Part shown: positions 1 to 64,000 of the stretch, one piece after another
Layout: each line of letters begins with the position of its first letter
Numbering within the stretch: the stretch's first letter is position 1
Virus record (IMG/VR): IMGVR_UViG_3300027747_001395
Length of the DNA: 64,000 nucleotides
From: a virus
Taxonomy: Duplodnaviria > Heunggongvirae > Uroviricota > Caudoviricetes
Strand: one strand, 5' to 3'
Position numbers and translations under genes: made by a program
The notes under the pieces: model-generated
What the model was told of the DNA's origin: nothing
The model's database searches: none
The model's input: only the letters and a program-made list of their open reading frames with translations

Positions 1-1002
1 GATCTTTTTAAAGGCAAGACTAAATCAGTTAATCGTAAGAAAGAACGGCACGGTTATGATGCTGGAGACGATGAGAAGGTCTACGAAGAAACTGAAGATC
101 TTGATGAACTTTCAAAAACAAAAGTTAGTAACTATCTCAATAAAGCGGCACCTTCGTATGATAAAGCTACTAAGGAAGTAGTTGATGGTTCAGGTTCTGA
201 AGAAGAATATCCAAAATCTATGGGTACAATGTTAAAAAGAGCAGCCGGTGATCGTAATGCTAAATTAAAATTAGCGGGTAAAGCTAAAGTTAATGCTACA
301 AATGAAGATTTGGATGAAGCGGTAAGTGTTTCACATGATCGTTATCTTCGTAGTCATGGAAAGAAAGCAACTGGTAACGGTGCTTGGATTTTTACCAACA
401 AGAAGAATGGCAATATTGATTTAGATGATCACAAGAAATCACATATTGGTAAAGGTACATTTGCTGATGCTTCTAAATCTGCGAAGAAATGGGCAAAAGA
501 ACACGGTCATAGCACAGTCTATGTAGCTGAAAACTTTGATGAAGATTCCGTTCGAACTTATGTTCTAGAAATGGCAGACTTGTCTGGTGAAGAACTACAA
601 GAAGAGCAGATTCAGGATATTGTAGAAGCAATTATTGGTTCAGAAGCTGTAAAGAATCCATATGCAGTAGGTATGGCTGCTGCTATGAAGTCTACTGGTG
701 ATACTCCGCCTCTTAAGAAATCTACTATTAGAAAAGGCCATGAGATCGCTAAGAAACTCACCAAGGAAGATGTAATCAATCGTACTATTGAAAAATATAT
801 CGTTAGTGAAGAAGATCTTCCAACTCCAACCGACCGTCTACTTGCAAAACTTGATGGTCTTTCTGAAGCTCACATTGACACACTTGTAACTGTATTTGAA
901 AATCTCAATGAAGATAATCAAATGAAGATGTTATCAGCCGCAGATACTCATGAGGGTGTTCTAAATCTTCTTGATTTTGCAATTAAGACTAGAGGAGTTT
1001 AA
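1..1002 (+). CDS. Modular prohead core/internal head protein (gp67/gp68 position), 5'-truncated
   Basis: Frame 1 is open from base 1 (DLFKGKTK..RHGYD..DEKVYEE), so the ORF extends beyond the 220 start in the track. Basic modules are separated by acidic (D/E)LxE linkers. It lies directly upstream of gp21. Confidence 0.6.
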   Translation, partial: DLFKGKTKSVNRKKERHGYDAGDDEKVYEETEDLDELSKTKVSNYLNKAAPSYDKATKEVVDGSGSEEEYPKSMGTMLKRAAGDRNAKLKLAGKAKVNATNEDLDEAVSVSHDRYLRSHGKKATGNGAWIFTNKKNGNIDLDDHKKSHIGKGTFADASKSAKKWAKEHGHSTVYVAENFDEDSVRTYVLEMADLSGEELQEEQIQDIVEAIIGSEAVKNPYAVGMAAAMKSTGDTPPLKKSTIRKGHEIAKKLTKEDVINRTIEKYIVSEEDLPTPTDRLLAKLDGLSEAHIDTLVTVFENLNEDNQMKMLSAADTHEGVLNLLDFAIKTRGV

Positions 1003-1004
1003 GT

Positions 1005-1397
1005 ATGGCTAATACACTTCCTGCTGGCGCTAGAATGATTGCAAATAGAAAGAATCTTTCTGCTACGCTTCATTTTACTGCTAATGCTACAATCATTGTG
1101 TCAGGTAATAATTCAGTAAGTCATCTTGCTATTGGTGATGAAGTTCTTACTGGTGCTTCTATTACACAAGTATGGCACGGAAGTCAGGTACAATGGACAG
1201 TAAAACGTGGAGCAAACACTGTAGGTGTCTTTGATTCTACTTCTTATGTTGATTTTGCTGGTAATGGTAATGCTATTAATCTTGATTCTGCTGCAACATT
1301 AGTTGTTTCATTAGATTCTTCTACGGCTAATGGTTATCTTATGATTGAACTACAAAAGATCGGTCCATTTGTGCCTGATACTTATTTCCAAACTTAA
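1005..1397 (+). CDS. Hypothetical beta-rich protein in head assembly locus
   Basis: GGAG RBS; 130 aa; position immediately before gp21. Confidence 0.55.
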   Translation: MANTLPAGARMIANRKNLSATLHFTANATIIVSGNNSVSHLAIGDEVLTGASITQVWHGSQVQWTVKRGANTVGVFDSTSYVDFAGNGNAINLDSAATLVVSLDSSTANGYLMIELQKIGPFVPDTYFQT

Positions 1398-1406
1398 GAG
1401 GATAAC

Positions 1407-2078
1407 ATGAAGCTTATTAGAGAAATTTTTGAAGACGTTCAATACGTCACAGAAGCAAAAGAAGATGGCGGAAAGAACTTCTATATTGAAGGTGTTTTTC
1501 TACAGTCTGCAATCAAAAACCGTAACGGCCGTATGTACCCAGAACATATTATGGACAAAGAAGTTGCCCGCTATATGAAAGAAGCCGTAGATACTAAAAC
1601 TGCTATGGGTGAACTTGGACACCCAAATGGTCCACAGATTAACCTTGATCGCGTTTCTCACCGTATTGTAAGTCTTCGTAAGGAAGGTACTGATTATGTC
1701 GGTAAAGCTATGATTACTAATACTCCAATGGGTAATATTGCCAAGGGTATTATGGAATCAGGTGCTAGACTTGGAGTCTCATCACGTGGTATGGGCTCAT
1801 TGAAGCTCAACAAAGAAGGTGTAAATGAAGTTCAGGGCGATTTTAGATTAGCTACTGCTGCTGATATTGTTGCAGATCCTTCTGCTCCAAATGCTTGGGT
1901 GAATGGTATTATGGAGAATTGCGATTGGGTTTACGACGAACGACTAGGTTGGAAAGCAGTTCAGATTCTTGAAAATACCAAGAAACAAATTGAGGCTGCA
2001 GTTACTTCCAAATCATTAAATGAGAATACTAAACTGAAAATGTTTGAATCATTTTTAAGAAAAATTTCAAAAATCTAA
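1407..2078 (+). CDS. gp21: Prohead protease gp21
   Basis: IEGVFLQ..KNRNGRMY, GELGHP, GVSSRGMGSL, ADIVADPSAP motifs; synteny. Confidence 0.97.
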   Translation: MKLIREIFEDVQYVTEAKEDGGKNFYIEGVFLQSAIKNRNGRMYPEHIMDKEVARYMKEAVDTKTAMGELGHPNGPQINLDRVSHRIVSLRKEGTDYVGKAMITNTPMGNIAKGIMESGARLGVSSRGMGSLKLNKEGVNEVQGDFRLATAADIVADPSAPNAWVNGIMENCDWVYDERLGWKAVQILENTKKQIEAAVTSKSLNENTKLKMFESFLRKISKI

Positions 2079-2121
2079 TAAAGATAAATAACTATAATAA
2101 ATTATCCTAAAGGAGTTACAA

Positions 2122-3162
2122 ATGGAAGAATATGAAAACATTGATGATAGTAATCTTGAAGAAGTTGCTGCTGCCGATACACTTAAGCCTGGCGGTGGTT
2201 CAGGTGGTACAGAATCTAAGGCAGAAATGCTAGCTACTTTTACATCACTTCTTGCACAGCTTGGAAAAGAAGATCTTTCAAGCATCTTTGATGCAGTTCA
2301 AGCTCAGTATGGTCCTAACAACGCTCCAGGTGTGGTTGATTATTCTGCAAAGAATGCTGCCTCACATGATATGAAGCCATCAGCAGCAATAGATAAGGGT
2401 GCATGGAAAGAAGACATTGACGATATGTTCGGTGATGATCTAACTGAAGAATTCCGTGAAAAGGCTGAAACAATTTTTGAAGCAGCTGTAAATACTCGTA
2501 TCAATCTTGAAGTTGCTCGTCTTGAAGAAGAGCTTGAAACTATCACAACCGATCTTGAAGAGCAATTTAATGAAGCACTTGAAGAAAAGTCTGCAGAAAT
2601 ATTTGAAGAACTATCAGATAAGCTTGATCAGTATCTTGATTATGTGATTGAACAGTGGATGGAAGAAAATCAGCTTGCAGTTGAAAATAGTATTCGTTCA
2701 GATATTGCGGAAGACTTTATTAAAGGTCTACAAAATCTATTTGCTGAACATTATATTACTGTTCCAGATGAAAAGATTGATCTTGTTGCAGAAATGAAGT
2801 CTGAACTTGAAGAACTTAAGACAAAGCTTAATGAAACAATTGATTCAAAGCTTGAACTTCAAACCGTTCTTAATGAAGCAGTAATTGAAGCAACACTTGA
2901 TGATGTTTCAACAGGTTTAGTAGAAACACAGATTGACAAATTCCGCACTCTAGCTGAAGGAATTGAGTTTACTGATGCTGACACTTTCAAAAGAAAGCTT
3001 GAAATCATCAAGGAAACATATTTTTCTGGTAAAAAACTTACCTCTTCATCAACAGGTTTAATCACAGAAGAAATTGATGGTACAGACGATTCATTAACTG
3101 AATCAGTACCTGTACATATGCAGAAATACATGCAGGCAATTTCCAAAACAATTTCAAAATAA
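2122..3162 (+). CDS. gp22: Prohead scaffold/core protein gp22
   Basis: Acidic coiled-coil with KAETIFEAAV, LDQYLDYVIEQWM and FIKGLQNLFAEHYI; between gp21 and gp23. Confidence 0.93.
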   Translation: MEEYENIDDSNLEEVAAADTLKPGGGSGGTESKAEMLATFTSLLAQLGKEDLSSIFDAVQAQYGPNNAPGVVDYSAKNAASHDMKPSAAIDKGAWKEDIDDMFGDDLTEEFREKAETIFEAAVNTRINLEVARLEEELETITTDLEEQFNEALEEKSAEIFEELSDKLDQYLDYVIEQWMEENQLAVENSIRSDIAEDFIKGLQNLFAEHYITVPDEKIDLVAEMKSELEELKTKLNETIDSKLELQTVLNEAVIEATLDDVSTGLVETQIDKFRTLAEGIEFTDADTFKRKLEIIKETYFSGKKLTSSSTGLITEEIDGTDDSLTESVPVHMQKYMQAISKTISK

Positions 3163-3169
3163 AGAAAAA

Positions 3170-3177
3170 TATAAATA
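3170..3177 (+). promoter_or_regulatory. T4-type late promoter for gp23
   Basis: TATAAATA 45 nt upstream of gp23 start. Confidence 0.9.
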
Positions 3178-3221
3178 AAGAATAGCTTATAATAAAGCTT
3201 AAAAATAACGGAGAAGAAAAA

Positions 3222-4595
3222 ATGTCATATTTAAATGAAGAAATTCAAAATAAGTGGAAGCCAATCCTCGAGCACGACGATCTTCCATCAATTAAAGATG
3301 CTCACAAGCGCGCAGTTACTGCACAGATTCTTGAGAATACTGAGAATGCAGTTCGTGAAGCACGTGCAGCAATGTCAGGTGGTTTCCTTGGTGAAGCTGG
3401 TCCAACCAACTCAATTGGTAACCCAGATTCAACAAACGCCGGTGCAATTGATACCTTTGATCCAGTACTTATCTCACTAGTTCGTCGTGCAATGCCTAAC
3501 CTTATTGCATATGATGTTTGCGGCGTCCAGCCAATGACAGGTCCAACAGGACTTATCTTTGCTATGCGTGCACGTTATGCTAACCAGACTGGTTCTGAAA
3601 CTTTCTACAACGAAGTTAATACCGGTCAGTCCGCTCGCGGTGGTGCAAACGGTCAGTATACAGATACTGCTGCTGCTTCTGCAACTGCCCTTGGTGGTGC
3701 AAATACAAACGTAGGTACTTACCCAGCTGCTTCAAACAATGCTGGTAACAGTGCATACAACTTTGCTGCTGGTCTTAACACTTCATTCGCTGAAGGTCTA
3801 GGCAACACCCCATCAGTATTCCCAGAAATGGCATTCTCAATCGAGAAAGTTACAGTTTCTGCTAAGACACGTGCTCTAAAGGCTGAATACTCACTTGAAC
3901 TTGCTCAGGATCTAAAGGCAATCCACGGTCTTGATGCTGAAACAGAACTAAGCAATATTCTTTCTGCGGAAATTCTTGCTGAAATCAACCGTGAAGTTAT
4001 TCGTTCAATCGTTATTACTGCTAAGCAAGGTGCAGAATCCGGTACAACAACTGCTGGTATCTTTGATCTTGACACTGACTCAAATGGTCGTTGGTCTGTT
4101 GAGAAGTTCAAGGGTCTTATGTTCCAAGTAGAGCGTGAAGCAAATGCTATCGCTAAGGGCACCAGACGTGGTAAGGGTAACGTAATCATCTGTTCATCAG
4201 ATGTTGCTTCTGCCCTTCAGATGGCTGGCGTTCTTGACTACGCTCCTGCTCTAAACAGCAACAACCTACAGGTTGATGACACAGGCAATACTTTTGCTGG
4301 TGTTCTTAACGGCCGTCTCCGCGTGTACATTGATCCATATGCTGGTTCAAACTACATGGTTGTCGGTTACAAGGGTTCAAGTGCATTTGATGCAGGTATT
4401 TTCTACTGCCCATACGTTCCACTTCAGATGGTTCGTGCGGTTGATCCTAATACCTTCCAGCCAAAAATCGGCTTCAAGACTCGTTACGGTATGGTAGCAA
4501 ACCCATTCGCTGAAGGTCTTACTGCTGGTCAAGGTACTCTTACACAAGATTCCAACAACTATTACCGCCGTATTATTATTTCAAATCTCATGTAA
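3222..4595 (+). CDS. gp23: Major capsid protein gp23
   Basis: DPVLISLVRRAMPNLIAYDVCGVQPMTGPTGLIFAMR, RALKAEYSLELAQDLKAIHGLDAE, FQPKIGFKTRYG. Confidence 0.99.
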   Translation: MSYLNEEIQNKWKPILEHDDLPSIKDAHKRAVTAQILENTENAVREARAAMSGGFLGEAGPTNSIGNPDSTNAGAIDTFDPVLISLVRRAMPNLIAYDVCGVQPMTGPTGLIFAMRARYANQTGSETFYNEVNTGQSARGGANGQYTDTAAASATALGGANTNVGTYPAASNNAGNSAYNFAAGLNTSFAEGLGNTPSVFPEMAFSIEKVTVSAKTRALKAEYSLELAQDLKAIHGLDAETELSNILSAEILAEINREVIRSIVITAKQGAESGTTTAGIFDLDTDSNGRWSVEKFKGLMFQVEREANAIAKGTRRGKGNVIICSSDVASALQMAGVLDYAPALNSNNLQVDDTGNTFAGVLNGRLRVYIDPYAGSNYMVVGYKGSSAFDAGIFYCPYVPLQMVRAVDPNTFQPKIGFKTRYGMVANPFAEGLTAGQGTLTQDSNNYYRRIIISNLM

Positions 4596-4631
4596 GATTT
4601 GGTTTAATAACCAGAAACTTAAATGCATACT

Positions 4632-4662
4632 GGAGGGGAATCGAAAGGTTCCCCTCCTTTTT
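4632..4662 (+). terminator. Rho-independent terminator after gp23
   Basis: GGAGGGGAA-tcgaaagg-TTCCCCTCC followed by TTTTT. Confidence 0.9.
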
Positions 4663-4774
4663 AGTGATAAAGGGGAAATTTTGGATCTAATGGCTTCATT
4701 GATCTGTGGGTTCTTTTTACATCTCTCTGTGCCAATTCAGAATCCAAAATTGTATTCTCAGGTTCTAGTTTCAT
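4661..4774 (-). CDS. Small 37-aa ORF (MKLEPENTILDSELAQRDVKRTHRSMKPLDPKFPLYH)
   Basis: Manually read; AAGGA RBS upstream; fills the gp23-gp3 gap. Confidence 0.4.
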   Translation of the reverse strand: MKLEPENTILDSELAQRDVKRTHRSMKPLDPKFPLYH

Positions 4775-4786
4775 CTAATTTTTCCT

Positions 4787-4794
4787 TATAAATA
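4787..4794 (+). promoter_or_regulatory. Late promoter for gp3
   Basis: TATAAATA in intergenic region. Confidence 0.8.
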
Positions 4795-4845
4795 CCTCAT
4801 ATTGTTACTATAATCATTTTCTAAAATATGTAAATAGGAAACCGC

Positions 4846-5316
4846 ATGTACGATCAAAATAATTTATCGCAACTTAATTTTAAATTGAAGATACCAACTT
4901 TAAATAATCTTGAGTTGAGAGCTCAATCTGTAATTATTCCTGGACTGACATTAGGTCAAGCAATGATTCCTACTCCGTTTGTGAGATTAAGCAATCCTGG
5001 TAATCTTGAATATACCAATTTGCAATTGTCTTTTATGGTTGGTGAAAATCTTAAAGATTATATGGAAATCTTTAATTGGATGGTTCAACTAAGTTATCCA
5101 GATAGATTTGAACAATATCAAGAACGAAAACTTGATGGTAGTGTTTTAATTTTAAATAGTGCATTGAAACCTATTATGGATGTGAGATTTACAGATCTAT
5201 TCCCAATTTCTCTTTCTGATTTAAACTTTGATAGTACTTTATCAGAAATTCAATATGCAACAGCAACAGTGTCACTTCAATTTAATAGATTTTATTTTGA
5301 TGCAATGAGTAGTTGA
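4846..5316 (+). CDS. gp3: Tail completion/sheath stabiliser gp3
   Basis: NLSQLNFKLKI, PGLTLG, ENLKDYMEIFNWM, FTDLFPISLSDLNFD; position after gp23 as in cyanophage-like T4s. Confidence 0.88.
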   Translation: MYDQNNLSQLNFKLKIPTLNNLELRAQSVIIPGLTLGQAMIPTPFVRLSNPGNLEYTNLQLSFMVGENLKDYMEIFNWMVQLSYPDRFEQYQERKLDGSVLILNSALKPIMDVRFTDLFPISLSDLNFDSTLSEIQYATATVSLQFNRFYFDAMSS

Positions 5317-5340
5317 CATTTTATAGAATGTGTATATAAG
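5313..5340 (+). promoter_or_regulatory. Early (sigma70-like) promoter
   Basis: TTGACATTTT ... TATAAG. Confidence 0.75.
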
Positions 5341-5378
5341 AGCGTTATACCAATGTAATATAATATGGAGTATGTGTA

Positions 5379-5897
5379 TTGAAAATTGTTAACTTATGGT
5401 CGGGACCAGGATCAGGAAAGAGTACTACTGCATCTGATTTGTTTGCTCATATGAAGTGGTTAAATATAAACGTAGAATTGGTAAATGAATATGCCAAGGA
5501 AGTAACCTGGGATGAACGATTTAAGATTCTTGAAGATCAACTCTACATTATGGCTAAACAGAATCACAAGCTCTGGAGACTTAAAGGACAAGTTGATTGT
5601 GTTATTACAGACAGTCCTTTAGCTATGTCTCTTGTTTACGCTCAACCAGATTATCTTCCTGGATATTTTAAAAAGCTTGGCCTTGAACTTTTTAATCATT
5701 ATGATAATATCAATATCTTTCTAAAACGAGAGAAGCCATATCATAAAGTAGGTCGTAGTCAGACTGAAGATCAAGCTAGACAATTAGATTCCAAAATTAA
5801 AGATCTCATGCTTGAATTTGAAATTCCCTTTATCGAAGTTCCAGCAAATCAAGATGCTAAATATGTGATCTTTGACATTATTAAGGAACAGCTATGA
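5379..5897 (+). CDS. P-loop ATPase/nucleotide kinase (NadR/AAA_28-like)
   Basis: Walker A GPGSGKST; VITDSPL motif. Confidence 0.75.
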   Translation: MKIVNLWSGPGSGKSTTASDLFAHMKWLNINVELVNEYAKEVTWDERFKILEDQLYIMAKQNHKLWRLKGQVDCVITDSPLAMSLVYAQPDYLPGYFKKLGLELFNHYDNINIFLKREKPYHKVGRSQTEDQARQLDSKIKDLMLEFEIPFIEVPANQDAKYVIFDIIKEQL

Positions 5898-6430
5898 ACT
5901 ATGAACTAATTGATTGCAATGCAGAAGTGTTAAAAGTACCTGTACTAAAGTTTGATTTTTCTATTCCACCAGTGGATCCAATTCAATTAGCATATGAACT
6001 TGCGGGAGCAATGTTAAAACATAATGGTATGGGGCTTTCTGCTAATCAACTTGGTCTTCCATACCGAGTTTTTGCAATCAAAGCAAATCCTGTTATTGTG
6101 TGCTTCAATCCATTTATTGTAGATGAAAGCGCCGACAAGATCTATTTAGATGAAGGTTGTTTATCATATCCTAGTCTCATAGTAAAAGTAAAGCGCTCAA
6201 AGACTATTAAAGTCCGCTATACAGAACCAAATGGTAATGTCGTGACTAAAACCTTGGATGGACTGACTTCTAGAATCTTTCAACATGAATATGATCATCT
6301 TCAAGGTATTAACTTTACAAAGAGGGCAAGCAAGATTCACTTAGAACAAGCACGGAATCGACTAAAGTCTGGTAAACCATTTAAGTCTAAAAATGATATG
6401 GTAACTGCATATCTGAGTGGAGTTATCTAA
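5894..6430 (+). CDS. def: Peptide deformylase
   Basis: All three PDF motifs: GMGLSANQ, EGCLS, QHEYDHL. Confidence 0.95.
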   Translation: MNYELIDCNAEVLKVPVLKFDFSIPPVDPIQLAYELAGAMLKHNGMGLSANQLGLPYRVFAIKANPVIVCFNPFIVDESADKIYLDEGCLSYPSLIVKVKRSKTIKVRYTEPNGNVVTKTLDGLTSRIFQHEYDHLQGINFTKRASKIHLEQARNRLKSGKPFKSKNDMVTAYLSGVI

Positions 6431-6865
6431 GTGAAACTTGATGAAATTTTTGTCTTATGGGAAGTAGACTGTAAAATTGACAAAACCGATCTTACAAATG
6501 AAGCAATCAAGATCCCACAGTTACACCACAAATACTATCGTATATATATTAATGAGAGGCTTACTCTCCGCAAATATGAAACTCAACTTAAGCTCCTCAA
6601 GAAGGACAAGTTTGATTTCTATACCGAAGGACCAACCGAAGAGACTCATGCATTAGGATGGAGACTTCCGCCAAGAGGAAAGATACTCAAGGCGGATGCA
6701 AATGGTTACGTTGAAACTGATAAAGATATTATAGATCTTACTCTAAAGATTGGTCTGCAAATCGAAAAGACTGGTCTGTTAGAATCTATTATTAAATCAA
6801 TTGCCAATCGAAATTTCATCATTACTAATGCTATAGCCTTTGAGAAATTTCAACTGGGGATTTAA
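6431..6865 (+). CDS. uvsY: Recombination mediator UvsY
   Basis: W..DCKID......IPQLHHKY; upstream of uvsW. Confidence 0.88.
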   Translation: MKLDEIFVLWEVDCKIDKTDLTNEAIKIPQLHHKYYRIYINERLTLRKYETQLKLLKKDKFDFYTEGPTEETHALGWRLPPRGKILKADANGYVETDKDIIDLTLKIGLQIEKTGLLESIIKSIANRNFIITNAIAFEKFQLGI

Positions 6866-8319
6866 TGACTGATGTTCATCTAAAATATATAAATGCTGTT
6901 TATGTAAAAGTACTTGCCGAACCATCTATTGTGATGGAACTATCTGAGCATTTTACTTACTTTGCTAACAACTATAAATTTCATCCTAAATTCCGAGCTA
7001 GGCAATGGGATGGTAAAATTAGACTTCTGAATACACTTACATGTGTAATTTATTCAGGTCTTGCTGCACGTATTAAAAAGTTCTGTGATGTTCGTGGCTA
7101 TACATTTTCATTTGATGATGAACTTATCTATCAGAATATAACTGAAGATGAACTTCGAACTCATATTAAATCATTAAACATTCCAGCAAAATATGAAGAG
7201 CGTGATTATCAGAAAGAATCAATTCTGAAGTGTCTTCGTTCAGGTAAGCGAACACTTCTCAGTCCGACTTCATCTGGTAAATCGATGATGATTTATGTTA
7301 TTTCACAATGGTACAAACAAAAAGGTCTGATTATTGTTCCTACAATTGGACTTGTTACACAAATGGAAAGTGATTTTAGAGATTATGGCTATACAGGGAA
7401 GATACACACCTCGATTGGAGGACTTAGTAAAGCTAACAACATTGACGCCGACTTGGTTATTACTACATGGCAATCCCTTAACAACGGAAAGTCAAAAATG
7501 CCCAAAGCTTGGTATCAGCAATTTGGTCTCGTCTTTGGAGATGAAGCGCACGGCTGTAAAGCCACAAGTCTCATTCAAATACTTTCAAGTCTTGAACATT
7601 GTCGATATAGATTTGGTACGACGGGAACGCTTGATGGACAACCTCTTAATGAAGCAACAATTGAAGGCTTATTCGGACCAGTTTATCGAGCAATTTCTAC
7701 AAGAGAGCTTATGGACCAAGGTTATGTCTCCAAGCTCAAGATCAAATGTATTATTCTCAAATACAGCACCGACACATGCAAGTCGGTCAGAGGAAAAACT
7801 TACGCCGAAGAAATTGATTTCTTGGTTAACAACCCAGAGCGAAATAAATTTATTAAAAAGCTCACCTTATCGCTCAAGGGCAACAAACTCTTATTCTTTC
7901 GGATCGTGGATCACGGAAAATCCTTGTACGATGCAATTAAGGCAGACTCCAATAATAACGTATTCTACATAGATGGTAGTGTTAAAGCAGTAGACAGAGA
8001 ACAAATTCGTCATGCTATTGAAGATGAACATAATGCAACATTGATTGCATCATTAGGAACTACCAGTACTGGAGTGTCGATAAATAAACTACACCATATG
8101 ATTGCAGCATCACCTTCAAAATCAAAGATTAAAGTTCTACAATCAATTGGTCGTATGTTACGTATGCATGAATCTAAAGAACATGCTACATTATATGATA
8201 TTGTAGACGACTTATCGGTTAAGTCCTATCAGAATTACACATTGAAACATTTTATTGAGCGATGTAAAATTTATGATGCTGAACAGTTCGAGTACTCTAT
8301 AACTACGGTGGAATTATGA
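6865..8319 (+). CDS. uvsW: DNA helicase UvsW
   Basis: WDGKIRL, SPTSSGKS, GDEAH, RFGTTGTLDG, QSIGRMLR. Confidence 0.96.
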   Translation: MTDVHLKYINAVYVKVLAEPSIVMELSEHFTYFANNYKFHPKFRARQWDGKIRLLNTLTCVIYSGLAARIKKFCDVRGYTFSFDDELIYQNITEDELRTHIKSLNIPAKYEERDYQKESILKCLRSGKRTLLSPTSSGKSMMIYVISQWYKQKGLIIVPTIGLVTQMESDFRDYGYTGKIHTSIGGLSKANNIDADLVITTWQSLNNGKSKMPKAWYQQFGLVFGDEAHGCKATSLIQILSSLEHCRYRFGTTGTLDGQPLNEATIEGLFGPVYRAISTRELMDQGYVSKLKIKCIILKYSTDTCKSVRGKTYAEEIDFLVNNPERNKFIKKLTLSLKGNKLLFFRIVDHGKSLYDAIKADSNNNVFYIDGSVKAVDREQIRHAIEDEHNATLIASLGTTSTGVSINKLHHMIAASPSKSKIKVLQSIGRMLRMHESKEHATLYDIVDDLSVKSYQNYTLKHFIERCKIYDAEQFEYSITTVEL

Positions 8320-8633
8320 CTGAGTATTTAAGTATTAAGTTAGTATCGGGCGAGCAACTAATGGGTGAGCTTGAGGAACCAAATGATGAGTTTATTAATC
8401 TTATAAATCCAGTTGAAATTAGTCAAGGATATACAATAGAAGGTTACAGTCTTATTAAGTTAGCTCCTTTTATGACATGGACTGAAAATGAGTTGTTTAC
8501 ATTTAATAAAAAGTATATTATAGTGACAAGTGTCCCTAATGAAAAGCTTATTACTTACTATAAGCAATATATGGATTCTTTAAATGAGAGTGAATTAAAT
8601 GACAATAAATACGAATTTACCACCAGGCACTGA
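8316..8633 (+). CDS. Hypothetical protein (Sm-like N-terminus) between uvsW and gp55
   Basis: IKLVSGEQLMG..INLINPVEI; conserved syntenic position. Confidence 0.55.
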   Translation: MTEYLSIKLVSGEQLMGELEEPNDEFINLINPVEISQGYTIEGYSLIKLAPFMTWTENELFTFNKKYIIVTSVPNEKLITYYKQYMDSLNESELNDNKYEFTTRH

Positions 8634-9201
8634 ACCATACAAGAAACCCAAAGAACGAACTCACTATGTAGATAACAAAAAGTTATATACAGAAATGATT
8701 GTCTATTTAAATAAGTTAAATACGGCAAAGGAAACAGAAACTACTTTACCTAGAGTTTCAGAATACGTTGGTAAAACAATCTATCTAATTGCAACTAGAC
8801 TTGCAACAAAACCAAACTTTGCAGGCTATTCGTATAAAGATGAAATGATTTCAGATGGCATTGAAAATTGTCTGATGTATCTGCACAATTTTGATCCAGA
8901 TAAGTCTAAAAATCCATTTGCCTATTTCACTACAATCATTTACTATGCCTTTCTTCGGCGGATTGCCCGTGAACAAAAGCAACAGTACATTAAGCAGAAG
9001 AGCTTAATTAATTCGTCTATTCACAATACTCTTGTAGAAATGTCATCTGATGATGCAGCTCACTTTAATGCAGCATATGTCCACCTTGATGATGGTAGAT
9101 CTAACGATTTGATAGCCAAGTTTGAAAAACTTAAAGAATCTAAATCTACAAAAAAGAAGGGTATTGAAAAGTTTATTGGAGAGTTAGAAGATGAACTATG
9201 A
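8599..9201 (+). CDS. gp55: Late transcription sigma factor gp55
   Basis: HYVDNKK, PNFAGYSYKDEMISDGIENC, NFDPDKSKNPFAYFTTIIYYAFLRRI. Confidence 0.96.
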   Translation: MTINTNLPPGTEPYKKPKERTHYVDNKKLYTEMIVYLNKLNTAKETETTLPRVSEYVGKTIYLIATRLATKPNFAGYSYKDEMISDGIENCLMYLHNFDPDKSKNPFAYFTTIIYYAFLRRIAREQKQQYIKQKSLINSSIHNTLVEMSSDDAAHFNAAYVHLDDGRSNDLIAKFEKLKESKSTKKKGIEKFIGELEDEL

Positions 9202-9355
9202 TTCATTACCACCAATTGTTCAGCAGGCAATTTTTTCAATGTTGGATCCTGCTACTCCACCAAATGTGAAGTTCAATAATATGCAGACACTTACTAAAAT
9301 AAGAGATGGCTGTGAAACTGCACTTGCAGCATATACAAAGAAGTATGGCAAATGA
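9191..9355 (+). CDS. 54-aa hypothetical protein
   Basis: Manually read ORF; ATGA overlap with gp47 start. Confidence 0.6.
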   Translation: MNYDSLPPIVQQAIFSMLDPATPPNVKFNNMQTLTKIRDGCETALAAYTKKYGK

Positions 9356-10413
9356 AACTTGCTTTGGTTACAGATCAGCATTTTGGTGCTCGAGGTGATA
9401 ATCTTGCATTTGCAGACTATTTTGCTAAGTTCTATACTGAATGTTTCTTTCCTTATCTAAAGGAACACAAGATTGATACTATTATAGATCTTGGGGATAC
9501 ATTTGATAGACGTAAGTATATCAATTTTAATACTCTTGCTCTATGTAGAAAATACTGGTTTGATCAAATTGAGAGAAACAAACTTAATTTACATATTATA
9601 GTGGGAAACCACTGCACTTTCTTCAAAAATACAAATGATGTAAATTCACCAGATCTTCTTCTTAAAGAATATAAAATGATCAAGGCATATAGTTCACCCG
9701 AAACTGTAAAGTTTGATAATACTGATATTTCATTCATTCCTTGGATTTGCTCTGGTAACTTTGAGGAATCAATGAAGTTCCTTGAAGATACTAAGTCGCA
9801 AATTGTGATGGGTCATCTTGAGTTGGCTGGGTTTGAAATGTATCGTGGATCAATAAATGATCACGGTTTCAGTACACAGCCATTTGAGAAGTTTGACATA
9901 GTCATGTCAGGACATTTTCATCATAAATCATCTCGTGGTAATATTCACTATCTAGGTGCCCCTTACGAGATGACCTGGTCTGATTGGAACGATCCACGAG
10001 GCTTTCATATCTTCGATACTGACACAAGAGAGTTGACATATATTCAGAATCCGTATAAGATGTTTCATAAGATCCATTATGATGATTCGCTTGGAGTTAT
10101 GAATACGGTTTTGGATATTGATGCGGAAGCACTTCGTGGAACATATGTCAAGGTAATTATCCATAACAAACTCAATCCATATTGGTTCGATATGTACATC
10201 GACAAGATCGAAAAGGCTGGTGTGCTTGATCTTCAGGTAGTCGAAGATAATCTCAATCTAAATCTTGAAGATGACTCTGACATTATTGATGAAGCGGAAG
10301 ATACACTTACTATTCTCCGCAAGTTTAGTAGTAATATTGAAACTAAAGTTGACAAGAATAAACTAGATGCTTTCTTGTCTGATTTATATGCAGAAGCTCT
10401 AACTGTAGAGTAA
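9352..10413 (+). CDS. gp47: Recombination endonuclease subunit gp47 (Mre11/SbcD-like)
   Basis: TDQHFG, LGDTFDRR, GNH, GHLEL, SGHFH motifs. Confidence 0.96.
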   Translation: MKLALVTDQHFGARGDNLAFADYFAKFYTECFFPYLKEHKIDTIIDLGDTFDRRKYINFNTLALCRKYWFDQIERNKLNLHIIVGNHCTFFKNTNDVNSPDLLLKEYKMIKAYSSPETVKFDNTDISFIPWICSGNFEESMKFLEDTKSQIVMGHLELAGFEMYRGSINDHGFSTQPFEKFDIVMSGHFHHKSSRGNIHYLGAPYEMTWSDWNDPRGFHIFDTDTRELTYIQNPYKMFHKIHYDDSLGVMNTVLDIDAEALRGTYVKVIIHNKLNPYWFDMYIDKIEKAGVLDLQVVEDNLNLNLEDDSDIIDEAEDTLTILRKFSSNIETKVDKNKLDAFLSDLYAEALTVE

Positions 10414-10417
10414 AAAT

Positions 10418-10621
10418 ATGACGTTTGATAAATGGTTTAATGAAATAGAAAACTTTTCAACTCGTAATGAGCGATTCTTTGAAGAATTAGGGCAACGACC
10501 TTATGATAATCTAGAACAAGCAGATAAACGCATAATTGCTTGGCTTCAAGCAGCATATGAGGTTGGATATAAAGCTGGATATGATCTCAAAGTTTATGAA
10601 ATGATGGATGATCTTAAATGA
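10418..10621 (+). CDS. Hypothetical protein
   Basis: ORF coupled to gp46 (ATGA overlap). Confidence 0.6.
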   Translation: MTFDKWFNEIENFSTRNERFFEELGQRPYDNLEQADKRIIAWLQAAYEVGYKAGYDLKVYEMMDDLK

Positions 10622-12342
10622 TATTATTTAAAAAACTAAGATATATGAATCTGTTGTCTACTGGTAATCAGTTTACAGAGATTATTTTAAATAGATCAAA
10701 ATCAACTTTAATTGTTGGTGAAAATGGAGCTGGCAAGTCTTCATTAATTGATGCTCTGTCATTTGTACTATACGGAAAACCTTATCGGAACATCAATAAG
10801 CCTCAGCTTATTAATAGTATTACCTGTAAGGGAATGCTTGTTGAAGTTGAGTTCTCTGTTGGTAGAAAAGAGTATATGATCCGCCGCGGTATCAAACCTA
10901 ATATCTTTGAAGTATATCTAAATGACACTATGATTAATCAGAATTCTGATATTCGCGAGTATCAAGAAATGCTCGAGAAGACTATTCTAAAAATGAATCA
11001 CAAGTCATTTACTCAAATTGTAGTTCTTGGATCAGCTAACTATGTTCCATTCATGCAACTATCGGCTGGTGAACGAAGAGCTGTTATTGAAGATCTACTT
11101 GACATTCAGATCTTTTCTGTCATGAATACTTTGCTTCGTGACAAGATTACACTAAATAAGACCGCTATTCGTGATGCCGATTATCAGATTGAACTGATTG
11201 AACAAAAGATTGAAATGCAACGAAAGCATATTGACTCTCTGAAGAATAATAATGAATCACTAGTTCAGTCTAAACAGGCTTTACTTGATGATCTTGACTC
11301 AAAGATTAGTCAGACTGAATCCGAGACAAGTTTGCTTTCAGATAAAATTGAAGAATTAAATTCTCTTATTGCAGATCAAGATAAGATTTCAAAGAAGAAA
11401 AGTAAGCTAATTGAACTTGAGTCTCAACTGGAAACAAAGATCAAAAATCTTAGACGAGAGATTAAGTTCTTCCATGATCACGACAATTGTCCAACATGTA
11501 AGCAGGGTATTGATCACGACTTCAAGAATAAAACTATTGAAACTCGTGATGGAAAGACTAAAGAGATTAATGAGGCATTAGTCACACTTGAACAAGAAAT
11601 TCAAAATGTAAATAGTCGTATTGATGAAATTACCAAAATTAATGCACAGATCACTTTTCTTAATTCTACTATATCCAATAACAATGCGGATATTCGTTCT
11701 TGGAATAATAGTGTCAAGACACTTACGGCTGAAATTAAATCAATCAGATCTAATACAACTCAGATTGATATTTCGGTAACTGAAATTCAGGAACATAAAG
11801 ATACTCTAACTAAAAGTATTAAAGATAAGTATAAACTAATTGATGAACGAGAACTTCTTGAGGTGTCATCCAGTTTACTTAAAGATACTGGAATTAAGAC
11901 TCGTATTATCCGTCAGTATGTTCCAATTATCAATAAGCTAGTAAATAAGTATCTGGCAGCACTTGACTTCTTTGTCAACTTTGAGCTTGATGAAAAGTTT
12001 ACAGAGACTATCAAGTCTAGATTCCGTGATGAGTTTTCTTATGCATCATTCTCTGAAGGGGAAAAATTTCGTATTGACGTATCTTTAATTCTTACCTGGA
12101 GAGCTATAGCAAAACTCAGAAATAGTGCTTCAACTAATCTTCTAATAATGGATGAAGTATTTGATTCATCTCTAGATGTCGGTGGTACAGAAGAATTTTT
12201 GAAAATTCTTGATACTATGGGTTCAGAGAATAATATTTTTGTTATATCTCATAAAGGATCTAACTTATTCGACAAATTTCATTCTGTAATTAAATTTGAA
12301 AAACATAGTAATTTTAGTAGAATATCAGATATTGCTTTTTAA
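10618..12342 (+). CDS. gp46: Recombination endonuclease subunit gp46 (Rad50/SbcC-like)
   Basis: Walker A GENGAGKS, CPTC hook, FSEGEK signature, MDEVFD Walker B, ISHK. Confidence 0.97.
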   Translation: MILFKKLRYMNLLSTGNQFTEIILNRSKSTLIVGENGAGKSSLIDALSFVLYGKPYRNINKPQLINSITCKGMLVEVEFSVGRKEYMIRRGIKPNIFEVYLNDTMINQNSDIREYQEMLEKTILKMNHKSFTQIVVLGSANYVPFMQLSAGERRAVIEDLLDIQIFSVMNTLLRDKITLNKTAIRDADYQIELIEQKIEMQRKHIDSLKNNNESLVQSKQALLDDLDSKISQTESETSLLSDKIEELNSLIADQDKISKKKSKLIELESQLETKIKNLRREIKFFHDHDNCPTCKQGIDHDFKNKTIETRDGKTKEINEALVTLEQEIQNVNSRIDEITKINAQITFLNSTISNNNADIRSWNNSVKTLTAEIKSIRSNTTQIDISVTEIQEHKDTLTKSIKDKYKLIDERELLEVSSSLLKDTGIKTRIIRQYVPIINKLVNKYLAALDFFVNFELDEKFTETIKSRFRDEFSYASFSEGEKFRIDVSLILTWRAIAKLRNSASTNLLIMDEVFDSSLDVGGTEEFLKILDTMGSENNIFVISHKGSNLFDKFHSVIKFEKHSNFSRISDIAF

Positions 12343-12375
12343 TTTCCACCCATTAGAATGAGAATGCTTTGGGTG

Positions 12376-12441
12376 TTTGATAAATTTCATTCTATTATCA
12401 AGTTTGAAAAGCACTCTAACTTTAGTAGGATAGCTGCTTGA
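12376..12441 (+). pseudogene. Orphan duplicate of the gp46 3' end (FDKFHSIIKFEKHSNFSRIAA*)
   Basis: Encodes a near-identical peptide to 12268-12342 with synonymous divergence. Confidence 0.85.
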
Positions 12442-12590
12442 CTTTAGATGACGAATATAAAAGACTATATACAGATACTATGCAACAGATACTAGAGCAT
12501 AGAGATCATGTTTATGAATGTCTTTTAATTAAACAGAAATTTGAAGTAGAAAAGAAATATTTACTTGACAAGTATTCAAAAAAGGGTTGA
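12438..12590 (+). CDS. 50-aa hypothetical protein (TTG start)
   Basis: AGGA RBS; TTG overlaps the orphan gp46 stop (TTGA). Confidence 0.5.
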   Translation: MTLDDEYKRLYTDTMQQILEHRDHVYECLLIKQKFEVEKKYLLDKYSKKG

Positions 12591-12615
12591 CATTTTTAGC
12601 TACATATAGTATAAT
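12587..12615 (+). promoter_or_regulatory. Early promoter, perfect sigma70 consensus
   Basis: TTGACA-17 bp-TATAAT. Confidence 0.9.
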
Positions 12616-12638
12616 GAATTATTAAGTAAGGAGAAATT

Positions 12639-13013
12639 ATGAGTAAATCAAAGAAAGATGCATTACCAGATACTTCACTTGATTTTGATGCATGCATTGG
12701 TAAGAAGGAAACTGAAGGACGTCCTGGTTCATTGGCTAACTTTCTTGGACTCAGTGATGTGCCAGACACAGTTGAGGAAGCCGAGAAGGAACATAACTAC
12801 CAGAATTGGCGCAAGCTCTGGAAGGGAATGCCTTCGTATGAATCTGAAAATCTTGAGGCTTCTAAGCAGTTAATCATTAACTTCAGATCTGAAGAGGATT
12901 TTCTTGAGTTTGGTAAGCTCATTGATCAGCCATTAACTCCAAAGACTAAGTCGGTCTGGCATCCTATCAAGGAACGAGATGAGAACTCTCTAAAGCGATG
13001 GATCGAAGAATGA
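12639..13013 (+). CDS. Hypothetical partner of TAGT-like glycosyltransferase
   Basis: WKGMPSY...IINFRSEEDF..F..LIDQPLTPKTKSVWHP; ATGA-coupled to the next gene. Confidence 0.6.
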   Translation: MSKSKKDALPDTSLDFDACIGKKETEGRPGSLANFLGLSDVPDTVEEAEKEHNYQNWRKLWKGMPSYESENLEASKQLIINFRSEEDFLEFGKLIDQPLTPKTKSVWHPIKERDENSLKRWIEE

Positions 13014-13921
13014 ACAAATTTCCATCCAAGACAAGCGAACAATATCAGTCAAAATATCCTCTCATTATTATCAGTAAGGGGCGCTGGGAAACTCGTCATA
13101 CAGCTAAGGCTTTTGAAAAGATGGGTGTTCGCTACTACATTGCAGTAGAGCCACAAGAAGCTGATAACTATCGAGCTGTTATTAATCCAAAATATGGAAC
13201 TGTACTAGAACTACCTTTCAGCAATCACGGTAAGGGATCTGGACCTGCTAGAAATTGGATCTGGGAATGGTCAATTGCACAAGGTTATGAACGGCACTGG
13301 TGTATCGACGATAACATCACCGAGTTCTGGCGCTTTCACAACAATGATCGAGTCCGTGTTGAGACAGGATCAATCTTTCGAGCTATGGAAGACTTTACAG
13401 ATCGGTTTGAGAATGTAGCTCTCGCTGGCCCACAGTATAAGTTCTTCTGTCCTGATAACTATCATCATCCACCCGTGCTTCAGAATACTCGGCTTATGTC
13501 TTGTATTCTCATTAAAAATGATTTGCCTTTCCGCTGGAGAGGTAAGTATAACGAGGACGTAGATCTATCACTTCGTTGTCTCAAGGCAGGTTACTGTACT
13601 TTTCTCTTCTATGCATTCTTGCAAGGAAAGCTTAGAACTGGTACGGTCAAAGGCGGAAACACCACTGAAATCTATGGTGACGGTACTTTTGAGAAATCAA
13701 AGATGCTTGTGAATCTCCATCCTGATTGTGTCAAGCTTGTTCAGCGCTATGGTCGTTGGCATCACGATGTTGACATGCGACCATTTAGAAATAATGAGCT
13801 TATCATTAAGCCAGATGCAGAATTTCCAGATGAGCCTAATGAGTATGGAATGAAATATGTCTATGGTTATGGTACTGACCAGGCAAAGATTATTGACACT
13901 CCAGTACCAAGGAAGCGATAA
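13010..13921 (+). CDS. GT-A fold glycosyltransferase, TAGT/GREB1-like
   Basis: IISKGR, GSGPARNWIW, WCIDDNI (DxD-like), YNEDVDLSLR, KGGNT. Confidence 0.7.
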   Translation: MNKFPSKTSEQYQSKYPLIIISKGRWETRHTAKAFEKMGVRYYIAVEPQEADNYRAVINPKYGTVLELPFSNHGKGSGPARNWIWEWSIAQGYERHWCIDDNITEFWRFHNNDRVRVETGSIFRAMEDFTDRFENVALAGPQYKFFCPDNYHHPPVLQNTRLMSCILIKNDLPFRWRGKYNEDVDLSLRCLKAGYCTFLFYAFLQGKLRTGTVKGGNTTEIYGDGTFEKSKMLVNLHPDCVKLVQRYGRWHHDVDMRPFRNNELIIKPDAEFPDEPNEYGMKYVYGYGTDQAKIIDTPVPRKR

Positions 13922-14142
13922 TGAAACCTTATCCCGCATTATGTCGCGATTGTAAATGGTCTCGCAAGGAAGACAATCGCGACTGGTACCTTAGATGTGT
14001 CAATCCTATTATTAATGCTAACGACTCATGGGCACTATCAAGAGGCAGCCGTGAGTATGGTTCTGATACACAACAAGAACGAGCAAAAACAAGTTGGTTT
14101 GCAAAGTGTGGCATGAAAGGTAAACTATGGGAGCCCAAATGA
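13921..14142 (+). CDS. Small Cys-rich hypothetical protein
   Basis: CRDC...C...CG..GKLWE. Confidence 0.55.
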   Translation: MKPYPALCRDCKWSRKEDNRDWYLRCVNPIINANDSWALSRGSREYGSDTQQERAKTSWFAKCGMKGKLWEPK

Positions 14143-14987
14143 AGATTCTTGTAACTGGTGGTGCTGGGTTTGTCGGTTCTCACCTATGTGAACGACTAGT
14201 AAGTCTCGGACATGAAGTAGTTTCTCTTGATAACTATTTTACAGGATCAGTAGATAATCATATCGCTGGAGTCGTGTATATTACCGGTTCTACTGTAGAT
14301 ATAAATCATATCCTTGGAGATTATATTCCAGATCTTGTCTATCACTTGGGTGAATATTCTCGTGTAGAACAAAGCTTTGATGATATGGATCTGGTCTTTG
14401 AATATAACAAGATTGGCACATATCAAGTTCTTGAATTTGTGAAAAAGACTGGTGCTAAATTAGTCTATGCAGGTTCAAGTACTAAATTTGTTGATGAAGA
14501 AGATTATACCCAAAGTCCATATGCATGGTCTAAAGCATCAAATACAGAACTAGTCATGAAATATGCTGAATGGTTTGGCATTAATTATGCTATTACTTAC
14601 TTCTATAATGTTTATGGACCAAGAGAAATTTCTCAGGGTCACTATTCAACTCTAATTGCTAAATTTGCAGATCGAGTGCGAAATGGTCTGCCACTTGAGG
14701 TAGTAAGACCAGGTATTCAGACTAGAAACTTTACTCATGTAGATGATATTGTTGATGCTCTAATTCTTGTTGGTGAGCATGGATCTGGTGATGAGTATGG
14801 AATCGGTCATCCAGAACCATACAGCGTTCTTCAGGTAGCACATATGTTTGAGCCAACTGCGATTGATTTTCTTCCGTATCGTAAGGGTAACCGAATGTCG
14901 TCTCCAGTTATATCTGATAAGACTAGAGCATTAGGTTGGAAACCAAAGCGTAATCTTGAGGATTATATTAAAGGTTTGTATGATTAA
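14139..14987 (+). CDS. NAD-dependent nucleotide-sugar epimerase/dehydratase (extended SDR)
   Basis: TGGAGFVG, DNYFTG, YAWSK (YxxxK), YNVYGP, RNFTHVDD. Confidence 0.93.
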   Translation: MKILVTGGAGFVGSHLCERLVSLGHEVVSLDNYFTGSVDNHIAGVVYITGSTVDINHILGDYIPDLVYHLGEYSRVEQSFDDMDLVFEYNKIGTYQVLEFVKKTGAKLVYAGSSTKFVDEEDYTQSPYAWSKASNTELVMKYAEWFGINYAITYFYNVYGPREISQGHYSTLIAKFADRVRNGLPLEVVRPGIQTRNFTHVDDIVDALILVGEHGSGDEYGIGHPEPYSVLQVAHMFEPTAIDFLPYRKGNRMSSPVISDKTRALGWKPKRNLEDYIKGLYD

Positions 14988-15456
14988 TAAATGGTCAGAA
15001 AGATTTTTAAATATTGCTAAAGAAGTATCAACTTGGTCTATCGATCCTTCTACTAAGATTGGAGCGGTAATTGTAAATAATGATAAAAGAATATTAGTAA
15101 CTGGCTATAATGGCTTTCCCAGAGGTATTGATGATTCTGAAGAAAGACTCAATGTCAAGGAAGAAAAGTATAAATATGTAGTCCATGGTGAAATGAATTG
15201 CATATATAATGCATGTATCAATGGATTAAGTCTAAATGAAACTACATTATATGTTTCTGGACTCCCAGTATGCTCAGAATGTGCCAAAGGTATTATTCAA
15301 GTAGGCATCAAAACTGTAGTTACTCAATATGATAACACAGACATAAATCCAAAATGGGCTACTTCCAATCTACTTACTCAACAACTATTTTCTGAAGCAA
15401 ATGTCGCTTACTTACAGTACGACAAATTTGGTGAACTTATATTATGCGACATCTAA
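14980..15456 (+). CDS. cd: dCMP deaminase
   Basis: KIGAVIV, GYNGFPRG, HGEMNC, PVCSEC. Confidence 0.92.
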   Translation: MINKWSERFLNIAKEVSTWSIDPSTKIGAVIVNNDKRILVTGYNGFPRGIDDSEERLNVKEEKYKYVVHGEMNCIYNACINGLSLNETTLYVSGLPVCSECAKGIIQVGIKTVVTQYDNTDINPKWATSNLLTQQLFSEANVAYLQYDKFGELILCDI

Positions 15457-16061
15457 TTTTTGATATGGAAACTATGGGTACAAATACAACTGATTGTGCC
15501 GTTCTTGATTGCTCTATGTTTATCTATGATGATGAACAATTTCTAAGCAATCCATATGATTTAGATACTGTCAAGTTAATCAAAACATTAAAGCCTTCCG
15601 TCAAGGATCAGGTTTCTAATTACAAGTATAAAGTTTATGCTGATACTGTAAAGTTTTGGTCAGAACAGAGTAGGGAAGTACGAGATCGAATTAAGCCAAT
15701 GTCTACTGATCTTACATTGGAAGATTTTGTAGATCAATTCATCAAGTATGTTTCTGGTCCTAAAATTCAGTACTGGTGGTCAAGATCAAATTCATTTGAT
15801 CCGGTTATTCTTTGGAGACTAGCAGATTCTGTAGGTCGCTTGGATGAACTTAACAAGCTTCTACCTCACTGGAAGTTGAGAGATACTCGAACATATATTG
15901 ATGCAAAACTTAGATTCCCTAAAAAGAATTCATTTACTCCTATCAAGGATGAAAAGCTTTGGGAAGCAGAATTTAAACTACATAACAGCGCTTGGGATAT
16001 TTTGGCAGATATTCTAAGGTTTCAAGCTATTGCCAGAATTGAAAACGATTTGGAGATGTGA
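15444..16061 (+). CDS. dexA: 3'-5' exonuclease, DexA-like (DEDDh)
   Basis: IFDMETMG, WSRSNSFDPVIL, RDTRT, HNSAWD. Confidence 0.78.
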   Translation: MRHLIFDMETMGTNTTDCAVLDCSMFIYDDEQFLSNPYDLDTVKLIKTLKPSVKDQVSNYKYKVYADTVKFWSEQSREVRDRIKPMSTDLTLEDFVDQFIKYVSGPKIQYWWSRSNSFDPVILWRLADSVGRLDELNKLLPHWKLRDTRTYIDAKLRFPKKNSFTPIKDEKLWEAEFKLHNSAWDILADILRFQAIARIENDLEM

Positions 16062-16062
16062 T

Positions 16063-16416
16063 ATGATTTATAATGAAGCTTTATGTTATAAGAATAAAGA
16101 AGATGAGTCTGAAATTTGTTCAGACAAACAAGATATTCAGTATAAATATAATGAAGGCAAACTCCTTCAAGAAATCACAGACTATGTTAATGCAACATAC
16201 GGTGAACACTATTCCCAAAATAGATATCAGGCCACTGAGTTTATAGTAGATGGCGGCCATGGCATTGGATTTACCATTGGTAATATCTTAAAGTATGCTC
16301 AGCGATATGGTCGTAAGGGAACCCCCGAAGATTGGAGAAAAGATTTAATGAAGGTTATTCATTATGCAATTATTGCACTACACGTGCATGATCTTGAAAC
16401 TAAGGATAAAGTATGA
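16063..16416 (+). CDS. DUF3310-like protein (T7 gp1.7 nucleotide-kinase-like)
   Basis: HYS...GFTIGNILKYAQRYGRKG..DLMKVIHYA. Confidence 0.7.
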   Translation: MIYNEALCYKNKEDESEICSDKQDIQYKYNEGKLLQEITDYVNATYGEHYSQNRYQATEFIVDGGHGIGFTIGNILKYAQRYGRKGTPEDWRKDLMKVIHYAIIALHVHDLETKDKV

Positions 16417-16766
16417 CAATTAAATACTCTGAAATGATTTCAGCACTAGTAAAGCCAGGTGCTGTTATTCAAAATAGTTTAACACCAGATTCTATTAATC
16501 TCTGGCATATGGCAACAGGTGTTTCTGGTGAAGCCGGTGAATTACTAGATGCTGTTAAAAAACATGTAATCTATAATAAGACACTAGATGTAGTTAATGT
16601 AATTGAAGAACTAGGTGATCTTGAGTTCTACATGGAAGGACTTCGTCAAGTACTTAATATTACCAGAGAAGAAACAATCCAAAAGAATATTGAAAAGCTT
16701 TCAGTTCGTTACCACGGGCTGACTTATAGTGACCAAAAAGCTCAAGATCGAGCAGACAAGAAGTAA
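16413..16766 (+). CDS. MazG-like nucleotide pyrophosphohydrolase
   Basis: GVSGEAGELLDAVKK...EELGDLEFY, NIEKLSVRY. Confidence 0.85.
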   Translation: MTIKYSEMISALVKPGAVIQNSLTPDSINLWHMATGVSGEAGELLDAVKKHVIYNKTLDVVNVIEELGDLEFYMEGLRQVLNITREETIQKNIEKLSVRYHGLTYSDQKAQDRADKK

Positions 16767-16775
16767 GGAATTATT

Positions 16776-17645
16776 ATGTCAGGAATTGAAATTAAAGTAC
16801 CAATTGAGAAGTTAAGAGAACGAAAGCTTTTTGTAGCAGTTCCTATGTATGGCGGTAGCTGTATGGGTATGTTTACCAGATCAATTGCAGATCTTTCTGC
16901 ATTATGCACACATTATGGAATTCAAGTTAGATTCTACTTTCTGTTTAATGAAAGTCTAATTACACGTGCTAGAAATTATTGTGCAGATGAATTTTTGAGG
17001 TCAGGTGATACACATCTTATGTTCATTGACGCCGACATCGGTTTTAATGCACAAGATGTTATTGCTCTTCTAGCACTGTCGGATCACGAAGATCCTACAA
17101 ACGAGTATGATATCATTTGTGGTCCATATCCTAAGAAGTGCATCAGTTGGGAAAAGATTAAGACGGCTGTTGATAAGGGCTTTGCTGACGAGAATCCACA
17201 GAATCTTGAAAAGTATGTCGGTGATTATGTCTTTAATCCAGTACAAGGTAATGGATCCATTTCGCTTGGTCAACCGGTAGAAGTTCTTGAAGCAGGAACT
17301 GGCTTTATGATGATCCGCCGAGCAACATTCGAGAAGTTTGAAAAAGCTTATCCAGAACAGTTGTACACACCTGATCATATTCGTACCGAACACTTTGATG
17401 GTTCACGTCAGATTATGGCTTATTTTGATACTCCAATTTGCCCAGACACAAATCGTTATCTCTCGGAAGATTATATGTTCTGTCAATGGACTCGTAAAGC
17501 TGGTATGAAAGTTTGGTTCTGCCCATGGATGTCACTACAGCATGTTGGTATGATGGTCTTTGGCGGTTCACTTATAGATCTTGCTTCAATTGGTGCATCT
17601 GCCACTGCGGACCCAGCACTTCTTAAGAAGAATTTTAAGAAATGA
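16776..17645 (+). CDS. GT-A fold glycosyltransferase-like protein
   Basis: SLITRARN, HLMFIDADI (DxD), YPKK, GTGFMMIRR, YLSEDY, LQHVG. Confidence 0.75.
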   Translation: MSGIEIKVPIEKLRERKLFVAVPMYGGSCMGMFTRSIADLSALCTHYGIQVRFYFLFNESLITRARNYCADEFLRSGDTHLMFIDADIGFNAQDVIALLALSDHEDPTNEYDIICGPYPKKCISWEKIKTAVDKGFADENPQNLEKYVGDYVFNPVQGNGSISLGQPVEVLEAGTGFMMIRRATFEKFEKAYPEQLYTPDHIRTEHFDGSRQIMAYFDTPICPDTNRYLSEDYMFCQWTRKAGMKVWFCPWMSLQHVGMMVFGGSLIDLASIGASATADPALLKKNFKK

Positions 17646-17646
17646 G

Positions 17647-17675
17647 TTGACATTTTATCGTGTTTAATATATTAG
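17647..17675 (+). promoter_or_regulatory. Early promoter for gp45 operon
   Basis: TTGACATTTT with AT-rich -10 region. Confidence 0.7.
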
Positions 17676-17706
17676 TGATATATGCAATTTATTATGGAGC
17701 ATATTA

Positions 17707-18366
17707 ATGAAGTTTAATCAGCGTACCACACAAATTCTTAAGAACTTTTCGTCAATCAATCCGTCGATTCAGTTCAAGCCAGGTAAGACACTGTCTACTA
17801 TTTCTACTGGTAAGACCATTATGGCCAGAGCAAAGCTTGACCAGGACATTACCGGTACATTTGCCATTTATGATCTAAGTCGGTTCCTTGGAACTATTTC
17901 ACTTTTCTCTGATCCAGAGCTCAATGTTCAAGAAAAGTTTATGGAAATCCGTGAAGGCCAGCGTAAACTTAACTATACCTTTACAGCACCTGAGCTTATT
18001 GTGACTCCACCTGATAAGGAAATTAAGCTTCCTGATCCAGAAGTGAAGTTTACAATTGATGCAGTTGATCTTCAGGAAGTTATCAAGGCACTATCCGTTC
18101 TGTCTCTGCCAGAAATTGCTGTTGTTGGTGATGGTGAAACAATTACTGTACAAGCTATTGACAGTAAGAATCCATCAGGTGACGTTTATTCCGTCAAGGT
18201 TGGTGACACCAAAAATGCTTTCCGTATGATTATCCGTGCCGACAATCTCAAGCTACTACCTGGTTCATACGAAGTTGAAATTTCTGCTAAGGGCCTCTCT
18301 AAGTTTACTGGTGCTGAGGTGGAGTATTTTGTGGCTGTTGAGTCCAACTCGACTTTTGAAGGCTAA
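17707..18366 (+). CDS. gp45: Sliding clamp gp45
   Basis: ILKNFSSINPSI, FAIYDLSRFLG, YFVAVE. Confidence 0.96.
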   Translation: MKFNQRTTQILKNFSSINPSIQFKPGKTLSTISTGKTIMARAKLDQDITGTFAIYDLSRFLGTISLFSDPELNVQEKFMEIREGQRKLNYTFTAPELIVTPPDKEIKLPDPEVKFTIDAVDLQEVIKALSVLSLPEIAVVGDGETITVQAIDSKNPSGDVYSVKVGDTKNAFRMIIRADNLKLLPGSYEVEISAKGLSKFTGAEVEYFVAVESNSTFEG

Positions 18367-18386
18367 TCTTTCGGTGAAGTTACTAC

Positions 18387-18414
18387 TGGCGGGGTTTCGG
18401 CTCCGCCACCTTTT
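18387..18414 (+). terminator. GC-rich hairpin/terminator between gp45 and gp44
   Basis: TGGCGGGG-TTTCGG-CTCCGCCA then ccTTTT. Confidence 0.65.
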
Positions 18415-18417
18415 ATT

Positions 18418-19368
18418 ATGGAGACTATTATGCTTGAAGAATTCTTGTGGGTAGAGCGCTACAGGCCAGCCAAGATTGCAGATGCTATTCTGCCAGATAA
18501 TCTCAAAGCTACATTTCAAGAGTTTGTAAATCAGAAGAACATTCCAAATCTTATTTTAGCCGGCGGTGCTGGTGTAGGTAAGACAACTGTTGCTCGTGCT
18601 ATGCTTGAGGAACTCGAGTGTGACTATATTATTATAAATGGTTCGATGAATGGTAACATCGACACACTACGAAATGAGATCAAGAACTTTGCCTCGGCTG
18701 TTTCACTTTCCGGTGGCCGTAAGTACGTAATCCTTGACGAGGCAGATTATCTAAATGCCAACTCAACTCAACCAGCGCTTCGTAACTTTATGGAAGAGTT
18801 CTCAAAGAATTGTGGTTTCATTCTTACATGTAACTACAAGAATCGTATCATTGAACCACTTCATTCTCGTTGTTCAGTAATCGACTTTAAGATTACCAAG
18901 AAGGAACTACCTGAACTAGCCAAGCAGTTTATGCGCCGTGTATGCACAATTCTTACTACCGAGAATATTGAATTTGATAAGGCTGTAGTTGCAGAAGTAC
19001 TCAAGAAGCACTTTCCAGATTGGCGTCGAGTTCTAAATGAACTTCAGCGGTATTCAGCTACAGGCAAGATTGACTCGGGCATTCTTGTTAATCTTCAGGA
19101 AGTATCACTCAAGTCCTTAATGACTTTCCTCAAGGAACGTGATTATACTAATATGCGTAAGTGGGTTGCCGAGAATATTGACAATGATGCCAATGGTATG
19201 TATCGCATGATCTTTGATCAAGCAAGTCAATATGTAACAAAAGATACTATTCCAGCTATAGTTCTCATTCTTGGTAAGTATCAATACCAGCATGCATTTG
19301 CTGCCGATCAAGAGATTAACCTAGTGTGTTGCTTGACAGAGATTATGATGGAGGGCACATGGAAATAG
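18418..19368 (+). CDS. gp44: Clamp loader large subunit gp44
   Basis: LWVERYRP, GGAGVGKTT, ILDEAD, QPALRNFMEEFS, PLHSRC. Confidence 0.97.
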   Translation: METIMLEEFLWVERYRPAKIADAILPDNLKATFQEFVNQKNIPNLILAGGAGVGKTTVARAMLEELECDYIIINGSMNGNIDTLRNEIKNFASAVSLSGGRKYVILDEADYLNANSTQPALRNFMEEFSKNCGFILTCNYKNRIIEPLHSRCSVIDFKITKKELPELAKQFMRRVCTILTTENIEFDKAVVAEVLKKHFPDWRRVLNELQRYSATGKIDSGILVNLQEVSLKSLMTFLKERDYTNMRKWVAENIDNDANGMYRMIFDQASQYVTKDTIPAIVLILGKYQYQHAFAADQEINLVCCLTEIMMEGTWK

Positions 19369-20104
19369 AGGAATAATAATCTTTAGCAAATAAAGTTTTA
19401 CCCTTAATTATATTACAAATTGTTGAGTTTGTAACATTATATTTAGAAGAAATTTTTTGTGAAAATGCGGCATTATAAGTATGTTTATTTGTAGGCAATT
19501 CAAAATATGGTTTAGAAATATAAAGATCTATAATTTCTTTCACTTGCTCTTTATTAATTTTACAATAGTGAACATTACCAATTAGTCCTATTCTCATTTT
19601 ATCAATACTTTCGTTTGTTTGTTTTTTACCAAACATAGGATTATTTTCTGGATTTTTATATCTTTGTTTTGCGTTTGATGAAATTTTTTCTTTATGTTTA
19701 TCTGAAAATAATCTACCTAAAACATATCCGTTTTCTAAATGATAATTTACAGATTGTTCATCAATAAATTTAGTATGAACACCATTATTAACCCATTTTC
19801 TGCTTTTTGTATCAAAAAGAAAATCACATTCATTTATAAAATCTTGTCGTTTTGATGCTTTAATTTTCAGCAAAAATTTAGATTCCCAATTTTTTGCTGA
19901 AATCACATCTTTAAATATTTTTCTTACTTCAACATCAAACGATTCCTTTCCATATTCTTTTATTATTTCCTTCACGTAAGAAGAAGAAGTAAAATATATA
20001 TTCCATAGGTCAGAAGGTTTACAACCTTTTGCAAATCTTACTCCATAATAATATTTCTTTAATGGTCTACAATAAATTAAATATGTAAAAGGTATAGTTA
20101 ACAT
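19343..20104 (-). mobile_element. Free-standing GIY-YIG (Seg-like) homing endonuclease
   Basis: PFTYLIY...YYYGVR...YFTSS N-terminus; AT-rich; antisense; own late promoter. Confidence 0.85.
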
Positions 20105-20124
20105 GATTTTTTCTCCTATAGCTT

Positions 20125-20132
20125 TATTTATA
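20125..20132 (-). promoter_or_regulatory. Late promoter for homing endonuclease
   Basis: TATAAATA on minus strand, then GGAG RBS and ATG. Confidence 0.85.
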
Positions 20133-20147
20133 AAAATTCAATACTGT

Positions 20148-20174
20148 ATGATGGAAGGCAATTTTGATAAATGA
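20148..20174 (+). pseudogene. Orphan original 3' end of gp44 (MMEGNFDK*)
   Basis: ATGATGGAAGGCA matches 19345-19357 at 12 of 13 positions; its TGA overlaps the next ATG. Confidence 0.7.
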
Positions 20175-20365
20175 GTTGGTGGAAGCGCCGAAAGTGTGCT
20201 ACATGCAAAAAGGTTCTTAAAGCAAAGAACCCTGTGCATGAACTTAGAGTTGGTACTGCTGATGGTGTAGTAGATCTAGAAATCTGTGATGATTGTGCTA
20301 GGTTCTGGGATAAATCGGCAGAGGTTCTATCAAAAGGAAATCAAGAAAATGACGAGCCCGTTTGA
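20171..20365 (+). CDS. Small zinc-ribbon protein
   Basis: CATC ... CDDC. Confidence 0.6.
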   Translation: MSWWKRRKCATCKKVLKAKNPVHELRVGTADGVVDLEICDDCARFWDKSAEVLSKGNQENDEPV

Positions 20366-20726
20366 TTATATCAATTCTATCGGTCATAGCAAAAAGGATA
20401 TGATGGCCGATGAAGCAGGTGAAAAAGACTATAACGCATGGATGATCAATAAAGGCTTTTCATACTTTCCTGACACAATTGAATATGCCAACAATATGAA
20501 TATGCTCTATCATCTTGATAGTAGACTTCAATATGAATATCTGACTAACATTATTAGGCCTAGGAAACGCTTTTCTAAATGGTCTAAGAAAAAAGAAGAT
20601 AAAACAGTTGAACTTATTAAGACTTACTATAAATGTAGCGATAAAAAGGCTGACGAGTATCTGAAGATCTTAAACGCAAAACAAATTAAACAGATTAAGG
20701 ATTATCTTGAAACTGGTACAAAATAA
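20349..20726 (+). CDS. gp62: Clamp loader small subunit gp62
   Basis: SPFDYINSI, YNAWMINKGFSYFPDT..AN.MN, RKRFSKW. Confidence 0.93.
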   Translation: MTSPFDYINSIGHSKKDMMADEAGEKDYNAWMINKGFSYFPDTIEYANNMNMLYHLDSRLQYEYLTNIIRPRKRFSKWSKKKEDKTVELIKTYYKCSDKKADEYLKILNAKQIKQIKDYLETGTK

Positions 20727-20743
20727 TTTGTAGACTTCACTTT

Positions 20744-20751
20744 TATAAATA
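20744..20751 (+). promoter_or_regulatory. Late promoter upstream of regA
   Basis: Intergenic TATAAATA. Confidence 0.7.
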
Positions 20752-20797
20752 TTCGGTCATTTCATTACAATGATAGAACAAAAAATAAAGGTGGAAT

Positions 20798-21202
20798 ATG
20801 ACTGATGATATTTTTAAAGGTAAAGGTATAGAGATTCGTCTTGGTGAAGAAGATGATTTTCTAAAGATTAAAGAAACATTAACTCGTATTGGTGTTGCAT
20901 CACGTAAAGATAAGACACTTTATCAGTCTTGTCATATTCTACATAAACAAGGTCGATATGTAATTCTTCACTTTAAGGAATTATTTGAGCTTGATGGTAA
21001 GGCTTCAAATTTCTCTGATGAAGATGAAGGTCGCCGAAATACAATTGCTAAACTTCTGGAAGATTGGGGTCTCATTAAACTTGTAGAACCTGAAGCTGTA
21101 AAGAAACCAACTGCAACACTCAATCAGATTAAGATTCTTCCATATAAAGAAAAGAATGATTGGGTATTGACTGCTAAATATACTATAGGCAAGCGTAAAT
21201 GA
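20798..21202 (+). CDS. regA: Translational repressor RegA
   Basis: DDFLKIKETLTRIGVAS, LYQSCHILHKQGRY.ILHFKELF.LDG. Confidence 0.97.
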   Translation: MTDDIFKGKGIEIRLGEEDDFLKIKETLTRIGVASRKDKTLYQSCHILHKQGRYVILHFKELFELDGKASNFSDEDEGRRNTIAKLLEDWGLIKLVEPEAVKKPTATLNQIKILPYKEKNDWVLTAKYTIGKRK

Positions 21203-21957
21203 AGTATAAATCTATCTTTATCAGTGATATTCATCTAGGGACCAAAGATTGTAAGGCAGATTTACTTAACGACTTTTTAAAAACCAATGAATGTGAGACA
21301 CTTTATCTAGTCGGTGACATCATTGACGCTTGGAAGATCCAGCAAAATAAACTTAAGTGGAAAGAATCGCATACAAAGGTAGTTCGACGAATACTTAAAT
21401 TTGCCAAAACTGGAACTGATGTAGTTTATATTGCTGGCAATCATGATGAGTTTCTCCGACCAATGATTCCTTATGGTGTAAGTTTTGGTCGTATTAAACT
21501 TTGTAATCAGATAACGCATACAGGTCTTGATGGAAACAAATATCTAGTCATTCATGGTGACTTGTTTGATGGTATTACCAGATTAGCACCTTGGATTGGA
21601 TTCCTTGGTGATAAAGCTTATGATTTTATTTTAGACATTAATGGTAGATTTAATTGGATTCGCCACAGATTAGGTTTTGGTTATTGGTCACTAAGTAAAT
21701 TTCTAAAGCATAGAGTCAAAAAGGCAGTTGACTTTATATTCAAGTTTGAATATACTATATCTACATATGCCAAGAAACGAAACTTTCAAGGTGTAATCTG
21801 TGGACATATACACACTGCTGAAATCAAGACTATTGATGGCATACAGTATATGAATACAGGCGACTGGGTTGAGTCTTGCACCGCTCTAGTCGAACATTAT
21901 GATGGAACCTGGGAGATACTTACTTCTTTAGGAAATCGTACAATTTGTCAACTTTGA
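21199..21957 (+). CDS. Metallophosphoesterase, UDP-2,3-diacylglucosamine diphosphatase (LpxH/YbbF)-like
   Basis: SDIHLG, GDIID.W, GNHD, HGD.FD, CGHIH, NTGDWVES. Confidence 0.85.
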   Translation: MKYKSIFISDIHLGTKDCKADLLNDFLKTNECETLYLVGDIIDAWKIQQNKLKWKESHTKVVRRILKFAKTGTDVVYIAGNHDEFLRPMIPYGVSFGRIKLCNQITHTGLDGNKYLVIHGDLFDGITRLAPWIGFLGDKAYDFILDINGRFNWIRHRLGFGYWSLSKFLKHRVKKAVDFIFKFEYTISTYAKKRNFQGVICGHIHTAEIKTIDGIQYMNTGDWVESCTALVEHYDGTWEILTSLGNRTICQL

Positions 21958-21958
21958 G

Positions 21959-22011
21959 TTGACATTTTTCTCATTCCGTGGTAGTTTAAACCATAAGGAA
22001 TGGAGATCAAC
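21959..22011 (+). promoter_or_regulatory. Early promoter/RBS cassette
   Basis: TTGACATTTTT...CCGTGGTAGTTTAAACCATAAGGAATGGAGAT. Confidence 0.85.
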
Positions 22012-22161
22012 ATGATACCTGAACAGCTCATCCGTACTATTCTTCCAAATAATCTTGGTGCTAGATTTTGGCAACTTCATTTTGAACAAACTGAAGGAGT
22101 TCGTTTCTCAAAACGAAAGCTTCGTAGGCTTGCGGGAAAAGTATGGAATAAAAGTAATTGA
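22012..22161 (+). CDS. 49-aa basic early protein
   Basis: Follows promoter/RBS cassette; stop overlaps next TTGACA. Confidence 0.6.
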   Translation: MIPEQLIRTILPNNLGARFWQLHFEQTEGVRFSKRKLRRLAGKVWNKSN

Positions 22162-22210
22162 CATTTTTCCAGAACCGTGGTAGACTAAACCATAAGGAAT
22201 GGAGATTGAC
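22158..22210 (+). promoter_or_regulatory. Early promoter/RBS cassette
   Basis: TTGACATTTTT...CCGTGGTAGACTAAACCATAAGGAATGGAGATTGAC. Confidence 0.87.
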
Positions 22211-22262
22211 ATGATTACTACTCTATGTGCCGGATCATTTAAACTTAAAAAAGGATTATATT

Positions 22263-22394
22263 ATGACTATTGTTGGTATTAGTTTGTCCACTCTTGTGGA
22301 AATTTTTGTTGTTGGTTGGGTCGTAGGTGTTCTGACAGTGATTGGTCTTATTATTCTTTCATTTAATTGGTCTAAAAAGAAAAAGAAAGATTGA
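22263..22394 (+). CDS. 43-aa single-pass membrane protein
   Basis: Hydrophobic stretch followed by KKKKKD; AAGGA RBS. Confidence 0.55.
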   Translation: MTIVGISLSTLVEIFVVGWVVGVLTVIGLIILSFNWSKKKKKD

Positions 22395-22420
22395 CATTTT
22401 TCTTGATTTGGTATATATAA
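22391..22420 (+). promoter_or_regulatory. Early promoter
   Basis: TTGACATTTTT...TGGTATATAT. Confidence 0.75.
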
Positions 22421-22447
22421 AATATATGCACTTTTATGGAGGTTGAT

Positions 22448-22621
22448 ATGGATGTTGAGACTTATACTTTTCCGACTATGAATGATGGCCGGATTGTAGT
22501 CGAAGAGGCTTACTGCAACCTCATTAATGCTTATCGCAATGGTGATACTCTCAAGCCTGAAATGCTTGACTGGATGGACTCAGCCAACACGTGGCTCATT
22601 ACTACTGAGACTAAGCTCTGA
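22448..22621 (+). CDS. Hypothetical early protein
   Basis: GGAGG RBS; ORF track. Confidence 0.6.
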   Translation: MDVETYTFPTMNDGRIVVEEAYCNLINAYRNGDTLKPEMLDWMDSANTWLITTETKL

Positions 22622-22860
22622 TGCGACCTTCATCTACAGGTCGCAATCAAGTGAGAACAAATGGTTCAGTCAATCCTGCTCCTTCGCTTGGTCCTATTCT
22701 TTCCGCTTCAGGTAAGGTAGTTTATCTTACAGATAATGAATGCAACTTTTTAATAGAATGTATTAATTTTCTTGTTGAAGAAGCTAAAGAAGCTGGACCA
22801 ATCACGGACTTTGAAGAAAAGTGTAGTATTGATCTCATAAACAAACTAACGGTCCTGTAG
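22621..22860 (+). CDS. Hypothetical protein
   Basis: ORF track; TGATG coupling. Confidence 0.55.
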   Translation: MRPSSTGRNQVRTNGSVNPAPSLGPILSASGKVVYLTDNECNFLIECINFLVEEAKEAGPITDFEEKCSIDLINKLTVL

Positions 22861-22863
22861 CTC
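22851..22863 (+). pseudogene. tRNA 5' fragment (GGTCCTGTAGCTC)
   Basis: Resembles acceptor-TA-D-arm start of a tRNA; truncated just before the endonuclease leader. Confidence 0.4.
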
Positions 22864-22871
22864 CAGATTAA

Positions 22872-22929
22872 CATTTGAACCTGTCAAAATACTAAGAATT
22901 ATAAATATAAAGTATTATAGGTTCGAATG
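22872..22929 (+). promoter_or_regulatory. Late promoter (22900-22907) inside an RBS-sequestering hairpin
   Basis: CATTTGAACCTGT pairs with ATAGGTTCGAATG; inner AATACT/AGTATT; TATAAATA in the loop. Confidence 0.8.
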
Positions 22930-22937
22930 GAGATTTT

Positions 22938-23723
22938 ATGAAGTTATGTCCAAGATGCGGTAATGAAAATATTAGAGTTAAAGCAAAATATTGTAGTGAC
23001 AAATGTTCACATCAACACGATGATAAAACTAAATTACTTCTCAGTGAAAAACGTAAACAATATTTAAAGGATAATCCAGATAAGCATGTATGGAAAAGAC
23101 ATACTAAATTTAAATCTGGTCCTTGTGAACATTTAAAGAAATATTTAATTTCTAAAGGTTTAGTTTTTATTGAAGAGTGGCAACCCCTTCAATCTAAATT
23201 TTATTCTATTGATATTGCATTTCCAGATATAAAGCTTGGTATTGAAGTAAATGGTAATCAGCATTACGATAGATTTGGAAATTTAAAAGATTATTATAAA
23301 CTTAGACATAATGAAATTGAAGCATCGGGATGGATTTTAATTGAATTACATTATTCAAGTTGCTATAACATAGAACTAATAGATAAGATTATTAGTATTC
23401 AATTTCAACCAGATTACACTGAATATTTTAAGATTGCGGAAGAAAGAAAAATTAGAAAAATTAAAAGGACAAAAAAAGAAGTAGGTGAATCTGTGAGGAA
23501 TAAAACAGATTTAAGATGGAGTCCATATAAAGATTTAATTTTAACTTCTACTATAGATTTTACTAAATTCGGTTGGGTTTCAAAAGTTTCAAAAATATTA
23601 GGTATAAAAACACAAAAGGTAAACGGATGGATGAAACGACATTTGCCTGTCTTTTACGAAGAAAAATGTTTTAAACGAGCCTCTGTTGTCGTAGGTTCGA
23701 GTCCTGGTAGGCGCACCACTTAA
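22938..23723 (+). mobile_element. Free-standing endonuclease, Vsr/DUF559-like PD-(D/E)xK with N-terminal Zn finger
   Basis: CPRC..YCSDKC; IDIAFPDIKLGIEVNGNQHY; AT-rich; sits in tRNA locus. Confidence 0.72.
23688..23718 (+). pseudogene. tRNA 3' fragment (T-arm plus CCA end)
   Basis: GTCGTAGGTTCGAGTCCTGGTAGGCGCACCA; no complete cloverleaf upstream. Confidence 0.65.
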
Positions 23724-23724
23724 T

Positions 23725-23799
23725 GCTCCCGTAGCACAAAGGTCAGTGCTGATCGCTCATAACGATTAGATTGGTGTTCGAGTCACCACGGGAGTACCA
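23725..23799 (+). tRNA. tRNA with CAT anticodon (Met or Ile2)
   Basis: Full cloverleaf: GCTCCCG/CGGGAGT, GCAC/GTGC, GATCG-CTCATAA-CGATT, TGGTG-TTCGAGT-CACCA, encoded ACCA. Confidence 0.93.
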
Positions 23800-23809
23800 A
23801 GGATATATA

Positions 23810-23944
23810 ATGAAATTAAAACTACGTCTTTACAATGTTATTCATGATTTACTTCCGATTTTTGTTCTTGGTGGAACTATCGGGCTATTGTCACATACTT
23901 CTACTAAAGCACTTGAAAAGTTTAAGAAGAAAGACACAAAGTGA
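23810..23944 (+). CDS. 44-aa hydrophobic hypothetical protein
   Basis: AAGGA RBS; GTGA overlap with next gene. Confidence 0.5.
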   Translation: MKLKLRLYNVIHDLLPIFVLGGTIGLLSHTSTKALEKFKKKDTK

Positions 23945-24285
23945 AACCTCTTATTCATGCGAAAGTTTCAGTAAAGCGTTATGGTGGGCGTGTAGAAGAT
24001 TATCTCGCGATCCATGAGTTTATCGACTCTTCTAAGATTGCAATGCCAGATGTTCGGCATAGAGCAATTCTTCACAGTTCATTTGGTATCTATCTAGCCG
24101 AAAAGCAATTTGGTACTTATATCACAAATGCTGCAGGTAAAGATGTTTCGGTCAGAGATATTGCCGAAGAGCATGTTCAAGAAGATCTTGGGTTTATTCC
24201 CACAATTGAAACCTGGTTAGAAGAACTACCTTTAAAGCCATGGATGAGTGGTGCCAAGAAGCGCCGTGTTGAAAGGATTGATTGA
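23941..24285 (+). CDS. DUF6915-like hypothetical protein
   Basis: HAKVSVKRYGG..EDY..IH..DSSK...RHRAILHS.FG, AEEHVQED. Confidence 0.6.
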   Translation: MKPLIHAKVSVKRYGGRVEDYLAIHEFIDSSKIAMPDVRHRAILHSSFGIYLAEKQFGTYITNAAGKDVSVRDIAEEHVQEDLGFIPTIETWLEELPLKPWMSGAKKRRVERID

Positions 24286-24548
24286 TGCCTTATACTAATG
24301 CTGAAATTGCAATGATGTTTAATGATGAAGATCCAAAACTTACTATTATTAAAGAGAGTGATTGGATATGCCTCAGTAAGAGATCATTCAGAACATCTTA
24401 TGTAAAGATCGAAGATAAGTACTATGAAATTGAGCAATGTCGTTCGGGTTCTTATTTCACTGATTATTACTACGAAGATCCCGAGGTCTATGAGGTTACT
24501 CCTAAGGAAGTCGTGATTACCAAGACAGTTTATGAGAGGATAAAGTAA
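24282..24548 (+). CDS. Hypothetical protein
   Basis: ORF track, coupled. Confidence 0.6.
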   Translation: MMPYTNAEIAMMFNDEDPKLTIIKESDWICLSKRSFRTSYVKIEDKYYEIEQCRSGSYFTDYYYEDPEVYEVTPKEVVITKTVYERIK

Positions 24549-25021
24549 TGGCTATAATCTATAAAGCACCAGAACTTGTTCCTTATAATAACAATAAAGA
24601 GTTTCGTATCTTCCTTGCCGGTTCGATTGATATGGGTAAGGCAGAGAATTGGCAGGAACGACTAGAACGCGAACTTGCCGAATATGAAGATGATGTAGTT
24701 ATTTGCAACCCTCGCCGGGATGATTGGGATTCTACCTGGGTGCAATCAATTAACAACCCTCAGTTCAATGAGCAGGTAACCTGGGAACTTGAAAATATCG
24801 ATAATGCGGATCTTGTAGTTTTCTACTTTGATCCTAATGGGCAGGCACCGATCACACTTATGGAACTTGGTCTTGTAGCTGGATGGGAAATTCCAGCTAT
24901 TGTTTGTTGCCCTGATGGCTATTGGCGCAAGGGAAATGTCGAGATGATCTGCGATAGATATGGCATCGCACTCTGCACCAACATTGATGATTTTATTGCT
25001 TTGATTAAAGAGGAGATCTAA
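24548..25021 (+). CDS. Nucleoside 2-deoxyribosyltransferase-like protein
   Basis: IFLAGSI...NPRRDDW..QVTWEL....ADLVVFYF...APITLMELG. Confidence 0.8.
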   Translation: MAIIYKAPELVPYNNNKEFRIFLAGSIDMGKAENWQERLERELAEYEDDVVICNPRRDDWDSTWVQSINNPQFNEQVTWELENIDNADLVVFYFDPNGQAPITLMELGLVAGWEIPAIVCCPDGYWRKGNVEMICDRYGIALCTNIDDFIALIKEEI

Positions 25022-25022
25022 G

Positions 25023-25283
25023 ATGAAATATTCTACAGAACAATGGTGGCATGTCTATCTTTATCTTATTATTTCTACTTTTCTTGTTGCTGCTTTTACT
25101 GCTACAATAACTCAGATTAGTACCATTCCATTTCTTATTTCATTTGGAGCTATGGGCTTTATTTCTGGTGCTGCATTTCTAGCTGAATCTACTGTAACGG
25201 GTGCTACAGCTAAGGCGGGCGGTCTGTTTTTCACTTGTTTGACTTGTATTTTAGTTTGTTATTTTCTACCAATTCCCAACTAA
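25023..25283 (+). CDS. Multi-pass membrane protein
   Basis: Three hydrophobic segments. Confidence 0.6.
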   Translation: MKYSTEQWWHVYLYLIISTFLVAAFTATITQISTIPFLISFGAMGFISGAAFLAESTVTGATAKAGGLFFTCLTCILVCYFLPIPN

Positions 25284-26110
25284 GGAGATTTGATATGAGT
25301 GCATTTAGTTCCGTGCCATCTTCTATAATTGGCTTTATTTGTTTTCTTACCACAAAATTCACATTCATGATCTATTATATTTAAATGATTTGCTAATCCA
25401 ACTTTATTTTTATTAATTCCAACTAATTCACCTGAAATAAACTTTGGATCATCTTTAGAAACATTATATGTGTATCCTAGTTTATCTTTAACTGTTACCA
25501 TATTAATTTTACTTTTGTTTGATTTTCCAATTTTTGATTTTGATTTTTTAATTCTGGTTTCAGGCGTATCAGATAATCTTCCTTTACTCCACAGATCCGG
25601 TAAATCACCTTTTATTAATTTTTCAAATTTGCCATCGTTTGCCCAATAACTTCCTTTATTTCTTTTGCCTATAGATTCTCGAGATTCTTCAGAAAAATAT
25701 TGTCCAGATTTATATCCTAGAGATAGATAAAAATTCTTTTCTTCAGATGTAATATAAATAGTTTTACCGTTTTTGTTTACTGGAATTTTATTCTTTATAG
25801 ATCCTGAACCAAAAAAGTTCGAGTCTACTGCATTTTTCATATTAATATACAATGGATTGTGCATAACATTAAATAACACATGAATTTTTCTTTCATATAA
25901 CAAGGCATCATTTCTATTTTCAAACCTTTTTATTATCTTGATTTTAAATAGATTTAGGTTATTTTTAAGTTCCAATTTAAATATATTTTTAAATTGTTTA
26001 CTTGAGACCGAACCGAAATAACCATTTTCTACATTTTTAATTGATGAACTTCCTATATAAAATGGTGGCATTAATTTACCTGAATAAATTGTAAGATATA
26101 CGCAATACAT
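25280..26110 (-). mobile_element. Free-standing GIY-YIG (SegD-like) homing endonuclease
   Basis: YCVYLTIY...FYIGSSS...YFGS; NUMOD-like repeats; AT-rich; antisense. Confidence 0.85.
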
Positions 26111-26129
26111 AATTTGTTCTCCTTAACTC

Positions 26130-26137
26130 TATTTATA
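26130..26137 (-). promoter_or_regulatory. Late promoter for homing endonuclease
   Basis: TATAAATA then AAGGAG and ATG on minus strand. Confidence 0.85.
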
Positions 26138-26164
26138 AAATTAAACTTTAACGATGGTGATAAA

Positions 26165-26860
26165 ATGAAGGTAAATATAGGACCATATAGAAGAGATCTA
26201 GTTCCAATCTCATCTTGGCAGCGCAGATATGAACAATGGAGATCAGAAGATCATTATCTTGATGAGGCTGATTACACCTGGTATGATAAGATTATCATGA
26301 GATCTTTTGATTTTCTTTATAGTGTCTTTCTTCCATTGAACTGTTGGTCAAATAACAGACCTCGTAAAGTTAAAGTACACATTGATGATTATGATGTTTG
26401 GGGTGCCGATCACACTTTAGCAATGATTATTCATCCTGTTCTTGTCAAGCTCAAACAATGTAAGCAGGGTTCACCTAATGTAGATGATGAGGATGTTCCA
26501 GAGCATCTAAAGTCTACATCTGCCGGTCCTAAAGAAAATGAATGGGATACCGATGAGTTTCATCATACTCGTTGGGACTATGTTCTTGATGAAATGATTT
26601 GGGCATTCGAGCAGCATACAGACGAAAACTGCAATGATAATCAGTTTCATCATAATCCTGAACAACTTGATATTTTATTTGAGCCTATCACGGAAGGTGA
26701 TCTTGCTGGTAAGGCATACAGTACCATAAAGATGAACCACCAAAAAGATCCTAACAAACCTAAGTACTGGATTGACGAAGAAGGTAAGAAAGCACATTAT
26801 GAACGGATTGACAACGGCCGCCGATTGTTTGCTAAATACTTCAGTTCTTTATGGGACTAG
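26165..26860 (+). CDS. Conserved-type hypothetical phage protein
   Basis: KVHIDDYDVWGADHTLA.IIHP.L..LK; WDYVLDEMIWAF; NGRRLFAKYF. Confidence 0.7.
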   Translation: MKVNIGPYRRDLVPISSWQRRYEQWRSEDHYLDEADYTWYDKIIMRSFDFLYSVFLPLNCWSNNRPRKVKVHIDDYDVWGADHTLAMIIHPVLVKLKQCKQGSPNVDDEDVPEHLKSTSAGPKENEWDTDEFHHTRWDYVLDEMIWAFEQHTDENCNDNQFHHNPEQLDILFEPITEGDLAGKAYSTIKMNHQKDPNKPKYWIDEEGKKAHYERIDNGRRLFAKYFSSLWD

Positions 26861-26900
26861 TTTTTAATAAAAAATTAATCTCGATTTATGACTATTTTTG

Positions 26901-26930
26901 TTGACATTTTTTGTAGATGTATTATTAGTT
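26901..26930 (+). promoter_or_regulatory. Early promoter
   Basis: TTGACATTTTTT with AT-rich -10. Confidence 0.65.
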
Positions 26931-26954
26931 ATATTATAATATGTAGAAAGGGAA

Positions 26955-27323
26955 TTGATTATGAAATTGTTTCTTGGTTTGGCAATGATTTCTATTGCTA
27001 CTTCTGCTAATGCTGCTTCGGTTACTGATAAGGACTTTCTAAGGATAATTGCAAAATATGAAGCAATTGAAAATACAAAGCATAAGACAGTTACCAAGTA
27101 TGAAGCAAGTCAAAATACAAGATATAAAGCAAATGTCAATCCTGTTAATGTTGTAAAATATAAACCAGATATCACACCCGTTAATTTCACAAGTCAAAAT
27201 GCAAGGTATGAAGCAATGCAAAATGCTCAAGCTGCAGTTAATGCTGCTAATGAAGCTCGTGCTGAAATGGCTAAGTTTAAATTGAGACGCAATAGAAAAA
27301 GGGTACTTAATGCTTTTAACTGA
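26955..27323 (+). CDS. Exported protein with internal KYEAxQN repeats
   Basis: Signal peptide (FLGLAMISIATSANA); three repeats. Confidence 0.6.
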   Translation: MIMKLFLGLAMISIATSANAASVTDKDFLRIIAKYEAIENTKHKTVTKYEASQNTRYKANVNPVNVVKYKPDITPVNFTSQNARYEAMQNAQAAVNAANEARAEMAKFKLRRNRKRVLNAFN

Positions 27324-28335
27324 TTTTATTACTTTTTTATTTGTAAGTACTTCACCTCAACCCTTGGTGACTATTAGACTTGATAGACTACCTCATACAG
27401 TAGAAAAGTACAAGTACGTTAACTTTAAACCTGTTATTGCGGCAGGTATTGGTAAGACTTCGCTGAATTATCTGGGCTTTAGTGGTTCAGTCCCTTCTGA
27501 AGGTTCTATTGACTGGAATAAGAATCTTAAGAAACTTTGGGCTCAAAAACTAAAAATTCAAGATGTGAGTTCTGCTACAAAAAAATCATTTACAAAGATA
27601 ACATATAGTTACATTTCCAGTCCTGCGGAAATAATGACTATAGAAAAACATATACGATTACTTGATAATCATCTAAGTAATGTCAAATCTTCCATTAAAT
27701 GGGCTAACTTATGTTCTGACTCACATCTCTCTAAGGGGTGTGAGTCATTTAAGCAAGCTTCACTCTCAATTGATGGTACAATGCTCACAGCATACTCGAT
27801 GACTGAAATTATGCCATATCAAATTGGACGTCAGAATTACGAGATGATGAATCTCTACATGCGCTATGCTGGTCGAAACTATTTAGATAAGATTCCGTCA
27901 TTGGGTGACCCACTACTTAGTATGGGACGATATCAATTCACTTCGTATGCTTTAGGTAATGATAAAGATGGACCTCGAAGTGCTAACAAGATTGCAAAGT
28001 ACTCAGATTATCCAATTCCTCAGTCTGTGATTAGACTTAAGGGTCTTTCAAGTGATCGCGCAGCATACTACTTTTCAGTCTATAACATTCGGTCATTATT
28101 TAAAGATATGTCTGCTGTACAGATTCTAAACTATAATCGGTTTTGCCGAGGTAAAGAATCTCTGACTGAGTACATTGCTACGGCACATCACAATCCTAGC
28201 AACGCCAAACGCAATATGATTCGATGGATTGATGGGAAATGCAAAAAACCTCTTGTCACATATCTGACCGGTGATCTTCCGCTCTATGCTAAGAAGACGT
28301 CAATAAATTACGTCGAGCTAAAAAATCGCATTTAA
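27310..28335 (+). CDS. Hypothetical exported protein, possible lysozyme/transglycosylase-like fold
   Basis: Hydrophobic N-terminus; SMTEIMP, MGRYQFT and TAHHNP motifs. Confidence 0.45.
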   Translation: MLLTDFITFLFVSTSPQPLVTIRLDRLPHTVEKYKYVNFKPVIAAGIGKTSLNYLGFSGSVPSEGSIDWNKNLKKLWAQKLKIQDVSSATKKSFTKITYSYISSPAEIMTIEKHIRLLDNHLSNVKSSIKWANLCSDSHLSKGCESFKQASLSIDGTMLTAYSMTEIMPYQIGRQNYEMMNLYMRYAGRNYLDKIPSLGDPLLSMGRYQFTSYALGNDKDGPRSANKIAKYSDYPIPQSVIRLKGLSSDRAAYYFSVYNIRSLFKDMSAVQILNYNRFCRGKESLTEYIATAHHNPSNAKRNMIRWIDGKCKKPLVTYLTGDLPLYAKKTSINYVELKNRI

Positions 28336-28391
28336 CTTTAAAAATCGTTTGACATTTTTGTTGGTCCGTGGTAGACTAAACTATAAGGAAT
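28336..28391 (+). repeat. 56-bp early promoter/RBS repeat, copy A
   Basis: Identical to 29092-29147; TTGACA(28349)-17-TAGACT(28372). Confidence 0.92.
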
Positions 28392-28401
28392 AGAGATCGA
28401 A

Positions 28402-28701
28402 ATGTCTAAGTTTGAAAAAGATAACTTCGAATACTTTGGTGGATACCTTCATTATCTCATTGGTGGTCATACTATGGACTGCGAACGTAAGTTTGTAGCT
28501 CGGTTCAAACATCGTGGTCCTGTTACCAAGGGTAAGTTTGTAGCTGTTCTTAAGAAGCATTACTCGGTTGAAGATTACTTTGCCAAGCTTGATGCTGGTC
28601 GTGCTCCTCTTCAAATTCTTGAAGAGGATGGTCATCTGGTCTTCCATCCCAGTGCTGATGGAAAGCGTGCATTCTTTGTTCTTTGTGGAAAGGTTCTCTA
28701 A
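28402..28701 (+). CDS. Early hypothetical protein
   Basis: Directly after promoter cassette. Confidence 0.7.
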   Translation: MSKFEKDNFEYFGGYLHYLIGGHTMDCERKFVARFKHRGPVTKGKFVAVLKKHYSVEDYFAKLDAGRAPLQILEEDGHLVFHPSADGKRAFFVLCGKVL

Positions 28702-28877
28702 TGAATTGGTTCTACTTTCCTCAGACTGTTTATATTGAAGCCCATAAGGCCTTTATGGAAAAGACTGGAGCTAAGCCATCTGAGATGGAAGCGTATTCAC
28801 TGAAAGATCCTGCGTGGTTTATCGAGGTCGTCTTTGCCCACTTGGATGGGACTGACTTTCCTGAAATGAAAGGTTAA
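28701..28877 (+). CDS. Hypothetical protein
   Basis: TAATG coupling. Confidence 0.55.
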   Translation: MNWFYFPQTVYIEAHKAFMEKTGAKPSEMEAYSLKDPAWFIEVVFAHLDGTDFPEMKG

Positions 28878-28884
28878 GTTTAAT

Positions 28885-29097
28885 ATGAAAAAGATTATTA
28901 GTTATAATATGCTCGATTGGGGAAAATTTACTCTTGGTCGAGTAGTCCAGCTTCGTACTGCTACAGATTCGTATCTCGGTCACATTACGGGCTTTAAGCT
29001 TGTCGAGCTTGATACTTATTTTGATACAGTTGTGATGGTCAAGTGGTGTGACGGGCAAGAATATGCAGTTCATCCTACAGATGTTATTCTTCTTTAA
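28885..29097 (+). CDS. Hypothetical protein (SH3-like size and pattern)
   Basis: ORF track. Confidence 0.55.
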   Translation: MKKIISYNMLDWGKFTLGRVVQLRTATDSYLGHITGFKLVELDTYFDTVVMVKWCDGQEYAVHPTDVILL

Positions 29098-29147
29098 AAA
29101 TCGTTTGACATTTTTGTTGGTCCGTGGTAGACTAAACTATAAGGAAT
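29092..29147 (+). repeat. 56-bp early promoter/RBS repeat, copy B
   Basis: Identical to 28336-28391. Confidence 0.92.
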
Positions 29148-29157
29148 GGAGATTGAC

Positions 29158-29328
29158 ATGGACGGATTTTGGATTATTCTTGAAGGTGTTGGCGGTGAAC
29201 TTGATCGTGAGTTCGTTCGTGAAGGTGACGACGTTGCATCGGCACTCAAGGAATTGCTTGATGGTGATTGGTCTAATCTTGATGCTGGAGATAAGATCTC
29301 TATCGTTGTTGGTTGGACCGAACTTTAA
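29158..29328 (+). CDS. Small acidic early protein
   Basis: After cassette RBS GGAG. Confidence 0.65.
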   Translation: MDGFWIILEGVGGELDREFVREGDDVASALKELLDGDWSNLDAGDKISIVVGWTEL

Positions 29329-29334
29329 AGGATT

Positions 29335-29619
29335 TTGATCATGACTAATCATATATCTAGCCGTAAACGTAATACCGGAGAAGTTCCTGCATCAATTGGA
29401 ATTATCCAACGTTCAAAAGAAAAGTCGTTCGAAGTTTTTGATAATCTTCCCCCAGAAATTAGAGCTATTCTTCGGGATGCTCCACACAATGCTAATTTTC
29501 GAAGTGCTAATCCTCTGTATCTACCTACTGCGGAAACCTTGCGTAAAAATCTAAAAGAACAAAGCCGAGCAATTATTCTTGCAAATTACGGACCAGATCA
29601 TCCTGCTCTGGCTGTATAA
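29335..29619 (+). CDS. Hypothetical protein
   Basis: FDNLPPEIRAIL motif; ORF track. Confidence 0.55.
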   Translation: MIMTNHISSRKRNTGEVPASIGIIQRSKEKSFEVFDNLPPEIRAILRDAPHNANFRSANPLYLPTAETLRKNLKEQSRAIILANYGPDHPALAV

Positions 29620-29676
29620 AATGGTTTACTTTTTTCTCAATATAGATTATAAGAAACTATATTGAAAGGGATTGTT

Positions 29677-30894
29677 ATGAAGTACGAATTTCCTATCATT
29701 CAGAATATCTCGGAAGTCCTTGCTGCTATCGAAGGGCACGACGAGATCACTGTCGCAAAGCGTGACGGTTATACCATCATTAATTATGCAGTTGTGATGG
29801 AGGATACGTTCCCTCCTGTGAATGTCGCTGGTGGATCAGCTAAGATGCGTGCAGAGCGTTCTAGGCACGACGCACTTCGTCGTGAATGTCGTGGTCTTGT
29901 CTTTGATAACGAGACTGGTGCGATTCTTCGTCGTCCTTATCACAAGTTCTTTAATGTCAACGAGCGTGAGGAAACTCTTGCTTCGCATGTAGATCTTTCG
30001 GTTGGTCATGCTATACTTGAGAAGCTTGACGGCTCTATGATTGCTCCTTTCATTTTCAATGGTGAACTTATCTGGGGCACTCGTTTGTGTTCGCAGGACT
30101 TTCATGATGACGTTGCTGCTTTTGTGAAGAATAATTGGGTATATGCTGCGTTTGCGGAAAATATAATTCAAAACGGATTTACTCCTATCTTTGAGTGGCA
30201 CAGCCAAAAGAACCGCATCGTTCTTGATTATGGTTCAGATGAACAGTTGATTTTGACTGCCGTTCGCAATATGAGTAACGGCGCGTATGTCAATTATAAC
30301 GTTCTTCGTGATTGGGCACTTACAAATGGAATTCCTTATGTTCGGGCTTATGATCCTCAGACTGATATGAAGGAGTTTCTTGACTATGTGCGCGACCTCA
30401 AGGATGTAGAAGGCTTCGTTGTCCGCTTTGATGATGGTCATATGCTGAAGCTTAAGTGCGACTGGTACGTCCAGATCCACAAGGCAAAGGAAGCTATTCT
30501 TCAGGATCGCAACATTGTTGAGTTGATCTTGGATGGCAAGCTTGACGATATCAAGGCTCATCTTTTGGACGATGACCGTGATCGTTTGACTAAGTTCGAG
30601 AATGACTTCAATAAGATCATTCGTCCTTTGGCTTTGAGCATCGTTGTTCAAGTTTCAAACTGTCAGCGAATTGGTAATATGGACCGTAAGACTTTTGCTC
30701 TTGATTACGCTCCTAAGATGGATGCTTTCAGTCGCCCTATTGCCTTCTCGATGTGGGATGACGTACAGTACACTGATGCTGTTGATCTTTGCGAAGTGAA
30801 GGTTCGGGCTTCTATCCGTAACAGCCTTGGTCGTACTGTGAAGTATGAAGCTATTCGTGATGTCTGGTTTCCTGGGTTGAGCTACAATGCTTAA
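29677..30894 (+). CDS. rnlA: RNA ligase 1 (RnlA-like)
   Basis: RECRGLVFD, RPYHKFFN, EKLDGSM (motif I), TPIFE, EGFVV, LKLK. Confidence 0.92.
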   Translation: MKYEFPIIQNISEVLAAIEGHDEITVAKRDGYTIINYAVVMEDTFPPVNVAGGSAKMRAERSRHDALRRECRGLVFDNETGAILRRPYHKFFNVNEREETLASHVDLSVGHAILEKLDGSMIAPFIFNGELIWGTRLCSQDFHDDVAAFVKNNWVYAAFAENIIQNGFTPIFEWHSQKNRIVLDYGSDEQLILTAVRNMSNGAYVNYNVLRDWALTNGIPYVRAYDPQTDMKEFLDYVRDLKDVEGFVVRFDDGHMLKLKCDWYVQIHKAKEAILQDRNIVELILDGKLDDIKAHLLDDDRDRLTKFENDFNKIIRPLALSIVVQVSNCQRIGNMDRKTFALDYAPKMDAFSRPIAFSMWDDVQYTDAVDLCEVKVRASIRNSLGRTVKYEAIRDVWFPGLSYNA

Positions 30895-30997
30895 TCCCAG
30901 AAAACTCAAGCGCAACGATGTGGTAATCGAACGGCTCAATCGAGGTTATGCTGATGGTGGTAAGAAAGCCAGAGACATTCTAGAAAAGAAAGTCTAA
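30887..30997 (+). CDS. 36-aa basic ORF
   Basis: Manually read; overlaps the ligase stop. Confidence 0.4.
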   Translation: MLNPRKLKRNDVVIERLNRGYADGGKKARDILEKKV

Positions 30998-31010
30998 GCT
31001 TAAAAATCGT

Positions 31011-31058
31011 TTGACATTTTTCCACAACCATGGTAGACTAAATTATGAGGAATCTGAT
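31011..31058 (+). promoter_or_regulatory. Early promoter cassette
   Basis: TTGACA-17-TAGACT with extended TGG. Confidence 0.87.
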
Positions 31059-31232
31059 ATGAACGCGTGGCTCTTTTCACTGCTTGGTGGATATCTTGTC
31101 CTTGATGTTGTCGCATCGTTTCTTTACGCAGGCAAACCACTTGCAGTTATCTTTGTCTCACTGTTTCTGATTAATTTTCTTTGGTCAATGATTATAGTCA
31201 TTTTCGGGTTGCTTTGTGGAGAGGAACGCTAA
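31059..31232 (+). CDS. Two-TM small membrane protein
   Basis: Hydrophobic; after cassette RBS. Confidence 0.6.
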   Translation: MNAWLFSLLGGYLVLDVVASFLYAGKPLAVIFVSLFLINFLWSMIIVIFGLLCGEER

Positions 31233-31399
31233 TGTTTGAATATCTTAAGCGCGGACATGAAGGTCGATATGATTTTGTTTCGTCTCAAGAACTAAATCGA
31301 CTTGGCTCAGAAGGTTGGGAACTGGTTTCAGTTGTCATATCTCGAGTTCAGGATGTAGAACAGATGATTTACTTTTTTAAGCGTGGATTAGTTCATTGA
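31232..31399 (+). CDS. Small protein, DUF4177-like
   Basis: LNRLGSEGWELVSV. Confidence 0.55.
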   Translation: MFEYLKRGHEGRYDFVSSQELNRLGSEGWELVSVVISRVQDVEQMIYFFKRGLVH

Positions 31400-31872
31400 A
31401 TAAGACTTGTACCTTTCTGATTGGTGTTCCAGCGTCGGGTAAGTCGACTTGGATTAAGAACAATGTTGACTTTAAGAAAGTCAAGGTCATCTCGACTGAC
31501 GATATTCTTGACCAAATTGCTGCCGTTCAGGGTAAGACTTACAATGAGGTCTTTAAGGATCACATTGCTGATGCGGAAAAGCAGATGTTTAATGAACTTG
31601 AACTGGCAATGATAATACACAAGGACATTGTGATTGATCGTACCAATCTCAACAGAAAGGCTAGGAATCGCTTCCTGCTGCGGATGAAGGATAATGGATA
31701 TACCTTCCATGCTATCATCTTCCCTACTCCAGGCGACGTTGAGTGGCGTAGACGCCTGGATTCTCGTCCAGGCAAGACCATTCCCGAGTTTATTCTTAAG
31801 AATATGAAGGAAGGTTTTCAGCCTATCTCGGATGATGAAGGGTTTTCCTCAGTTAAGATTAATGGGATTTAA
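31396..31872 (+). CDS. Polynucleotide kinase domain (PseT N-terminal/AAA_33-like)
   Basis: IGVPASGKSTW, ISTD, VIDRTN. Confidence 0.82.
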   Translation: MNKTCTFLIGVPASGKSTWIKNNVDFKKVKVISTDDILDQIAAVQGKTYNEVFKDHIADAEKQMFNELELAMIIHKDIVIDRTNLNRKARNRFLLRMKDNGYTFHAIIFPTPGDVEWRRRLDSRPGKTIPEFILKNMKEGFQPISDDEGFSSVKINGI

Positions 31873-32343
31873 ATGAACATCACAGTTACTGGTACTAACG
31901 AACATTTCAGTAAATTGTTAATTGAGGCTGCTAACTTTTTTGCTAATATTCTAATGGACCCTCGTATGGTTCGCAATCTTAATATTGAAGTAGAAGTTGA
32001 CAAAAATTCAGATTATGAAGGTGAGTGTATTGACGAGGAAGGAACTAAAAATCCCCGTTGGTTCACCATTAGTCTTAAACAACAAGAACTTGAGGATATG
32101 ATTAGAGTTCTTGCACATGAGATGGTTCATGTCAAACAGCATGCCAAGAACGAACTTCAATCTGGGTATGTAGTTCCTGCCCGAGGTGGTCTAAAGATTA
32201 CTTCTAAGTGGAAAGGTACTCTTTGGAAACCTAAGCGGCAGGAAGATCCTTACTTTGACAGCCCTTGGGAGCTGGAGGCGTACGGTAAGGAAGTCGGTCT
32301 TTTTCAGCGATATATAACTTTTCGAGATAAACTTATAAAATGA
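31873..32343 (+). CDS. Zn-metallopeptidase-like protein
   Basis: LAHEMVHVKQ (HExxH), PWELEAY. Confidence 0.75.
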   Translation: MNITVTGTNEHFSKLLIEAANFFANILMDPRMVRNLNIEVEVDKNSDYEGECIDEEGTKNPRWFTISLKQQELEDMIRVLAHEMVHVKQHAKNELQSGYVVPARGGLKITSKWKGTLWKPKRQEDPYFDSPWELEAYGKEVGLFQRYITFRDKLIK

Positions 32344-32344
32344 G

Positions 32345-32398
32345 TTGACATTTTTCCTGGAATGGATTATACATAATCTATAGGGAATGGAGATTGAT
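32345..32398 (+). promoter_or_regulatory. Early promoter cassette
   Basis: TTGACATTTTT...TATACA...GGAATGGAGATTGAT. Confidence 0.8.
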
Positions 32399-32620
32399 AT
32401 GAAAACTTTCACTTTTACCGCTGAACAGATCAAAGATATCTATCGGGCTGGAATTGCTCATGGTGGAGATGAAGCAACTGCATATGAACATGGTAGTTCT
32501 ACTCATCGTGATCAGTTTGAAAACTGTGTCGATGCAGTGTTTGACATTGTCAACGATGGTAAATCTTGGAAAAATTATGATTATGTCACTTGGAATACTG
32601 TCAAAGAGTGGTTCAAATGA
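32399..32620 (+). CDS. Early hypothetical protein
   Basis: After cassette RBS. Confidence 0.65.
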   Translation: MKTFTFTAEQIKDIYRAGIAHGGDEATAYEHGSSTHRDQFENCVDAVFDIVNDGKSWKNYDYVTWNTVKEWFK

Positions 32621-32883
32621 CTGAAGTCTTTGCAGTTAGGTTCTTTGAAAAGTATGATGATAGAGCGATTTTAGGTAAAACTAAAGAAGAAATTTTTGCC
32701 AAGATTTTGAAAGAACGAATTGAAGATACATATGATGGATCTTCTGACTCAATTTGGTATGAAGATGAAACCGAACACGCACTTTATATGCTCAATTCAG
32801 GTCAGGCCGAACAATTTATGACTAGTAGAATTGATTATGAGTACGAAAATTGGGAATTTATCAATTTGGAGGAAGTTCGATGA
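32617..32883 (+). CDS. Hypothetical acidic protein
   Basis: ATGA coupling. Confidence 0.6.
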   Translation: MTEVFAVRFFEKYDDRAILGKTKEEIFAKILKERIEDTYDGSSDSIWYEDETEHALYMLNSGQAEQFMTSRIDYEYENWEFINLEEVR

Positions 32884-33083
32884 TTGATATTAAGACTATC
32901 AAGATTGGTGACAAAGTTAAGGCTACCGAAGTTTGTGGTTATATTGAAGATGGACTTAAGCTAGGTACAGTTGGGATAGTTGTGGACCTTTATCCGGATT
33001 ATTGTCCATACCCCTTTGTTGTACTATTTGAGGGGCATTTGCATAATTCGGCATGCAGTGAAAAAGAACTTGAGCTTGTCTAA
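32880..33083 (+). CDS. Hypothetical protein (KOW/SH3-like)
   Basis: IKIGDKVKA..GTVGIV; ATGA coupling. Confidence 0.6.
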   Translation: MIDIKTIKIGDKVKATEVCGYIEDGLKLGTVGIVVDLYPDYCPYPFVVLFEGHLHNSACSEKELELV

Positions 33084-33097
33084 GAAAGGTCAAACAG

Positions 33098-34168
33098 ATG
33101 ATTAAGTTTCCCTCGATAGATCAATACCGGAATGTCATTCGGCATGTACAGACACATGCTCGTTTCGTTGGTAAGGACGAAAACGGAGATGCAATTTACG
33201 ATGCATCACGTCCGCTCCCAAAGCTAAAGTTTCGTGGCACTGTAAAGCTGCATGGTACTAATGCTGGTATCGTGTATGATGTTGCTACCGATACTCTCAG
33301 CTTCCAGTCTCGTGAGCGTGAACTTTCACTGATTTCGGATAACGCAGGCTTCATGCTTACTATGCTGAAGTTTAAGACTGAACTGCTAGAGTACTTCCGT
33401 GAACTTATCAGTGATGAACGCCTTGATCCTAGTCGTTCTGATAATCCTAAGAAGATTGTTATTTTTGGTGAATGGTGTGGTCGTGGCATTCAGAAGGGTG
33501 TAGCAATCAGCGAAGTTGATCGTATGTTTGTTGTCTTTGCTCACAAGGAAGTATATGCCGACGGATATACATATTGGCAAGATCTCTTTGGGGCTGGTGA
33601 AGATGTTTCTTTATCACAGGAAGCAGATAAGGTAATTCGATGGATTGGAGAGTTTCCAACTTATGAAATCGAAATTGACTTTGCTTTCCCTGAGATTGCT
33701 CAGAACAAGATGATCGAAATCACTGAAGCTGTTGAAGCTGAATGCCCAGTTGGTAAGGCTTTTGGTATTTCTGGAGTGGGGGAAGGTGTAGTTTGGACAT
33801 GTATTACACCGGGATGGAACGATTCTGGAACCTGGTTTAAGGTTAAAGGAGAACTGCATTCAGCTTCCAAGGTTAAGACACTTGCTTCGGTAGATGTAGA
33901 AGCTGTAGAAAGTCTGCGGGCTTTTGTAGAAGCTACTGTTACTGAAGCTCGTCTTGAACAGGGTTTGGACAACCTCGTCCGTGAACAGTTGCTTCCATTT
34001 GAGATGAAGAGCCTTGGTGACTTCATTCGGTGGGTCTACAACGACGTCCTGAAGGAAGAACAGGATACTCTTGTAGCTTCTGGGATTGACCCTAAGAAGC
34101 TTGGTGGAGCAATTGCTAACATTGCACGGCCTTGGTACATTCGTAAGTTTAATGAAGGAGTTAAGTAA
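33098..34168 (+). CDS. RNA ligase 2 family protein
   Basis: TVKLHGTN (motif I), FGEWCG.GIQKG, GEGVVW, FKVK. Confidence 0.88.
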   Translation: MIKFPSIDQYRNVIRHVQTHARFVGKDENGDAIYDASRPLPKLKFRGTVKLHGTNAGIVYDVATDTLSFQSRERELSLISDNAGFMLTMLKFKTELLEYFRELISDERLDPSRSDNPKKIVIFGEWCGRGIQKGVAISEVDRMFVVFAHKEVYADGYTYWQDLFGAGEDVSLSQEADKVIRWIGEFPTYEIEIDFAFPEIAQNKMIEITEAVEAECPVGKAFGISGVGEGVVWTCITPGWNDSGTWFKVKGELHSASKVKTLASVDVEAVESLRAFVEATVTEARLEQGLDNLVREQLLPFEMKSLGDFIRWVYNDVLKEEQDTLVASGIDPKKLGGAIANIARPWYIRKFNEGVK

Positions 34169-34392
34169 TGTTGATCATTTGGATACTTGGTGCTCTTGTT
34201 ATCGGTTCAGTCGGTGCTTATTTTCTTGGTCAGCAAGATCTCAGAGCTGATGTAGTAGATTTATTTTGGATCTTGTTCATGGGTGCTATTTGTTGGCCTT
34301 TTATTCTTGGTTTTGCTCTTATTATAGCTCCTTTTGCAATTCCTTTTATTTTAGGACAACGAAAGAAGAATAAGGAAAAGAAAACAAAATGA
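34168..34392 (+). CDS. Membrane protein
   Basis: Two hydrophobic helices, basic tail. Confidence 0.6.
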   Translation: MLIIWILGALVIGSVGAYFLGQQDLRADVVDLFWILFMGAICWPFILGFALIIAPFAIPFILGQRKKNKEKKTK

Positions 34393-34628
34393 GTACTATA
34401 ATAGAAGATGGAATTAAACTTATAAGCATCGACGATGAGTGGATGGATGGAAATTTCACTGTGTCTGGTCCTCGATGTGGTGATGTAGTGACAGTAAGAA
34501 AAGTTGCTGTTTATTATGCTGGTGGAGAGTTTGAACCAATTGCATGGTTTGATGAATTTCCAGGTGACACACTTAATGATGGCTTTTTTATAGGTCGAGG
34601 TGGTTTTGTGTTGGGTATTAACGGTTGA
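34389..34628 (+). CDS. Hypothetical protein
   Basis: ORF track; stop overlaps TTGACA. Confidence 0.55.
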   Translation: MSTIIEDGIKLISIDDEWMDGNFTVSGPRCGDVVTVRKVAVYYAGGEFEPIAWFDEFPGDTLNDGFFIGRGGFVLGING

Positions 34629-34654
34629 CATTTTTATAGAACTGTGATAAGACT
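34625..34654 (+). promoter_or_regulatory. Early promoter
   Basis: TTGACATTTTT...TAAGACT. Confidence 0.8.
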
Positions 34655-34673
34655 AAAATATAGGAGATAAGAT

Positions 34674-34985
34674 ATGTTTTCATTTTTTAAACGTAAAAAG
34701 ATTGTAGAAAAAGTACCAACTAGATTGGTAGAAAAAGTACCAAGTGGATTGATAGAAACTTCCCGGACTACTGGTGTACGAAAGTCAACCAATTCTAACT
34801 TTACTGAGTCTCGAGTCTACAATAACACTGATGATGTCTCGGACACATTCGGTGCAATTATGGCAGCTCAGGTTATCAGCGATGTTTCGAGCTATTCATC
34901 TTCAAGTGATAGCAGTAGTTCGTCTGATTCGTTTAGCGGCGGTGGCGGTGACTTCGGCGGCGGTGGCTCATCTGGTGATTGGTAA
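34674..34985 (+). CDS. Ser/Gly-rich tail protein
   Basis: C-terminus SFSGGGGDFGGGGSSGDW. Confidence 0.65.
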   Translation: MFSFFKRKKIVEKVPTRLVEKVPSGLIETSRTTGVRKSTNSNFTESRVYNNTDDVSDTFGAIMAAQVISDVSSYSSSSDSSSSSDSFSGGGGDFGGGGSSGDW

Positions 34986-34996
34986 GGAGAAGAAAT

Positions 34997-35224
34997 ATGC
35001 GTTATACAGGTTTATTTGAAGATTTTGATAACATTCGCGAGACACAATCTTATACCGTCTGTAAGATTATCGACGAAGCACAGAATTATATTGAGTATCT
35101 TGAAGCCAAGGAAGATACTCTTGAGCGTGTCGTAGCTTATCTTAATGAGCTTGATGCCTCGCCACTGAATGAGACCAAGGCTGAAATCCTGGCTCATCTT
35201 GCAACTCTTTTTCCTAGTGAATAA
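34997..35224 (+). CDS. Hypothetical protein
   Basis: AAGGAG RBS. Confidence 0.6.
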   Translation: MRYTGLFEDFDNIRETQSYTVCKIIDEAQNYIEYLEAKEDTLERVVAYLNELDASPLNETKAEILAHLATLFPSE

Positions 35225-35230
35225 GGATAC

Positions 35231-35845
35231 TTGATTATGTTTAAGAAGTTTACGATTGCATTTATGGCTGCTCTCATGGTTGCTACTCCTGCTATGGCAG
35301 GTAAGTTCGGTGGCGGCAGTTCGTTCTCAAGCTCGAAGTCATTCTCGAGTGGATCCAGTTTCCGATCCAGCAGCTTCAGTTCGTCCAGCTATCGTCCTAC
35401 AACCACATACCGTTCGAGCTATCAGGCAACGCGTCCTGCAGCCGTTGCTGCGGCACCTCGGTTCTCTTCTGGCTCATCATATAATACCTCACGGCCTGCT
35501 CAGTCGACTGTGGTGAATCGTTCTACGGCATCCTATGGTCGTCCTTATGGCGGTAATACCTACGTCAACCATAACTACGGTGGCGGATATGGTGGCGGTA
35601 CTTTCAGCAGCCCTTGGTTCTGGATGTGGGCAATGGATCGGCATCAGTCTCCTGTGTATGTAAATGGCGGTGGTGGATATGCTGGCGCTCCTATGATGGG
35701 TCAGCCAGGTTATGCGGCTCCTGCTTATGGATATGATGGTGGTATTCTCGGGTATATCATTTCCGTGATTGTGCAGATCATTATTCTGGTTCTTCTCATT
35801 GCTGTAATCTGGTGGGCAATCCGCAAGTTTATCTTCCGTAAGTAA
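35231..35845 (+). CDS. Gly/Ser/Tyr-rich membrane protein with signal peptide
   Basis: N-terminal signal (AALMVATPAMA), low-complexity core, C-terminal TM. Confidence 0.72.
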   Translation: MIMFKKFTIAFMAALMVATPAMAGKFGGGSSFSSSKSFSSGSSFRSSSFSSSSYRPTTTYRSSYQATRPAAVAAAPRFSSGSSYNTSRPAQSTVVNRSTASYGRPYGGNTYVNHNYGGGYGGGTFSSPWFWMWAMDRHQSPVYVNGGGGYAGAPMMGQPGYAAPAYGYDGGILGYIISVIVQIIILVLLIAVIWWAIRKFIFRK

Positions 35846-35864
35846 AATCAACTTTAAAACTTAA

Positions 35865-35898
35865 AAAAAGTGCGGCAGACTGAACCACCGCACTTTTT
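35865..35898. terminator. Bidirectional intrinsic terminator
   Basis: AAAAAGTGCGG...CCGCACTTTTT. Confidence 0.85.
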
Positions 35899-35899
35899 G

Positions 35900-35928
35900 T
35901 TGACATTTTTATCAGAATAGGTTAGACT
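35900..35928 (+). promoter_or_regulatory. Early promoter
   Basis: TTGACA-17-TAGACT. Confidence 0.85.
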
Positions 35929-35934
35929 AAGAAT

Positions 35935-36126
35935 ATGAGGATGTTAATTGTAATTCTGTTCATCACTTTGCTTGCTGCACTGATGTGGACTCCATCTGTT
36001 GATGTGTCTCCGGGTACTGAAGTCTATACTCACGAAAAGATGTGTGAGAAGAATAAGACTCTTCCCGAGTGTCAAGAGACTAAAGATAACTCGGCAGTTA
36101 TTGCCGGTATTGTAGGACAAATGTAA
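35935..36126 (+). CDS. Small exported protein
   Basis: N-terminal hydrophobic helix, Cys pair. Confidence 0.55.
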   Translation: MRMLIVILFITLLAALMWTPSVDVSPGTEVYTHEKMCEKNKTLPECQETKDNSAVIAGIVGQM

Positions 36127-36777
36127 ATGAGTAATCGTTTTGTAATCAGTGACACCCACTGGGGTCATACTAATTCGTGGGAAAAGTTTAAACTCCCTAA
36201 TGGTGATCCACTGCGTCCGTTCACCTCTACTGAAGAGATGGATGAGACTATGGTTGAGCGCTGGAATGCCAAGGTTGGTCCACATGATGTGGTCTACCAT
36301 CTGGGTGACGTTGTCATCAGCAAAAAGTCTCTGCATCATGTCAAGCGACTGAACGGTAAGAAGCGCCTGGTCCGTGGTAACCATGACATCTTCAAGGATC
36401 AGGACTATCGTGACGTTGGTTTTGATTCACTGTATGGTGTTCGTGTGTTTGTGGATAAGTTCATTCTTTCACATATCCCACTCCACCCTGATAGTGTGAC
36501 TGATCGGTTTCGCGCTTGTATCCACGGCCACCTGCACACAAACCGAGTGATGAAGCAGGTAATCGATCGTGATAATCCAGTTGGGACCAAGTATGATGGG
36601 TCTACTATCTACTCGACAAAGGAAGAAATCGATCCAAGGTATATCAGCGCATGTGTCGAATTGAACGACTATACTCCTGTTAGTTTCGAGGAAATGGAAA
36701 TCAAAATCCAAAAGCAATTTGATGATTGCGGATACCAACCACCAAAAGGATATTTTAACGGGTCTGGTCCTTCTTAA
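36127..36777 (+). CDS. Calcineurin-like phosphoesterase
   Basis: SDTHWGH, HLGDV, GNHD, LSHIP, IHGHLH. Confidence 0.9.
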   Translation: MSNRFVISDTHWGHTNSWEKFKLPNGDPLRPFTSTEEMDETMVERWNAKVGPHDVVYHLGDVVISKKSLHHVKRLNGKKRLVRGNHDIFKDQDYRDVGFDSLYGVRVFVDKFILSHIPLHPDSVTDRFRACIHGHLHTNRVMKQVIDRDNPVGTKYDGSTIYSTKEEIDPRYISACVELNDYTPVSFEEMEIKIQKQFDDCGYQPPKGYFNGSGPS

Positions 36778-36818
36778 TTCTACCAGTCTTATAACCTAGA
36801 GCAAAAGGCAGAAAGTAG

Positions 36819-36871
36819 TTGACATTTTTCCAGAACCATGGTAGTTTAAACTATAAGGAATGGAGATTGAC
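36819..36871 (+). promoter_or_regulatory. Early promoter/RBS cassette
   Basis: TTGACATTTTTCCAGAACCATGGTAGTTTAAACTATAAGGAATGGAGATTGAC. Confidence 0.87.
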
Positions 36872-37318
36872 ATGAAAACTAAAAAAGTACTTCTAGGATC
36901 GGCTCTGTTTCTTGCGGCTAATGCTCATGCAGGTCAGTTTGACAAAGGCGGTCAACCCTATCTTCTGCACCCTCTTGCGGTCATGCAGTTTCTGAACACT
37001 GATGACGAAGAGCTTCAATGCATTGCAATCCTTCATGATGTTCTGGAAGATACGGCTGTAACAGTAGGCGAACTTCTTGCCATTGGATTTACAGACCGTG
37101 TGGTTGCTGGCGTTGTAGCTCTCACTAAGCTCTCTGGTCAAAGCTACGAAGACTACAAACTTGGCGTCTTTGCTAATGTCGATGCTATGAAAGTTAAGAT
37201 GGCTGATCTTCGGCACAACACTGACATTCGTCGACTCGAGGGTGTTACTCAGAAGGATCATGATCGGATTGCTAAATATCATGAGTTCTATTTTGAACTT
37301 CAGGAAAGGCTTGCTTAA
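36872..37318 (+). CDS. HD-domain (p)ppGpp hydrolase-like protein (SpoT/Mesh1/SAH family)
   Basis: AHAGQFDKGGQPY..HP..V, AILHDVLEDT, VKMADLRHN. Confidence 0.85.
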   Translation: MKTKKVLLGSALFLAANAHAGQFDKGGQPYLLHPLAVMQFLNTDDEELQCIAILHDVLEDTAVTVGELLAIGFTDRVVAGVVALTKLSGQSYEDYKLGVFANVDAMKVKMADLRHNTDIRRLEGVTQKDHDRIAKYHEFYFELQERLA

Positions 37319-38106
37319 TGAAACTTCAACTTATGTCAGATCTTCATCTGGAGTTTGAGCCACACTTTAGGCCAACAAATGTAGGTTCTGATGTTCTTAT
37401 TCTTAGTGGTGATATCTGTGTTGCTGAATATTTTAACTATTCACCACATTCTCCACAGAGAAATAGAGCAAAACTCTTCTATGATTTCTTCAAGCATTGC
37501 TCGGATAACTTTAAGCATATAATCTATATTATGGGTAATCACGAGCATTACTATGGTAATATCGGTACTACATTTACTAATCTCAAGCTTCTTCTAGATG
37601 ACTTTGAGAATATTCATTTTCTAGATGGAACATATGTTGATATAGACGATGTTCGTTTTGTCGGTGGGACGTTGTGGACGAATGTAAACAACGGTGATCC
37701 TATTGCAGAGATGAGACTTACCCAGGTTATGAATGACTTTCGTCTTATTACAAATAAAGATGGACTTAAATTTACACCTTATGATTCTACAGTTATTCAC
37801 AAAGCAGATAAGGCTGCTTTTGATAATGTAGCAAATGAACACCCTAAGGTAGTTGTTGTGGGTCATCATGCACCCTCAGATCAAAGCATTAGTGATCGGT
37901 TTAAAGATGACTATTATATGAACTTTGGTTACTTTAGTAATCTAGAGTCTTTTATTGAGGCTCATCCTTCAATTGTTCTGTGGACTCATGGGCATATGCA
38001 TAATTGTTCTGATTATATGATCGGAACTACTCGTGTTGTTTGTAATCCACGAGGTTACAATGATGAAAATAGAGATTTTAAACCTGACTTGCTTTTGGAG
38101 ATTTAA
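37318..38106 (+). CDS. Metallophosphoesterase
   Basis: SDLHLE, SGDI, GNHEHY, GHHAP, WTHGHMH, CNPRGY. Confidence 0.9.
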   Translation: MKLQLMSDLHLEFEPHFRPTNVGSDVLILSGDICVAEYFNYSPHSPQRNRAKLFYDFFKHCSDNFKHIIYIMGNHEHYYGNIGTTFTNLKLLLDDFENIHFLDGTYVDIDDVRFVGGTLWTNVNNGDPIAEMRLTQVMNDFRLITNKDGLKFTPYDSTVIHKADKAAFDNVANEHPKVVVVGHHAPSDQSISDRFKDDYYMNFGYFSNLESFIEAHPSIVLWTHGHMHNCSDYMIGTTRVVCNPRGYNDENRDFKPDLLLEI

Positions 38107-38109
38107 GTA

Positions 38110-38409
38110 ATGGCATATTCACTATATAGAACTCGTGATGGTGCAGGTGACTCTGGACAAATGTCAGAAGCAATTACACCAATCTGGGATGAAACTGGAA
38201 AGCTAATTGATAAGACCATCGAGCAAAATGGTCGACCTAAAGTAGGTGTTGTTATGCGAGTAGGAAGTCTTTATGCAAGATCTTACTCAGCACAGGATTG
38301 GTGGCAGACTACTTTGATCACTGAAATTCTTGAAGATAAGATGGAAGATGGAATCGAATATGTTCGCTTCAAGACTGGCAACTCAGAATATGAATGGAAG
38401 AGTTTCTGA
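38110..38409 (+). CDS. Hypothetical protein
   Basis: GAGDSG, WWQTT, FKTGNSEY. Confidence 0.65.
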   Translation: MAYSLYRTRDGAGDSGQMSEAITPIWDETGKLIDKTIEQNGRPKVGVVMRVGSLYARSYSAQDWWQTTLITEILEDKMEDGIEYVRFKTGNSEYEWKSF

Positions 38410-38699
38410 TGAAAAAATATAGACTTAAAAGTCACTTTGATGGGCAATATTCAGTAGAAACAAAATTTCTATTCTTTTGGGTTTCTGCGTGGGTTGACTA
38501 TGACGGAAATACACATTATGGAACTCGTTATGGAACTTATGAAAATGCGAGCTGGCAGTTGCATAAATTCGAACAAATGTCGAGAGTTGATGATGAACGG
38601 CGACAACGACTAAGGATTGAATCTAACCTTAGAAAGGCTCATGTTCCTACTTACATCTATCCACCACTACCAGAAAATGAACCATTGGTTTTGCCATGA
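38409..38699 (+). CDS. Hypothetical protein
   Basis: TGATG coupling. Confidence 0.55.
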   Translation: MKKYRLKSHFDGQYSVETKFLFFWVSAWVDYDGNTHYGTRYGTYENASWQLHKFEQMSRVDDERRQRLRIESNLRKAHVPTYIYPPLPENEPLVLP

Positions 38700-38929
38700 C
38701 TGAGGTAGATGAATTAACAAAGCTCAGAGAACAAGTAAGACTTTATGAGAAGATCTTCATGCACTCGTTTGCTGCTGATAAGATAGGCAATGTTTACTTT
38801 ATCTGTGGTGATTCTGGTAATATTGATCAAAATGCATTACCAGATAAAATTCATATTTGTCCTGCCTATGGATTAGATTGGTTTCAGATCTATACTAAAA
38901 CAGATCAAACAGAAGGACCTGAGTACTGA
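38696..38929 (+). CDS. Hypothetical protein
   Basis: ORF track. Confidence 0.6.
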   Translation: MTEVDELTKLREQVRLYEKIFMHSFAADKIGNVYFICGDSGNIDQNALPDKIHICPAYGLDWFQIYTKTDQTEGPEY

Positions 38930-39102
38930 TGACAACAGGTAATGAGTTTATTGATGAGTCATTGGATATGCTTGCATACGGACTTGCTCATATGAAGGAA
39001 AGTGGATCATCAGTTCAAGAACTAAGAGAACTTTGTTCTGATTATATTACAGCAATTAGTAAGTTTACAACTGAATTTTTAGGAGAAGAATCAAATGGCT
39101 AA
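38929..39102 (+). CDS. 57-aa hypothetical protein
   Basis: Manually read; TGATG coupling. Confidence 0.5.
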   Translation: MTTGNEFIDESLDMLAYGLAHMKESGSSVQELRELCSDYITAISKFTTEFLGEESNG

Positions 39103-39376
39103 GTTTGTTATTACAACCGTTTCAACATTTGTCAACAGATATGCAATTGAAGCAGATTCAGCACCACTTGCTGAAGAGGAATGGGAAAAGCTTGATCAAG
39201 GTGTATATGAAGATCTTGATCCAACTTATTGTCTTATCTCACAGGTTTTTTGCGATGAAGAAGTAAAAAACATTACTGAAGCTACTGATAGTGAACTAAT
39301 CGAAAGTGCTGACGATTATATGCGTGACAATATGAGAGAAAATCTACATCTTTATGTCCGCCGAGCACCTTCCTAA
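39095..39376 (+). CDS. Hypothetical acidic protein
   Basis: AGGAG RBS. Confidence 0.6.
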   Translation: MAKFVITTVSTFVNRYAIEADSAPLAEEEWEKLDQGVYEDLDPTYCLISQVFCDEEVKNITEATDSELIESADDYMRDNMRENLHLYVRRAPS

Positions 39377-39384
39377 TATAAATA
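39377..39384 (+). promoter_or_regulatory. Late promoter
   Basis: Intergenic TATAAATA. Confidence 0.8.
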
Positions 39385-39408
39385 TATCACTTATGATAGG
39401 AGAACAAG

Positions 39409-39495
39409 ATGAATACAGTATTTGCAAGTAGAGCATTTGGCCTACTTATTACATCACTTTGCTTTATTACTACTGCAGCAATTATTTTTAGTTAA
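39409..39495 (+). CDS. 28-aa hydrophobic late peptide (MNTVFASRAFGLLITSLCFITTAAIIFS)
   Basis: AGGAG RBS; late promoter; single TM. Confidence 0.6.
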   Translation: MNTVFASRAFGLLITSLCFITTAAIIFS

Positions 39496-39499
39496 GTTT

Positions 39500-39532
39500 A
39501 AGAAGGGAAGGGCTTTGCTTCTTCCCTTCTTT
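39500..39532. terminator. Bidirectional terminator between convergent late units
   Basis: AAGAAGGGAAG...CTTCCCTTCTT. Confidence 0.8.
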
Positions 39533-39534
39533 AG

Positions 39535-40167
39535 TCAGATCCAAAGACTGAATTGTTTAGTTTTTTCAATTCGCTCTGTAAGGCCATTAGTTCCACCATT
39601 AATTCTTTTAGTTAGAGCAGTAATGGTAGCATTATCTAATCCCTTATCTGCAATAGACCAAAGATTATTTGAACCAAAGAAGAATAGAGCAGATTCAAAT
39701 GCCAATTCAGATTCAACTATATCGGGATTTGTCATCACATCTGGTCGATTAATATGAGTTGAAAATAGAAAATAGTTTGTCTTGCCTGTAAGTTGAATAG
39801 CACCTCGGCCACGATACAACCAACCGTCGCCAGAATCTTCATCATTATTACCCAGTCTATTTGCATAGACTCGATTGGCAATTTTTTGCGGATTTCTTGC
39901 ATAACCATTTGTAGATGCAATTGTGGGAAAATATCTTTTAAATGTTTTTACAAGACCATCTGCAGAATAATTTAAATTTTCGGAGAAAAGCTTAAAGCCG
40001 CCAGTCTCGTGATAGCATTGCCCAAAGAAGTGTGCTGCCCTAATATCTGAAAGTTTAAAGTAGTCTCTTGCTGCTTTATATGAAGTTGGTCCCCAGACTC
40101 CATCTGCAGTCACTTCACATTTAGCTTGTAAATCAATAATTGCTGACATTTGTTTCTTCATTTTCAA
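39535..40167 (-). CDS. Endolysin, glycoside hydrolase family 19 with short PG-binding-like N-terminus
   Basis: ADGVWGP; HFFGQCYHETGGF, ENLNYS, YANRLGN, YRGRGAIQLTGK.NY. Confidence 0.92.
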   Translation of the reverse strand: MKMKKQMSAIIDLQAKCEVTADGVWGPTSYKAARDYFKLSDIRAAHFFGQCYHETGGFKLFSENLNYSADGLVKTFKRYFPTIASTNGYARNPQKIANRVYANRLGNNDEDSGDGWLYRGRGAIQLTGKTNYFLFSTHINRPDVMTNPDIVESELAFESALFFFGSNNLWSIADKGLDNATITALTKRINGGTNGLTERIEKTKQFSLWI

Positions 40168-40237
40168 TTAAGTCATCAACTAGTTTTAGTTCATTACCAA
40201 AAATACATGCTTTTAAATAGTTCCACATACTAAACAT
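40133..40237 (-). CDS. 34-aa ORF overlapping the endolysin start
   Basis: AAGGAG RBS immediately after the late promoter; manually read. Confidence 0.55.
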   Translation of the reverse strand: MFSMWNYLKACIFGNELKLVDDLIENEETNVSNY

Positions 40238-40253
40238 AATAACTCCTTTTTAG

Positions 40254-40282
40254 TTGACATTTTTATTCATATGGTATATTTA
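40254..40282 (+). promoter_or_regulatory. Early promoter for gp43
   Basis: TTGACATTTTT...TGGTATATT. Confidence 0.75.
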
Positions 40283-40284
40283 TA
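40277..40284 (-). promoter_or_regulatory. Late promoter for lysis unit
   Basis: TATAAATA on minus strand. Confidence 0.8.
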
Positions 40285-40307
40285 AGTAATAGGCAAGGAG
40301 ATACAAT

Positions 40308-42803
40308 TTGGATTTTTATACCTCAGTAGTTCAGAATAAAAATAAGATGTTTGTTCGCGGCATTGAAAAGGGTAAACCTGTAAAGCGGATCTATGACTAT
40401 GCACCATATTTATTCATTCCTACTACAAAAGAGACAAAGTTCAGAACACCTACTGGACAACCGGTGGGTAAGATGGATTTTGATTCCATCTGGGATGCAA
40501 GAGAATTTGCAAAGCAGTATGAGAATGTTGAGGGTATGCCAATCTATGGCATGACCAATTATCTATATCCATTTATCTTTGACCACTTTCAAGGCGAGAT
40601 CAAGTACGATCCTTCGCTTATTTCAGTTACTTCTTTAGACATTGAAACTAAGGTTGGTGATGAAGATATTGCCACTGCTATTCAGACCACACCAAATGAA
40701 GTGACAGCTATCACGATTAGTCGCAATGGCAAGAAGGCAGTGTTTGGTTGTGGCAACTTTGTTACTGATGATCCAAATATTACTTATTGGAAGTGTGAAA
40801 ATGAAAAACATCTTCTATTGGAATTTCTAAATGTCTGGAATTCATCTGACTATTCACCTGATGTTCTTACAGGTTGGAACGTAGAGTTCTTTGATGTACC
40901 TTATTTGGTCGGTCGTATTATTAAGATCCTAGGTGAGGAAGTAGTCAAGCGCCTCAGTCCTTGGGGTCTAATTCGACCTTACGAGGTTGAGATCAAAGGT
41001 AAGAAAGTCACTTCATATGAACTGAAAGGTATTGCTGTACTTGATTATCTGGCATTATACAAAAAGTTCACATATACTAACCAAGAATCATATCGCCTTG
41101 ATCATATTGCTTCGGTAGAACTAAAGCAGAAAAAGATTGACTATCGAGATGAAGGCTATGCTAATCTCAATGATCTGTATGCTCGAAACTTTCAGCGGTA
41201 CATCGAGTATAATATCCACGACGTGGTTCTTGTTGATATGCTTGAAGATAAGATGAAGCTTATTGAGCTTGTCTTTGCTATGGCATATGATGCAAAGATT
41301 AATTTTACAGATACTCTTGCGTCGGTGAACCAGTGGGATGTTATCATTCATAATTATCTGTTGGAGCAGAACATTGTTGTTCCTCAGAAGTCACCTTCAA
41401 TTGTTTCTGAACTTGTTGGTGGTTATGTCAAAGATGTTCAGACTGGAATGCATCGTTGGCTTGTCAGTTTTGACTTAAACAGCCTATACCCGCATCTTAT
41501 CATGCAGTATAATATTTCACCTGAAATGTTCGTCGAGCGCATTCTGGGTTGGCCTTCGATTGACCAAGTTCTTGCTGGATGTGAGCTTAAGAATACTGGA
41601 TATTCAGTTGCTGCAAATGGCTGTGCTTACTCAAAGGACCATCAAGGCTTCTTGGCCGCAATTATGGCAAAAATGTACAATGATCGAGTTGTCTATAAAA
41701 AGCAAATGATCAAGGTCAAGCAGGAATATGAAAAGACAAAGAATTCTGAATTGCTCAAGGAAATTTCTCGACTTGACAATCTTCAAATGGCGAAGAAAAT
41801 CCAATTAAACGCTGCCTATGGTGCGCTTGGGAACCGATACTTCCGCTGGTTCGATATTAATCATGCTGAGGCCATTACAATGTCGGGTCAGTTGTCCATT
41901 CGTTGGATTGCAGATCGAATGAATGAGTATCTCAACAAGCTTTGTAAGACAGAGAACTTTGATTATATTGTAGCTTCAGATACAGACTCTATTTATGTAT
42001 CGTTTGGTAATCTTGTTGACATGTTCTTTGAGGATCAATCAGATACTAAAAAGATTGTAGCATGGATTGATAAAGCTTGTAAGGAAAAGTTCGAACCATT
42101 TATTGATAAGTCATATCAGGATCTTGCTGAAAGAGTTGGCGCATTTGACCAGAAGATGGTTATGAAGCGTGAATGCATTGCTGATAAGGCAATTTGGACC
42201 GCCAAGAAGCGCTACATTCTCAATGTCTGGAATCAGGAAGGTGTAGCATACGAAACAGCCAAACTAAAGATGACTGGCATTGAAGCTGTTAAGTCATCTA
42301 CACCTCAAGCTTGTCGTGATGCACTCAAGAGTGTTTTCGGTCTCATTATGAACAAGACAGAGGCCGATCTTCAGACGTACGTGATGGCTTTCCGTGAGAC
42401 ATTCAAGACACTACCATTCGAGGATATTGCGTCTCCTAGAAGCGTTTCTAACCTCTCTCAGTACGTTAGCCGTGGAAGTGATATGTTTATCAAGGGAACT
42501 CCAATCAACGCTAAGGGCAGCATTCTCTACAATCGACTCGTTGCTGATATGAAACTTGGCGGTAAGTATGAGACTGTAACAAACGGTGACAAGATCAAGT
42601 ACTGCTATCTTAAAAGTCCGAACCCTTATGGAACAAATGTTATTGCTTGCCCTGGCGAACTTCCAACTGAGTTTGGTCTTGAAAAATATCTTGATTTTGA
42701 TCTACAATTTGAAAAGGCATATCTTGACCCACTCTCTATTGTACTCGACTCAATTGGTTGGTCAGCAGAAAAGAAATCCACACTTGATAGCTTCTTTGGA
42801 TAA
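40308..42803 (+). CDS. gp43: DNA polymerase gp43 (family B)
   Basis: DIET exo I, GWNVEFFD, SFDLNSLYPH, KKIQLNAAYG, SDTDS. Confidence 0.98.
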   Translation: MDFYTSVVQNKNKMFVRGIEKGKPVKRIYDYAPYLFIPTTKETKFRTPTGQPVGKMDFDSIWDAREFAKQYENVEGMPIYGMTNYLYPFIFDHFQGEIKYDPSLISVTSLDIETKVGDEDIATAIQTTPNEVTAITISRNGKKAVFGCGNFVTDDPNITYWKCENEKHLLLEFLNVWNSSDYSPDVLTGWNVEFFDVPYLVGRIIKILGEEVVKRLSPWGLIRPYEVEIKGKKVTSYELKGIAVLDYLALYKKFTYTNQESYRLDHIASVELKQKKIDYRDEGYANLNDLYARNFQRYIEYNIHDVVLVDMLEDKMKLIELVFAMAYDAKINFTDTLASVNQWDVIIHNYLLEQNIVVPQKSPSIVSELVGGYVKDVQTGMHRWLVSFDLNSLYPHLIMQYNISPEMFVERILGWPSIDQVLAGCELKNTGYSVAANGCAYSKDHQGFLAAIMAKMYNDRVVYKKQMIKVKQEYEKTKNSELLKEISRLDNLQMAKKIQLNAAYGALGNRYFRWFDINHAEAITMSGQLSIRWIADRMNEYLNKLCKTENFDYIVASDTDSIYVSFGNLVDMFFEDQSDTKKIVAWIDKACKEKFEPFIDKSYQDLAERVGAFDQKMVMKRECIADKAIWTAKKRYILNVWNQEGVAYETAKLKMTGIEAVKSSTPQACRDALKSVFGLIMNKTEADLQTYVMAFRETFKTLPFEDIASPRSVSNLSQYVSRGSDMFIKGTPINAKGSILYNRLVADMKLGGKYETVTNGDKIKYCYLKSPNPYGTNVIACPGELPTEFGLEKYLDFDLQFEKAYLDPLSIVLDSIGWSAEKKSTLDSFFG

Positions 42804-42813
42804 GGAATACTTT

Positions 42814-43032
42814 ATGGACTTTGATGACGACTTTGGTTTTACGGCAGTAGACAAGTATGATCTAGAGCCTGGCAGTGATTATAGAGAACGACTATATTCA
42901 ATGTACAATCTAATCGAACCACTAATTAAGAATCTACTTAAGGATACTGATAAAGATATTATCAAGTGGCCTAATAGAAAAGAGAAACTTGAGTACTTTC
43001 TTGCTCAACTACAAGAACTATTGGATAAATAG
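42814..43032 (+). CDS. 72-aa conserved-type hypothetical protein
   Basis: MDFDDDFGF...IKWPNRKEK; AAGGA RBS (track start 42586 overlaps gp43). Confidence 0.65.
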   Translation: MDFDDDFGFTAVDKYDLEPGSDYRERLYSMYNLIEPLIKNLLKDTDKDIIKWPNRKEKLEYFLAQLQELLDK

Positions 43033-43085
43033 GCATGAGGGTTAGTGACCCTCAATAAAACAATCAACCAACAAAGGAACTACAT

Positions 43086-44165
43086 ATGAGTGAACTACTA
43101 CAACGCATGCTTAAGGCAGGCTCAATCAAGTCAGTGACACTTGATGACTCCGCACTCTTTAATGAAAAAGACCAATGCGCGACTGATATTCCTATTATTA
43201 ACCTTGCCCTAGGTGGTAAGCTTACTAGTGGTTTAATCTCTGGACTTACATTTCTAGCCGGACCTTCCAAACACTTTAAATCACTTCTAGGTCTTGTCCT
43301 AGTCAAAGCCTATATGAAGAAGCACAAAGATTCAATTTGTATCTTCTATGACTCTGAGTTTGGTATCACACCAGACTATATCAAGTCAAATGGTATTGAC
43401 CCAAGTAGAATGATTCATGTTCCAATCGAACATCTAGAACAATTAAAGTTTGACATTGCCAAGCGCCTTGACGAAATCAAGCGTGGTGACAAGGTCATCT
43501 TCTTCATGGACTCAGTCGGCAATCTTGCTTCTAAGAAGGAAGCAGAAGATGCTCTAAACGGAAATGCCGCAGCAGATATGACTCGTGCTAAGGTGATGAA
43601 GTCACTCTGGCGCATTGTCACTCCTCACTTGACCACCAAGGACATTCCTTGTATTGCTGTGAATCACACATATCAGACTATGGAAATGTTCAGCAAGGCC
43701 ATCATGTCTGGTGGTACTGGCGGTATGTACTCTGCTATGCAGGTGTTCATTATCGGTAAGTCTCAGGAGAAGGAGAAGATTGACGGTAAGGATCAACTTG
43801 CGGGATATAACTTCACCATCAACATCGAGAAGTCTCGCTTTGTGAAGGAAAAGTCTAAGTTCCCATTCACGGTCAAGTTTGCTGGTGGTATTAACAAGTG
43901 GTCTGGTCTGCTTGATCTAGCTCTTGAGTCTGGTCATGTTATCAAGCCTAAGAATGGATGGTACCAGAAGGTTGATATGGAGACCGGTGAGATTGGAGAA
44001 AAAAGTTTCAGAGAAAGGGACACTAACTCTGCTGACTTCTGGGATGCTGTTGTAGAATCTCCTTCATTTAATAAGTTTGTTGAAACAAAATTCTTAGTTA
44101 GTAATAGTACTCTTGTATCTGATGAAGATGATGCATCAGTATATGAAACACTAGACGAAGAATAA
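43086..44165 (+). CDS. uvsX: RecA-like recombinase UvsX
   Basis: AGPSKHFKS, FYDSEFG, DSVGNLASKKE, DMTRAK, SGGTG. Confidence 0.96.
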   Translation: MSELLQRMLKAGSIKSVTLDDSALFNEKDQCATDIPIINLALGGKLTSGLISGLTFLAGPSKHFKSLLGLVLVKAYMKKHKDSICIFYDSEFGITPDYIKSNGIDPSRMIHVPIEHLEQLKFDIAKRLDEIKRGDKVIFFMDSVGNLASKKEAEDALNGNAAADMTRAKVMKSLWRIVTPHLTTKDIPCIAVNHTYQTMEMFSKAIMSGGTGGMYSAMQVFIIGKSQEKEKIDGKDQLAGYNFTINIEKSRFVKEKSKFPFTVKFAGGINKWSGLLDLALESGHVIKPKNGWYQKVDMETGEIGEKSFRERDTNSADFWDAVVESPSFNKFVETKFLVSNSTLVSDEDDASVYETLDEE

Positions 44166-44175
44166 GAATATATCT

Positions 44176-44220
44176 GTTGACATTTTACCCATTGTTTGAT
44201 ATAGTGGGTAAAATGTCAAC
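44176..44220. repeat. Perfect 16-bp inverted repeat embedding an early promoter
   Basis: GTTGACATTTTACCCA ... TGGGTAAAATGTCAAC; TTGACA(44177)-17-TATAGT(44200). Confidence 0.92.
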
Positions 44221-44235
44221 GATAAAGGAGGTCCG

Positions 44236-45621
44236 ATGAAGATAGAAGAAGTAATTTTCAACAATTTACTATACAATGAAGATTTTGCTCGGAAGTCATT
44301 GCCTCACCTCAAGCAAGAATATTTCTCTGACTTTATTGAAAACAAAATCTATTCTACTATTGAAAAGTATGTTGGTGACTATAACAAGATCCCAAGTAAA
44401 GAAGCTCTTATTATTGATCTCTCAAATACAAAGGGTATTACTGACGATCAATTTTCCAAAGCCAAGACTTATGTTCAGGACATTAAGGAACCTGAGCGCC
44501 AAGATGTAGATTGGCTTGTTAATCAGACTGAAAAGTTCTGTCAAGACAAAGCAATCTATAATGCAATTGTGAACTCTATCAAGATTTTGGATGGTGATAA
44601 CACAAATCTCTCTAAGGGTAGCATTCCTGGTTTGTTAACTGATGCACTTTCGGTCTCATTTGATACCAGTATTGGGCATGACTTCCTTGAAAATGCCGAT
44701 GCTCGATATGATTACTATCACACCAAACAGCATAAAATCCCATTTGATCTAGAGTACATGAACAAGATCACAAAGGGCGGTTTACCACGCAAGACACTCA
44801 ACGTAGTGATGGCAGGTACTGGGGCTGGCAAAAGTTTGTTCATGTGTCATTGCGCAGCTAACAATCTGATGAACGGACTCAACGTCCTCTACATTACCCT
44901 GGAAATGGCAGAACAGGAAATTGCCAAGCGTGTTGATGCCAATCTGCTAAACGTCACTATGGGTGAACTTGAGGAACTACCCAAGGAATCCTATGTCAAG
45001 ATGATGGATCGACTCAAGGGTAAGACTAAGGGCAAATTCATTGTCAAGGAATATCCTACTGCTTCGGCAGGTGCAGCTAACTTCAGGCATCTTCTAAATG
45101 AATTAAAGCTCAAGAAGAACTTTATCCCTGATGTTGTTTATGTTGACTATCTCAATCTTTGTACTTCAAGCAGAATTAAAGGTGGAGCAAACGTCAATTC
45201 ATATACGATGATCAAGTCTATTGCAGAAGAACTTCGTGGTCTGGCAGTAGAGTTTAATATTCCACTGATTAGTGCTACACAGACTACAAGATCAGGCTAT
45301 GGCAATTCTGATGTTGAGATTACCGACGTATCTGAGTCGTTTGGTCTACCTGCTACATGTGACTTCATGGCAGCATTGATTGTCTCAGAAGAACTTGATC
45401 AACTTGGTCAGATCATGGTCAAGCAGTTAAAGAACCGTTATAATGACCCAAGTTACTATAAACGCTTTGTGGTTGGTATTGATAGAGCAAGAATGAAATT
45501 ATATGATGTAGAAACTTCTGCCCAAAATCTAATGGATGACAGTCCGGTAATGGATAAGACTCCATCTGGTGATAAACCCACTTCTAAGTTTAACCGTGAT
45601 AAATTTAAGGACTTCAAGTAA
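44236..45621 (+). CDS. gp41: Replicative helicase gp41
   Basis: EKFCQDKAIYNAI, AGTGAGKS, ITLEMAE, VKEYPT, VDYL, SATQTTR, SESFGLPATCD. Confidence 0.97.
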   Translation: MKIEEVIFNNLLYNEDFARKSLPHLKQEYFSDFIENKIYSTIEKYVGDYNKIPSKEALIIDLSNTKGITDDQFSKAKTYVQDIKEPERQDVDWLVNQTEKFCQDKAIYNAIVNSIKILDGDNTNLSKGSIPGLLTDALSVSFDTSIGHDFLENADARYDYYHTKQHKIPFDLEYMNKITKGGLPRKTLNVVMAGTGAGKSLFMCHCAANNLMNGLNVLYITLEMAEQEIAKRVDANLLNVTMGELEELPKESYVKMMDRLKGKTKGKFIVKEYPTASAGAANFRHLLNELKLKKNFIPDVVYVDYLNLCTSSRIKGGANVNSYTMIKSIAEELRGLAVEFNIPLISATQTTRSGYGNSDVEITDVSESFGLPATCDFMAALIVSEELDQLGQIMVKQLKNRYNDPSYYKRFVVGIDRARMKLYDVETSAQNLMDDSPVMDKTPSGDKPTSKFNRDKFKDFK

Positions 45622-45622
45622 C

Positions 45623-45808
45623 ATGAACTATAAGATCATCAAGCAGAACGACGTCGTCTCCTCAGTCTTTGAGACTCGTACCGATCAATATGTAGCAATG
45701 AGTATTCCTGCTAATGAAGCTAAAGATCTTTGCAGGCACTTAAACTTTGGTGGTGGATTTGACGGAGCTACTCCTTCATTTTTCTTACAGCAGATCAAAG
45801 TACTTTAA
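45623..45808 (+). CDS. Conserved-type small protein downstream of gp41
   Basis: HLNFGGGFDGATPSFF. Confidence 0.65.
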   Translation: MNYKIIKQNDVVSSVFETRTDQYVAMSIPANEAKDLCRHLNFGGGFDGATPSFFLQQIKVL

Positions 45809-45819
45809 AAACAAATTGG

Positions 45820-45874
45820 TTGACATTTTTGTTGGTCCGTGGTAGACTAAATTATCAACTGAGGAGATATTATC
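45820..45874 (+). promoter_or_regulatory. Early promoter cassette
   Basis: TTGACATTTTTGTTGGTCCGTGGTAGACT. Confidence 0.9.
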
Positions 45875-46108
45875 ATGGCTAAGGCAATCGAATCTTTCAC
45901 TGGCATCGACTCTTACTGTCGCTCGGTTGAAGTTGCTATCCGTGAGGATGGTCAGTGGTTCTCTCGGACTTATGGCTATAACGGCTATGGTAATTGCTGG
46001 GGTAAATGGAAGAAAGACGAAGAACTTCCTCGGACCGAAAATGGTGTCGAGTGGGGTTTTAAGACTCTTCAGCCCATCAGCCCTAAGGGTCTTCGTCTTC
46101 CTAACTAA
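45875..46108 (+). CDS. Early hypothetical protein
   Basis: GAGGAG RBS. Confidence 0.7.
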   Translation: MAKAIESFTGIDSYCRSVEVAIREDGQWFSRTYGYNGYGNCWGKWKKDEELPRTENGVEWGFKTLQPISPKGLRLPN

Positions 46109-46122
46109 GATTGGAAATTAAA

Positions 46123-46332
46123 ATGACTATGCTCGTGCTCTATCCATCAAAAAAGGTTCTCAAGGAAAATATTGGCAAAGTTCTCAAGTATCAAGAGACC
46201 TCGATGTTCGGCCCTGAATACAAAAATAATGGTACTCTGACTGTTGCAAATCGCCCATCCATGACTGGCATGGGTCGGGAGTTCTTTGCTCAAGTCACCA
46301 TGGAAAACGGACTAATCTCAAAGGTAACTTGA
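46123..46332 (+). CDS. Hypothetical protein
   Basis: YPSKKVLKENIG..L.YQETSMFGPEY..REFFAQVTM. Confidence 0.65.
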   Translation: MTMLVLYPSKKVLKENIGKVLKYQETSMFGPEYKNNGTLTVANRPSMTGMGREFFAQVTMENGLISKVT

Positions 46333-46346
46333 TAATTAAGAAACGG

Positions 46347-46399
46347 TTGACATTTTTGTCGGTCCGTGGTAGACTCAACTATCAACTGAGGAGATAATC
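46347..46399 (+). promoter_or_regulatory. Early promoter cassette
   Basis: TTGACATTTTTGTCGGTCCGTGGTAGACT. Confidence 0.9.
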
Positions 46400-46615
46400 A
46401 TGGTTATTCGTACTAAGCAACATCGTATGCCGGTCATTGATCTTACTGGTCCGGGTGGTAATGCATTTGCTCTTATGGGTCACGCTCAAACCCTCGCTAA
46501 GCAGACTGGTGACGATGCTACCACGATCATCAATGAGATGATGGAAGGTGACTACGAAAATCTTGTTCAGGTCTTTGATAAGTACTTCGGTGATTATGTA
46601 ATTTTGGAAAGGTAA
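46400..46615 (+). CDS. Small conserved-type phage protein
   Basis: IDLTGPGGNAFALMG...EMMEGDYENLV. Confidence 0.7.
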   Translation: MVIRTKQHRMPVIDLTGPGGNAFALMGHAQTLAKQTGDDATTIINEMMEGDYENLVQVFDKYFGDYVILER

Positions 46616-46619
46616 TAAA

Positions 46620-46718
46620 ATGTTTGAAATTGGCCCAAATCTCAAAGAATTGCTTGAAACCATTGCCATTGTTGGTACTATGATCGGATTTATGGTTTGT
46701 CTAGTTAGAAGTTTGTGA
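46620..46718 (+). CDS. 32-aa membrane peptide
   Basis: Manually read; GTGA overlap with next gene. Confidence 0.45.
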   Translation: MFEIGPNLKELLETIAIVGTMIGFMVCLVRSL

Positions 46719-47119
46719 AACTTACTCGAGCTTGGAATATACTAGAACGAGTCGCACTTGCGAATGAACCTGTTTCTAGGTCGCGCATTGCGGCTCTTCT
46801 TGTGCATCGAAATGAGATTGTAGCAGTCGGCTACAATAAAATGAAATCGCATCCAATGGCCAAGCGATTTCAGAAGCACGAGGAAGCACTTTACCTACAC
46901 GCCGAAATCGACTGCATTAAAAATGCACTTCGAGTGGTTGATGTAGACTATCTTCAAAAGTGTGTCATGTATGTCCTGCGGGTCAAGTGTGACGAGGCCG
47001 ATCATAAAAAGATTATCCGCGGTATGGCCAAACCATGCTGCGGCTGTGCTATGGCTATTGAGACATTCGGTATTAAACGAGTTTATTTTACCACTAACGA
47101 AGGCTATGATATACTGTGA
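46715..47119 (+). CDS. Zn-dependent cytidine/deoxycytidylate deaminase-fold protein
   Basis: HAEIDC and PCCGC motifs. Confidence 0.8.
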   Translation: MKLTRAWNILERVALANEPVSRSRIAALLVHRNEIVAVGYNKMKSHPMAKRFQKHEEALYLHAEIDCIKNALRVVDVDYLQKCVMYVLRVKCDEADHKKIIRGMAKPCCGCAMAIETFGIKRVYFTTNEGYDIL

Positions 47120-47664
47120 ATATTTTCTATGTGGACCAGTCACCAGTTAAAGCGGCGCAAGCTCTAGTAGATAAACATGTTGTAAAAATGCTGGTAGAAA
47201 GCGCACAGCTTTTATCAACGGCGCATCGAGTTATTGACGGACAAGAAGTAAGACTTAAAGTCGAGAAGAATGGTAAGATCCGGAACAAAAAAGTCTGGGT
47301 TCTAAATGATGCTCGAAACGAGATTCTATATAATGCTACGCATCGCAATCATCCATCTGCCATCTGGGTTCGTCAGTCAGTAGAAAATTACAATTGGCTT
47401 GTAGAACATCTATTTGCGCTCTCAGATGAGTATACATATAGGTATGACAAGAAACATAAGACAATTACTCGTCTTGGTTTTGAGATTCAATCTCCACCGT
47501 ATGGCTTACAAAGTTGGGATTGGACTCCAATGCCTAGCTGTATGGATGACGAGTATAAAATATCAGATGATCCAGTTTTAAATTATCGAGAGTATTACCG
47601 CAGAGGTAAAGATCATTTACATAAATGGAAACGGCGAGAACCACCGAATTGGATTGATATATAA
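47116..47664 (+). CDS. denV: Pyrimidine-dimer DNA glycosylase/endonuclease V-like
   Basis: MNIFY......A....DKHVVKM..ESAQLLSTAH; HRNHPS.IWVR; YREYY. Confidence 0.72.
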   Translation: MNIFYVDQSPVKAAQALVDKHVVKMLVESAQLLSTAHRVIDGQEVRLKVEKNGKIRNKKVWVLNDARNEILYNATHRNHPSAIWVRQSVENYNWLVEHLFALSDEYTYRYDKKHKTITRLGFEIQSPPYGLQSWDWTPMPSCMDDEYKISDDPVLNYREYYRRGKDHLHKWKRREPPNWIDI

Positions 47665-47684
47665 AACATAATAATGGAGTTGAT

Positions 47685-48500
47685 ATGAAGAATTTGATTA
47701 TTGGTGGATATACTAATTATCAGTATGATCTGATTAAACCTTGGGTAAAATCAATTGCTGAGGTTTGTAATCCGGAAACAACAGACAAGGTCATGGTTGT
47801 TGGAAATACCACACAAGAAGCAATTGATGCATTAACATCTGATGGATGGATTCTGGTTCCTATGGCTCAGGGTCAGCCGCACGTTGTGCGGTTTTTTAGC
47901 ATCTTTGACTATCTCAAGGACAATTGGAAAAAGTATAAGTATGTAGTCACTACAGATGTTCGTGATGTAATTTTTCAGAAAGATCCATTCGAGTATCTTG
48001 AACAAACCTTAACAGACCGAAAGCAGTTAATTTGTGGGTCGGAATCTATTTGTTATGAGCACGAGCCTTGGGGTAATGAAAACCTTCAGCAGTGCTATGG
48101 TGATTACATTCACAGTCTATATAAGCATGAGGAAATCTTTAATGTTGGTGTTCTTGGCGGTACCTCTGAATATGTCAAAGATCTAGTCTTAAATATTGCA
48201 TTGAACTCGATCAATAGACCTATTCCTATTGTTGATCAAGCTGTATTTAATATGCTGATAAATACTCAGCCATACAAGGATACAACATTCTTTGCAAGAC
48301 AACTTGATGGTTGGGCATGTCAAGCCGGAACTGTTGCTAACCCTAAGCACATCGACGAATTTAGACCATATTTAACTGAACCGGAACCTGTTTGGAAAGA
48401 TGGAAAGGTTTATACGGCAAATGGTGATCTTTTCACTATCGTGCATCAATATGATCGTGTTCCCGAATGGAATGAAACTATTAATAAAAGGTATCTATAA
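47685..48500 (+). CDS. Glycosyltransferase-like protein (GT-A)
   Basis: VTTDVRDVIFQ.DPF, FNVGVLGG, DQAVFN, IVHQYDR. Confidence 0.7.
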   Translation: MKNLIIGGYTNYQYDLIKPWVKSIAEVCNPETTDKVMVVGNTTQEAIDALTSDGWILVPMAQGQPHVVRFFSIFDYLKDNWKKYKYVVTTDVRDVIFQKDPFEYLEQTLTDRKQLICGSESICYEHEPWGNENLQQCYGDYIHSLYKHEEIFNVGVLGGTSEYVKDLVLNIALNSINRPIPIVDQAVFNMLINTQPYKDTTFFARQLDGWACQAGTVANPKHIDEFRPYLTEPEPVWKDGKVYTANGDLFTIVHQYDRVPEWNETINKRYL

Positions 48501-49012
48501 TGGAATGTTCAGGTTTTGGATTATTAGAACTTATTACGGATCTTCAAGATCCTATTGGTGTGGAAATTGGTTCGGATGTAGGAGACACTACAGAGTTTCT
48601 TTTATCAAACCACACCTCGCTTAGATTAACATCAATTGATCCTTATATTGATTATATTGATTGGAACGGTAATAATCTTATAGGTAGAGATTCTACATAT
48701 AATGCATTTATCAATAGAATAGAAAAATTTGGATCTAGATTTAATCAAATACGAATGTTTTCTGATGATGCTTCTGATTTAATTGAAGATGAATCATTAG
48801 ATTTTATTTTTATTGATGGTCTTCATACATATGATCAATTAATCAAAGATTGTAATAATTACTATTCAAAAGTAAAAAGCGGCGGCATATTTTCTGGCCA
48901 TGATTATCATGCTATTTCTGAGGTTGCTAAAGCAGTAGATGAATTTTCGCTTAAAGTAAATGCTCAAATTTCACACGTCAAGTATGATGTATGGTATTGG
49001 GTGAAGCCATGA
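48500..49012 (+). CDS. Class I SAM-dependent methyltransferase (Methyltransf_24-like)
   Basis: GVEIGS..G, SIDPY, LDFIFIDGLHTY, GGIFSGHDY. Confidence 0.85.
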   Translation: MECSGFGLLELITDLQDPIGVEIGSDVGDTTEFLLSNHTSLRLTSIDPYIDYIDWNGNNLIGRDSTYNAFINRIEKFGSRFNQIRMFSDDASDLIEDESLDFIFIDGLHTYDQLIKDCNNYYSKVKSGGIFSGHDYHAISEVAKAVDEFSLKVNAQISHVKYDVWYWVKP

Positions 49013-49701
49013 AAGTTGCTTTAATACTTTCAGGTCATATGAGAGGATATAAACATACTTTTAATGATTTTAATAAGCATCTTTTAAGTAAGTATGATGT
49101 CGATACATATATCTCGACTTGGGATATTTATGGTTGGTGGTCGGCTTCGAGCAATCTTGATAAGTCTCTTGATATGATTGATATTGATGAAGTTAGAAAT
49201 TATTATAATCCAATTGCATTAAATGTTGAAACATATCACAACTTCGATGAACGGTTTTCCAATGAAGCTAAAACACCACTTTATCATAATGCTTTAAAGA
49301 ATCAAGAAATCAGAATACAAAATACACTAAGTATGTATTATAAAATACAAGATTCAATTAAACTCTTTAAAAATACAAATAAAGACTACGATATAGTGAT
49401 TCGAACAAGACCAGATTTGGTAATGGATCGTGATTATGTTTCAATTAGTCAATCTGTAAAAATTGATGGTGGGTATGGCTTTGGTGGTAGGGGAATAGGA
49501 GACCTATTCTATATGGGAATGCCTATTCAGATTGAAGCTCTTTCTGATGTATATGATAGCATCCCTAACATTATTAAAGAAACTCAATATTTTTGCCCGC
49601 ATGTAATATTGGAACAACACCTTAAAAATAAACAGATAGCTTATGAAAGAATCAATACTTTCAATATTTTTAATGGTAAATCCGGGCAATGGAGTAATTA
49701 A
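49009..49701 (+). CDS. Putative glycosyl/phosphoglycosyl transferase, paralogue 1
   Basis: KVALILSGHMR, YDIVIRTRPD. Confidence 0.6.
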   Translation: MKVALILSGHMRGYKHTFNDFNKHLLSKYDVDTYISTWDIYGWWSASSNLDKSLDMIDIDEVRNYYNPIALNVETYHNFDERFSNEAKTPLYHNALKNQEIRIQNTLSMYYKIQDSIKLFKNTNKDYDIVIRTRPDLVMDRDYVSISQSVKIDGGYGFGGRGIGDLFYMGMPIQIEALSDVYDSIPNIIKETQYFCPHVILEQHLKNKQIAYERINTFNIFNGKSGQWSN

Positions 49702-50399
49702 TGAAACTTGCAATTTGTATATCTGGTCATTTTAGAGATTATGAAACCAAAATTCAAACTCTTTTTGACAACGTATTGATCAATCACGATTATGATATTT
49801 TTGTTCATTCGTGGGATAATCACGGATTTTCATATCAAGGTGTGTGCAGAGATCTTTATCTTAAAGATGGTTTCAAAAAAGATTCACCAGAATTAAATAT
49901 TGAAGCTGTACTTGAAAAACTAAAACCTAAGAAATATATATTTGAAACATACTCTGATGTTGAAAATCAAATTAAAGAAGAAGCTTCATATTTTACAAGA
50001 ATAAACCCTTGGGAAAATCCGGAAGTTACATTATCACTACAACGTAAAATCTATCTTTGTGATAGATTGAGATATGATTTTGAAATTGAGACTAATACTA
50101 AATATGATGCTGTTATAAGAACAAGACCAGATCTTCTTTTTACTCGCAGAATTAATATACAAGATTATGATTTAAATTATATTAGTATGCCAGAAGAAGA
50201 ATCTTATACTACAGCTTCTGATACATTTGCTTTTGCTAACCCTAAACTTATGACTCAATATAGTTCTCTGTATTGCAATATGAAAGAAATCTATCATAAT
50301 ACAACCAGGACCTTTAATCCTCATTGTATGCTATATGAACATTTAAATCAGAATAAGCTAAATTATAAATTATTGCCGATGGGAATAGTAATACGATGA
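49701..50399 (+). CDS. Putative glycosyl/phosphoglycosyl transferase, paralogue 2
   Basis: KLAICISGHFR, YDAVIRTRPD. Confidence 0.6.
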   Translation: MKLAICISGHFRDYETKIQTLFDNVLINHDYDIFVHSWDNHGFSYQGVCRDLYLKDGFKKDSPELNIEAVLEKLKPKKYIFETYSDVENQIKEEASYFTRINPWENPEVTLSLQRKIYLCDRLRYDFEIETNTKYDAVIRTRPDLLFTRRINIQDYDLNYISMPEEESYTTASDTFAFANPKLMTQYSSLYCNMKEIYHNTTRTFNPHCMLYEHLNQNKLNYKLLPMGIVIR

Positions 50400-51097
50400 A
50401 AATTGCACTTTGTTTATCTGGTCAACCTAGAGCATTTGATAAGGGCTATCAATTCTATAAACAAAATTTATTTGATCATTATGATGTCGATACATATATT
50501 CATACTTGGACCAATTTAGATTCACATCTAAAAGATTCACTTGAAGACTTATATAAGCCAAAATTAATTAAATATGAAGATGAACCGATAATAGATTTCA
50601 GTAAATATACTAGAACTCCTAATATAATTAGACATCCACCGAAAGCAACATATTGTGCATTCTATTCCATATATCAATCTTCGTTATTGATGAATTCAAC
50701 ACAGATTCATTATGATTGGGTACTTAAGTCAAGAACTGATTATGCTTTAAATGTAGTAATCCCATTTGAAGAATTAGATTCAACAAAACTTCATATACCT
50801 GACTGCCGAATGGTTCCAGAAAGAGATTTTGGTAATGATCAATTTGCATTTAGTTCAAAACAAAATATGATGAGATACATGTCTACATTTGAAAATATAG
50901 ACAAATATTACGATAATGGTGCGGTTTTTATCGGAGAGAATCTCATGCAAGCTAATATCCGTGAGCATAATCTTTATGGCGAAAATCTAGTATATTGTGG
51001 AATGAATAATCCGTTCCCACCAGGAATATATAATGGAAGTTGGCATTCATTAATACGAGATGATTATGAGTTATGGCAGAAGAAATTAAAAGACTGA
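50396..51097 (+). CDS. Putative glycosyl/phosphoglycosyl transferase, paralogue 3
   Basis: KIALCLSGQPR, YDWVLKSRTD. Confidence 0.6.
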   Translation: MKIALCLSGQPRAFDKGYQFYKQNLFDHYDVDTYIHTWTNLDSHLKDSLEDLYKPKLIKYEDEPIIDFSKYTRTPNIIRHPPKATYCAFYSIYQSSLLMNSTQIHYDWVLKSRTDYALNVVIPFEELDSTKLHIPDCRMVPERDFGNDQFAFSSKQNMMRYMSTFENIDKYYDNGAVFIGENLMQANIREHNLYGENLVYCGMNNPFPPGIYNGSWHSLIRDDYELWQKKLKD

Positions 51098-51819
51098 ATG
51101 GACATTCTGGTAGTACAGTAAGTTTAATGAAAGATTCTTCCGGACTCTTTATAAGAAAAACTAACAATGTATCTAGAAATTATGAAAGAATATCGACCCT
51201 CAACAGTTTAGGATATAGTTTACCTAAACTATTGAAATATTCGGATAATATTTTAGATATGGAATACATCCAAGGATTGGATATGAAAACATATTTGATT
51301 CATAATAACACGGATAATCTTAGCAAGTTTATTCTTTCTGTGCTTAATAGTTTTTCTAAAAATTCAACAACCAAGGATTACTCCGATATTTATGAAGCAA
51401 AATTGAATGTAGTGAAGTTTAAAGACCTTCCATTTTCTAAAAATGATTTATTAGACAAATTGCCAGTTAATTTACCATCATCGACTTATCACGGTGATTT
51501 TACCTTAGAAAATTTATTATATTCAAATTCAAATTTCTATATGATTGACGCCGTGACAATCGAGTATGATTCATATATCTTTGATATTGCTAAATTAAGA
51601 CAAGATTTATCATGTGGGTGGTTTTTAAGACATACAAATGAACACATAGAAACCAAACTGATAAATTTGGAAAGTTCAATTTTAGATCAATTTCCTGAAG
51701 CCAGAAATAATGCACTATTAATTCTAATGTTACTCAGAGTATTTAATAATTGCATTGAAGGAGATTTTAACTATAAGTTTTTGTTGAAACATATAAACAG
51801 ACTTTGGACTTTTTTGTAA
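51073..51819 (+). CDS. APH/choline-kinase-like phosphotransferase
   Basis: GHSGS loop, YHGDFTLENLL, MID, DIAKL. Confidence 0.8.
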   Translation: MAEEIKRLNGHSGSTVSLMKDSSGLFIRKTNNVSRNYERISTLNSLGYSLPKLLKYSDNILDMEYIQGLDMKTYLIHNNTDNLSKFILSVLNSFSKNSTTKDYSDIYEAKLNVVKFKDLPFSKNDLLDKLPVNLPSSTYHGDFTLENLLYSNSNFYMIDAVTIEYDSYIFDIAKLRQDLSCGWFLRHTNEHIETKLINLESSILDQFPEARNNALLILMLLRVFNNCIEGDFNYKFLLKHINRLWTFL

Positions 51820-52565
51820 TGTATAACATAATATTCTTATTACCGCATCATGAAAATAAAGAAAGTCTTGAAGATACCATTTCTAATCTGTTTAAATTTA
51901 ATTCAAATATTTGCGTCTATATTAATAATGGTTCCAATGAAAACCTGGATGATTTAAATAGTGATAGAGTTTGTATAATAGACAGAAAGGTTCAATATAA
52001 AAAATTTGATACTATGATTCCATTACATATAGAATTATACGATCAAATTAAAAAAGATAATGTACATTCTGAATATGTCTGTTTATTAGCAACAAATCAA
52101 CTTTTTGTTAAATCTAATCTATATGAGCTAATGCGTAATTATGATGCTTCTTTCTTTGAACGTGAGATAGATTCAGGGTGTATATCAAGTTTATGTAATA
52201 ATCAAATATTCAGGATTTATTACGATAAACTCAATAACAATTTCAAATATCAATCCAATCCAGATGGTATGTTTTTTAAATATTCTATATTTACTGAAAT
52301 GATCGAATATTTTGATAAATTTAGAGACACACAGGTTGAATATCACGCAGATGAATTTCTATACGTTGCATATCTTTTATTCAAAAATTATTCTTTATTA
52401 GAATTTAAAAATTACAACTATTGGCAAGTTGATTGGAGAGTGAATCTAAACCCTGTGGATTTAAATGAGATAAAATCTATAGTGAAGAATGATAAATTTT
52501 ATATAGTTAAACGGATAGCAAGAAATATTAATGATGAGGCTAGAAAATATGTCAAAAATTTATAA
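51804..52565 (+). CDS. Hypothetical protein, glycosyltransferase-like
   Basis: Operon context; IVKRIARN C-terminus; weak motifs. Confidence 0.45.
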   Translation: MDFFVMYNIIFLLPHHENKESLEDTISNLFKFNSNICVYINNGSNENLDDLNSDRVCIIDRKVQYKKFDTMIPLHIELYDQIKKDNVHSEYVCLLATNQLFVKSNLYELMRNYDASFFEREIDSGCISSLCNNQIFRIYYDKLNNNFKYQSNPDGMFFKYSIFTEMIEYFDKFRDTQVEYHADEFLYVAYLLFKNYSLLEFKNYNYWQVDWRVNLNPVDLNEIKSIVKNDKFYIVKRIARNINDEARKYVKNL

Positions 52566-53595
52566 TATGGAAGTAATTGTTCCAGCTGCTGGGTTGTCAA
52601 CAAGGTTTCCTGGTATGAAACCAAAATATCTGTTATATGATTATAAGCACAATTTGATGATTTCTAACGCTATTAAACCATATTTAGATTTAAAGATCCC
52701 TGTCACTATTGGAATACTTAAAGAACATGATAATGAGTATGATGCCACCATGTTTCTTAAGCATGAATTTGGAGATTCTATAAATATTATAATTTTAGAC
52801 GAGCCAACCAAGGGCCCGGCAGATACTGTTTATCAAATACTTAAAAAAGCAAATATTAGAAATACTCAAATTTTAATTAAAGATTGTGATAGTTTCTTTG
52901 ATCATAATATAATCAAGGGTAATTATGTATGTGTATCAAGAATATCTGACCATTCTGTACTCAAGAAAATTTCTTCTAAAAGTTTTGTAATAGCAAATGA
53001 TCAACATATAATCACAGACATTATAGAAAAGCAAGTAGTGTCGAATACGTTTTGTGTTGGTGGATATTCATTTGAAAACTCTGATAACTATATTGAGGCT
53101 TATGAAGAATTACAAACTCAAAATGAAGTATTTGTTTCGGATGTGATTTCTCGCTGTATATTTAATGGTCATATTTTTTCTGAAAACTTTATAAGAAATT
53201 ACACAGATGTGGGAACTTCATCAGATTGGTTTGAATATAATGACAAGCCTGTAATTTTTTGTGATATTGACGGAACAATTATTGTAAGTCAGACAAGAGT
53301 TGGAAAGAATAATTTTCAATCAGAACCCATAGCACTTCAAAATAATGTAAATAGGCTATTGGAGTTGCAGAATTCAGGTGCTCAATTTATTTTTACGACG
53401 GCTAGACAAATTGGATATGAAAAGGTTACTAGAGAACTACTAAATAAACTAGGGTTTATCAATTATCAACTTATAATGAATCTATTGAATAGTAAGAGAA
53501 TTATTATTAATGACTATAATAAAAGTAATCCATTTCCACGAGCAATAGCAATAAACGTTCCTAGAAATAAAGATGAATTGAGTGATTATCTATGA
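52531..53595 (+). CDS. Sugar-phosphate nucleotidyltransferase fused to HAD phosphatase
   Basis: VPAAGLSTRFP..KPK, KGPADT, DCD; C-terminal FCDIDGT, FTTAR, IIND. Confidence 0.85.
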   Translation: MMRLENMSKIYNMEVIVPAAGLSTRFPGMKPKYLLYDYKHNLMISNAIKPYLDLKIPVTIGILKEHDNEYDATMFLKHEFGDSINIIILDEPTKGPADTVYQILKKANIRNTQILIKDCDSFFDHNIIKGNYVCVSRISDHSVLKKISSKSFVIANDQHIITDIIEKQVVSNTFCVGGYSFENSDNYIEAYEELQTQNEVFVSDVISRCIFNGHIFSENFIRNYTDVGTSSDWFEYNDKPVIFCDIDGTIIVSQTRVGKNNFQSEPIALQNNVNRLLELQNSGAQFIFTTARQIGYEKVTRELLNKLGFINYQLIMNLLNSKRIIINDYNKSNPFPRAIAINVPRNKDELSDYL

Positions 53596-54263
53596 GTAAA
53601 AATTGTTTCATTATAACATCTTCAGTTAAACCTTTAATGGGTTTGATTTCCCACGAACAAAGATATAAACAGACCATAGACTGTTTAACTCAATTGAGAA
53701 TAAAATTGCCAAATGAAATCTTGGTTTTGGCTGATTGTTCGGTTATTCCATTATCAGATAAAGAAAAAATGGAATTAGAATCTAAAGTAGACTTATTCAT
53801 TGATCTTTCTATGTGTGAGAGAACATTTAATTATTCTAAACAAGGTTTAAAAAGTCATGCAGAAAATTCTTTATTATATACTGCAATAACAAAATTGAAA
53901 GAAGAAATATTTTTTAAAGACTGCAAAAGGATCTTTAAATTTTCTTCTAGATCATGGCTTACTGAACATTTCAATTTAAGTGATTATGATAATACTTATG
54001 GTAAGTATGTATTTAAAAAGCGAATACCTACATGGATGTCATCAGCTAACATAACTGATCTTCTTATTACTAGAATGTATTCTTTTTGTTCGTCCTTAAC
54101 TAATGACTATTTGGAAGTAATTGACAATAATATGAAAGTTCTAAATAGTTTAGATACAGAGCACGCACATTTTCTTAATACACCTAAAGACAAATTGATA
54201 GAATTTAATAATATTCATTGTTGGGGTGTTTTGGCAGGGAACGGAAATATAGAACATTATTAG
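53592..54263 (+). CDS. Hypothetical protein, glycosyltransferase-like
   Basis: FIITSSV...RYKQT, RIFKFSSR; operon context. Confidence 0.45.
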   Translation: MSKNCFIITSSVKPLMGLISHEQRYKQTIDCLTQLRIKLPNEILVLADCSVIPLSDKEKMELESKVDLFIDLSMCERTFNYSKQGLKSHAENSLLYTAITKLKEEIFFKDCKRIFKFSSRSWLTEHFNLSDYDNTYGKYVFKKRIPTWMSSANITDLLITRMYSFCSSLTNDYLEVIDNNMKVLNSLDTEHAHFLNTPKDKLIEFNNIHCWGVLAGNGNIEHY

Positions 54264-54266
54264 AAA

Positions 54267-54274
54267 TATAAATA
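54267..54274 (+). promoter_or_regulatory. Late promoter
   Basis: Intergenic TATAAATA. Confidence 0.8.
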
Positions 54275-54300
54275 ATTCTTTTAATAGAGGAATTATTTGA

Positions 54301-55512
54301 GTGGCATCTACAGGGGCTATGGCTTGGAATAAACACTTTAAAGATAAGTGTCCTATTCTTACTACTATAAAAAAAGAAAGTATTGTCTATAATCAAGATA
54401 ATAAACCTGTAGGAAGAGTCAGAGCAAATCAGCCTGTTATTGCACTTGAATCTAAAATATATTTAGAAAAATATCCTGTTCAATTAACAGACAAACGAAT
54501 TGTTTACGTCACTTTTAATAATATACAAAAACCTAAAAGTAAAAGAGTCTCTGGTATTAAATTAAAGCCACAAGACTTTAAAGCATTTCAAAATAAGACA
54601 TTATGGAAATCTAAAGATTTAGCTAAAGCATTAGTTGATGAAATAGAAGAACGTCAAGATCTTGATCCAGCATTAAAAACATACTTAATTGCTATTACAA
54701 AGTATTATGCTAAATTGAATAATACTTCACCACAAGATGTAGATAGTGTTTATTCTTCATCCATGCCTGGTTTGGCTGAAATACAAAAAGATTATGGTGA
54801 AATTCTTGGAGCATTAGCAGCAATAAATTATGGTTTACTTTCTCAGACTGGAATTAGATTAAATGAGTCTAATTTTTTGGAATTTCCTTTAAGAGGCAAT
54901 GAACCTATAGTTGACTATTATATTCATACAGGAAAGAATAAATTGTCAATTTCTGCTAAAAGCGGTTCGACTACAAATACATTAAAACCTGCCGATGTGA
55001 TAACGTTATTAGGTAAAAATAATTCAAAATGGAATACTAAACCTATCTATAAAGTTATGGAATTAGTTCGAGATAAATCTGTAACTGAATTTCCATTTTA
55101 CGCTTTAAATCTAATTAAACCAAATATTATCACAAATAAAGCACTTCAAGAAGTTAGTTCTAAATTTAAAAATGTAAATTTTCAAAGTGATAAGTATCAA
55201 TATCATCTTTTTGATAGTGTTTACAAATATTTAGGATTAAATATCACGAAACCTTTAAAAATTGGTGAATTATTTTATCGGGTAGAAAAATCAATTGTAA
55301 ATAGTTTAAACGAAAAATATTCACCAGATGACATATTTAAAGATGCAATAAATGGTTTGGTCATTTATGTTAAATTTCAAATCTCTTCTCAAAATAAACA
55401 CGGGAAATTTGAGGTGATGACTTCTGATATGATGAAACCAAATAAAAAAATAAAATGGAGATCTAAAAATTATGCAGGAAAGGCTGCAGATAAAGTCGGA
55501 TTCCAAACATGA
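54301..55512 (+). CDS. Late protein with restriction-endonuclease-like PD-(D/E)xK motif
   Basis: DYGEILGA...EPIVDYY...ISAKSG; AT-rich. Confidence 0.5.
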   Translation: MASTGAMAWNKHFKDKCPILTTIKKESIVYNQDNKPVGRVRANQPVIALESKIYLEKYPVQLTDKRIVYVTFNNIQKPKSKRVSGIKLKPQDFKAFQNKTLWKSKDLAKALVDEIEERQDLDPALKTYLIAITKYYAKLNNTSPQDVDSVYSSSMPGLAEIQKDYGEILGALAAINYGLLSQTGIRLNESNFLEFPLRGNEPIVDYYIHTGKNKLSISAKSGSTTNTLKPADVITLLGKNNSKWNTKPIYKVMELVRDKSVTEFPFYALNLIKPNIITNKALQEVSSKFKNVNFQSDKYQYHLFDSVYKYLGLNITKPLKIGELFYRVEKSIVNSLNEKYSPDDIFKDAINGLVIYVKFQISSQNKHGKFEVMTSDMMKPNKKIKWRSKNYAGKAADKVGFQT

Positions 55513-55515
55513 TTG

Positions 55516-55544
55516 TTGACATTTTTTCAAAAATAAATTAGAGT
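55516..55544 (+). promoter_or_regulatory. Early promoter
   Basis: TTGACA-17-TAGAGT. Confidence 0.75.
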
Positions 55545-55550
55545 TCTAAT

Positions 55551-56156
55551 ATGGTAAAACAAAGATTCAAAGAGTTTATAGGTTCTGGTACACTTACAAT
55601 CTTCGATATTGATGAGACCCTCTTCCATACAAAGGCTAAAGTCGGTGTGGTTAAGGACGGCAAAGTCATACGAAAATTAGATAACCAAGAATTTAACACA
55701 TACGAGCGTAAACCTGGGGAAACCTATGACTTCGGCGAATTTCGATCCGCCGAAGTTTTTCGTAGAACTTCGGTCCCAGTAGTTCGGATGATTGAAAAGG
55801 CTAAGGCAGTTGTCAAAGCTAAAAACAATCCACACAGCCGTGCTATTATCTGTACTGCCCGTGCTGACTTTGATGACAAGCATATGTTTCTTCAGACGTT
55901 CCGTGATCATGGAATTCCAATTGATGATATGCACGTCGAGCGTGCTGGTAATCTTGGTCTTGATTCAAGTGCTGAAGCCAAGAAGGTTATATTTCGTCGT
56001 TATATAAATACTAAAAATTATACTAAACTCCGTCTATATGATGATGCAATGAGTAATCTAACTGCATTTCTGGATCTTGAAGATGAATATCCACATGTCA
56101 AGTTTGAAGCTTATTTTGTGAAGCCAGACGGCTCTACCAAGGTTATTAAACGATGA
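55551..56156 (+). CDS. HAD-superfamily phosphatase (polynucleotide 3'-phosphatase-like)
   Basis: FDIDETL, CTAR, YDDA; N-terminus QRFKEFI. Confidence 0.8.
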   Translation: MVKQRFKEFIGSGTLTIFDIDETLFHTKAKVGVVKDGKVIRKLDNQEFNTYERKPGETYDFGEFRSAEVFRRTSVPVVRMIEKAKAVVKAKNNPHSRAIICTARADFDDKHMFLQTFRDHGIPIDDMHVERAGNLGLDSSAEAKKVIFRRYINTKNYTKLRLYDDAMSNLTAFLDLEDEYPHVKFEAYFVKPDGSTKVIKR

Positions 56157-56308
56157 AAACATTTGCTGAATTTAAAGAAGAACTGTCCATTAGAGATGCT
56201 TCTGGTAAGCCTACAAAAGTAAAGAATGTGCCTATCAGAATGGCTGATGGAACAATTAAAAATCTACCACCTGGTAAGTCTGGCTCATCTGGCGGAGGTG
56301 GTGACTGA
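56153..56308 (+). CDS. 51-aa internal-protein-like ORF with capsid-targeting N-terminus
   Basis: MKTFAEFKEE; manually read; ATGA coupling. Confidence 0.7.
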   Translation: MKTFAEFKEELSIRDASGKPTKVKNVPIRMADGTIKNLPPGKSGSSGGGGD

Positions 56309-57267
56309 TGCAACGCTTTAAATCTTTCATTACTGAGGCTTCAATTCGCCAAGGCCTTCCTCATCTCTACTCCACCAAAACAGCTGCTGGTAATGACACA
56401 CCTTCACTTTCTACCGACCAGTTCCATCATCTCACAAAAGGTGGTAAAGTTTTAATCCACCATATAACTGAAAAGACCGATGGTCAGACTTTTAAGATGG
56501 GTCATGACGAACACGGCTTTTATACTCAGCACTCTGGATCTGGTGACGAAAAGATTCGTACAGCTCAAGGTCATATTGATCGAGCCAAGCGCCGGGCACA
56601 AGAAACTGGTAAGCCATATGACCCTACCGCACCTGAAGCATTTGCTAAATTCCATGATGCTCTTCATAAGAATAAAGCATTACAAGCTCATTTAGCATCA
56701 GAATATAAGCGCACAGGTAACGAAGTTGTAGTGAAGGGTGAAGCATTTAATAATGCTCTTGCTCGCCCATCTGACACAAAGAAGGGTGAAGTCAAGTTTG
56801 TTCATACTTCATACAAGAAGCCAAGAGGTTTAGGTACATTTGTCATTCATTCAAGACTACCTGAAAATCAAGGGCATGATACGGAGCACTTCAAGAAACA
56901 TCTATCAGATTCTAATATTAACTTTGAAGATGATAAGATTGCTCACAAGCCAGGTCATGTTGATGTTGCAGATGAAGTAAAAGAGTTTCATGGACTCAAT
57001 CACGAGCTTATTAATTCACGAACCACACCAAAAAATAAAGCAGCAAAGACCGCAGAGCTTGACAAGTTTAATGCAGTCAAGAAAAAAGTTAGTGATAAAG
57101 TAACCAGACACCTCGGATCACTTGGTATTAAGAATAAATTTGGTTCTGGAACCGAAGGTCTTGTTGTTCATCCATCTGCTGCAAATCCAGAAGCACCTCG
57201 CTTCAAAGCCATCAATCCTGCTTTCAAGGAAGCAAAAGCCAAAAGTTCAAGATTCGGAGCCAAGTAA
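56308..57267 (+). CDS. Ligase-like covalent nucleotidyltransferase with capsid-targeting N-terminus
   Basis: MQRFKSFITE; TEKTDG (KxDG), KGEAF, EGLVV, FKAIN. Confidence 0.7.
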   Translation: MQRFKSFITEASIRQGLPHLYSTKTAAGNDTPSLSTDQFHHLTKGGKVLIHHITEKTDGQTFKMGHDEHGFYTQHSGSGDEKIRTAQGHIDRAKRRAQETGKPYDPTAPEAFAKFHDALHKNKALQAHLASEYKRTGNEVVVKGEAFNNALARPSDTKKGEVKFVHTSYKKPRGLGTFVIHSRLPENQGHDTEHFKKHLSDSNINFEDDKIAHKPGHVDVADEVKEFHGLNHELINSRTTPKNKAAKTAELDKFNAVKKKVSDKVTRHLGSLGIKNKFGSGTEGLVVHPSAANPEAPRFKAINPAFKEAKAKSSRFGAK

Positions 57268-59093
57268 TGCAGAGATTTAAAGCGTTTATTCTAGAGGGTG
57301 GCAACATCCGTGTCGGACCAAAAGGTCAGGAAACATCTGCTGCGGCATTTCCGGTAACTGCAGGTACTCGCCATCAGGTCCGCCATGACATTCACCATGC
57401 TTTAACAGCAATTGGTGACACATTTCATAAGGAACACGGCGAGCATCTATTCGGTCAGGATCATCAGCGCCTTCATGATGCTACTGCATATACCGGCTCT
57501 ACTCACGATCTCATGGGTCACCACGTATCACATGCTGAATTTGCAAAGCATAAACCAATGGTTGGTGACGTTGACACTCAGGTGACACCAGAACATAAAG
57601 AAAAACTAGCTACTCATCTTACACCAGGCAGAAAGTTTGGTAAGTATACAGTTGTCGGAACCAAGAAGCATGGTAATGAAATCTCTGCAGTTATGCGTCA
57701 TGAGAATGGTGAACATCATCAGTTTGATTTCCAAGGTGTAAATCACCCAGGTTCGGAAGCTTCGAGATTCTTACATGGATCAAACTGGGAAGACACAAAG
57801 GCAGGAATTAAAGGTGCTCACCACAAAATCCTTCTAAATGCGGTTGCCGGTGATACTCATAAGTTCTCAATTACACACGGTCTTCGCTCACGTACTGATG
57901 AATCTGATCCTGGTGTACAACACCCACATGAAGTTACCAAGAAGCTATTTGGTGCTAATGCCGATCATAATAATATCCATTCATTCCATGGTGTAACTCA
58001 ACTGATCAAGAAGCACATCCCTAAAGAACAGCACCAGGCAATCTACGATAAGTTTAAGGGTGCCGTATCTAAAATGAAGGGTATGGATCATGGTCCTGCT
58101 CTTGCTCATATGCGTAAGCATCTCGGTGTGGTTGATACGGTTAATGAAGCTAGAGAAGCACAAGATCCTGGTGAGAATCATGAAACGACCATAGGTCGCA
58201 AACTTGCAGCACATCGACTTATTAATAGCTTAACTGATAAGAATGAGAAAGATGTAATAAAGCATAGATATATTCATGGTCGTACATTAGAACAGACTGC
58301 TAATGTTTTAGGTCTAAGAAATAGAGAACATGCTAGACAAATTGAAGCCAAAGCTTTACGTAGTATGAGAAATAGATCAGATCTATACGATAAAGATGGT
58401 GCACGTGATTATGTAAAAGAAGCTATGAAAGATGATCCCTGCTGGACAGGTTATAAAATGATCGGCAAAAAGAAAAAGAACGGCAAGGAAGTTCCTAACT
58501 GCGTTCCTGTTCACGAGGAAGAAACACATCACGTCCACGTCTCATATCTAGGCGCTTCACCATTCCCACACATGGGACACCATACTGATATTGGCGGTTC
58601 AATGGAAGCAGCACCACACGGCAAGAAGTTTATCGGTCTATCTGGTAAGTCTGATGCATTCTCAGATAAGGAACGTGAAGATATTGCCAACAAGCAGTCA
58701 GGTGGTAAGGTTGATTTCCAAACAGTAAAGTCACCAGGTGTTACAATTGCCAAGGCTCATGCGAGTATGCCTGCTACTGGTAGAAAGGTTCTTCATCTTC
58801 ACTTTGGGCATGACCGTCAGAAGTTTGCGGAAGGTCTTAAGCACTCAGTAGAGAATGGCAAGATTCCAGAGCTTCAAGGTCACAAGTTTGACGAAGTTCA
58901 TGTTCATCTACCAAAAGATGAAAATCGTTCACATGGTCTATCAGGTACAAAGATGCGAACTGCTGCGGAATCCGGCGACCTAAATACATTTAAGAAACAT
59001 GTCGGTCCTAACTTCTCCGATAAGGAAGTTAAAGGTCTTATGGATCGAACACGTGTAGGTTTAATGGCAGGCAAGATCAAGGTAAAAAGATGA
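57267..59093 (+). CDS. Multidomain cargo protein: Pol-beta-like NTase, sigma70 region 4, Cys module, HIGH-type cytidylyltransferase-like domain
   Basis: MQRFKAFILE; GS...GDVD; LTD.NE.DVI..RY...TLEQ.A..LG..RE..RQIEAKALR; DPCW..NCVP; PHMGH, GHDR, SGTKMR. Confidence 0.75.
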   Translation: MQRFKAFILEGGNIRVGPKGQETSAAAFPVTAGTRHQVRHDIHHALTAIGDTFHKEHGEHLFGQDHQRLHDATAYTGSTHDLMGHHVSHAEFAKHKPMVGDVDTQVTPEHKEKLATHLTPGRKFGKYTVVGTKKHGNEISAVMRHENGEHHQFDFQGVNHPGSEASRFLHGSNWEDTKAGIKGAHHKILLNAVAGDTHKFSITHGLRSRTDESDPGVQHPHEVTKKLFGANADHNNIHSFHGVTQLIKKHIPKEQHQAIYDKFKGAVSKMKGMDHGPALAHMRKHLGVVDTVNEAREAQDPGENHETTIGRKLAAHRLINSLTDKNEKDVIKHRYIHGRTLEQTANVLGLRNREHARQIEAKALRSMRNRSDLYDKDGARDYVKEAMKDDPCWTGYKMIGKKKKNGKEVPNCVPVHEEETHHVHVSYLGASPFPHMGHHTDIGGSMEAAPHGKKFIGLSGKSDAFSDKEREDIANKQSGGKVDFQTVKSPGVTIAKAHASMPATGRKVLHLHFGHDRQKFAEGLKHSVENGKIPELQGHKFDEVHVHLPKDENRSHGLSGTKMRTAAESGDLNTFKKHVGPNFSDKEVKGLMDRTRVGLMAGKIKVKR

Positions 59094-59347
59094 AAACATT
59101 CTGTCAGTGGATTAAGGAAAGTTTACCAACAAATAGTACTGGTGGTGGAATCAGAGGTCTAGGTAATGTCACTGGAGTACCTGGTGGCACTATTTCTAGT
59201 TATGCCGCATTTAATGCATCTGATACTAGTGTTAGCGACGCTGTGAATGCTATGCATGCTACCACTAATAATACTGGTGATGTTAAAGATAGTAATACTG
59301 CTGACACAAAAAATAATATCTTGAAAGTAGGTAAAGGTAAGAAATAA
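59090..59347 (+). CDS. Small internal-protein-like ORF with capsid-targeting N-terminus
   Basis: MKTFCQWIKE then SLPTNSTGGGIRGLG. Confidence 0.65.
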   Translation: MKTFCQWIKESLPTNSTGGGIRGLGNVTGVPGGTISSYAAFNASDTSVSDAVNAMHATTNNTGDVKDSNTADTKNNILKVGKGKK

Positions 59348-60255
59348 TGGCACAATGGAGAATTGACCAACAGAAGAAAGTTGAACAGAACAGTAAGACA
59401 CTATATGAATTGGGGATGATTGCTACAGTAAATGGTGATCCAGTTACTAATGTGAATCCGTTCCCAGTAACACTTGGTTCCAATAATATTACAATCACTG
59501 GAAATGTTAATGTTGGAACAACTGTACAGGTGTCTAGTACTCCTGAAAATCCAATACACAGCCATATTACTGAAGTTGGTAATAGTGGTATTCTAACAGT
59601 TTCGTATATGCCTATTAGTGGTAATGTAGTAATTACATCAGGCAATCTAAATGCAAATGTTACTGGTATTGTTAACGTAGGCAACTTCCCTGCATCACAG
59701 AATGTTGTTGTAACTTCTGGTAATATAAATATTACTAGTACTGTTACTGTTATTACAACACAAGAAGCGGGTGATTTATATTCCTTTAATAATCATGCAA
59801 TAAATACGAATCGTGGTTGGACTATGGACGATACTATGCGTCCTGTTGTTAGTTTTAGAAATAATAGTGCAAGTGTTGCGGATTTAATAAAAATTATTGA
59901 ATATGAAATTGGAAACAACAACGCTAATCAAAGCACTATTGTGTATGAGTGGTATGAAGGTGATCTAACAATAACTGGAGCAGCTATACCTGCTTGGACT
60001 ACGTTTGGTGTTCACAGTCAATATCGTGTATATCAAGACAAATATTCTTCTAATCAAGGAAACACGTTTACTCCAAATGGTTCAATAATGAGACACAGTG
60101 GTATCATTATTGGTAAGAATACATCTGGTGATGAAGGCCCAAAATCAATGCATGGCGGTGGAACTCCAAATATGCTTACTTTGTGTATGAGACGTGTTGA
60201 TAACTCAACCAAACTAGACGTATGGTTTGCATTTACTATTAAGGAACTAGCATAA
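59347..60255 (+). CDS. Putative virion structural protein (beta-rich)
   Basis: Repeated GNVNV/SGNV motifs; TPENPIHSHITEVG. Confidence 0.6.
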   Translation: MAQWRIDQQKKVEQNSKTLYELGMIATVNGDPVTNVNPFPVTLGSNNITITGNVNVGTTVQVSSTPENPIHSHITEVGNSGILTVSYMPISGNVVITSGNLNANVTGIVNVGNFPASQNVVVTSGNINITSTVTVITTQEAGDLYSFNNHAINTNRGWTMDDTMRPVVSFRNNSASVADLIKIIEYEIGNNNANQSTIVYEWYEGDLTITGAAIPAWTTFGVHSQYRVYQDKYSSNQGNTFTPNGSIMRHSGIIIGKNTSGDEGPKSMHGGGTPNMLTLCMRRVDNSTKLDVWFAFTIKELA

Positions 60256-60256
60256 A

Positions 60257-60550
60257 ATGAAAACATTAAAAGCTTTTATATTAGAATGTATCTTATTAGA
60301 ACGAGGTGAGGATTCAAAAGGATATAAAAGATCCACAGAAGATGGGGCTGGGTTAACTAGAAAAGGCGCTAAAGCTGCAGGTGTTAAAACAGCTGTTACA
60401 ACACCACCAAGTAAACTAGACCCAAATGGTAAAGCAGCAAAAAGACGTAAGTCATTCTGCGCTCGTATGAGTGGTGTGCCTGGTCCAATGAAAGATGAAA
60501 AAGGTCGTCCAACTCGTAAGGCTGCATCACTAAAGCGTTGGAACTGTTAA
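60257..60550 (+). CDS. Basic internal-protein-like ORF (DUF6321-like) with capsid-targeting N-terminus
   Basis: MKTLKAFILE; GAGLT.KG, RRKSFCARM, RWNC. Confidence 0.7.
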   Translation: MKTLKAFILECILLERGEDSKGYKRSTEDGAGLTRKGAKAAGVKTAVTTPPSKLDPNGKAAKRRKSFCARMSGVPGPMKDEKGRPTRKAASLKRWNC

Positions 60551-60562
60551 AAATCTTATTTG

Positions 60563-60570
60563 TATAAATA
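60563..60570 (+). promoter_or_regulatory. Late promoter
   Basis: Intergenic TATAAATA. Confidence 0.85.
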
Positions 60571-60575
60571 TATTG

Positions 60576-60770
60576 TTAAGGCTAAGGCAAACACGTTTTT
60601 AATAACAGATAAGCCCAAGGGAAACTCTGATGGAAAGAATAATACAAGTACCAACCCGCAACACACTCATTTCTTCTCCCAAACTAGACTATGTTGTCGG
60701 AGAAATAGGTTGTCTTAGCCTTAATCAAACAAAGTTACAAGTCTCTTGATCGTTTGATCTTGGGGCTGTT
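60576..60770 (+). ncRNA. Putative structured RNA or 5' leader with pseudoknot
   Basis: 15-bp P1 (60576-60590/60710-60724), 7-bp hairpin (60724-60730/60752-60758), crossing helix (60612-60619/60759-60767). Confidence 0.6.
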
Positions 60771-60788
60771 TTAGTATTAGAGGAAGTT

Positions 60789-63700
60789 ATGGACAAAATA
60801 AACGAAATTACTGAAGGTGATTACAAATTAAAAAAGACCGGACTAGAAAAAACTATTGCTCACCCAGAAGGTAAAGCAACTTATGAAGTTCATCATAATG
60901 GACAAATTATTGGTAAAATAAAGCCATATAGTTCATATCTTGATAAGAAAAAACCTGGTTCTAGAATAGTATCAAGTCGAAAAAATATTACTAGTTATTC
61001 GTTCGATTTCAATGGTAATCATGGCCCAAGGTCTCATGAAATGGGTACTTTTGTTTATATGGGTCACTCTAATCCTAAAGTGGCACTTCAACGAATGTCT
61101 AAAGAACATCAGACATTTAAAGCAAAACAAAAGAATGAAGAAGTAAACCTAGATGAAAATATTTTAAACATTCAGCAACGTCAAAAGCGTGCTATTGAAA
61201 TGCGTAGAAATGAACCAAGAATTGAAATTGCCAGAGAACGAGCTAAGAAAAAAGTGGCGCCTGAAGCAAATATCAAGAAGCGTTCATATGCAATGGCAAG
61301 ACAACTTGTTCGTAGCAGACTTACTAATGTTTCACAAGCTGAATATGCTAAGATGGGCCCATCTGAAAAGATGGCAATTGACCGAGTTATCGAAAAGAAA
61401 GGACCTGCTATCAAGAAATTAGCAATGCGTCTAATTCCAAAAGTCAAGAAGGCTGAATATGCCCGACTTCAATCTTATATGCATGGACAGCAAATGGCTA
61501 ACCATGGAGCACCGGAAGGAAATCACGTGTCAGAATCTTTAAATAACCTGTTCCTAGAATACTTTGGTGATTCCGCACCAGGTAATAGTGGATCCACAGG
61601 TGAGCGTTCAGATAGTCCAATTAATTCTAGCGGTCGCAAGATTGCTAAATCAAATACTAAAGGTGATTCTCAGGGTAACGCCAAAGGTGGCACAAAGACT
61701 AAAGGATCTCCCATTGTCCAATATGGCAAGTTCGGTGAAGATCTAGAAGTTGATAGTCCTGTTTTTAAAGCTCTTATTAAAAAGGCTGATGCTACTAATC
61801 TTGATCTAGAGATTCTTGGTGAAGTCTATAATCGTGGGCTTGAAGCTTGGAACGAGGATTGCTCAGTATCACAACAGCAGTACGCATTTGCTCGTGTAAA
61901 CTCATATATCAATCAGGGTAGAACATACTTTAATGAAGATGCTGATTTGCACGAACTTTCAAAGTCAACACTTAAATCGTACCTAGCTAAAACTAAAGAA
62001 GGTGGAAAACAATATCCAACACCACTATCATTTAGAAAATCAATGGAGTCTCAGGGTATTGCTAAAGGTAAACTTGGACTAAAATATAAAAGACGTCCAG
62101 TACCTGATGTGAAAATTAAGGCTACAAATGAAGAAGTAGAGCTTCAAGAAGATGAAGCTCCAGCTAAGGTAGGTGACAAAGTTTATCTCAAAACAAAAGT
62201 ACACGCTAATTCCCCACATACTGGTAAAGTAAAAAAAGTTACACCTACTCATGTTCATTTAGATACTGGTCATGGAATTTATAAAGCACCTCATTCTGCT
62301 ATTACTAAAGATTATAAGCAATCTCATCTTCATGTTAACTACGGTAGTAAGAATGAAGAAGTAGAAGTAACTGAAGGTAAATTTACTGCTCATGTAAGCA
62401 AGAATGGTCGTAGTCATGGAACAGTTAAGCTTTCTGCTATTGATCGAGAAAATGCTGAATATCAGATGAAGAAGCATCCTTATTACAAGCACTTTACAGT
62501 TGATAAAGTTGTAAAAGAAGAAAATCTTGAAGAAAAAAGAGGTCTGTGGGATAACATTCATGCTAAGCAAAAAAGAATCAAAGCTGGTTCGGGTGAACGT
62601 ATGCGTAAACCAGGTTCGGAAGGAGCACCATCTAATTCTGATTTAAAAGCTGCTCAGGAATCAGTAGACTTTGAAGAATCAAAGAATACGCCATATGTAA
62701 AAGCATATTTTGAAAAAGGTCAGACAAAGCAAAATTCATGGAAAGCTATGAACAAGCATGGTCATGTCAAGCACTTTGGTCTTCCTTTTAAGAAAGCAGC
62801 TGAATTACATGCTGGTCTTTCTGAGGGAGTACAATCAGATTTTTTAGATGAAATGGCCGGAGCGAATATGGATCGCCGTGCTCTGGTCTCACACATTACA
62901 AATAAAGGATGGCAGAAGAAGGCAAGTGGTGGAAGCGGCGACCATGATGTATTCACACATCCAAAGTCTACACACCGTCTAGCAGTTCCTAGGCATAACA
63001 AGCTTAAGGCACCTTTAATTCTTGATGTGCTCAAGAAGTCCAAAATTATGGACAAGACCAATGAGGAAATAGAATCAGTAGATGAACATATAGTCAAGGT
63101 CAAGAGCGGTTACCGTCTAGTTTCTAAATCATCTGGTAAGAATCTAGGTACTTATCCTACTAAGGAGGGTGCTGAGAAACGTGAAAAGCAAGTTCAATAC
63201 TTCAAGCACCAGAACGAAGAAGTAGAACTTGATGAGGTTCTGTTAAGTTCATTTAAAAAGACTGAAAAGTTTGGCGGTAAAGATCTAGGTAAACATATCT
63301 CTACTATTGAAGGTACTAAGCATATTGGCACACTAGAAAATGGACATCATGTTTATCATAGTTATGATCCAAAAGATAAAATGCATGACTATCATGTAGT
63401 AGACCCAAAGACCAAGCGAATCAACATTCACCTTACAACCAAGCAGCAGGCGGCTCCTGGTGCTGAAGAAGTTAGTGTTCTAACTGCTAATGACAAATCA
63501 CTTGGTGCACATCATCTCTACCAGCACCTTGTGACAAAGCACAACAAGATTATCTCATCTAATGACCAGTCACCAGGTGCTAGAAGTGTATGGGCAAAAG
63601 TTGGAAAGCATAAAGGCATTCATATTCATGGATATGATCCTATCAGCAAGACAACATTTCACATGAAGCCATCTGATGATGAAGAATACATAGATAGAGA

Positions 63701-64000
63701 TAATAAGGAAGTAAATACGGTCAAAGCAGATCGTAAACTTACTGCTCCAAAATCCAAAGATCGTGCCGCACATGATGCAGAATTAGAAGATCTTGATAAA
63801 AAGAAATATACATACATTGTAATGCACAAAAAGAGTGGTCTCAAGGAAGATCTTGAATCATATCTTTCAGAATCAACACTACCTAAAAGTTATACCAAAG
63901 GTCTCACTCCTGCTGAAATAAAAGCAAAAAAAGCACATATTGAAAGAAATAATAAACTTTCCGATAGGGATCCAGATGCTTATAAAGATATGCCTGGAGA
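60789..64000 (+). CDS. Large modular internal head polyprotein (>1070 aa, runs off the window) containing HicA-like and GNAT-like modules
   Basis: Manually translated with no stop from ATG 60789 to the window end; GAGG RBS; repeated acidic NEEVxLxE-like linkers; absent from ORF track because it is 3'-open. Confidence 0.88.
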   Translation, partial: MDKINEITEGDYKLKKTGLEKTIAHPEGKATYEVHHNGQIIGKIKPYSSYLDKKKPGSRIVSSRKNITSYSFDFNGNHGPRSHEMGTFVYMGHSNPKVALQRMSKEHQTFKAKQKNEEVNLDENILNIQQRQKRAIEMRRNEPRIEIARERAKKKVAPEANIKKRSYAMARQLVRSRLTNVSQAEYAKMGPSEKMAIDRVIEKKGPAIKKLAMRLIPKVKKAEYARLQSYMHGQQMANHGAPEGNHVSESLNNLFLEYFGDSAPGNSGSTGERSDSPINSSGRKIAKSNTKGDSQGNAKGGTKTKGSPIVQYGKFGEDLEVDSPVFKALIKKADATNLDLEILGEVYNRGLEAWNEDCSVSQQQYAFARVNSYINQGRTYFNEDADLHELSKSTLKSYLAKTKEGGKQYPTPLSFRKSMESQGIAKGKLGLKYKRRPVPDVKIKATNEEVELQEDEAPAKVGDKVYLKTKVHANSPHTGKVKKVTPTHVHLDTGHGIYKAPHSAITKDYKQSHLHVNYGSKNEEVEVTEGKFTAHVSKNGRSHGTVKLSAIDRENAEYQMKKHPYYKHFTVDKVVKEENLEEKRGLWDNIHAKQKRIKAGSGERMRKPGSEGAPSNSDLKAAQESVDFEESKNTPYVKAYFEKGQTKQNSWKAMNKHGHVKHFGLPFKKAAELHAGLSEGVQSDFLDEMAGANMDRRALVSHITNKGWQKKASGGSGDHDVFTHPKSTHRLAVPRHNKLKAPLILDVLKKSKIMDKTNEEIESVDEHIVKVKSGYRLVSKSSGKNLGTYPTKEGAEKREKQVQYFKHQNEEVELDEVLLSSFKKTEKFGGKDLGKHISTIEGTKHIGTLENGHHVYHSYDPKDKMHDYHVVDPKTKRINIHLTTKQQAAPGAEEVSVLTANDKSLGAHHLYQHLVTKHNKIISSNDQSPGARSVWAKVGKHKGIHIHGYDPISKTTFHMKPSDDEEYIDRDNKEVNTVKADRKLTAPKSKDRAAHDAELEDLDKKKYTYIVMHKKSGLKEDLESYLSESTLPKSYTKGLTPAEIKAKKAHIERNNKLSDRDPDAYKDMPG

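What the first reader, a model, noticed from the sequence alone, without database searches (positions are those of the whole stretch)
55551..59093. Candidate virion-delivered RNA/nucleotide repair kit: HAD phosphatase, ligase-like NTase, Pol-beta NTase and HIGH NTase
Seen: three near-adjacent genes supply a DxDxT phosphatase, a KxDG ligase-type nucleotidyltransferase (motifs I, III, IV and V recognisable), a GS..GDVD Pol-beta-type NTase and a cytidylyltransferase-like domain (PHMGH, SGTKMR). Established: 3'-phosphatase plus ligase heals and seals anticodon-nuclease-cut tRNA, as T4 PseT/Rnl1 do, and Pol-beta NTases include CCA-adding and signalling enzymes. Inference: a pre-formed, injected repair or nucleotide-signal-manipulating module that works even when host translation has been shut down by defence.
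Basis: inference. Interest (0 to 1): 0.8.

Follow-up and report, generated by a model that had tools for sequence, protein, structure and literature searches.

The report
Phage head-loaded cut, fill, seal kit
An uncultured freshwater T4-like phage has a late operon that joins a swappable restriction-enzyme-like nuclease to a phosphatase, an unusual ligase-fold enzyme, a stripped-down repair-polymerase-like enzyme and an NAD-synthase-like enzyme, several tagged for loading into the virus head; it most likely mends or protects broken nucleic acid ends (DNA more likely than tRNA), but no activity has been measured.

Summary
Observation confirmed. All four domains are real: AlphaFold models match Rnl2/Rnl5-type RNA ligases (no OB domain; distant kin of DUF6267), X-family polymerase palm plus thumb, and NMNAT/PPAT-type HIGH enzymes. 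Catalytic residues are invariant in homologues. Ligase, Pol-beta and HIGH domains are fused in 16 of 120 homologues and co-occur in 35 of 35 loci. Head loading is well supported by inference: 130 of 135 Pol-beta domains begin right after a Glu, nearly always a T4 gp21-type hydrophobic-x-Glu site, and cyanophage HIGH relatives occur in virion proteomes. The tRNA-repair reading is weaker. The HAD is optional (12 of 35 loci), the phage has ordinary Rnl1 and Rnl2 genes elsewhere, and the polymerase looks PolX-like, not CCA-adding. Best reading (0.4): a nick/gap heal-fill-seal kit for DNA, paired with a variable nuclease. The HIGH domain, the ligase's steadiest partner, stays unexplained. This scan has noted the PolX-ligase pair (at least 8 times) and the nuclease-ligase-HIGH trio (once) on other DNA; I found no paper describing the module.

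The parts
54267..54274 (+). T4-type late promoter TATAAATA heading the operon
   Evidence: Sequence. The core ATAAATA lies near the start of 82 of 104 nuclease-slot genes in related loci against a 5% background; gp41 1/32, RecA 0/23, DenV 0/53. A close strain's match begins exactly here. Promoter activity inferred.
54301..55512 (+).
   Evidence: E167, D205, S218, K220 are four of five invariant columns in its 9-member family. Motif in 15 of 27 slot families against 10 of 168 other families, p=3e-9. A profile of three other slot families has invariant E, D, E-x-K and hits Holliday junction resolvase 7bgs at E=0.01. Fold of this protein not modelled; no Pfam or PDB hit.
55551..56156 (+). HAD phosphatase, PNKP-phosphatase-like, optional member
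   Evidence: DxDxT, Thr102, Lys144/145, Asp-Asp 164-165 conserved; PHROG 415 E=6.8e-7; 42 of 42 HAD loci have a ligase-fold gene nearby but only 12 of 35 ligase loci have the HAD.
56003..56010 (+). Second TATAAATA inside the HAD gene, possible internal late promoter
   Evidence: Sequence only; not tested.
56153..56308 (+). 51-aa ORF with head-targeting-type leader, probable small head cargo
   Evidence: Leader pattern; no family match.
56308..57267 (+). Ligase-fold nucleotidyltransferase (Rnl2/Rnl5-like adenylation domain, no OB domain), distant relative of DUF6267; leader residues 1-10
   Evidence: invariant motifs I, III, IV; motif V Lys at least 90%; fold; DUF6267 link: feature score 0.94; hhalign 87%, E=4e-6; leader in 48 of 71 relatives.
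57267..58148 (+). Pol-beta-superfamily domain with PolX-like palm and thumb; leader ends I-L-E directly before a conserved Gly-Gly-Asn
   Evidence: G77-S78, D101, D103, D154; model of 90%-identical P0124; ASFV PolX Z 7.8 over 162 of 176 residues, T. thermophilus PolX Z 8.2; E before GGN in 130 of 135.
58149..58421 (+). Swappable sigma70 region-4 cassette between V-N-E and V-K-E sites
   Evidence: Pfam PF04545 E=6e-10; absent from most homologues, whose core is about 490 aa; replaced by 367 other bases in a close strain.
58422..58517 (+). Small CWxGY cargo module ending at a V-H-E site
   Evidence: PHROG 9737 and others, unknown function; present in only 6 of 120 homologues.
58521..59093 (+). 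HIGH-superfamily nucleotidyltransferase, NMNAT/PPAT-like, kin of the cyanophage 'cytidyltransferase'
   Evidence: invariant H, G, H, G-x-D-R, R; NadM 2qjt Z 11.8, PPAT 11.5, NMNAT 11.3; PHROG 3041 E=5e-7; cyanophage relatives; fused to Pol-beta in 118 of 120.

Best explanation
A late operon makes a nucleic-acid end-processing kit, most likely for nicks and short gaps in DNA. SHOWN by computation: the folds, intact catalytic residues, fusion and co-occurrence of ligase, Pol-beta and HIGH domains, and a variable nuclease-like gene at the head of the operon. INFERRED: (1) the ligase and Pol-beta/HIGH proteins enter the prohead through T4-type leaders and are cut by gp21 after hydrophobic-x-Glu, freeing separate domains and an N-terminal Gly-Gly-Asn on the polymerase; (2) after injection, or during packaging, the HAD removes a 3'-phosphate where present, the PolX-like domain fills the gap, possibly with ribonucleotides, and the OB-less ligase adenylates Lys56 and seals, as proposed for Deinococcus Rnl5; (3) the breaks come from host defence nucleases or from the phage's own variable nuclease, which would be aimed at host or rival phage DNA; (4) the HIGH domain supplies or recycles an NAD-like adenylate donor, or handles adenylated ends. 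Step 4 is the weakest.
For: Ligase matches nick-sealing RNA ligases best and lacks an OB domain. [quoted passage not shown] Pol-beta model covers palm and thumb of PolX. PolX-ligase fusion is a tested repair design in a giant virus (PMC5537341). Nuclease-like gene in 27 of 35 loci and first in the operon; same four genes in cultured Xanthomonas phage BUDD and Vibrio phage Va1 in other orders. Six of ten genomes tested have no detected ATP-dependent DNA ligase and none of five an NAD-dependent one. Leader statistics and E-before-GGN rule fit T4 capsid targeting and gp21 specificity (PMC9026906). HIGH relatives were detected in virions of S-SZBM1, S-SCSM1 and S-CREM2.
Against: No activity measured. 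The steadiest partner of the ligase is the HIGH domain, for which this model has no established job; DUF6267-type loci have HIGH but no Pol-beta. The Pol-beta domain lacks the Arg-Arg after Gly-Ser of true PolX enzymes (PolX motif from my own knowledge). Ligase Z-scores are modest (9.3) and do not tell RNA from DNA. In S-SZBM1 virions the HIGH protein was listed but the DUF6267 and nuclease-slot proteins, which lack leaders there, were not. Campylobacter phage CP220 has the Pol-beta gene with no ligase or HIGH within 7 kb; Bellamy has DUF6267 with no annotated HIGH within 4.5 kb. Part of the linkage may be inherited gene order near gp41.
Confidence: 0.4

Rival explanations
1. RNA repair: HAD heals 3' ends, the Pol-beta domain restores lost bases (RlaP- or CCA-like), the ligase rejoins tRNA cut by host anticodon nucleases, delivered ready-made.
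For: All five best structural matches of the ligase are RNA ligases. HAD resembles the PNKP phosphatase; a Zeta/AAA_33 P-loop kinase lies near in 10 of 64 loci and is fused to HIGH in an Atlas cluster. Ligase plus Pol-beta (RlaP) RNA repair is predicted for jumbo phages (PMC7824862).
Against: HAD in 12 of 35 loci only; Rnl1 and Rnl2-type genes already present at 29677-30894 and 33098-34168; thumb-bearing PolX-like fold; no role for HIGH or the nuclease.
Confidence: 0.2
2. New end-capping or nucleotide-transfer chemistry: HIGH makes an NAD-like dinucleotide or acts directly on a nucleic-acid end, and the ligase-fold enzyme transfers the nucleotide to phage DNA ends, nicks or a host target, protecting the genome from the variable nuclease or from host exonucleases.
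For: HIGH accompanies the ligase in 35 of 35 loci and in 13 of 13 DUF6267-type loci, 12 of which lack Pol-beta; direct ligase-HIGH fusions exist (P0241, Va1_166, L064, L135). A HIGH enzyme, PPAT, can use the 5' end of an RNA as substrate (PMC10761072). Nicotinamide phosphoribosyltransferase is present in only 2 of 10 genomes, so HIGH is usually not part of a phage NAD salvage pair.
Against: No direct precedent; a gp21-type site separates the domains, so they need not act as one enzyme.
Confidence: 0.2
3. The genes are neighbours mainly because they are late head cargo. HIGH is a stand-alone NMNAT that rebuilds NAD after host NADase defence; ligase and polymerase are a separate pair; the nuclease slot is a hot spot for selfish or host-DNA-degrading nucleases.
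For: NMNAT is the best fold match and the reading given in cyanophage papers. Unrelated cargo (sigma4, CWxGY) is inserted in the same polyprotein through the same linkers, so fusion alone is weak evidence here.
Against: The core fusion is kept in 118 of 120 homologues while other cargo turns over; the order is permuted yet the set persists; NMN-supplying enzyme usually absent.
Confidence: 0.12

Closest known systems
Rnl5/Rnl2 nick-sealing ATP-dependent RNA ligases: Naegleria NgrRnl (5COT), T. brucei REL1 (1XDN), T4 Rnl2 (2HVQ), Deinococcus DraRnl (PMC5397189)
   Same: Adenylation-domain fold (Z 8.3-9.3 over 185-200 residues), KxDG lysine, motif III and IV glutamates, motif V lysine, no OB domain.
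   Different: 12-14% identity; no Pfam RNA_ligase hit for the window protein; no extra N- or C-terminal substrate domain; head leader; tied to HIGH and PolX-like partners.
Pfam DUF6267 (PF19782) and the T4-like cyanophage 'cytidyltransferase' (PHROG 3041; Syn9 gp183-gp184)
   Same: Distant homologues of the ligase and HIGH domains; same order nuclease-slot, ligase, HIGH, head cargo; about 470 cultured phage records hold DUF6267; HIGH protein found in virions.
   Different: No function assigned and no paper names DUF6267; those loci lack the Pol-beta domain; the window ligase falls below the Pfam model.
Viral base-excision repair kits: ASFV Pol X with its ligase; PgVPolX of Phaeocystis globosa virus (PMC5537341)
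   Same: Minimal PolX palm and thumb with a ligase, fused or adjacent.
   Different: Those use OB-bearing DNA ligases and an AP endonuclease; here the ligase is RNA-ligase-like, the polymerase lacks the Gly-Ser-x-Arg-Arg motif, and a HIGH enzyme and variable nuclease are added.
T4 tRNA repair: PseT (Pnkp) plus Rnl1; predicted RlaP plus RNA ligase systems (PMC7824862)
   Same: HAD phosphatase, ligase-fold enzyme, Pol-beta partner, sometimes a P-loop kinase.
   Different: The ligase is not Rnl1; HAD optional; ordinary Rnl1 and Rnl2 genes exist separately in this phage; late operon with head leaders.
Phage NAD salvage NadV/NadM/NadR (PMC9503650)
   Same: HIGH domain with NadM-like fold; sometimes fused to a P-loop kinase as in NadR.
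   Different: The paper reports that every NadM phage has NadV; here the NadV family is in 2 of 10 genomes and no Nudix fusion was seen.
T4 internal proteins IPI-III and Alt (capsid targeting sequence, gp21 cut after L/I-x-E; PMC9026906)
   Same: Ten-residue leader with aromatic residues at 4 and 7 and hydrophobic-x-Glu at 8-10; own gp21 at 1407-2078.
   Different: Cargo is a set of nucleotidyltransferases in a polyprotein; packaging not measured for this phage.

Membership tests
Covalent nucleotidyltransferase (ligase/capping) superfamily | Motif I KxDG lysine plus motifs III, IV, V | tested here: met
   K56, D58, E145, E283, G284 invariant and K300 at least 90% in 61 distant homologues
Covalent nucleotidyltransferase (ligase/capping) superfamily | Adenylation-domain fold | tested here: met
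   Nearly all of the top 35 structural matches are ligases or capping enzymes, Z up to 9.3
Covalent nucleotidyltransferase (ligase/capping) superfamily | Covalent lysyl-NMP intermediate | not testable with these tools
   Needs an adenylation assay
ATP- or NAD-dependent DNA ligases, mRNA capping enzymes | C-terminal OB domain after motif V | tested here: not met
   Protein ends about 19 residues after motif V with one helix
T4 Rnl1 / Rnl2 (Pfam PF09511, PF09414) | Match to the family model | tested here: not met
   No Pfam hit at E up to 1; three distant relatives give sub-threshold PF09414 hits
DUF6267 (PF19782) | Pfam match over cut-off | tested here: not met
   No hit
DUF6267 (PF19782) | Remote homology and shared context | tested here: met
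   hhalign 87%, E=4e-6 over 161 columns; Atlas feature score 0.94; same operon slot
X-family DNA polymerase | Three catalytic aspartates and Gly-Ser motif | tested here: met
   G77-S78, D101, D103, D154 conserved
X-family DNA polymerase | Palm plus thumb fold | tested here: met
   ASFV PolX Z 7.8, rmsd 3.7, 162 of 176 residues; Pol beta Z 8.0. Z is middling and was scored inside a two-domain model
X-family DNA polymerase | Arg-Arg after Gly-Ser that binds the triphosphate (motif from my own knowledge) | tested here: not met
   Positions are variable and non-basic, followed by a helical insert
X-family DNA polymerase | Template-directed gap filling | not testable with these tools
   Needs assay
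CCA-adding enzymes / RNA tailing enzymes | Family match or fold match beyond the palm | tested here: inconclusive
   No Pfam or NCBIfam hit; TUTases align over about 100 palm residues only; CCA enzymes not among the top 50 rows
HIGH nucleotidyltransferases (cytidylyltransferase-like) | HxGH and C-terminal S-x-T-x-x-R motifs on a Rossmann-like fold | tested here: met
NMNAT (NadM/NadD/NadR) | NMN specificity | tested here: inconclusive
   NMNAT and PPAT matches tie within 1 Z unit at 12-14% identity
Phage NAD salvage (NadV + NadM) | NadV/Nampt in the same genome | tested here: not met
   2 of 10 related genomes; this phage's whole genome was not available
T4 Pnkp/Rnl1 tRNA repair | 5'-kinase and 3'-phosphatase regularly with an Rnl1 ligase | tested here: not met
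   HAD 12 of 35, kinase 10 of 64, ligase not Rnl1
PD-(D/E)xK nucleases (ORF 54301-55512) | Conserved E...D...(D/E/S)xK core | tested here: met
   E167, D205, S218, K220 invariant; slot enrichment p=3e-9
PD-(D/E)xK nucleases (ORF 54301-55512) | Restriction-endonuclease fold | tested here: inconclusive
   Not modelled; own family has no PDB hit; sister slot families hit a Holliday junction resolvase at E=0.01
T4 internal head proteins | N-terminal targeting leader ending in L/I-x-E | tested here: met
   Ligase and Pol-beta/HIGH proteins; 48/71 and 58/87 relatives against 1/26 gp41 and 0/24 RecA. Not met for the window's nuclease; HAD has the aromatic pattern without the Glu
T4 internal head proteins | Presence in virions and cleavage by gp21 | not testable with these tools
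   Only distant HIGH relatives have proteomic support

The most novel reading that the evidence does not exclude
A widespread, undescribed conflict module of T4-like phages, carried by most marine cyanophages: a rapidly swapped restriction-type nuclease is the weapon, and a head-delivered, protease-matured ligase-HIGH core (with PolX-like, phosphatase and kinase add-ons) uses an NAD-like dinucleotide or end-adenylation chemistry not yet known, to reseal or cap the phage's own DNA.
Probability: 0.22. Interest if true: 0.88.

Novelty: new variant of a known kind. Interest (0 to 1): 0.64.

Why it matters
DUF6267 and the 'cytidyltransferase' are carried by hundreds of sequenced T4-like cyanophages and relatives, the latter is repeatedly found in virions, and neither has a tested function; several of these phages have no recognised ligase. 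Reading them as a ligase-fold core with a variable nuclease and optional polymerase, phosphatase and kinase makes that question testable in cultured phages (Syn9, S-SZBM1, BUDD, Va1). It would add a class of injected enzymes beyond T4 Alt and IPI, and could yield a compact OB-less ligase and a minimal polymerase.

Tried and rejected
Pfam, NCBIfam and PDB sequence searches gave nothing for the ligase, Pol-beta or HIGH domains of the window. No whole genome is held, so NadV, DNA ligase and Rnl counts come from relatives. Complex prediction of ligase with HIGH returned no verdict (score 0.00); it is not evidence either way. Profile comparison of the window's nuclease family with 18 other slot families found no link (best probability 3%), so their grouping rests on motif, position and one weak PDB hit. 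No RNA holder was listed for the stretch. DenV-like glycosylase as part of the kit: rejected, it lies 7 kb upstream here and has no late promoter in 53 loci. DNA ligase or capping enzyme: rejected, no OB domain. Sigma4 and CWxGY as core parts: rejected, they are swappable inserts. Literature: no paper with DUF6267; the jumbo-phage and NAD surveys did not describe this set in the passages read; the S-CRM01 and Syn9 papers were not held. Locus counts are dereplicated at 90% ligase identity but are not phylogenetically independent.
Full report
Setting. The window is part of an uncultured T4-like phage: prohead protease, scaffold and major capsid genes lie at 1407-4595, and a gp21-type protease is confirmed by Pfam. 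The best sequencing holders are freshwater metagenomes. No whole genome is held.

Observation. Standard libraries see little: PHROGs gives a weak polynucleotide-kinase hit for the HAD and a weak cytidyltransferase hit for the C-terminal domain, and Pfam finds only a sigma70 region-4 stretch inside the 608-aa protein. I therefore tested each call by conservation and structure.

Ligase-fold protein (56308-57267). It has 236 close and 220 distant-search relatives. In 61 distant sequences with 24% mean column identity the invariant columns are K56, D58, E145, E283 and G284, that is motifs I, III and IV, with motif V K300 nearly invariant. The AlphaFold model (pLDDT 91) matches Naegleria Rnl5 (Z 9.3), REL1 (8.9), T4 Rnl2 (8.8) and Trl1 ahead of DNA ligases and capping enzymes. 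The chain ends shortly after motif V, so there is no OB domain. It is a remote relative of DUF6267, a family found in about 470 cultured phage records, mostly cyanophages, and named in no paper of the library.

Pol-beta and HIGH protein (57267-59093). Homologues show a core of about 490 aa, Pol-beta plus HIGH, in 118 of 120 cases; the window's extra 118 residues are two inserts. One of them, the sigma4 cassette, is replaced by other DNA in a close strain. A model of a 90%-identical core matches NadM, PPAT and NadD for the C-terminal domain (Z 10-12, tied) and X-family polymerases for the N-terminal one, over palm and thumb (160-185 residues, Z 7.4-8.2), whereas RNA-tailing enzymes match only the palm (about 100 residues). 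Three catalytic aspartates are kept, but the Arg-Arg that follows Gly-Ser in true PolX enzymes is not. It is therefore PolX-like, not a filed member.

The module. Fifteen of 120 homologues are ligase-Pol-beta-HIGH triple fusions and one has the order ligase-HIGH-Pol-beta; Pol-beta-ligase-HIGH and ligase-HIGH forms also occur. In 35 dereplicated ligase loci with enough flank, HIGH and Pol-beta were present in 35, a nuclease-like gene in 27 and the HAD in 12. All 42 HAD-anchored loci had a ligase-fold gene, mostly of the DUF6267 type, and those had HIGH but no Pol-beta. The constant core is ligase plus HIGH; polymerase, phosphatase and a Zeta/AAA_33 kinase (10 of 64 loci) are add-ons. Cultured Xanthomonas phage BUDD and Vibrio phage Va1 carry Pol-beta, nuclease-like, ligase and HIGH genes in other orders, and Synechococcus phages show a large gene, DUF6267 and cytidyltransferase in a row. 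Exceptions exist: CP220 has Pol-beta alone, S-CRM01 and Bellamy have looser arrangements.

The missed gene. A TATAAATA late promoter at 54267 precedes a 403-aa ORF at 54301. Four of the five invariant columns of its family are E167, D205, S218 and K220, the PD-(D/E)xK core. About 20 divergent families fill this slot; phages with identical HAD proteins carry different ones. The motif is in 15 of 27 slot families against 10 of 168 others (p=3e-9), and a profile of three slot families hits a Holliday junction resolvase (E=0.01). The late-promoter core sits at 82 of 104 such genes against 5% background. This turnover looks like conflict, as in type II restriction enzymes (my inference). The fold of the window's own copy was not modelled.

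Packaging. T4 internal proteins are targeted by a ten-residue leader and cut by gp21 after L/I-x-E (PMC9026906). Such a leader is on 48 of 71 ligases, 58 of 87 Pol-beta proteins and 37 of 39 freshwater DUF6267 proteins, against 1 of 26 helicases and 0 of 24 recombinases; five of the six matches in the whole window lie at 56153-60257. The conserved Gly-Gly-Asn that opens the Pol-beta domain follows Glu in 130 of 135 homologues, with a hydrophobic residue two places before the Glu, also inside fusions; four others start Met-Gly-Gly-Asn. Both routes expose the same N-terminal glycine, which suggests that it matters. In S-SZBM1 the leader-bearing cytidyltransferase was detected in virions, while the leaderless DUF6267 and upstream proteins were not listed; two more cyanophage proteomes list the same kind of protein, and the authors allow for carry-over. 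The window's nuclease has no leader and its HAD lacks the Glu, so co-delivery of all five is not shown.

Mechanism. I favour DNA nick and gap repair (0.4): 3'-phosphate removal, gap filling, sealing by an Rnl5-like ligase. Deinococcus Rnl5 offers a precedent, being needed for genome reassembly and proposed to seal nicks left by a ribonucleotide-incorporating polymerase (PMC5397189), and a viral PolX-ligase fusion has been shown to repair DNA (PMC5537341). Six of ten related genomes have no detected ATP-dependent DNA ligase. tRNA repair (0.2) is possible, but ordinary Rnl1 and Rnl2-type genes are already in this window. A new HIGH-ligase chemistry (0.2) best explains the tightest linkage; PPAT acting on RNA 5' ends shows that a HIGH enzyme can take a polynucleotide (PMC10761072). 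Stand-alone NAD synthesis (0.12) lacks its usual partner in 8 of 10 genomes. None of these steps has been measured.

Novelty. The parts belong to known superfamilies and work-alike kits exist, so I class it as a new variant. I found no paper on the set. Earlier unchecked notes of this scan describe the PolX-DUF6267 pair at least eight times and the nuclease-DUF6267-HIGH trio once on other DNA; I had reached both readings before looking (notes), and they are not independent evidence. What this locus adds is all five parts in one operon, the ranking of core against optional parts, and the Glu-before-Gly-Gly-Asn rule.

Noticed in passing
window 29677-30894 and 33098-34168: Canonical Rnl1 (PF09511 E=5e-30) and Rnl2-type (PF09414 E=1e-10) RNA ligases, with two metallophosphoesterases and an HD protein at 36127-38106: the ordinary RNA-repair set of this phage.
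   Followed up: partly
window 60789-64000: Long late polyprotein of basic modules joined at hydrophobic-x-Glu linkers, including a HicA-like domain (Pfam E=6e-5) and DUF5824.
   Followed up: no
window 47685-54263: AT-rich (GC 0.28-0.32) glycosyltransferase island between the DenV-like gene and the late promoter; a close strain's match stops at the promoter, so the island appears swappable.
   Followed up: partly
window 47116-47664 and 46715-47119: Pyrimidine-dimer glycosylase (PF03013) and a cytidine-deaminase-like gene; the glycosylase often lies directly before the nuclease slot in relatives but outside the late operon.
   Followed up: partly
L047:1334-2344 and relatives (family f62, PHROG 4687): A leader-bearing 330-aa protein of unknown function often inserted between HAD and ligase.
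   Followed up: no
L008:3651-4625, L002:6018-6998, L029:3505-4638: A second class of nuclease-like proteins that do carry head leaders (one family 10 of 10) and sit directly before the ligase; L008 has both classes. Candidates for injected nucleases.
   Followed up: partly
L127:9420-10568, L035:5249-6946, L104:6998-13606: Zeta/AAA_33-type P-loop kinase next to or fused with HIGH; L104 encodes a 2202-aa protein with ligase, Pol-beta, HIGH and kinase domains.
   Followed up: partly
L003:6980-8146 (Campylobacter phage CP220 CPT_0100): Stand-alone Pol-beta homologue with leader and late-promoter core in cultured Firehammervirus phages, no ligase or HIGH nearby.
   Followed up: partly
window 19343-20104, 25280-26110, 22938-23723: Probable homing-endonuclease-type ORFs judged from their N-terminal sequence (two on the minus strand), and a single tRNA-Met at 23725-23799.
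   Followed up: no
L138:10885-11322 and relatives (family f4): A ferritin/Dps-like gene recurs just downstream of the cargo genes in 97 loci (family call from my reading of the consensus).
   Followed up: no

What the first reader, a model, noticed from the sequence alone, without database searches (positions are those of the whole stretch)
58149..58421. Sigma70 region-4 domain inserted as a cleavable module in a packaged protein
Seen: INSLTDKNEKDVIKHRYIHGRTLEQTANVLGLRNREHARQIEAKALRSMR (58221-58370), flanked by DTVNE and YVKE. Established: this matches the region 4.1-4.2 pattern (L..L..RE..V...R....TLEE.G..LG..RERVRQIE.KAL.KLR), which binds the -35 element and the RNAP beta-flap. T4 AsiA/MotA act on the same surface. 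Inference: an injected sigma4 mimic could displace host sigma, titrate anti-sigma or defence sensors, or recognise the extended TTGACATTTTT -35 element shared by about 19 phage early promoters.
Basis: partly seen in the sequence, partly recalled or inferred. Interest (0 to 1): 0.85.

Follow-up and report, generated by a model that had tools for sequence, protein, structure and literature searches.

The report
Sigma-factor domain cassette in phage cargo
An uncultured T4-like phage carries a genuine promoter-reading end of a bacterial sigma factor as a swappable 91-residue insert in a protein that looks built to be loaded into the phage head, cut up and injected; if so, the phage delivers a piece of the host's transcription machinery on entry, but no cutting, packaging or binding has been measured.

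Summary
Residues 325-368 of the 608-aa ORF 57267-59093 score above Pfam's cut-off for Sigma70_r4 (E 6e-10). They align best to region 4 of primary sigma factors, and the model matches only sigma region 4 structures.

A 93%-identical relative lacks precisely these 273 nt. Of 120 homologs, 98 join the two carrier domains (Pol-X-like and PPAT-like nucleotidyltransferases) by a linker of 8 residues or fewer. The other 22 carry other cassettes at that joint.

Five related sigma-4 cassettes sit in other carriers. All are bounded by hydrophobic-x-Glu and are under purifying selection.

Packaging and cutting are inferred, not shown. The N-terminus matches the T4 capsid-targeting sequence at positions 4, 7, 8 and 10. 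The phage has a gp21-type protease. The joints are the low-confidence linkers of the model.

The link to the extended TTGACATTTTT promoters is not supported. Close relatives without the cassette have the same promoters, and the five related cassettes lack the -35-reading Arg-Glu.

The most likely role is an accessory injected sigma-4 mimic acting at the RNA polymerase flap/-35 interface.

The scan has noted similar sigma-4 cargo on other DNA (e1-5362573), and the neighbouring polyprotein on this window.

The parts
57267..59093 (+). Carrier gene, 608 aa: targeting-like N-terminus, Pol-X-like domain, sigma-4 cassette, small Cys module, PPAT-like domain
   Evidence: ORF. 287 homologs at E <= 0.001. 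The identical protein is on three independent assemblies. The full-length model has mean pLDDT 89, with low-confidence stretches only at residues 1-11, 293-306 and 373-378.
57267..57296 (+). Residues 1-10, MQRFKAFILE: capsid-targeting-sequence-like propeptide ending in I-L-E
   Evidence: The T4 CTS is MKTYQEFIAE (PMC8442874). Targeting depends on residues 4 and 7 and processing on residues 8 and 10 (PMC9026906). Here these are F4, F7, I8 and E10. A hydrophobic-x-E motif ends at this column in 103 of 103 aligned homologs. Forms fused to the upstream gene keep I-M-E before GGNIK.
57297..58148 (+). N domain, residues 11-294: Pol-beta/Pol-X-like nucleotidyltransferase fold, ends in DTVNE
   Evidence: pLDDT above 93. 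Foldseek matches ASFV Pol X and Pol lambda at E 5e-3 to 1e-2, prob 0.95-1.0. G77, D101 and D103 are invariant. There is no [LIVMF]-x-E site inside the domain.
58149..58421 (+). Sigma-4 cassette, residues 295-385 (10.6 kDa, pI 9.6): tail of the region 3.2 linker plus regions 4.1-4.2 plus a C-terminal helix, ends in YVKE
   Evidence: Exact indel against the P0003 gene. It is flanked by GTTAATGAAGCTA and GTAAAAGAAGCTA. GC is 35.5% against 44% for the rest of the gene.
58239..58370 (+). Pfam Sigma70_r4 match, residues 325-368, with the helix-turn-helix
   Evidence: The equivalents of E. coli sigma70 R584, E585, R588 and Q589 are R, E, R and Q; R586 is H (alignment; roles from PMC2613000).
58422..58517 (+). 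Small Cys module, residues 386-417 (the PCW...NCV hairpin), a second cassette, ends in VHE
   Evidence: It follows DTVNE directly in P0003 and P0005. Modelled as a beta hairpin at 396-414. Matches phrog_9737.
58518..59090 (+). C domain, residues 418-608: HxGH nucleotidyltransferase fold (PPAT/NaMNAT-like)
   Evidence: phrog_3041 cytidyltransferase. Foldseek matches PPAT at E 1e-3, TM 0.6. H435, G437 and H438 are invariant.
1407..2078 (+). gp21-type prohead protease, the presumed cutter
   Evidence: phrog_207 head maturation protease, E 4e-74. The phage's gp23 has F-L-G-E|A in its N-terminal region, which I take (from my memory of T4 gp23) to match the T4 cleavage position. L-x-E is enriched in gp22: 11 against 4.7 expected, P 0.001.
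56003..56010 (+). TATAAATA, a T4-type late promoter motif upstream of the tightly packed genes at 56153, 56308, 57267 and 59090
   Evidence: 16 in the window against 6.5 expected.
55516..55544 (+). Early-type promoter TTGACATTTTT-N12-TAGAGT ahead of the first gene of the cluster (55551)
   Evidence: The same motif sits at the orthologous place in L084, which lacks the cassette.
56308..57267 (+). Upstream gene (319 aa, MQRFKSFITE...), fused to the carrier in about 15 relatives
   Evidence: In the 790-895-aa homologs the N domain starts near residue 300-330 and the joint keeps a hydrophobic-x-E motif.

Best explanation
A real sigma70-family region 4 domain has been captured as a 91-residue cassette. 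It includes the last part of the 3.2 linker and most resembles primary sigma factors. It is inserted exactly at the exposed joint between the two nucleotidyltransferase-like domains of a conserved late protein of an uncultured T4-like phage.

Shown: the domain identity, the cassette boundaries, the swapping of other cassettes at the same joint in close relatives, the occurrence of related sigma-4 cassettes in other carriers, and purifying selection on them.

Inferred, odds about 0.6: the carrier enters the prohead through its T4-like N-terminal targeting sequence. The gp21-type protease then cuts after the hydrophobic-x-Glu joints. That would store a free basic 10.6-kDa sigma-4 domain with the DNA, to be injected with it.

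Inferred, odds about 0.35: the freed domain behaves as a sigma-4 mimic at the host RNA polymerase. It would occupy the beta-flap tip and/or TTGACA -35 elements and so shift transcription in the first moments of infection. The phage's own early promoters also carry a TGn extended -10, which makes them less dependent on sigma-4 contacts. The cassette is an optional, arms-race-type cargo, not part of the phage's core programme.
For: Domain identity.

Exact insertion unit: P0003 (93% identical N domain) has DTVNE followed directly by AMKDDPCW. DNA homology runs 1-886 and resumes at 1131. Cassette GC is 35.5% against 44%.

Hotspot: 98 of 120 homologs have a linker of 8 residues or fewer, and 22 carry inserts of 31-353 residues made of at least ten kinds of unit. 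Three near-identical carriers hold three different units before the same Cys module. These end in V-K-E, I-H-E and L-K-E, each followed by Ala.

Related cassettes: five more, in P0010, P0036, P0122, P0161 and P0131, all above the Pfam cut-off. They have four different upstream and four different downstream neighbours, and are always bounded by [LIV]-x-E and V-K-E or I-F-E-E.

Selection: dN/dS is 0.09-0.30 for the unsaturated close pairs.

Packaging logic: the CTS-like N-terminus matches T4 at positions 4, 7, 8 and 10, and the motif is present in 103 of 103 homologs. A gp21 homolog is in the window. A late-promoter motif lies upstream. All pieces are basic, pI 8.9-9.6. The model's only low-confidence stretches are residues 1-11, 293-306 and 373-378.

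Target: the R584/E585/R588/Q589 equivalents are kept in this copy.

Complex with the E. coli beta flap 831-1057: weak support, score 0.49 against best control 0.03. That mark was reached by 58 of 80 solved complexes and 2 of 110 mismatched pairs. At 0.60 or under it was reached by only 7 of those 80, and by both mismatches that passed. The runs agree in at least 61% of contacts and the partner's pLDDT is at least 66. Sigma-4/flap complexes are solved, so this may be memory of the family, and E. coli is a stand-in host.

Precedent for free sigma-4: stand-alone sigma-4-only proteins of 71-93 aa exist (Atlas leads).

Early promoters: they combine TTGACA with TGn before the -10.
Against: There are no virion, cleavage or binding data.

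The sites flanking this cassette have Val at P3. The T4 rule is L/I-x-E, and V-x-E is not enriched in this phage's gp22, whereas L-x-E is.

Residue 385 lies in a modelled helix of middling confidence, not in a clear coil.

An invariant I-P-E inside the C domain shows that conservation of the motif alone does not prove cutting.

Overall the gene is not depleted of such motifs: 5 against 6.9 expected.

A few hundred injected copies of a lone sigma-4 would compete poorly with sigma-4 tethered in the holoenzyme (my own reasoning).

The phage's own early promoters use a perfect -35, so a competitor could harm the phage.

The -35-reading residues are not conserved in the five related cassettes.

The cassette is rare. 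This form was found on three contigs only, and a 92%-complete relative has no Sigma70_r4 at all.
Confidence: 0.5

Rival explanations
1. The cassette works in cis. The chain is not cut at these Val-x-Glu joints (or is not packaged), and the sigma-4 helix-turn-helix tethers the two nucleotidyltransferase-like domains to promoter DNA or to RNA polymerase.
For: Val at P3 departs from the T4 rule, and V-x-E is not enriched in gp22. Residue 385 is modelled in a helix. The carrier domains are conserved enzymes with invariant G..DxD and HxGH motifs.
Against: Related cassettes sit in quite different carriers and neighbourhoods. This fits a self-contained bead better than a tether tuned to one enzyme. 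Most carriers (98 of 120) do without any insert. The joint motif is conserved in 92 of 103 homologs.
Confidence: 0.2
2. A late cytoplasmic regulator rather than injected cargo. Made from the late promoter, the sigma-4 domain (cut or uncut) competes with host sigma for the flap or for TTGACA elements and helps to switch off early, -35-dependent transcription in favour of gp55-driven late transcription.
For: A late-promoter motif lies upstream. The phage has a gp55-type late sigma without region 4. This copy keeps the -35-reading residues, and the early promoters share a perfect TTGACA.
Against: The N-terminal targeting-like sequence is invariant in the family. Close relatives manage the early-to-late switch without the cassette. 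The related cassettes lack the Arg-Glu pair.
Confidence: 0.12
3. One reading: the module evolved to read the extended TTGACATTTTT element of this phage's early promoters.
For: There are 19 such promoters on the + strand. This copy has canonical -35-reading residues plus an extra C-terminal helix.
Against: L084 (490-aa form) and L091/G004 (522-aa form) lack the cassette but carry the same motif. G004 has 3 in a 29-kb fragment, and L084 has it at the orthologous promoter. The T tract lies in the spacer, outside the known sigma-4 footprint (own knowledge).
Confidence: 0.08
4. A near-neutral passenger. Linker-to-linker recombination shuffles fragments, and this one has no function of its own.
For: It is rare. 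There is microhomology at both joints, and many unrelated inserts occupy the same site.
Against: Purifying selection: dN/dS is 0.09-0.30. The fold and the Pfam signal are kept across cassettes only 34-50% identical. The N-terminal ET..KL segment is conserved.
Confidence: 0.08

Closest known systems
[quoted passage not shown]
   Same: A ten-residue N-terminal tag with an aromatic residue at 4 and 7, Ile at 8 and Glu at 10. A gp21-type protease in the same phage. Basic products. Hypervariable content between close relatives, as described for T-even internal proteins (PMC3012670, PMC9026906).
   Different: T4 internal proteins are single proteins cut once. Here several units are strung on internal joints, and units are swapped at a joint inside a conserved two-domain enzyme. 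No T4 cargo is a sigma domain. Packaging is shown for T4 and only inferred here.
Region 4 of primary (group 1) sigma factors, e.g. S. aureus SigA domain 4 (4g6d) and T. aquaticus sigmaA region 4 on -35 DNA (1ku7)
   Same: 41-43% identity to S. aureus SigA domain 4 over about 61 aligned residues, the same four-helix fold, and the R584/E585/R588/Q589 equivalents kept. The alignment reaches into the 3.2/4.1 linker.
   Different: There are no regions 1-3, so it cannot act as a sigma factor. The 4.1-4.2 loop is four residues shorter and the helix-turn-helix turn one residue longer. There is an extra C-terminal helix.
Phage factors acting on the sigma-4/beta-flap interface: T4 AsiA and gp33, P23-45 gp39, Xp10 P7
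   Same: The same proposed target surface and the same expected outcome: loss of -35-dependent initiation with extended -10 promoters spared (PMC7403470).
   Different: There is no sequence or fold relation to any of them. Those proteins are made after infection. This one would be a copy of the host's own domain and would be delivered ready-made.
Polyvalent proteins of phages and conjugative elements (Iyer et al. 2017, PMC5512222)
   Same: Several effector-type domains in one polypeptide, predicted to be packaged and delivered with the DNA and then processed.
   Different: That survey does not list a sigma domain (the word 'sigma' does not occur). It stresses built-in metallopeptidase domains. 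Here the cuts would be made by the prohead protease at short linker motifs.
Stand-alone sigma-4-only proteins of phages and bacteria (71-93 aa; P0128, P0133, P0140, P0143 and others)
   Same: The same domain as a free small protein, which is what the released cassette would be (Atlas leads).
   Different: Those are separate genes with no targeting tag. Their function is also unknown to me.

Membership tests
Sigma-70 region 4 domain (Pfam PF04545) | Profile score above the curated cut-off | tested here: met
   38.9 bits against 24.1, E 6.1e-10. The related cassettes score 38-53 bits.
Sigma-70 region 4 domain (Pfam PF04545) | Four-helix fold with a C-terminal helix-turn-helix | tested here: met
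   Model helices at 16-31, 36-47, 52-59 and 64-99 of the 101-residue query, core pLDDT 94-98. All 50 best PDB matches are sigma factors or region 4 domains, TM up to 0.87 by target.
Sigma-70 region 4 domain (Pfam PF04545) | Residues that read the -35 element (E. coli R584, E585, R588; PMC2613000) | tested here: met
   R, E and R (and Q589 as Q) by alignment to the TRERIRQIEAKALRKLR segment of SigA. E. coli numbering is from my own knowledge. These residues are not kept in the five related cassettes.
Sigma-70 region 4 domain (Pfam PF04545) | Binds the beta-flap tip of core RNA polymerase | tested here: inconclusive
   Weak support, score 0.49 against best control 0.03. The mark was reached by 58 of 80 solved complexes and 2 of 110 mismatches. 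At 0.60 or under it was reached by only 7 of the 80 and by both mismatches that passed. The runs agree in at least 61% of contacts and the partner's pLDDT is at least 66. The result may be memory of solved sigma-4/flap complexes, and the flap is an E. coli stand-in.
Complete sigma-70-family sigma factor | Region 2 (core binding, -10 recognition) | tested here: not met
   No Sigma70_r2 or r3 match in the 608-aa protein. The upstream 284 residues fold like Pol X.
T4-type capsid-targeted internal protein | N-terminal targeting sequence of about 10 residues ending in L/I-x-E | tested here: met
   MQRFKAFILE against T4 MKTYQEFIAE. Positions 4, 7, 8 and 10 match the residues shown to matter. The motif is present in 103 of 103 homologs.
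T4-type capsid-targeted internal protein | The phage encodes a gp21-type prohead protease and a gp22 scaffold | tested here: met
   phrog_207 at E 4e-74 and phrog_237 at E 3e-74.
T4-type capsid-targeted internal protein | Late expression | tested here: inconclusive
   TATAAATA at 56003, upstream of tightly packed genes. No transcript data.
T4-type capsid-targeted internal protein | Physically present in the virion and cut by the protease | not testable with these tools
   The phage is uncultured, and cultured phages hold only distant N-domain homologs.
Polyvalent proteins (PMC5512222) | Two or more effector-type domains in one packaged polypeptide | tested here: inconclusive
   Four modules in one chain. 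Packaging is inferred only. No built-in peptidase domain was found.

The most novel reading that the evidence does not exclude
T4-like phages of fresh water keep a combinatorial library of small effector cassettes. Each cassette is framed by prohead-protease sites and shuffled by recombination at the linker codons. One of them is a copy of the host sigma factor's domain 4. The phage injects it ready-made to take over the beta-flap/-35 interface of host RNA polymerase before any phage gene is expressed. This would be a new class of injected transcription effector, acting by mimicry of a sigma domain.
Probability: 0.25. Interest if true: 0.8.

Novelty: new variant of a known kind. Interest (0 to 1): 0.62.

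Why it matters
T4 internal proteins are the textbook case of proteins injected with phage DNA. The known ones block restriction (IPI*) or modify RNA polymerase (Alt).

A sigma domain as cargo would add mimicry of a host transcription domain to that list. It would act before any phage gene is read.

The architecture may matter more than this one cassette. Conserved enzymes carry interchangeable units at one protease-type joint, and each unit brings its own joint. That is a simple genetic way to swap injected effectors. It gives a ready rule for finding unit boundaries, and so for cloning and testing each unit alone.

Tried and rejected
A megablast of 56000-61000 against 50,697 GenBank phages found nothing.

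A tblastn of the cassette against the same phages gave only one weak hit, to a Streptococcus satellite.

A scan of IMG/VR with the six-cassette alignment returned ordinary phage sigma genes, not this cassette family.

A word-indexed search restricted to residues 295-385 found only P0122 and P0161.

No whole genome is held for the window. I therefore searched for AsiA in three related IMG/VR records. Nothing matched, but the control rang nowhere either, so this says nothing.

I did not look for MotA or gp33, because I had no reliable family accession for them.

Overall depletion of [LIVM]-x-E in the gene is not significant: 5 against 6.9 expected. I therefore dropped site avoidance as an argument, apart from noting that the 284-residue N domain has none.

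I considered reading the cassette as a LuxR/GerE or KorA-type helix-turn-helix. Those families score below their cut-offs, and only in relatives.

I considered an assembly chimera and rejected it, because the identical gene is on an independent assembly.
Full report
**What is there**

The window comes from an uncultured T4-like phage. It encodes:
- a gp21-type prohead protease (1407-2078);
- a gp22 scaffold (2122-3162);
- a gp23 major head protein (3222-4595);
- a gp55-type late sigma (8599-9201);
- gp46/47, gp43, UvsX and gp41.

It has no near match among 50,697 GenBank phages.

The finding lies in ORF 57267-59093 (+, 608 aa). Pfam places Sigma70_r4 at residues 325-368, with E 6.1e-10 and 38.9 bits against a cut-off of 24.1. 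PHROGs gives a sigma-factor family for residues 305-372.

A sequence search of the PDB returns only region 4 of primary sigma factors. The best are S. aureus and B. subtilis SigA, followed by cyanobacterial SigA and E. coli RpoD. The alignment continues upstream into the acidic linker between regions 3.2 and 4.1.

A model built on 40 sequences has four helices, with pLDDT 94-98 over the core. All 50 best Foldseek matches in the PDB are sigma factors or isolated region 4 domains, with TM up to 0.87 by target and rmsd 1.1-2.4 A over about 60 residues. The E-values are weak because the domain is small.

The protein has 287 homologs at E <= 0.001. In the 120 best, two blocks are conserved: an N domain (residues 11-294) and a C domain (residues 419-608).

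- In 98 of the 120, the two blocks are joined by 8 residues or fewer, after a conserved ...DTVNE.
- In 22, the joint holds inserts of 31 to 353 residues.

The closest relative, P0003, is 93% identical in the N domain. It reads DTVNE and then at once AMKDDPCW..., which in the window follows YVKE.

At the DNA level, homology runs through base 886 of the gene and resumes at base 1131. That leaves out 58149-58421. The two joints share GTTAATGAAGCTA and GTAAAAGAAGCTA.

The cassette has 35.5% G+C, against 44% for the rest of the gene.

Two other carriers that are about 90% identical hold different units at the same place. The three units end in V-K-E, I-H-E and L-K-E, each before the same Ala-Met start of the small Cys module.

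The exact 608-aa protein occurs on three assemblies. One independent contig is identical over the whole gene, so this is not a chimera.

**The cassette is a family of its own**

An exhaustive search of 1.8 billion representatives with residues 290-390 gave only 39 hits at E <= 0.001. The best is a 975-aa mosaic protein.

With the word-indexed searches, I found five more sigma-4 cassettes:
- two in the same carrier family (P0010, P0036);
- three in long mosaic proteins that begin with a cytidylyltransferase-like domain (P0122, P0161, P0131).

All five pass the Pfam cut-off. Their neighbours differ on both sides. Every one starts after L-Q-E, L-N-E, I-N-E or V-S-E and ends in V-K-E or I-F-E-E.

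Between close pairs, dN/dS is 0.09, 0.15 and 0.30, so the cassette is kept by selection.

The six copies share:
- the scaffold positions of the fold;
- the equivalents of Q589 and K593;
- a conserved ET...KL stretch ahead of the first helix.

Only the window's copy keeps the Arg-Glu pair that reads positions -31 and -33 of the -35 element (residue roles from PMC2613000).

**The carrier**

A full-length model (mean pLDDT 89) shows four folded pieces. Its only low-confidence stretches are residues 1-11, 293-306 and 373-378, that is, the N-terminal tag and the two sides of the cassette.

Foldseek links the C domain to phosphopantetheine and nicotinate-nucleotide adenylyltransferases. It links the N domain to Pol X and Pol lambda. 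E-values are weak but probabilities high. The invariant G..DxD and HxGH motifs fit this.

This agrees with another first-stage note on this window, which reads the gene cluster as a set of nucleotide or RNA-handling enzymes.

In about 15 relatives the upstream 319-aa gene is fused to this one. The internal joint keeps I-M-E before GGNIK.

**Is it packaged and cut?**

This is inference.

In T4, the first ten residues of the internal proteins (MKTYQEFIAE) are sufficient for loading into the prohead. Residues 4 and 7 matter for targeting, and residues 8 and 10 for cutting by gp21, which cuts after L/I-x-E (PMC9026906; PMC8442874). T-even internal proteins are described as a diverse set that share only this tag (PMC3012670).

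For packaging and cutting:
- The window's protein starts MQRFKAFILE, which matches T4 at all four positions.
- A hydrophobic-x-E motif ends at this column in all 103 aligned homologs.
- Neighbouring genes start MQRFKSFITE, MKTFCQWIKE and MKTLKAFILE.
- The phage's gp23 has F-L-G-E|A in its N-terminal region. I take this, from my memory of T4 gp23, to match the T4 cleavage position.
- L-x-E is enriched in its scaffold protein (11 against 4.7 expected, P 0.001).
- A TATAAATA late-promoter motif lies upstream.
- All pieces are basic.

Against:
- The two sites around this cassette have Val at P3, and V-x-E is not enriched in gp22.
- Residue 385 sits in a modelled helix.
- An invariant I-P-E inside the C domain shows that motif conservation alone proves nothing.
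- The gene as a whole is not depleted of such motifs.

I put the odds of packaging plus release at about 0.6.

**What would it do?**

A lone region 4 cannot act as a sigma factor, because there is no region 2.

The known partners of this domain are the beta-flap tip, the -35 element, and the proteins that target it. Phage factors that disturb the sigma-4/flap contact (AsiA, gp39, P7) silence -10/-35 promoters and spare extended -10 promoters (PMC7403470).

The phage's 19 early promoters combine a perfect TTGACA with TGn before the -10 in many cases. They would therefore tolerate loss of the sigma-4 contact better than ordinary host promoters.

A predicted complex with the E. coli beta flap (831-1057) gave weak support only:
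- The score was 0.49 against a best control of 0.03.
- That mark was reached by 58 of 80 solved complexes and 2 of 110 mismatched pairs.
- At 0.60 or under it was reached by only 7 of the 80, and by both mismatches that passed.
- The runs agree in at least 61% of contacts, and the partner's pLDDT is at least 66.

Sigma-4/flap complexes are solved and E. coli is a stand-in, so this shows likeness at most.

Stand-alone sigma-4-only proteins of 71-93 aa exist as separate genes (Atlas leads). A free domain of this kind is therefore not odd in itself.

I rate a role at the polymerase flap/-35 interface at about 0.35. The main rivals are a cis tether in an uncut enzyme, a late cytoplasmic regulator, and a passenger.

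**What the evidence speaks against**

The idea that the module exists to read the extended TTGACATTTTT element is not supported.

- L084 carries the 490-aa form without the cassette. It has the same promoter at the orthologous place.
- L091/G004 carries a 522-aa form without the cassette. It has three such motifs in a 29-kb fragment.
- More distant relatives have at most one copy of the motif and no sigma-4. One 92%-complete record has no Sigma70_r4 at all.

The cassette is therefore optional.

**Comparison and novelty**

The closest known system is the T4 set of capsid-targeted internal proteins and Alt. The broader class is the polyvalent proteins of Iyer et al., whose survey does not mention a sigma domain.

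Three things are new here:
- the cargo, a sigma domain;
- cassettes at an internal joint of a conserved enzyme;
- the recurrence of the same cassette in different carriers.

I file it as a new variant of a known kind.

The scan has already described the neighbouring polyprotein and its HicA unit on this window. It has also noted sigma-like cargo in other genomes (e1-5362573 and others). Those are unchecked notes, not independent evidence.

Noticed in passing
Proteins P0126, P0132, P0135, P0138, P0142, P0144, P0146, P0147 and P0154: Many of the nearest non-cassette relatives combine a sigma region 4 domain with a C-terminal helix-hairpin-helix stretch (LDLSVRSYNCLRRAGI...RNLGRKSL..EI) that looks like the C-terminal domain of the RNA polymerase alpha subunit. 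Several also have an N-terminal Xre-type helix-turn-helix. I do not know a described family of sigma-4/alpha-CTD fusions.
   Followed up: no
window 21959-22010, 22158, 28349, 29105, 31011, 36819, 45820, 46347: A subset of the early promoters forms near-identical promoter-leader units: TTGACATTTTT, then ..CCGTGGTAGACT, then AAACYATAAGGAATGGAGAT before the start codon. The whole unit is repeated, not just the -35 element.
   Followed up: partly
window 56308-57267 and 57267-59093: The upstream 319-aa gene (which another note reads as ligase-like) is fused to the carrier in about 15 relatives of 790-895 aa, with a hydrophobic-x-E joint kept at the fusion point. Gene boundaries and protease-type joints therefore seem interchangeable in this cluster.
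   Followed up: partly
window 57297-58148 and 58518-59090: The carrier's two domains resemble a Pol-X-type and a PPAT/NaMNAT-type nucleotidyltransferase, both with invariant catalytic-looking motifs. If packaged, these would be enzymes delivered with the DNA. Distant N-domain homologs occur in the Campylobacter CP220-group, Vibrio Va1-like and Xanthomonas BUDD phages, all annotated as hypothetical.
   Followed up: partly
window 58422-58517: The 32-residue PCW...VPNCV hairpin module is itself a mobile unit. It stands alone at the joint in P0003, P0005 and P0013. It lies next to the sigma-4 cassette in 3 of 6 cases, on either side.
   Followed up: no
window 58866-58874 (residues 533-535 of the carrier): I-P-E is invariant in 103 of 103 homologs inside the folded C domain. 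This warns that a conserved hydrophobic-x-Glu motif is not always a cut site.
   Followed up: no
Inserts of P0004, P0009/P0017, P0018/P0021/P0024, P0019/P0023, P0033, P0036-P0043 and P0044: At least ten other kinds of cassette occupy the same joint. Most have no Pfam match. Several also occur in the long polyproteins, for example the GLWDNIHAKRKRIK unit and the NF(I/L)DGKGPG unit.
   Followed up: no

What the first reader, a model, noticed from the sequence alone, without database searches (positions are those of the whole stretch)
60789..64000. Unlisted >1070-aa polyprotein: basic modules strung on repeated prohead-protease-type linkers
Seen: the frame is open from ATG 60789 to the window end. 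About 12 Lys/His-rich modules are separated by acidic linkers ending in a hydrophobic-x-Glu: KNEEVNLDE, NHVSE, DADLHE, TNEEVELQE, KNEEVEVTE, KEENLEE, ESVDFEE, SDFLDE, TNEEIESVDE, QNEEVELDE, ESYLSE. It lies behind a TATAAATA late promoter. Established: T4 gp21 cleaves head proteins after (I/L)-x-E, and internal proteins are injected with the DNA. Inference: this is a capsid-packaged precursor that gp21 cuts into many small independent effectors delivered at infection, a 'magazine' of early effectors that needs no gene expression.
Basis: partly seen in the sequence, partly recalled or inferred. Interest (0 to 1): 0.92.

Follow-up and report, generated by a model that had tools for sequence, protein, structure and literature searches.

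The report
Phage cargo polyprotein with protease-site linkers
An uncultured T4-like phage encodes a 1538-residue late protein made of about 18 small, mostly basic modules joined at conserved hydrophobic-x-Glu junctions that match the cutting rule of its own head protease, so one gene probably loads many ready-made proteins into the capsid, though no cutting or packaging has been measured.

Summary
The frame is open from 60789 to the window end, and the full protein (P0002) has 1538 residues. All 11 listed linkers are present.

In 120 relatives the linker E-[ED]-[VIL]-x-[LVIFM]-x-E occurs 112 times against 3.3 expected. It precedes at least 56 different downstream sequences. P1 is Glu 112 times and Asp 5 times.

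A hydrophobic-x-Glu sits directly before each module start across homologs (113/115, 89/94, 102/102 and others). Close relatives gain and lose whole modules exactly there.

The same modules also occur elsewhere:
- behind T4-type capsid-targeting leaders (MKTFKQHVVE|...);
- as free 49-aa genes in podoviruses that start at the predicted cut.

The phage has gp21, gp22 and gp23. Its gp23 carries FLGE|A at the T4 cleavage position, and neighbouring genes start with T4-like leaders.

Recognisable modules are DUF5824 (two copies), a HicA-like RNase and, beyond the window, an alarmone-hydrolase-like HD domain.

I found no paper describing this arrangement. This scan has noted the same kind of polyprotein before on other DNA. 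I class it as a new variant of T4 internal-protein biology.

The parts
60563..60570 (+). T4-type late promoter motif TATAAATA, 219 nt upstream of the ATG
   Evidence: The motif and the leader are conserved upstream of the orthologue in L088.
60789..64000 (+). First 1070 of 1538 codons of the polyprotein gene (P0002). The gene runs about 1.4 kb beyond the window.
60789..60815 (+). Residues 1-9, MDKINEITE: a short acidic N-terminal peptide ending I-T-E. Possible propeptide, not a canonical CTS.
   Evidence: Relatives have MELIIE.. or no leader at all (MSEYKLKK).
60816..61157 (+). Module aa 10-123, basic (pI 9.7), no family hit; ends in the linker KNEEVNLDE.
   Evidence: The same module is internal in P0097 and P0100, after EDVELDE. 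Pfam and PHROGs give no hit.
61158..61535 (+). Module aa 124-249, conserved helical, very basic domain (pI 10.6); ends ..HVSE.
   Evidence: Present in 118/119 relatives; hydrophobic-x-E directly before it in 113/115. AF2 gives helices at pLDDT about 75-93.
61536..61955 (+). Module aa 250-389: a disordered spacer, then the C-terminal half of DUF5824; ends NEDADLHE.
   Evidence: Pfam PF19141 at 333-386. AF2: 237-319 disordered, 320-389 helical. V-x-E precedes it in 64/70 relatives.
61956..62150 (+). Module aa 390-454 (LSKSTLKSY...), ends TNEEVELQE.
   Evidence: Absent as an exact cassette in P0005 and P0007. A paralogous module lies in ORF 1-1002 and in the downstream polyprotein.
62151..62375 (+). 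Module aa 455-529, His-rich; weak ProQ-C/Tudor-like lead; ends KNEEVEVTE.
   Evidence: Pfam PF24203, E 0.002, below cut-off. Junction kept 5/5.
62376..62534 (+). Module aa 530-582, ends KEENLEE.
   Evidence: Missing as a cassette in P0006 and P0007, with breakpoints inside the linkers.
62535..62678 (+). Module aa 583-630 (KRGLWDNIHAK...), phrog_16028; ends ESVDFEE.
   Evidence: Junction kept 89/94. Free 49-55-aa genes in pelagiphage HTVC168P, cyanophage P-GSP1 and Limnohabitans phage DC33 start within a few residues of this residue.
62679..62852 (+). Module aa 631-688 (SKNTPYVK...), ends SDFLDE.
   Evidence: Junction kept 52/53, behind at least six different linker variants.
62853..63086 (+). 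Module aa 689-766, HicA-like (dsRBD-fold RNase toxin family); ends TNEEIESVDE.
   Evidence: Pfam PF07927: 30.3 bits against a cut-off of 27 when cut out. phrog_353 'toxin'. Absent as a cassette in P0005, P0006 and P0008.
63087..63236 (+). Module aa 767-816, ends QNEEVELDE.
   Evidence: Junction kept 9/9. P0004 and P0007 carry an extra 54-aa cassette inserted in this linker.
63237..63872 (+). Module aa 817-1028, 211 aa, His-rich; weak GNAT-like lead; ends ESYLSE.
   Evidence: The Atlas finds free viral proteins of 160-200 aa (scores 0.90-0.91) and GNAT clusters only at 0.86-0.88. No Pfam hit.
63873..64000 (+). Start of module aa 1029-1167 (complete DUF5824 copy), cut off by the window end.
   Evidence: Pfam PF19141, 101.6 bits, residues 1047-1164 of P0002.
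1407..2078 (+). gp21-type head maturation protease, the presumed processing enzyme.
   Evidence: phrog_207, E 3.6e-74.
3393..3395 (+). Glu58 of the major capsid protein (gene 3222-4595) in ..GGFLGE|AGP.., aligned to the T4 gp23 propeptide cleavage site FLTE|AEIGG.
   Evidence: The mature T4 chain is 456 aa against 521 aa for the full-length chain.
55551..60550 (+). Upstream late genes whose products begin with T4-CTS-like peptides: MVKQRFKEFI, MQRFKSFITE, MQRFKAFILE, MKTFCQWIKE, MKTLKAFILE.

Best explanation
The gene encodes a head-cargo polyprotein of a T4-like phage. A conserved 'chassis' carries a variable string of small cassettes. The chassis is a basic helical domain plus DUF5824 at the front and a three-piece tail at the extreme C-terminus. 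Every junction ends in L/I/V/F-x-Glu, and the consensus linker is E-E-V-E-L-D-E.

My reading of the mechanism is as follows.
1. The protein is made late and built into the prohead core.
2. The phage's gp21-type protease cuts after each junction Glu, as it cuts gp23 and CTS-bearing internal proteins.
3. The resulting basic pieces of about 5-25 kDa stay with the DNA and enter the next host with it.
4. The pieces include a HicA-like RNase and an alarmone-hydrolase-like HD enzyme.
5. The same linkers are the joints at which relatives gain and lose cassettes.

Shown: the modular anatomy, the conservation and Glu-specificity of the junctions, cassette exchange at the junctions, interchangeability of linker and CTS in front of the same module, and the T4-type context.

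Inferred: incorporation into proheads, cleavage by gp21, retention, injection, and effector roles.
For: 1. Linker E[ED][VIL]x[LVIFM]xE: 112 occurrences in 120 family members against 3.3 +/- 1.7 in shuffles. [LIVMF]xE: 2639 against 1706. [LIVMF]xD is not enriched: 1303 against 1268.
2. P1 is Glu 112 times and Asp 5 times. P3 is L 76, I 19, V 14. The linker precedes at least 56 distinct downstream and follows at least 58 distinct upstream sequences. This fits the T4 gp21 rule L/I-x-E and the report that Asp at CTS position 10 blocks processing (PMC9026906).
3. A hydrophobic-x-Glu directly precedes the module start in homologs: 113/115, 64/70, 89/94, 52/53, 102/102, 45/45, and 4/4 to 9/9 for rarer modules.
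4. Most relatives begin MDELDE|VLNIQQRQKRA, that is, they keep a linker remnant at the very N-terminus. Our first module is internal in P0097 and P0100.
5. There are exact cassette indels at the junctions among relatives of about 42-89% identity. A 54-aa extra cassette in P0004 is flanked by an exact 20-nt repeat encoding EEVELDE.
6. The same C-terminal pieces occur behind T4-type CTS leaders: P0256 MKTFKQHVVE|AAKTADKKPVVVP.., with its Glu aligned to our E1481, and P0217 MKKFKQFIIE..IVE|SFAID.., aligned to E1442. In P0241 the piece follows both a CTS and a NEEIEIDE linker.
7. Free podovirus genes start within a few residues of the predicted P1' of module 583-630.
8. Context: gp21, gp22 and gp23 are present. 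gp23 has FLGE|A at the T4 cleavage position. CTS-like neighbours. Late promoter motif. The same linkers occur in the ORF just upstream of gp21. 3 of 3 near-complete contigs with DUF5824 proteins have a gp21 homolog.
9. AF2 places the HVSE249 junction in a disordered stretch.
Against: - There is no proteomic or biochemical datum for this protein or any relative.
- The ORF's own N-terminus is not a canonical CTS, and one relative (P0016) has no leader, so the targeting signal is unidentified.
- The phiM12 homolog (gp159) is annotated 'hypothetical', not 'virion structural protein', in a record that uses that label for another gene. Whether that label reflects the published proteome could not be checked. 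This is weak evidence.
- At the E389 junction 5 of 30 aligned relatives have Gly or Lys instead of Glu. The DLHE there lies at the end of a predicted helix. D-L-x-E is an intrinsic end of DUF5824 in a second protein family too.
- Within this gene the linker DNA identity is no more than codon usage predicts.
Confidence: 0.6

Rival explanations
1. An uncut 'polyvalent' bead-string protein. The chain is packaged, or acts in the cytoplasm, as one long multidomain protein. The acidic linkers are only flexible, DNA-repelling spacers and recombination joints, not protease sites.
For: Polyvalent proteins of phages with 2-15 domains are established as a class, and some (N4 vRNAP) are packaged unprocessed (PMC5512222). 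Cassette exchange at the linkers could by itself explain why the linkers are conserved.
Against: A spacer does not need Glu rather than Asp at one fixed position. It does not need a hydrophobic residue at -3. It does not need a linker remnant at the extreme N-terminus (MDELDE) in most relatives. The same module boundary is served by a T4-type CTS in P0256 and P0217, and T4 removes the CTS by cleavage. None of the polyvalent hub domains was found by Pfam.
Confidence: 0.2
2. A prohead core or scaffold accessory that gp21 degrades and that mostly leaves the head, as T4 gp22, gp67 and gp68 do. The modules would serve assembly or charge balance, not delivery.
For: An ORF with the same linkers lies just upstream of gp21, where (from my memory of the T4 map) T4 encodes core proteins gp67 and gp68. 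The conserved N-core and C-tail look structural, and AF2 finds no enzyme fold. T4 core proteins are cut into several fragments that exit the head.
Against: Enzyme-type cassettes (HicA-like, HD/alarmone hydrolase-like) and a rapidly shuffled cargo make little sense for a disposable scaffold. The pieces are basic, as are the retained T4 internal proteins (described as basic in PMC9026906), and unlike the very acidic scaffold gp22 of this phage (by eye from the translation).
Confidence: 0.1
3. A late cytoplasmic multidomain protein unrelated to the virion, either uncut or cut by another protease.
For: No canonical CTS at its own N-terminus. The phiM12 homolog is not labelled a virion protein in its record.
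Against: gp21-type L/I-x-E junctions, CTS-bearing versions of its modules, CTS-type neighbours, and homologs of its small modules inside podovirus head-gene clusters between scaffold and capsid genes.
Confidence: 0.1

Closest known systems
T4 internal proteins IPI, IPII, IPIII and Alt: capsid targeting sequence plus gp21 processing
   Same: A T4-type phage with gp21. Cut rule L/I-x-Glu with Glu required. Basic cargo. Late expression. A hypervariable gene cluster whose members begin with CTS-like peptides. Alt has short propeptides at both ends, and foreign proteins can be loaded and processed (PMC9026906).
   Different: T4 uses one gene per cargo protein, with one N-terminal CTS each. Here up to about 18 pieces are strung in one 172-kDa chain with internal repeated sites. 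The chain's own N-terminus is not a canonical CTS. There is a conserved chassis (DUF5824 core and C-terminal tail) that, as far as I recall, is unknown in T4.
Polyvalent proteins of phages and conjugative elements (Iyer, Burroughs, Anand, de Souza, Aravind 2017; PMC5512222)
   Same: Long phage proteins that combine many unrelated small domains. They are predicted to travel with the DNA and act first in the new host, and they show strong mosaicism.
   Different: Those are organised around hub domains (zincin-like MPTase, ArdC-N, ParB-like and others). Where processing is proposed, it is by an embedded peptidase. Here no such hub was found, and the junctions carry the site of a separately encoded prohead protease.
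Head and ejection proteins of giant phages phiKZ / SPN3US cut by their prohead protease (PMC10052503)
   Same: A gp21-related protease cuts after Glu in a three-residue motif. Several substrates are cut at more than one site, and many packaged proteins are ejected.
   Different: There, multiple cuts mostly chop up long N-terminal propeptides that are discarded, leaving one mature product per gene. Here each inter-site piece looks like a product.
MuF polymorphic toxins of temperate phages (PMC12226406)
   Same: A head-associated carrier region fused to exchangeable C-terminal toxin or enzyme domains thought to be delivered with the DNA.
   Different: A single cargo domain, a MuF carrier, and no repeated protease-site linkers.

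Membership tests
T4-type capsid-targeted internal proteins (CTS + gp21 processing) | Encoded by a phage with a gp21-type prohead protease and a T4-type head module | tested here: met
   phrog_207 (3.6e-74), phrog_237, phrog_138 at 1407-4595.
T4-type capsid-targeted internal proteins (CTS + gp21 processing) | N-terminal CTS of about 10 residues: key residues at positions 4 and 7 (aromatic in the T4 CTS as I recall it and as quoted in scan notes), I/L at 8, Glu at 10 | tested here: not met
   The ORF starts MDKINEITE: it ends I-T-E but has no aromatic pattern. The neighbours do meet the feature, for example MQRFKSFITE, and so do free versions of its C-terminal modules (P0256, P0217).
T4-type capsid-targeted internal proteins (CTS + gp21 processing) | L/I-x-Glu sites at product boundaries | tested here: met
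   This holds at the sequence level only.
T4-type capsid-targeted internal proteins (CTS + gp21 processing) | Actual cleavage by gp21, presence in the mature head, ejection | not testable with these tools
   Needs virion mass spectrometry or an in vitro protease assay.
Polyvalent proteins (Iyer et al. 2017) | Many unrelated domains in one phage polypeptide | tested here: met
   About 18 pieces; the family hits are DUF5824 (twice), HicA-like and HD.
Polyvalent proteins (Iyer et al. 2017) | Characteristic hub domains (zincin-like MPTase, ArdC-N, DdrB-ParB, ART and others) | tested here: not met
   No such Pfam or PHROG hit in P0002 or in its cut-out modules.
Pfam DUF5824 (PF19141) | Score above the gathering cut-off | tested here: met
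   101.6 bits against 25; two stretches, the full copy at 1047-1164 and a half copy at 333-386.
HicA toxin (PF07927), module 689-766 | Score above the gathering cut-off, and the G-x-H catalytic His segment | tested here: met
   30.3 bits against 27 when cut out. 'SGDHDVFTHP' is present (by eye). No PDB sequence match. RNase activity untested.
RSH-type HD (p)ppGpp/(p)ppApp hydrolase, module 1249-1413 (outside the window) | HD hydrolase domain with the H..HD..ED motif, similar to Rel/SpoT hydrolase, SAH or Aph1 | tested here: inconclusive
   phrog_990, 2.9e-30. PDB hits 7oiw, 6yvc, 6z3n, 7smg at E 6e-7 to 1e-5, with LLHDTLEDT aligned. Pfam HD scores 19.4 against a cut-off of 22.

The most novel reading that the evidence does not exclude
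T4-like phages of aquatic bacteria use a standard seven-residue joint (EEVELDE) as a three-in-one device. It would be a prohead-protease cut site, a capsid-loading handle related to the CTS, and a recombination joint. Any small gene could then be dropped in frame into a 'magazine' and be delivered pre-made and in fixed stoichiometry with the DNA. Cargo would include a HicA-type RNase kept harmless inside the precursor and an alarmone hydrolase that could blunt (p)ppGpp/(p)ppApp-based defences before any phage gene is expressed.
Probability: 0.3. Interest if true: 0.85.

Novelty: new variant of a known kind. Interest (0 to 1): 0.72.

Why it matters
If the junctions are cut, this family shows that T4-type phages extend the internal-protein/CTS principle into true polyproteins. 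The family has more than 400 clusters at 90% identity, and 221 clusters at 50% identity carry the C-terminal tail.

Consequences:
- It would be a cheap, evolvable way to deliver a set of ready-made proteins at the moment of DNA entry, which is when most host defences act.
- It would give a concrete list of candidate first-minute effectors and DNA-coating proteins.
- It would give a natural rule set (linker, Glu at P1, L/I at P3) for loading several foreign proteins into T4-type capsids.
- It would explain many 'hypothetical' giant ORFs in aquatic viromes.

Tried and rejected
- Complex prediction of gp21 with a 40-residue linker peptide (797-836): no answer, score 0.00. This counts neither for nor against binding.
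- AF2 of the conserved C-terminal tail (A2): mean pLDDT 53, unusable for fold search.
- AF2 of 125-389: good local confidence, but Foldseek found nothing in the PDB at E <= 0.001, and BFVD returned only family members.
- A fragment alignment for the small-module region (A3) was misaligned by MAFFT and was not folded.
- Megablast against phages, and an exact 38-mer search in IMG/VR: no match.
- No whole genome is held for the window.
- Rfam on 56-64 kb: nothing.
- The leader 60571-60800 folds no better than shuffles, z = -1.05.
- Search for free homologs of module 631-688: none.
- Test of silent-site fixation of the linker DNA within this gene: AATGAAGAAGTA recurs, but codon usage (GAA 84%, AAT 74%, GTA 44%) predicts most of it. 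Not supported here. The only DNA-level support is the 20-nt repeat in the relative L088.
- The phiM12 proteome paper (PMID 24503070) is not held. The DLP6 paper has no proteomics.
- Residue 1101 (NLDE), considered as a junction, is not conserved: 25/122.
Full report
OBSERVATION. The frame from ATG 60789 is open to the last base of the window, 1070 codons. A database look-up returned the complete product, P0002. It has 1538 aa and lies on a 187.5-kb contig (sequence). A 10-kb copy of the locus (L003) gives the rest of the gene and its downstream neighbours.

Their terminal Glu residues are E123, E249, E389, E454, E529, E582, E630, E688, E766, E816 and E1028. NEE[VI] occurs five times; by my own rough estimate from residue frequencies, chance expects far fewer than one.

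Beyond the window there are further junctions at E1167, E1224, E1413, E1442 and E1481. The pieces between junctions weigh 3-24 kDa and are nearly all basic (pI 8.9-10.6). The exception is 250-389, at pI 4.9.

TATAAATA lies at 60563-60570, 219 nt upstream of the ATG. The octamer occurs 16 times in the window against 6.45 +/- 2.33 in shuffles, and it often sits directly before genes such as gp23.

CONTEXT. The window belongs to a T4-like myovirus.
- The head protease gp21 (1407-2078), the scaffold gp22 and the major capsid protein gp23 are recognised with E-values of 1e-74 to 1e-169.
- The nearest cultured capsids are Stenotrophomonas phage DLP6 (68%) and Methylophilales phage Melnitz (65%).
- gp23 carries ..GGFLGE|AGP.., aligned to T4 ..GSFLTE|AEIGG... 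That is where the T4 propeptide ends, since the solved chains are 521 aa (full length) and 456 aa (mature).
- The genes just upstream of the polyprotein begin MQRFKSFITE, MQRFKAFILE, MKTFCQWIKE and MKTLKAFILE. In those that fit the register, an aromatic residue sits at positions 4 and 7, Ile at 8 and Glu at 10. These are the positions that matter for targeting (4, 7) and processing (8, 10) in the T4 capsid targeting sequence (PMC9026906).
- The truncated ORF at 1-1002, directly upstream of gp21, contains the same kind of linker: EETEDLDE|LSKTK and NATNEDLDE|AVS.

THE LINKER IS A FAMILY-WIDE, GLU-SPECIFIC JUNCTION. More than 400 proteins of 590-1550 aa from metagenomes are related to the query.
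- In the 120 best, the pattern E-[ED]-[VIL]-x-[LVIFM]-x-E occurs 112 times against 3.3 +/- 1.7 in residue shuffles.
- [LIVMF]-x-E is enriched (2639 against 1706), whereas [LIVMF]-x-D is not (1303 against 1268).
- Within the motif, the last position is Glu 112 times and Asp 5 times. The -3 position is Leu 76, Ile 19 and Val 14.
- The motif precedes at least 56 different downstream sequences and follows at least 58 different upstream sequences. It is therefore a general joint, not something inherited with one module.
- This matches the published gp21 rule L/I-x-E, and the finding that Asp at CTS position 10 blocks processing (PMC9026906).

JUNCTIONS ARE MODULE BOUNDARIES. I extrapolated each module's first residue into the homologs. 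A hydrophobic-x-Glu lies directly in front of it as follows:
- 113/115 for module 124-249
- 64/70 for 250-389
- 89/94 for 583-630
- 52/53 for 631-688
- 102/102 for 1443-1481
- 45/45 for 1482-1538
- 4/4 to 9/9 for the rarer modules

The linker variants and upstream modules differ in these cases. The background frequency of the tripeptide is about 2.6% per position (2639 in about 100,000 residues).

Most relatives start MDELDE|VLNIQQRQKRA.., which corresponds to our ..KNEEVNLDE|NILNIQQRQKRA... They keep a six-residue linker remnant at the very N-terminus, which a mere spacer would not need. Our extra first module (10-123) is internal in P0097 and P0100, behind EDVELDE.

Global alignments with relatives of about 42-89% identity show whole-cassette differences whose ends fall on or inside the linkers:
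- 390-454 is absent in P0005 and P0007.
- 530-582 is absent in P0006 and P0007.
- The HicA-like module is absent in P0005, P0006 and P0008.
- The HD module is absent in P0003 and P0004.
- A 54-aa extra cassette sits in the NEEVELDE linker of P0004 and P0007.

In the DNA of P0004 that extra cassette is flanked by an exact 20-nt direct repeat encoding EEVELDE. The repeat includes a Leu codon (CTG) that is rare in the window's copy of the gene. Within the window's own gene, however, linker DNA identity is no more than codon usage predicts.

LINK TO THE CAPSID-TARGETING SYSTEM. A profile of the conserved C-terminal tail found 221 clusters (50% identity level). The tail is almost always at the extreme C-terminus, in proteins of 51-1392 aa. 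Its three pieces also occur separately, and some stand behind canonical T4-type leaders:
- P0256 (57 aa) reads MKTFKQHVVE|AAKTADKKPVVVPTHTDAYGNVIPAKTVLRK... BLAST aligns its HVVE with our QIEE1481.
- P0217 reads MKKFKQFIIE..SIVE|SFAIDKVSGMG.., aligned to our KLDE1442|AFNIAFAAGIG.
- P0241 has a CTS, a module, a NEEIEIDE linker and then the same tail piece.
- Five of the 133 new representatives begin with such leaders.
- On the contig of P0256, the next genes are another leader-bearing small protein and a polyprotein with EEVELEE linkers.

So the same boundary is served interchangeably by a CTS, which T4 removes by gp21 cleavage, and by the linker.

Three of three near-complete IMG/VR contigs that carry DUF5824 proteins encode a gp21 homolog.

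MODULES AS INDEPENDENT UNITS. Module 583-630 corresponds to complete 49-55-aa genes in T7-like pelagiphage HTVC168P (gp30, between the scaffold and capsid genes), cyanophage P-GSP1 and Limnohabitans phage DC33. These start MAKRGLYANIHAK.. or MPGPGLWANIHAK.., within a few residues of our predicted first residue K583. HTVC168P gp31, next to it, is the DUF6321 protein. In our window the DUF6321 protein (60257-60550) carries a CTS-like prefix.

Family assignments for the modules:
- 689-766 passes the Pfam HicA_toxin threshold when cut out (30.3 against 27) and keeps the G-x-H segment.
- 1249-1413 is an HD phosphohydrolase (phrog_990, 2.9e-30). Its nearest solved relatives are Rel/SpoT hydrolase domains, small alarmone hydrolases and a (p)ppApp hydrolase.
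- 1029-1167 is a full DUF5824 and 333-386 is a half copy.
- 817-1028 resembles free viral proteins of 160-200 aa. It resembles GNATs only weakly.
- 455-529 has a sub-threshold ProQ-C-like hit.

AF2 of 125-389 gives two confident helical domains separated by a disordered stretch that contains the HVSE249 junction. No solved fold matches it.

MECHANISM. The most likely sequence of events is the one set out in the best explanation:
1. late synthesis;
2. incorporation into the prohead core;
3. gp21 cuts after each junction Glu;
4. retention of the basic pieces with the DNA;
5. entry of the pieces into the next cell.

The anatomy, the statistics, the cassette exchange, the CTS/linker equivalence and the T4-type context are shown. 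Every biochemical step is inferred.

The targeting signal is not identified. Candidates are the short acidic N-terminal peptide, the repeated linkers themselves, and the conserved C-terminal tail. T4 Alt has propeptides at both ends.

AGAINST, AND RIVALS.
- There are no proteomic data.
- The N-terminus is non-canonical, and P0016 has no leader.
- The phiM12 homolog is labelled 'hypothetical' in a record that labels another gene 'virion structural protein'. The proteome paper could not be read.
- 5 of 30 relatives lack Glu at the E389 junction. D-L-x-E is also the intrinsic end of DUF5824 in a second large family, with an N-terminal cytidylyltransferase, found in T4-like contigs.

The rivals are an uncut polyvalent-type bead string (0.2), a disposable core protein (0.1), and a non-virion late protein (0.1).

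COMPARISON AND NOVELTY. It works like the T4 internal proteins and Alt (CTS plus gp21). It fails the canonical-CTS criterion and differs in being a true polyprotein with a conserved chassis.

It resembles the polyvalent proteins of Iyer et al. 2017 (PMC5512222) in concept, but it lacks their hub domains and embedded peptidases. In phiKZ/SPN3US-type phages, multiple prohead-protease cuts mainly degrade propeptides (PMC10052503).

Full-text searches found no description of repeated gp21-site linkers in T4-like polyproteins.

This scan has reported the same kind of polyprotein on other DNA several times, for example with EDVELDE or QGVAEG linkers. The present window therefore adds a further, well-documented member rather than a first sighting. 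I rate it a new variant of a known kind, interest 0.72.

Noticed in passing
window 1-1002 (+), 5' truncated: The ORF directly upstream of gp21, where (from my memory of the T4 map) T4 has core genes 67/68, carries the same junctions (EETEDLDE|LSKTK, NATNEDLDE|AVS). It also holds a paralog of module 390-454. It is likely a second cargo or core polyprotein.
   Followed up: partly
window 55551-60550 (+): A run of late genes whose products start with T4-CTS-like peptides (MVKQRFKEFI, MQRFKSFITE, MQRFKAFILE, MKTFCQWIKE, MKTLKAFILE). The 608-aa one holds a Sigma70 region 4 domain (PF04545, 38.9 bits).
   Followed up: partly
L003:4796-7464 (downstream of the window): A ferritin/Dps-like gene (145 aa, PF00210) overlaps the polyprotein stop by 8 nt. 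It is followed by a second polyprotein (728 aa; FEQLDE|LSKKTL, KEEVEDLDE|AKKK). In the relative L088 that protein is only 460 aa. Further on are spanin-like genes and another CTS-type gene (MKQFKDFISE).
   Followed up: partly
window 60571-60788: The 218-nt leader has a 15-bp long-range helix. The leader and the TATAAATA are conserved upstream of the orthologue in L088. Overall folding energy is not better than shuffles (z = -1.05), and there is no Rfam hit.
   Followed up: partly
L004:1513-1907 (Pelagibacter phage HTVC168P gp30, gp31): Two tiny, very basic genes sit between the scaffold and capsid genes of a T7-like podovirus. They are homologs of polyprotein module 583-630 and of the window's DUF6321 gene. 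They may be unrecognised internal head proteins of podoviruses.
   Followed up: no
L027-L086 (IMG/VR): A second large family (about 800-1040 aa) starts MSKATFTFGRFNPPTE (cytidylyltransferase-like). It has DUF5824 in the middle, always ending ADKDLRE. At least one complete 173-kb contig with it encodes gp21.
   Followed up: partly
L088:3757-3920 region (P0004 residues 800-854): An exact 20-nt direct repeat GAAGAAGTAGAACTGGATGA (EEVELDE) flanks a 54-aa extra cassette in a close relative. This is suggestive of recombination between linkers.
   Followed up: partly
P0002 residues 1443-1481 (outside the window): A conserved Gly/Ala-rich hydrophobic 39-residue piece (AFNIAFAAGIG..GGFAYHPSV) is bracketed by two invariant junction Glu residues. 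It also occurs alone behind a CTS (P0217). Its function is unknown; it could be membrane-active.
   Followed up: no
window 48000-56000: A markedly AT-rich stretch (GC 0.28-0.32 against about 0.37-0.41 around it) lies just upstream of the CTS gene cluster.
   Followed up: no
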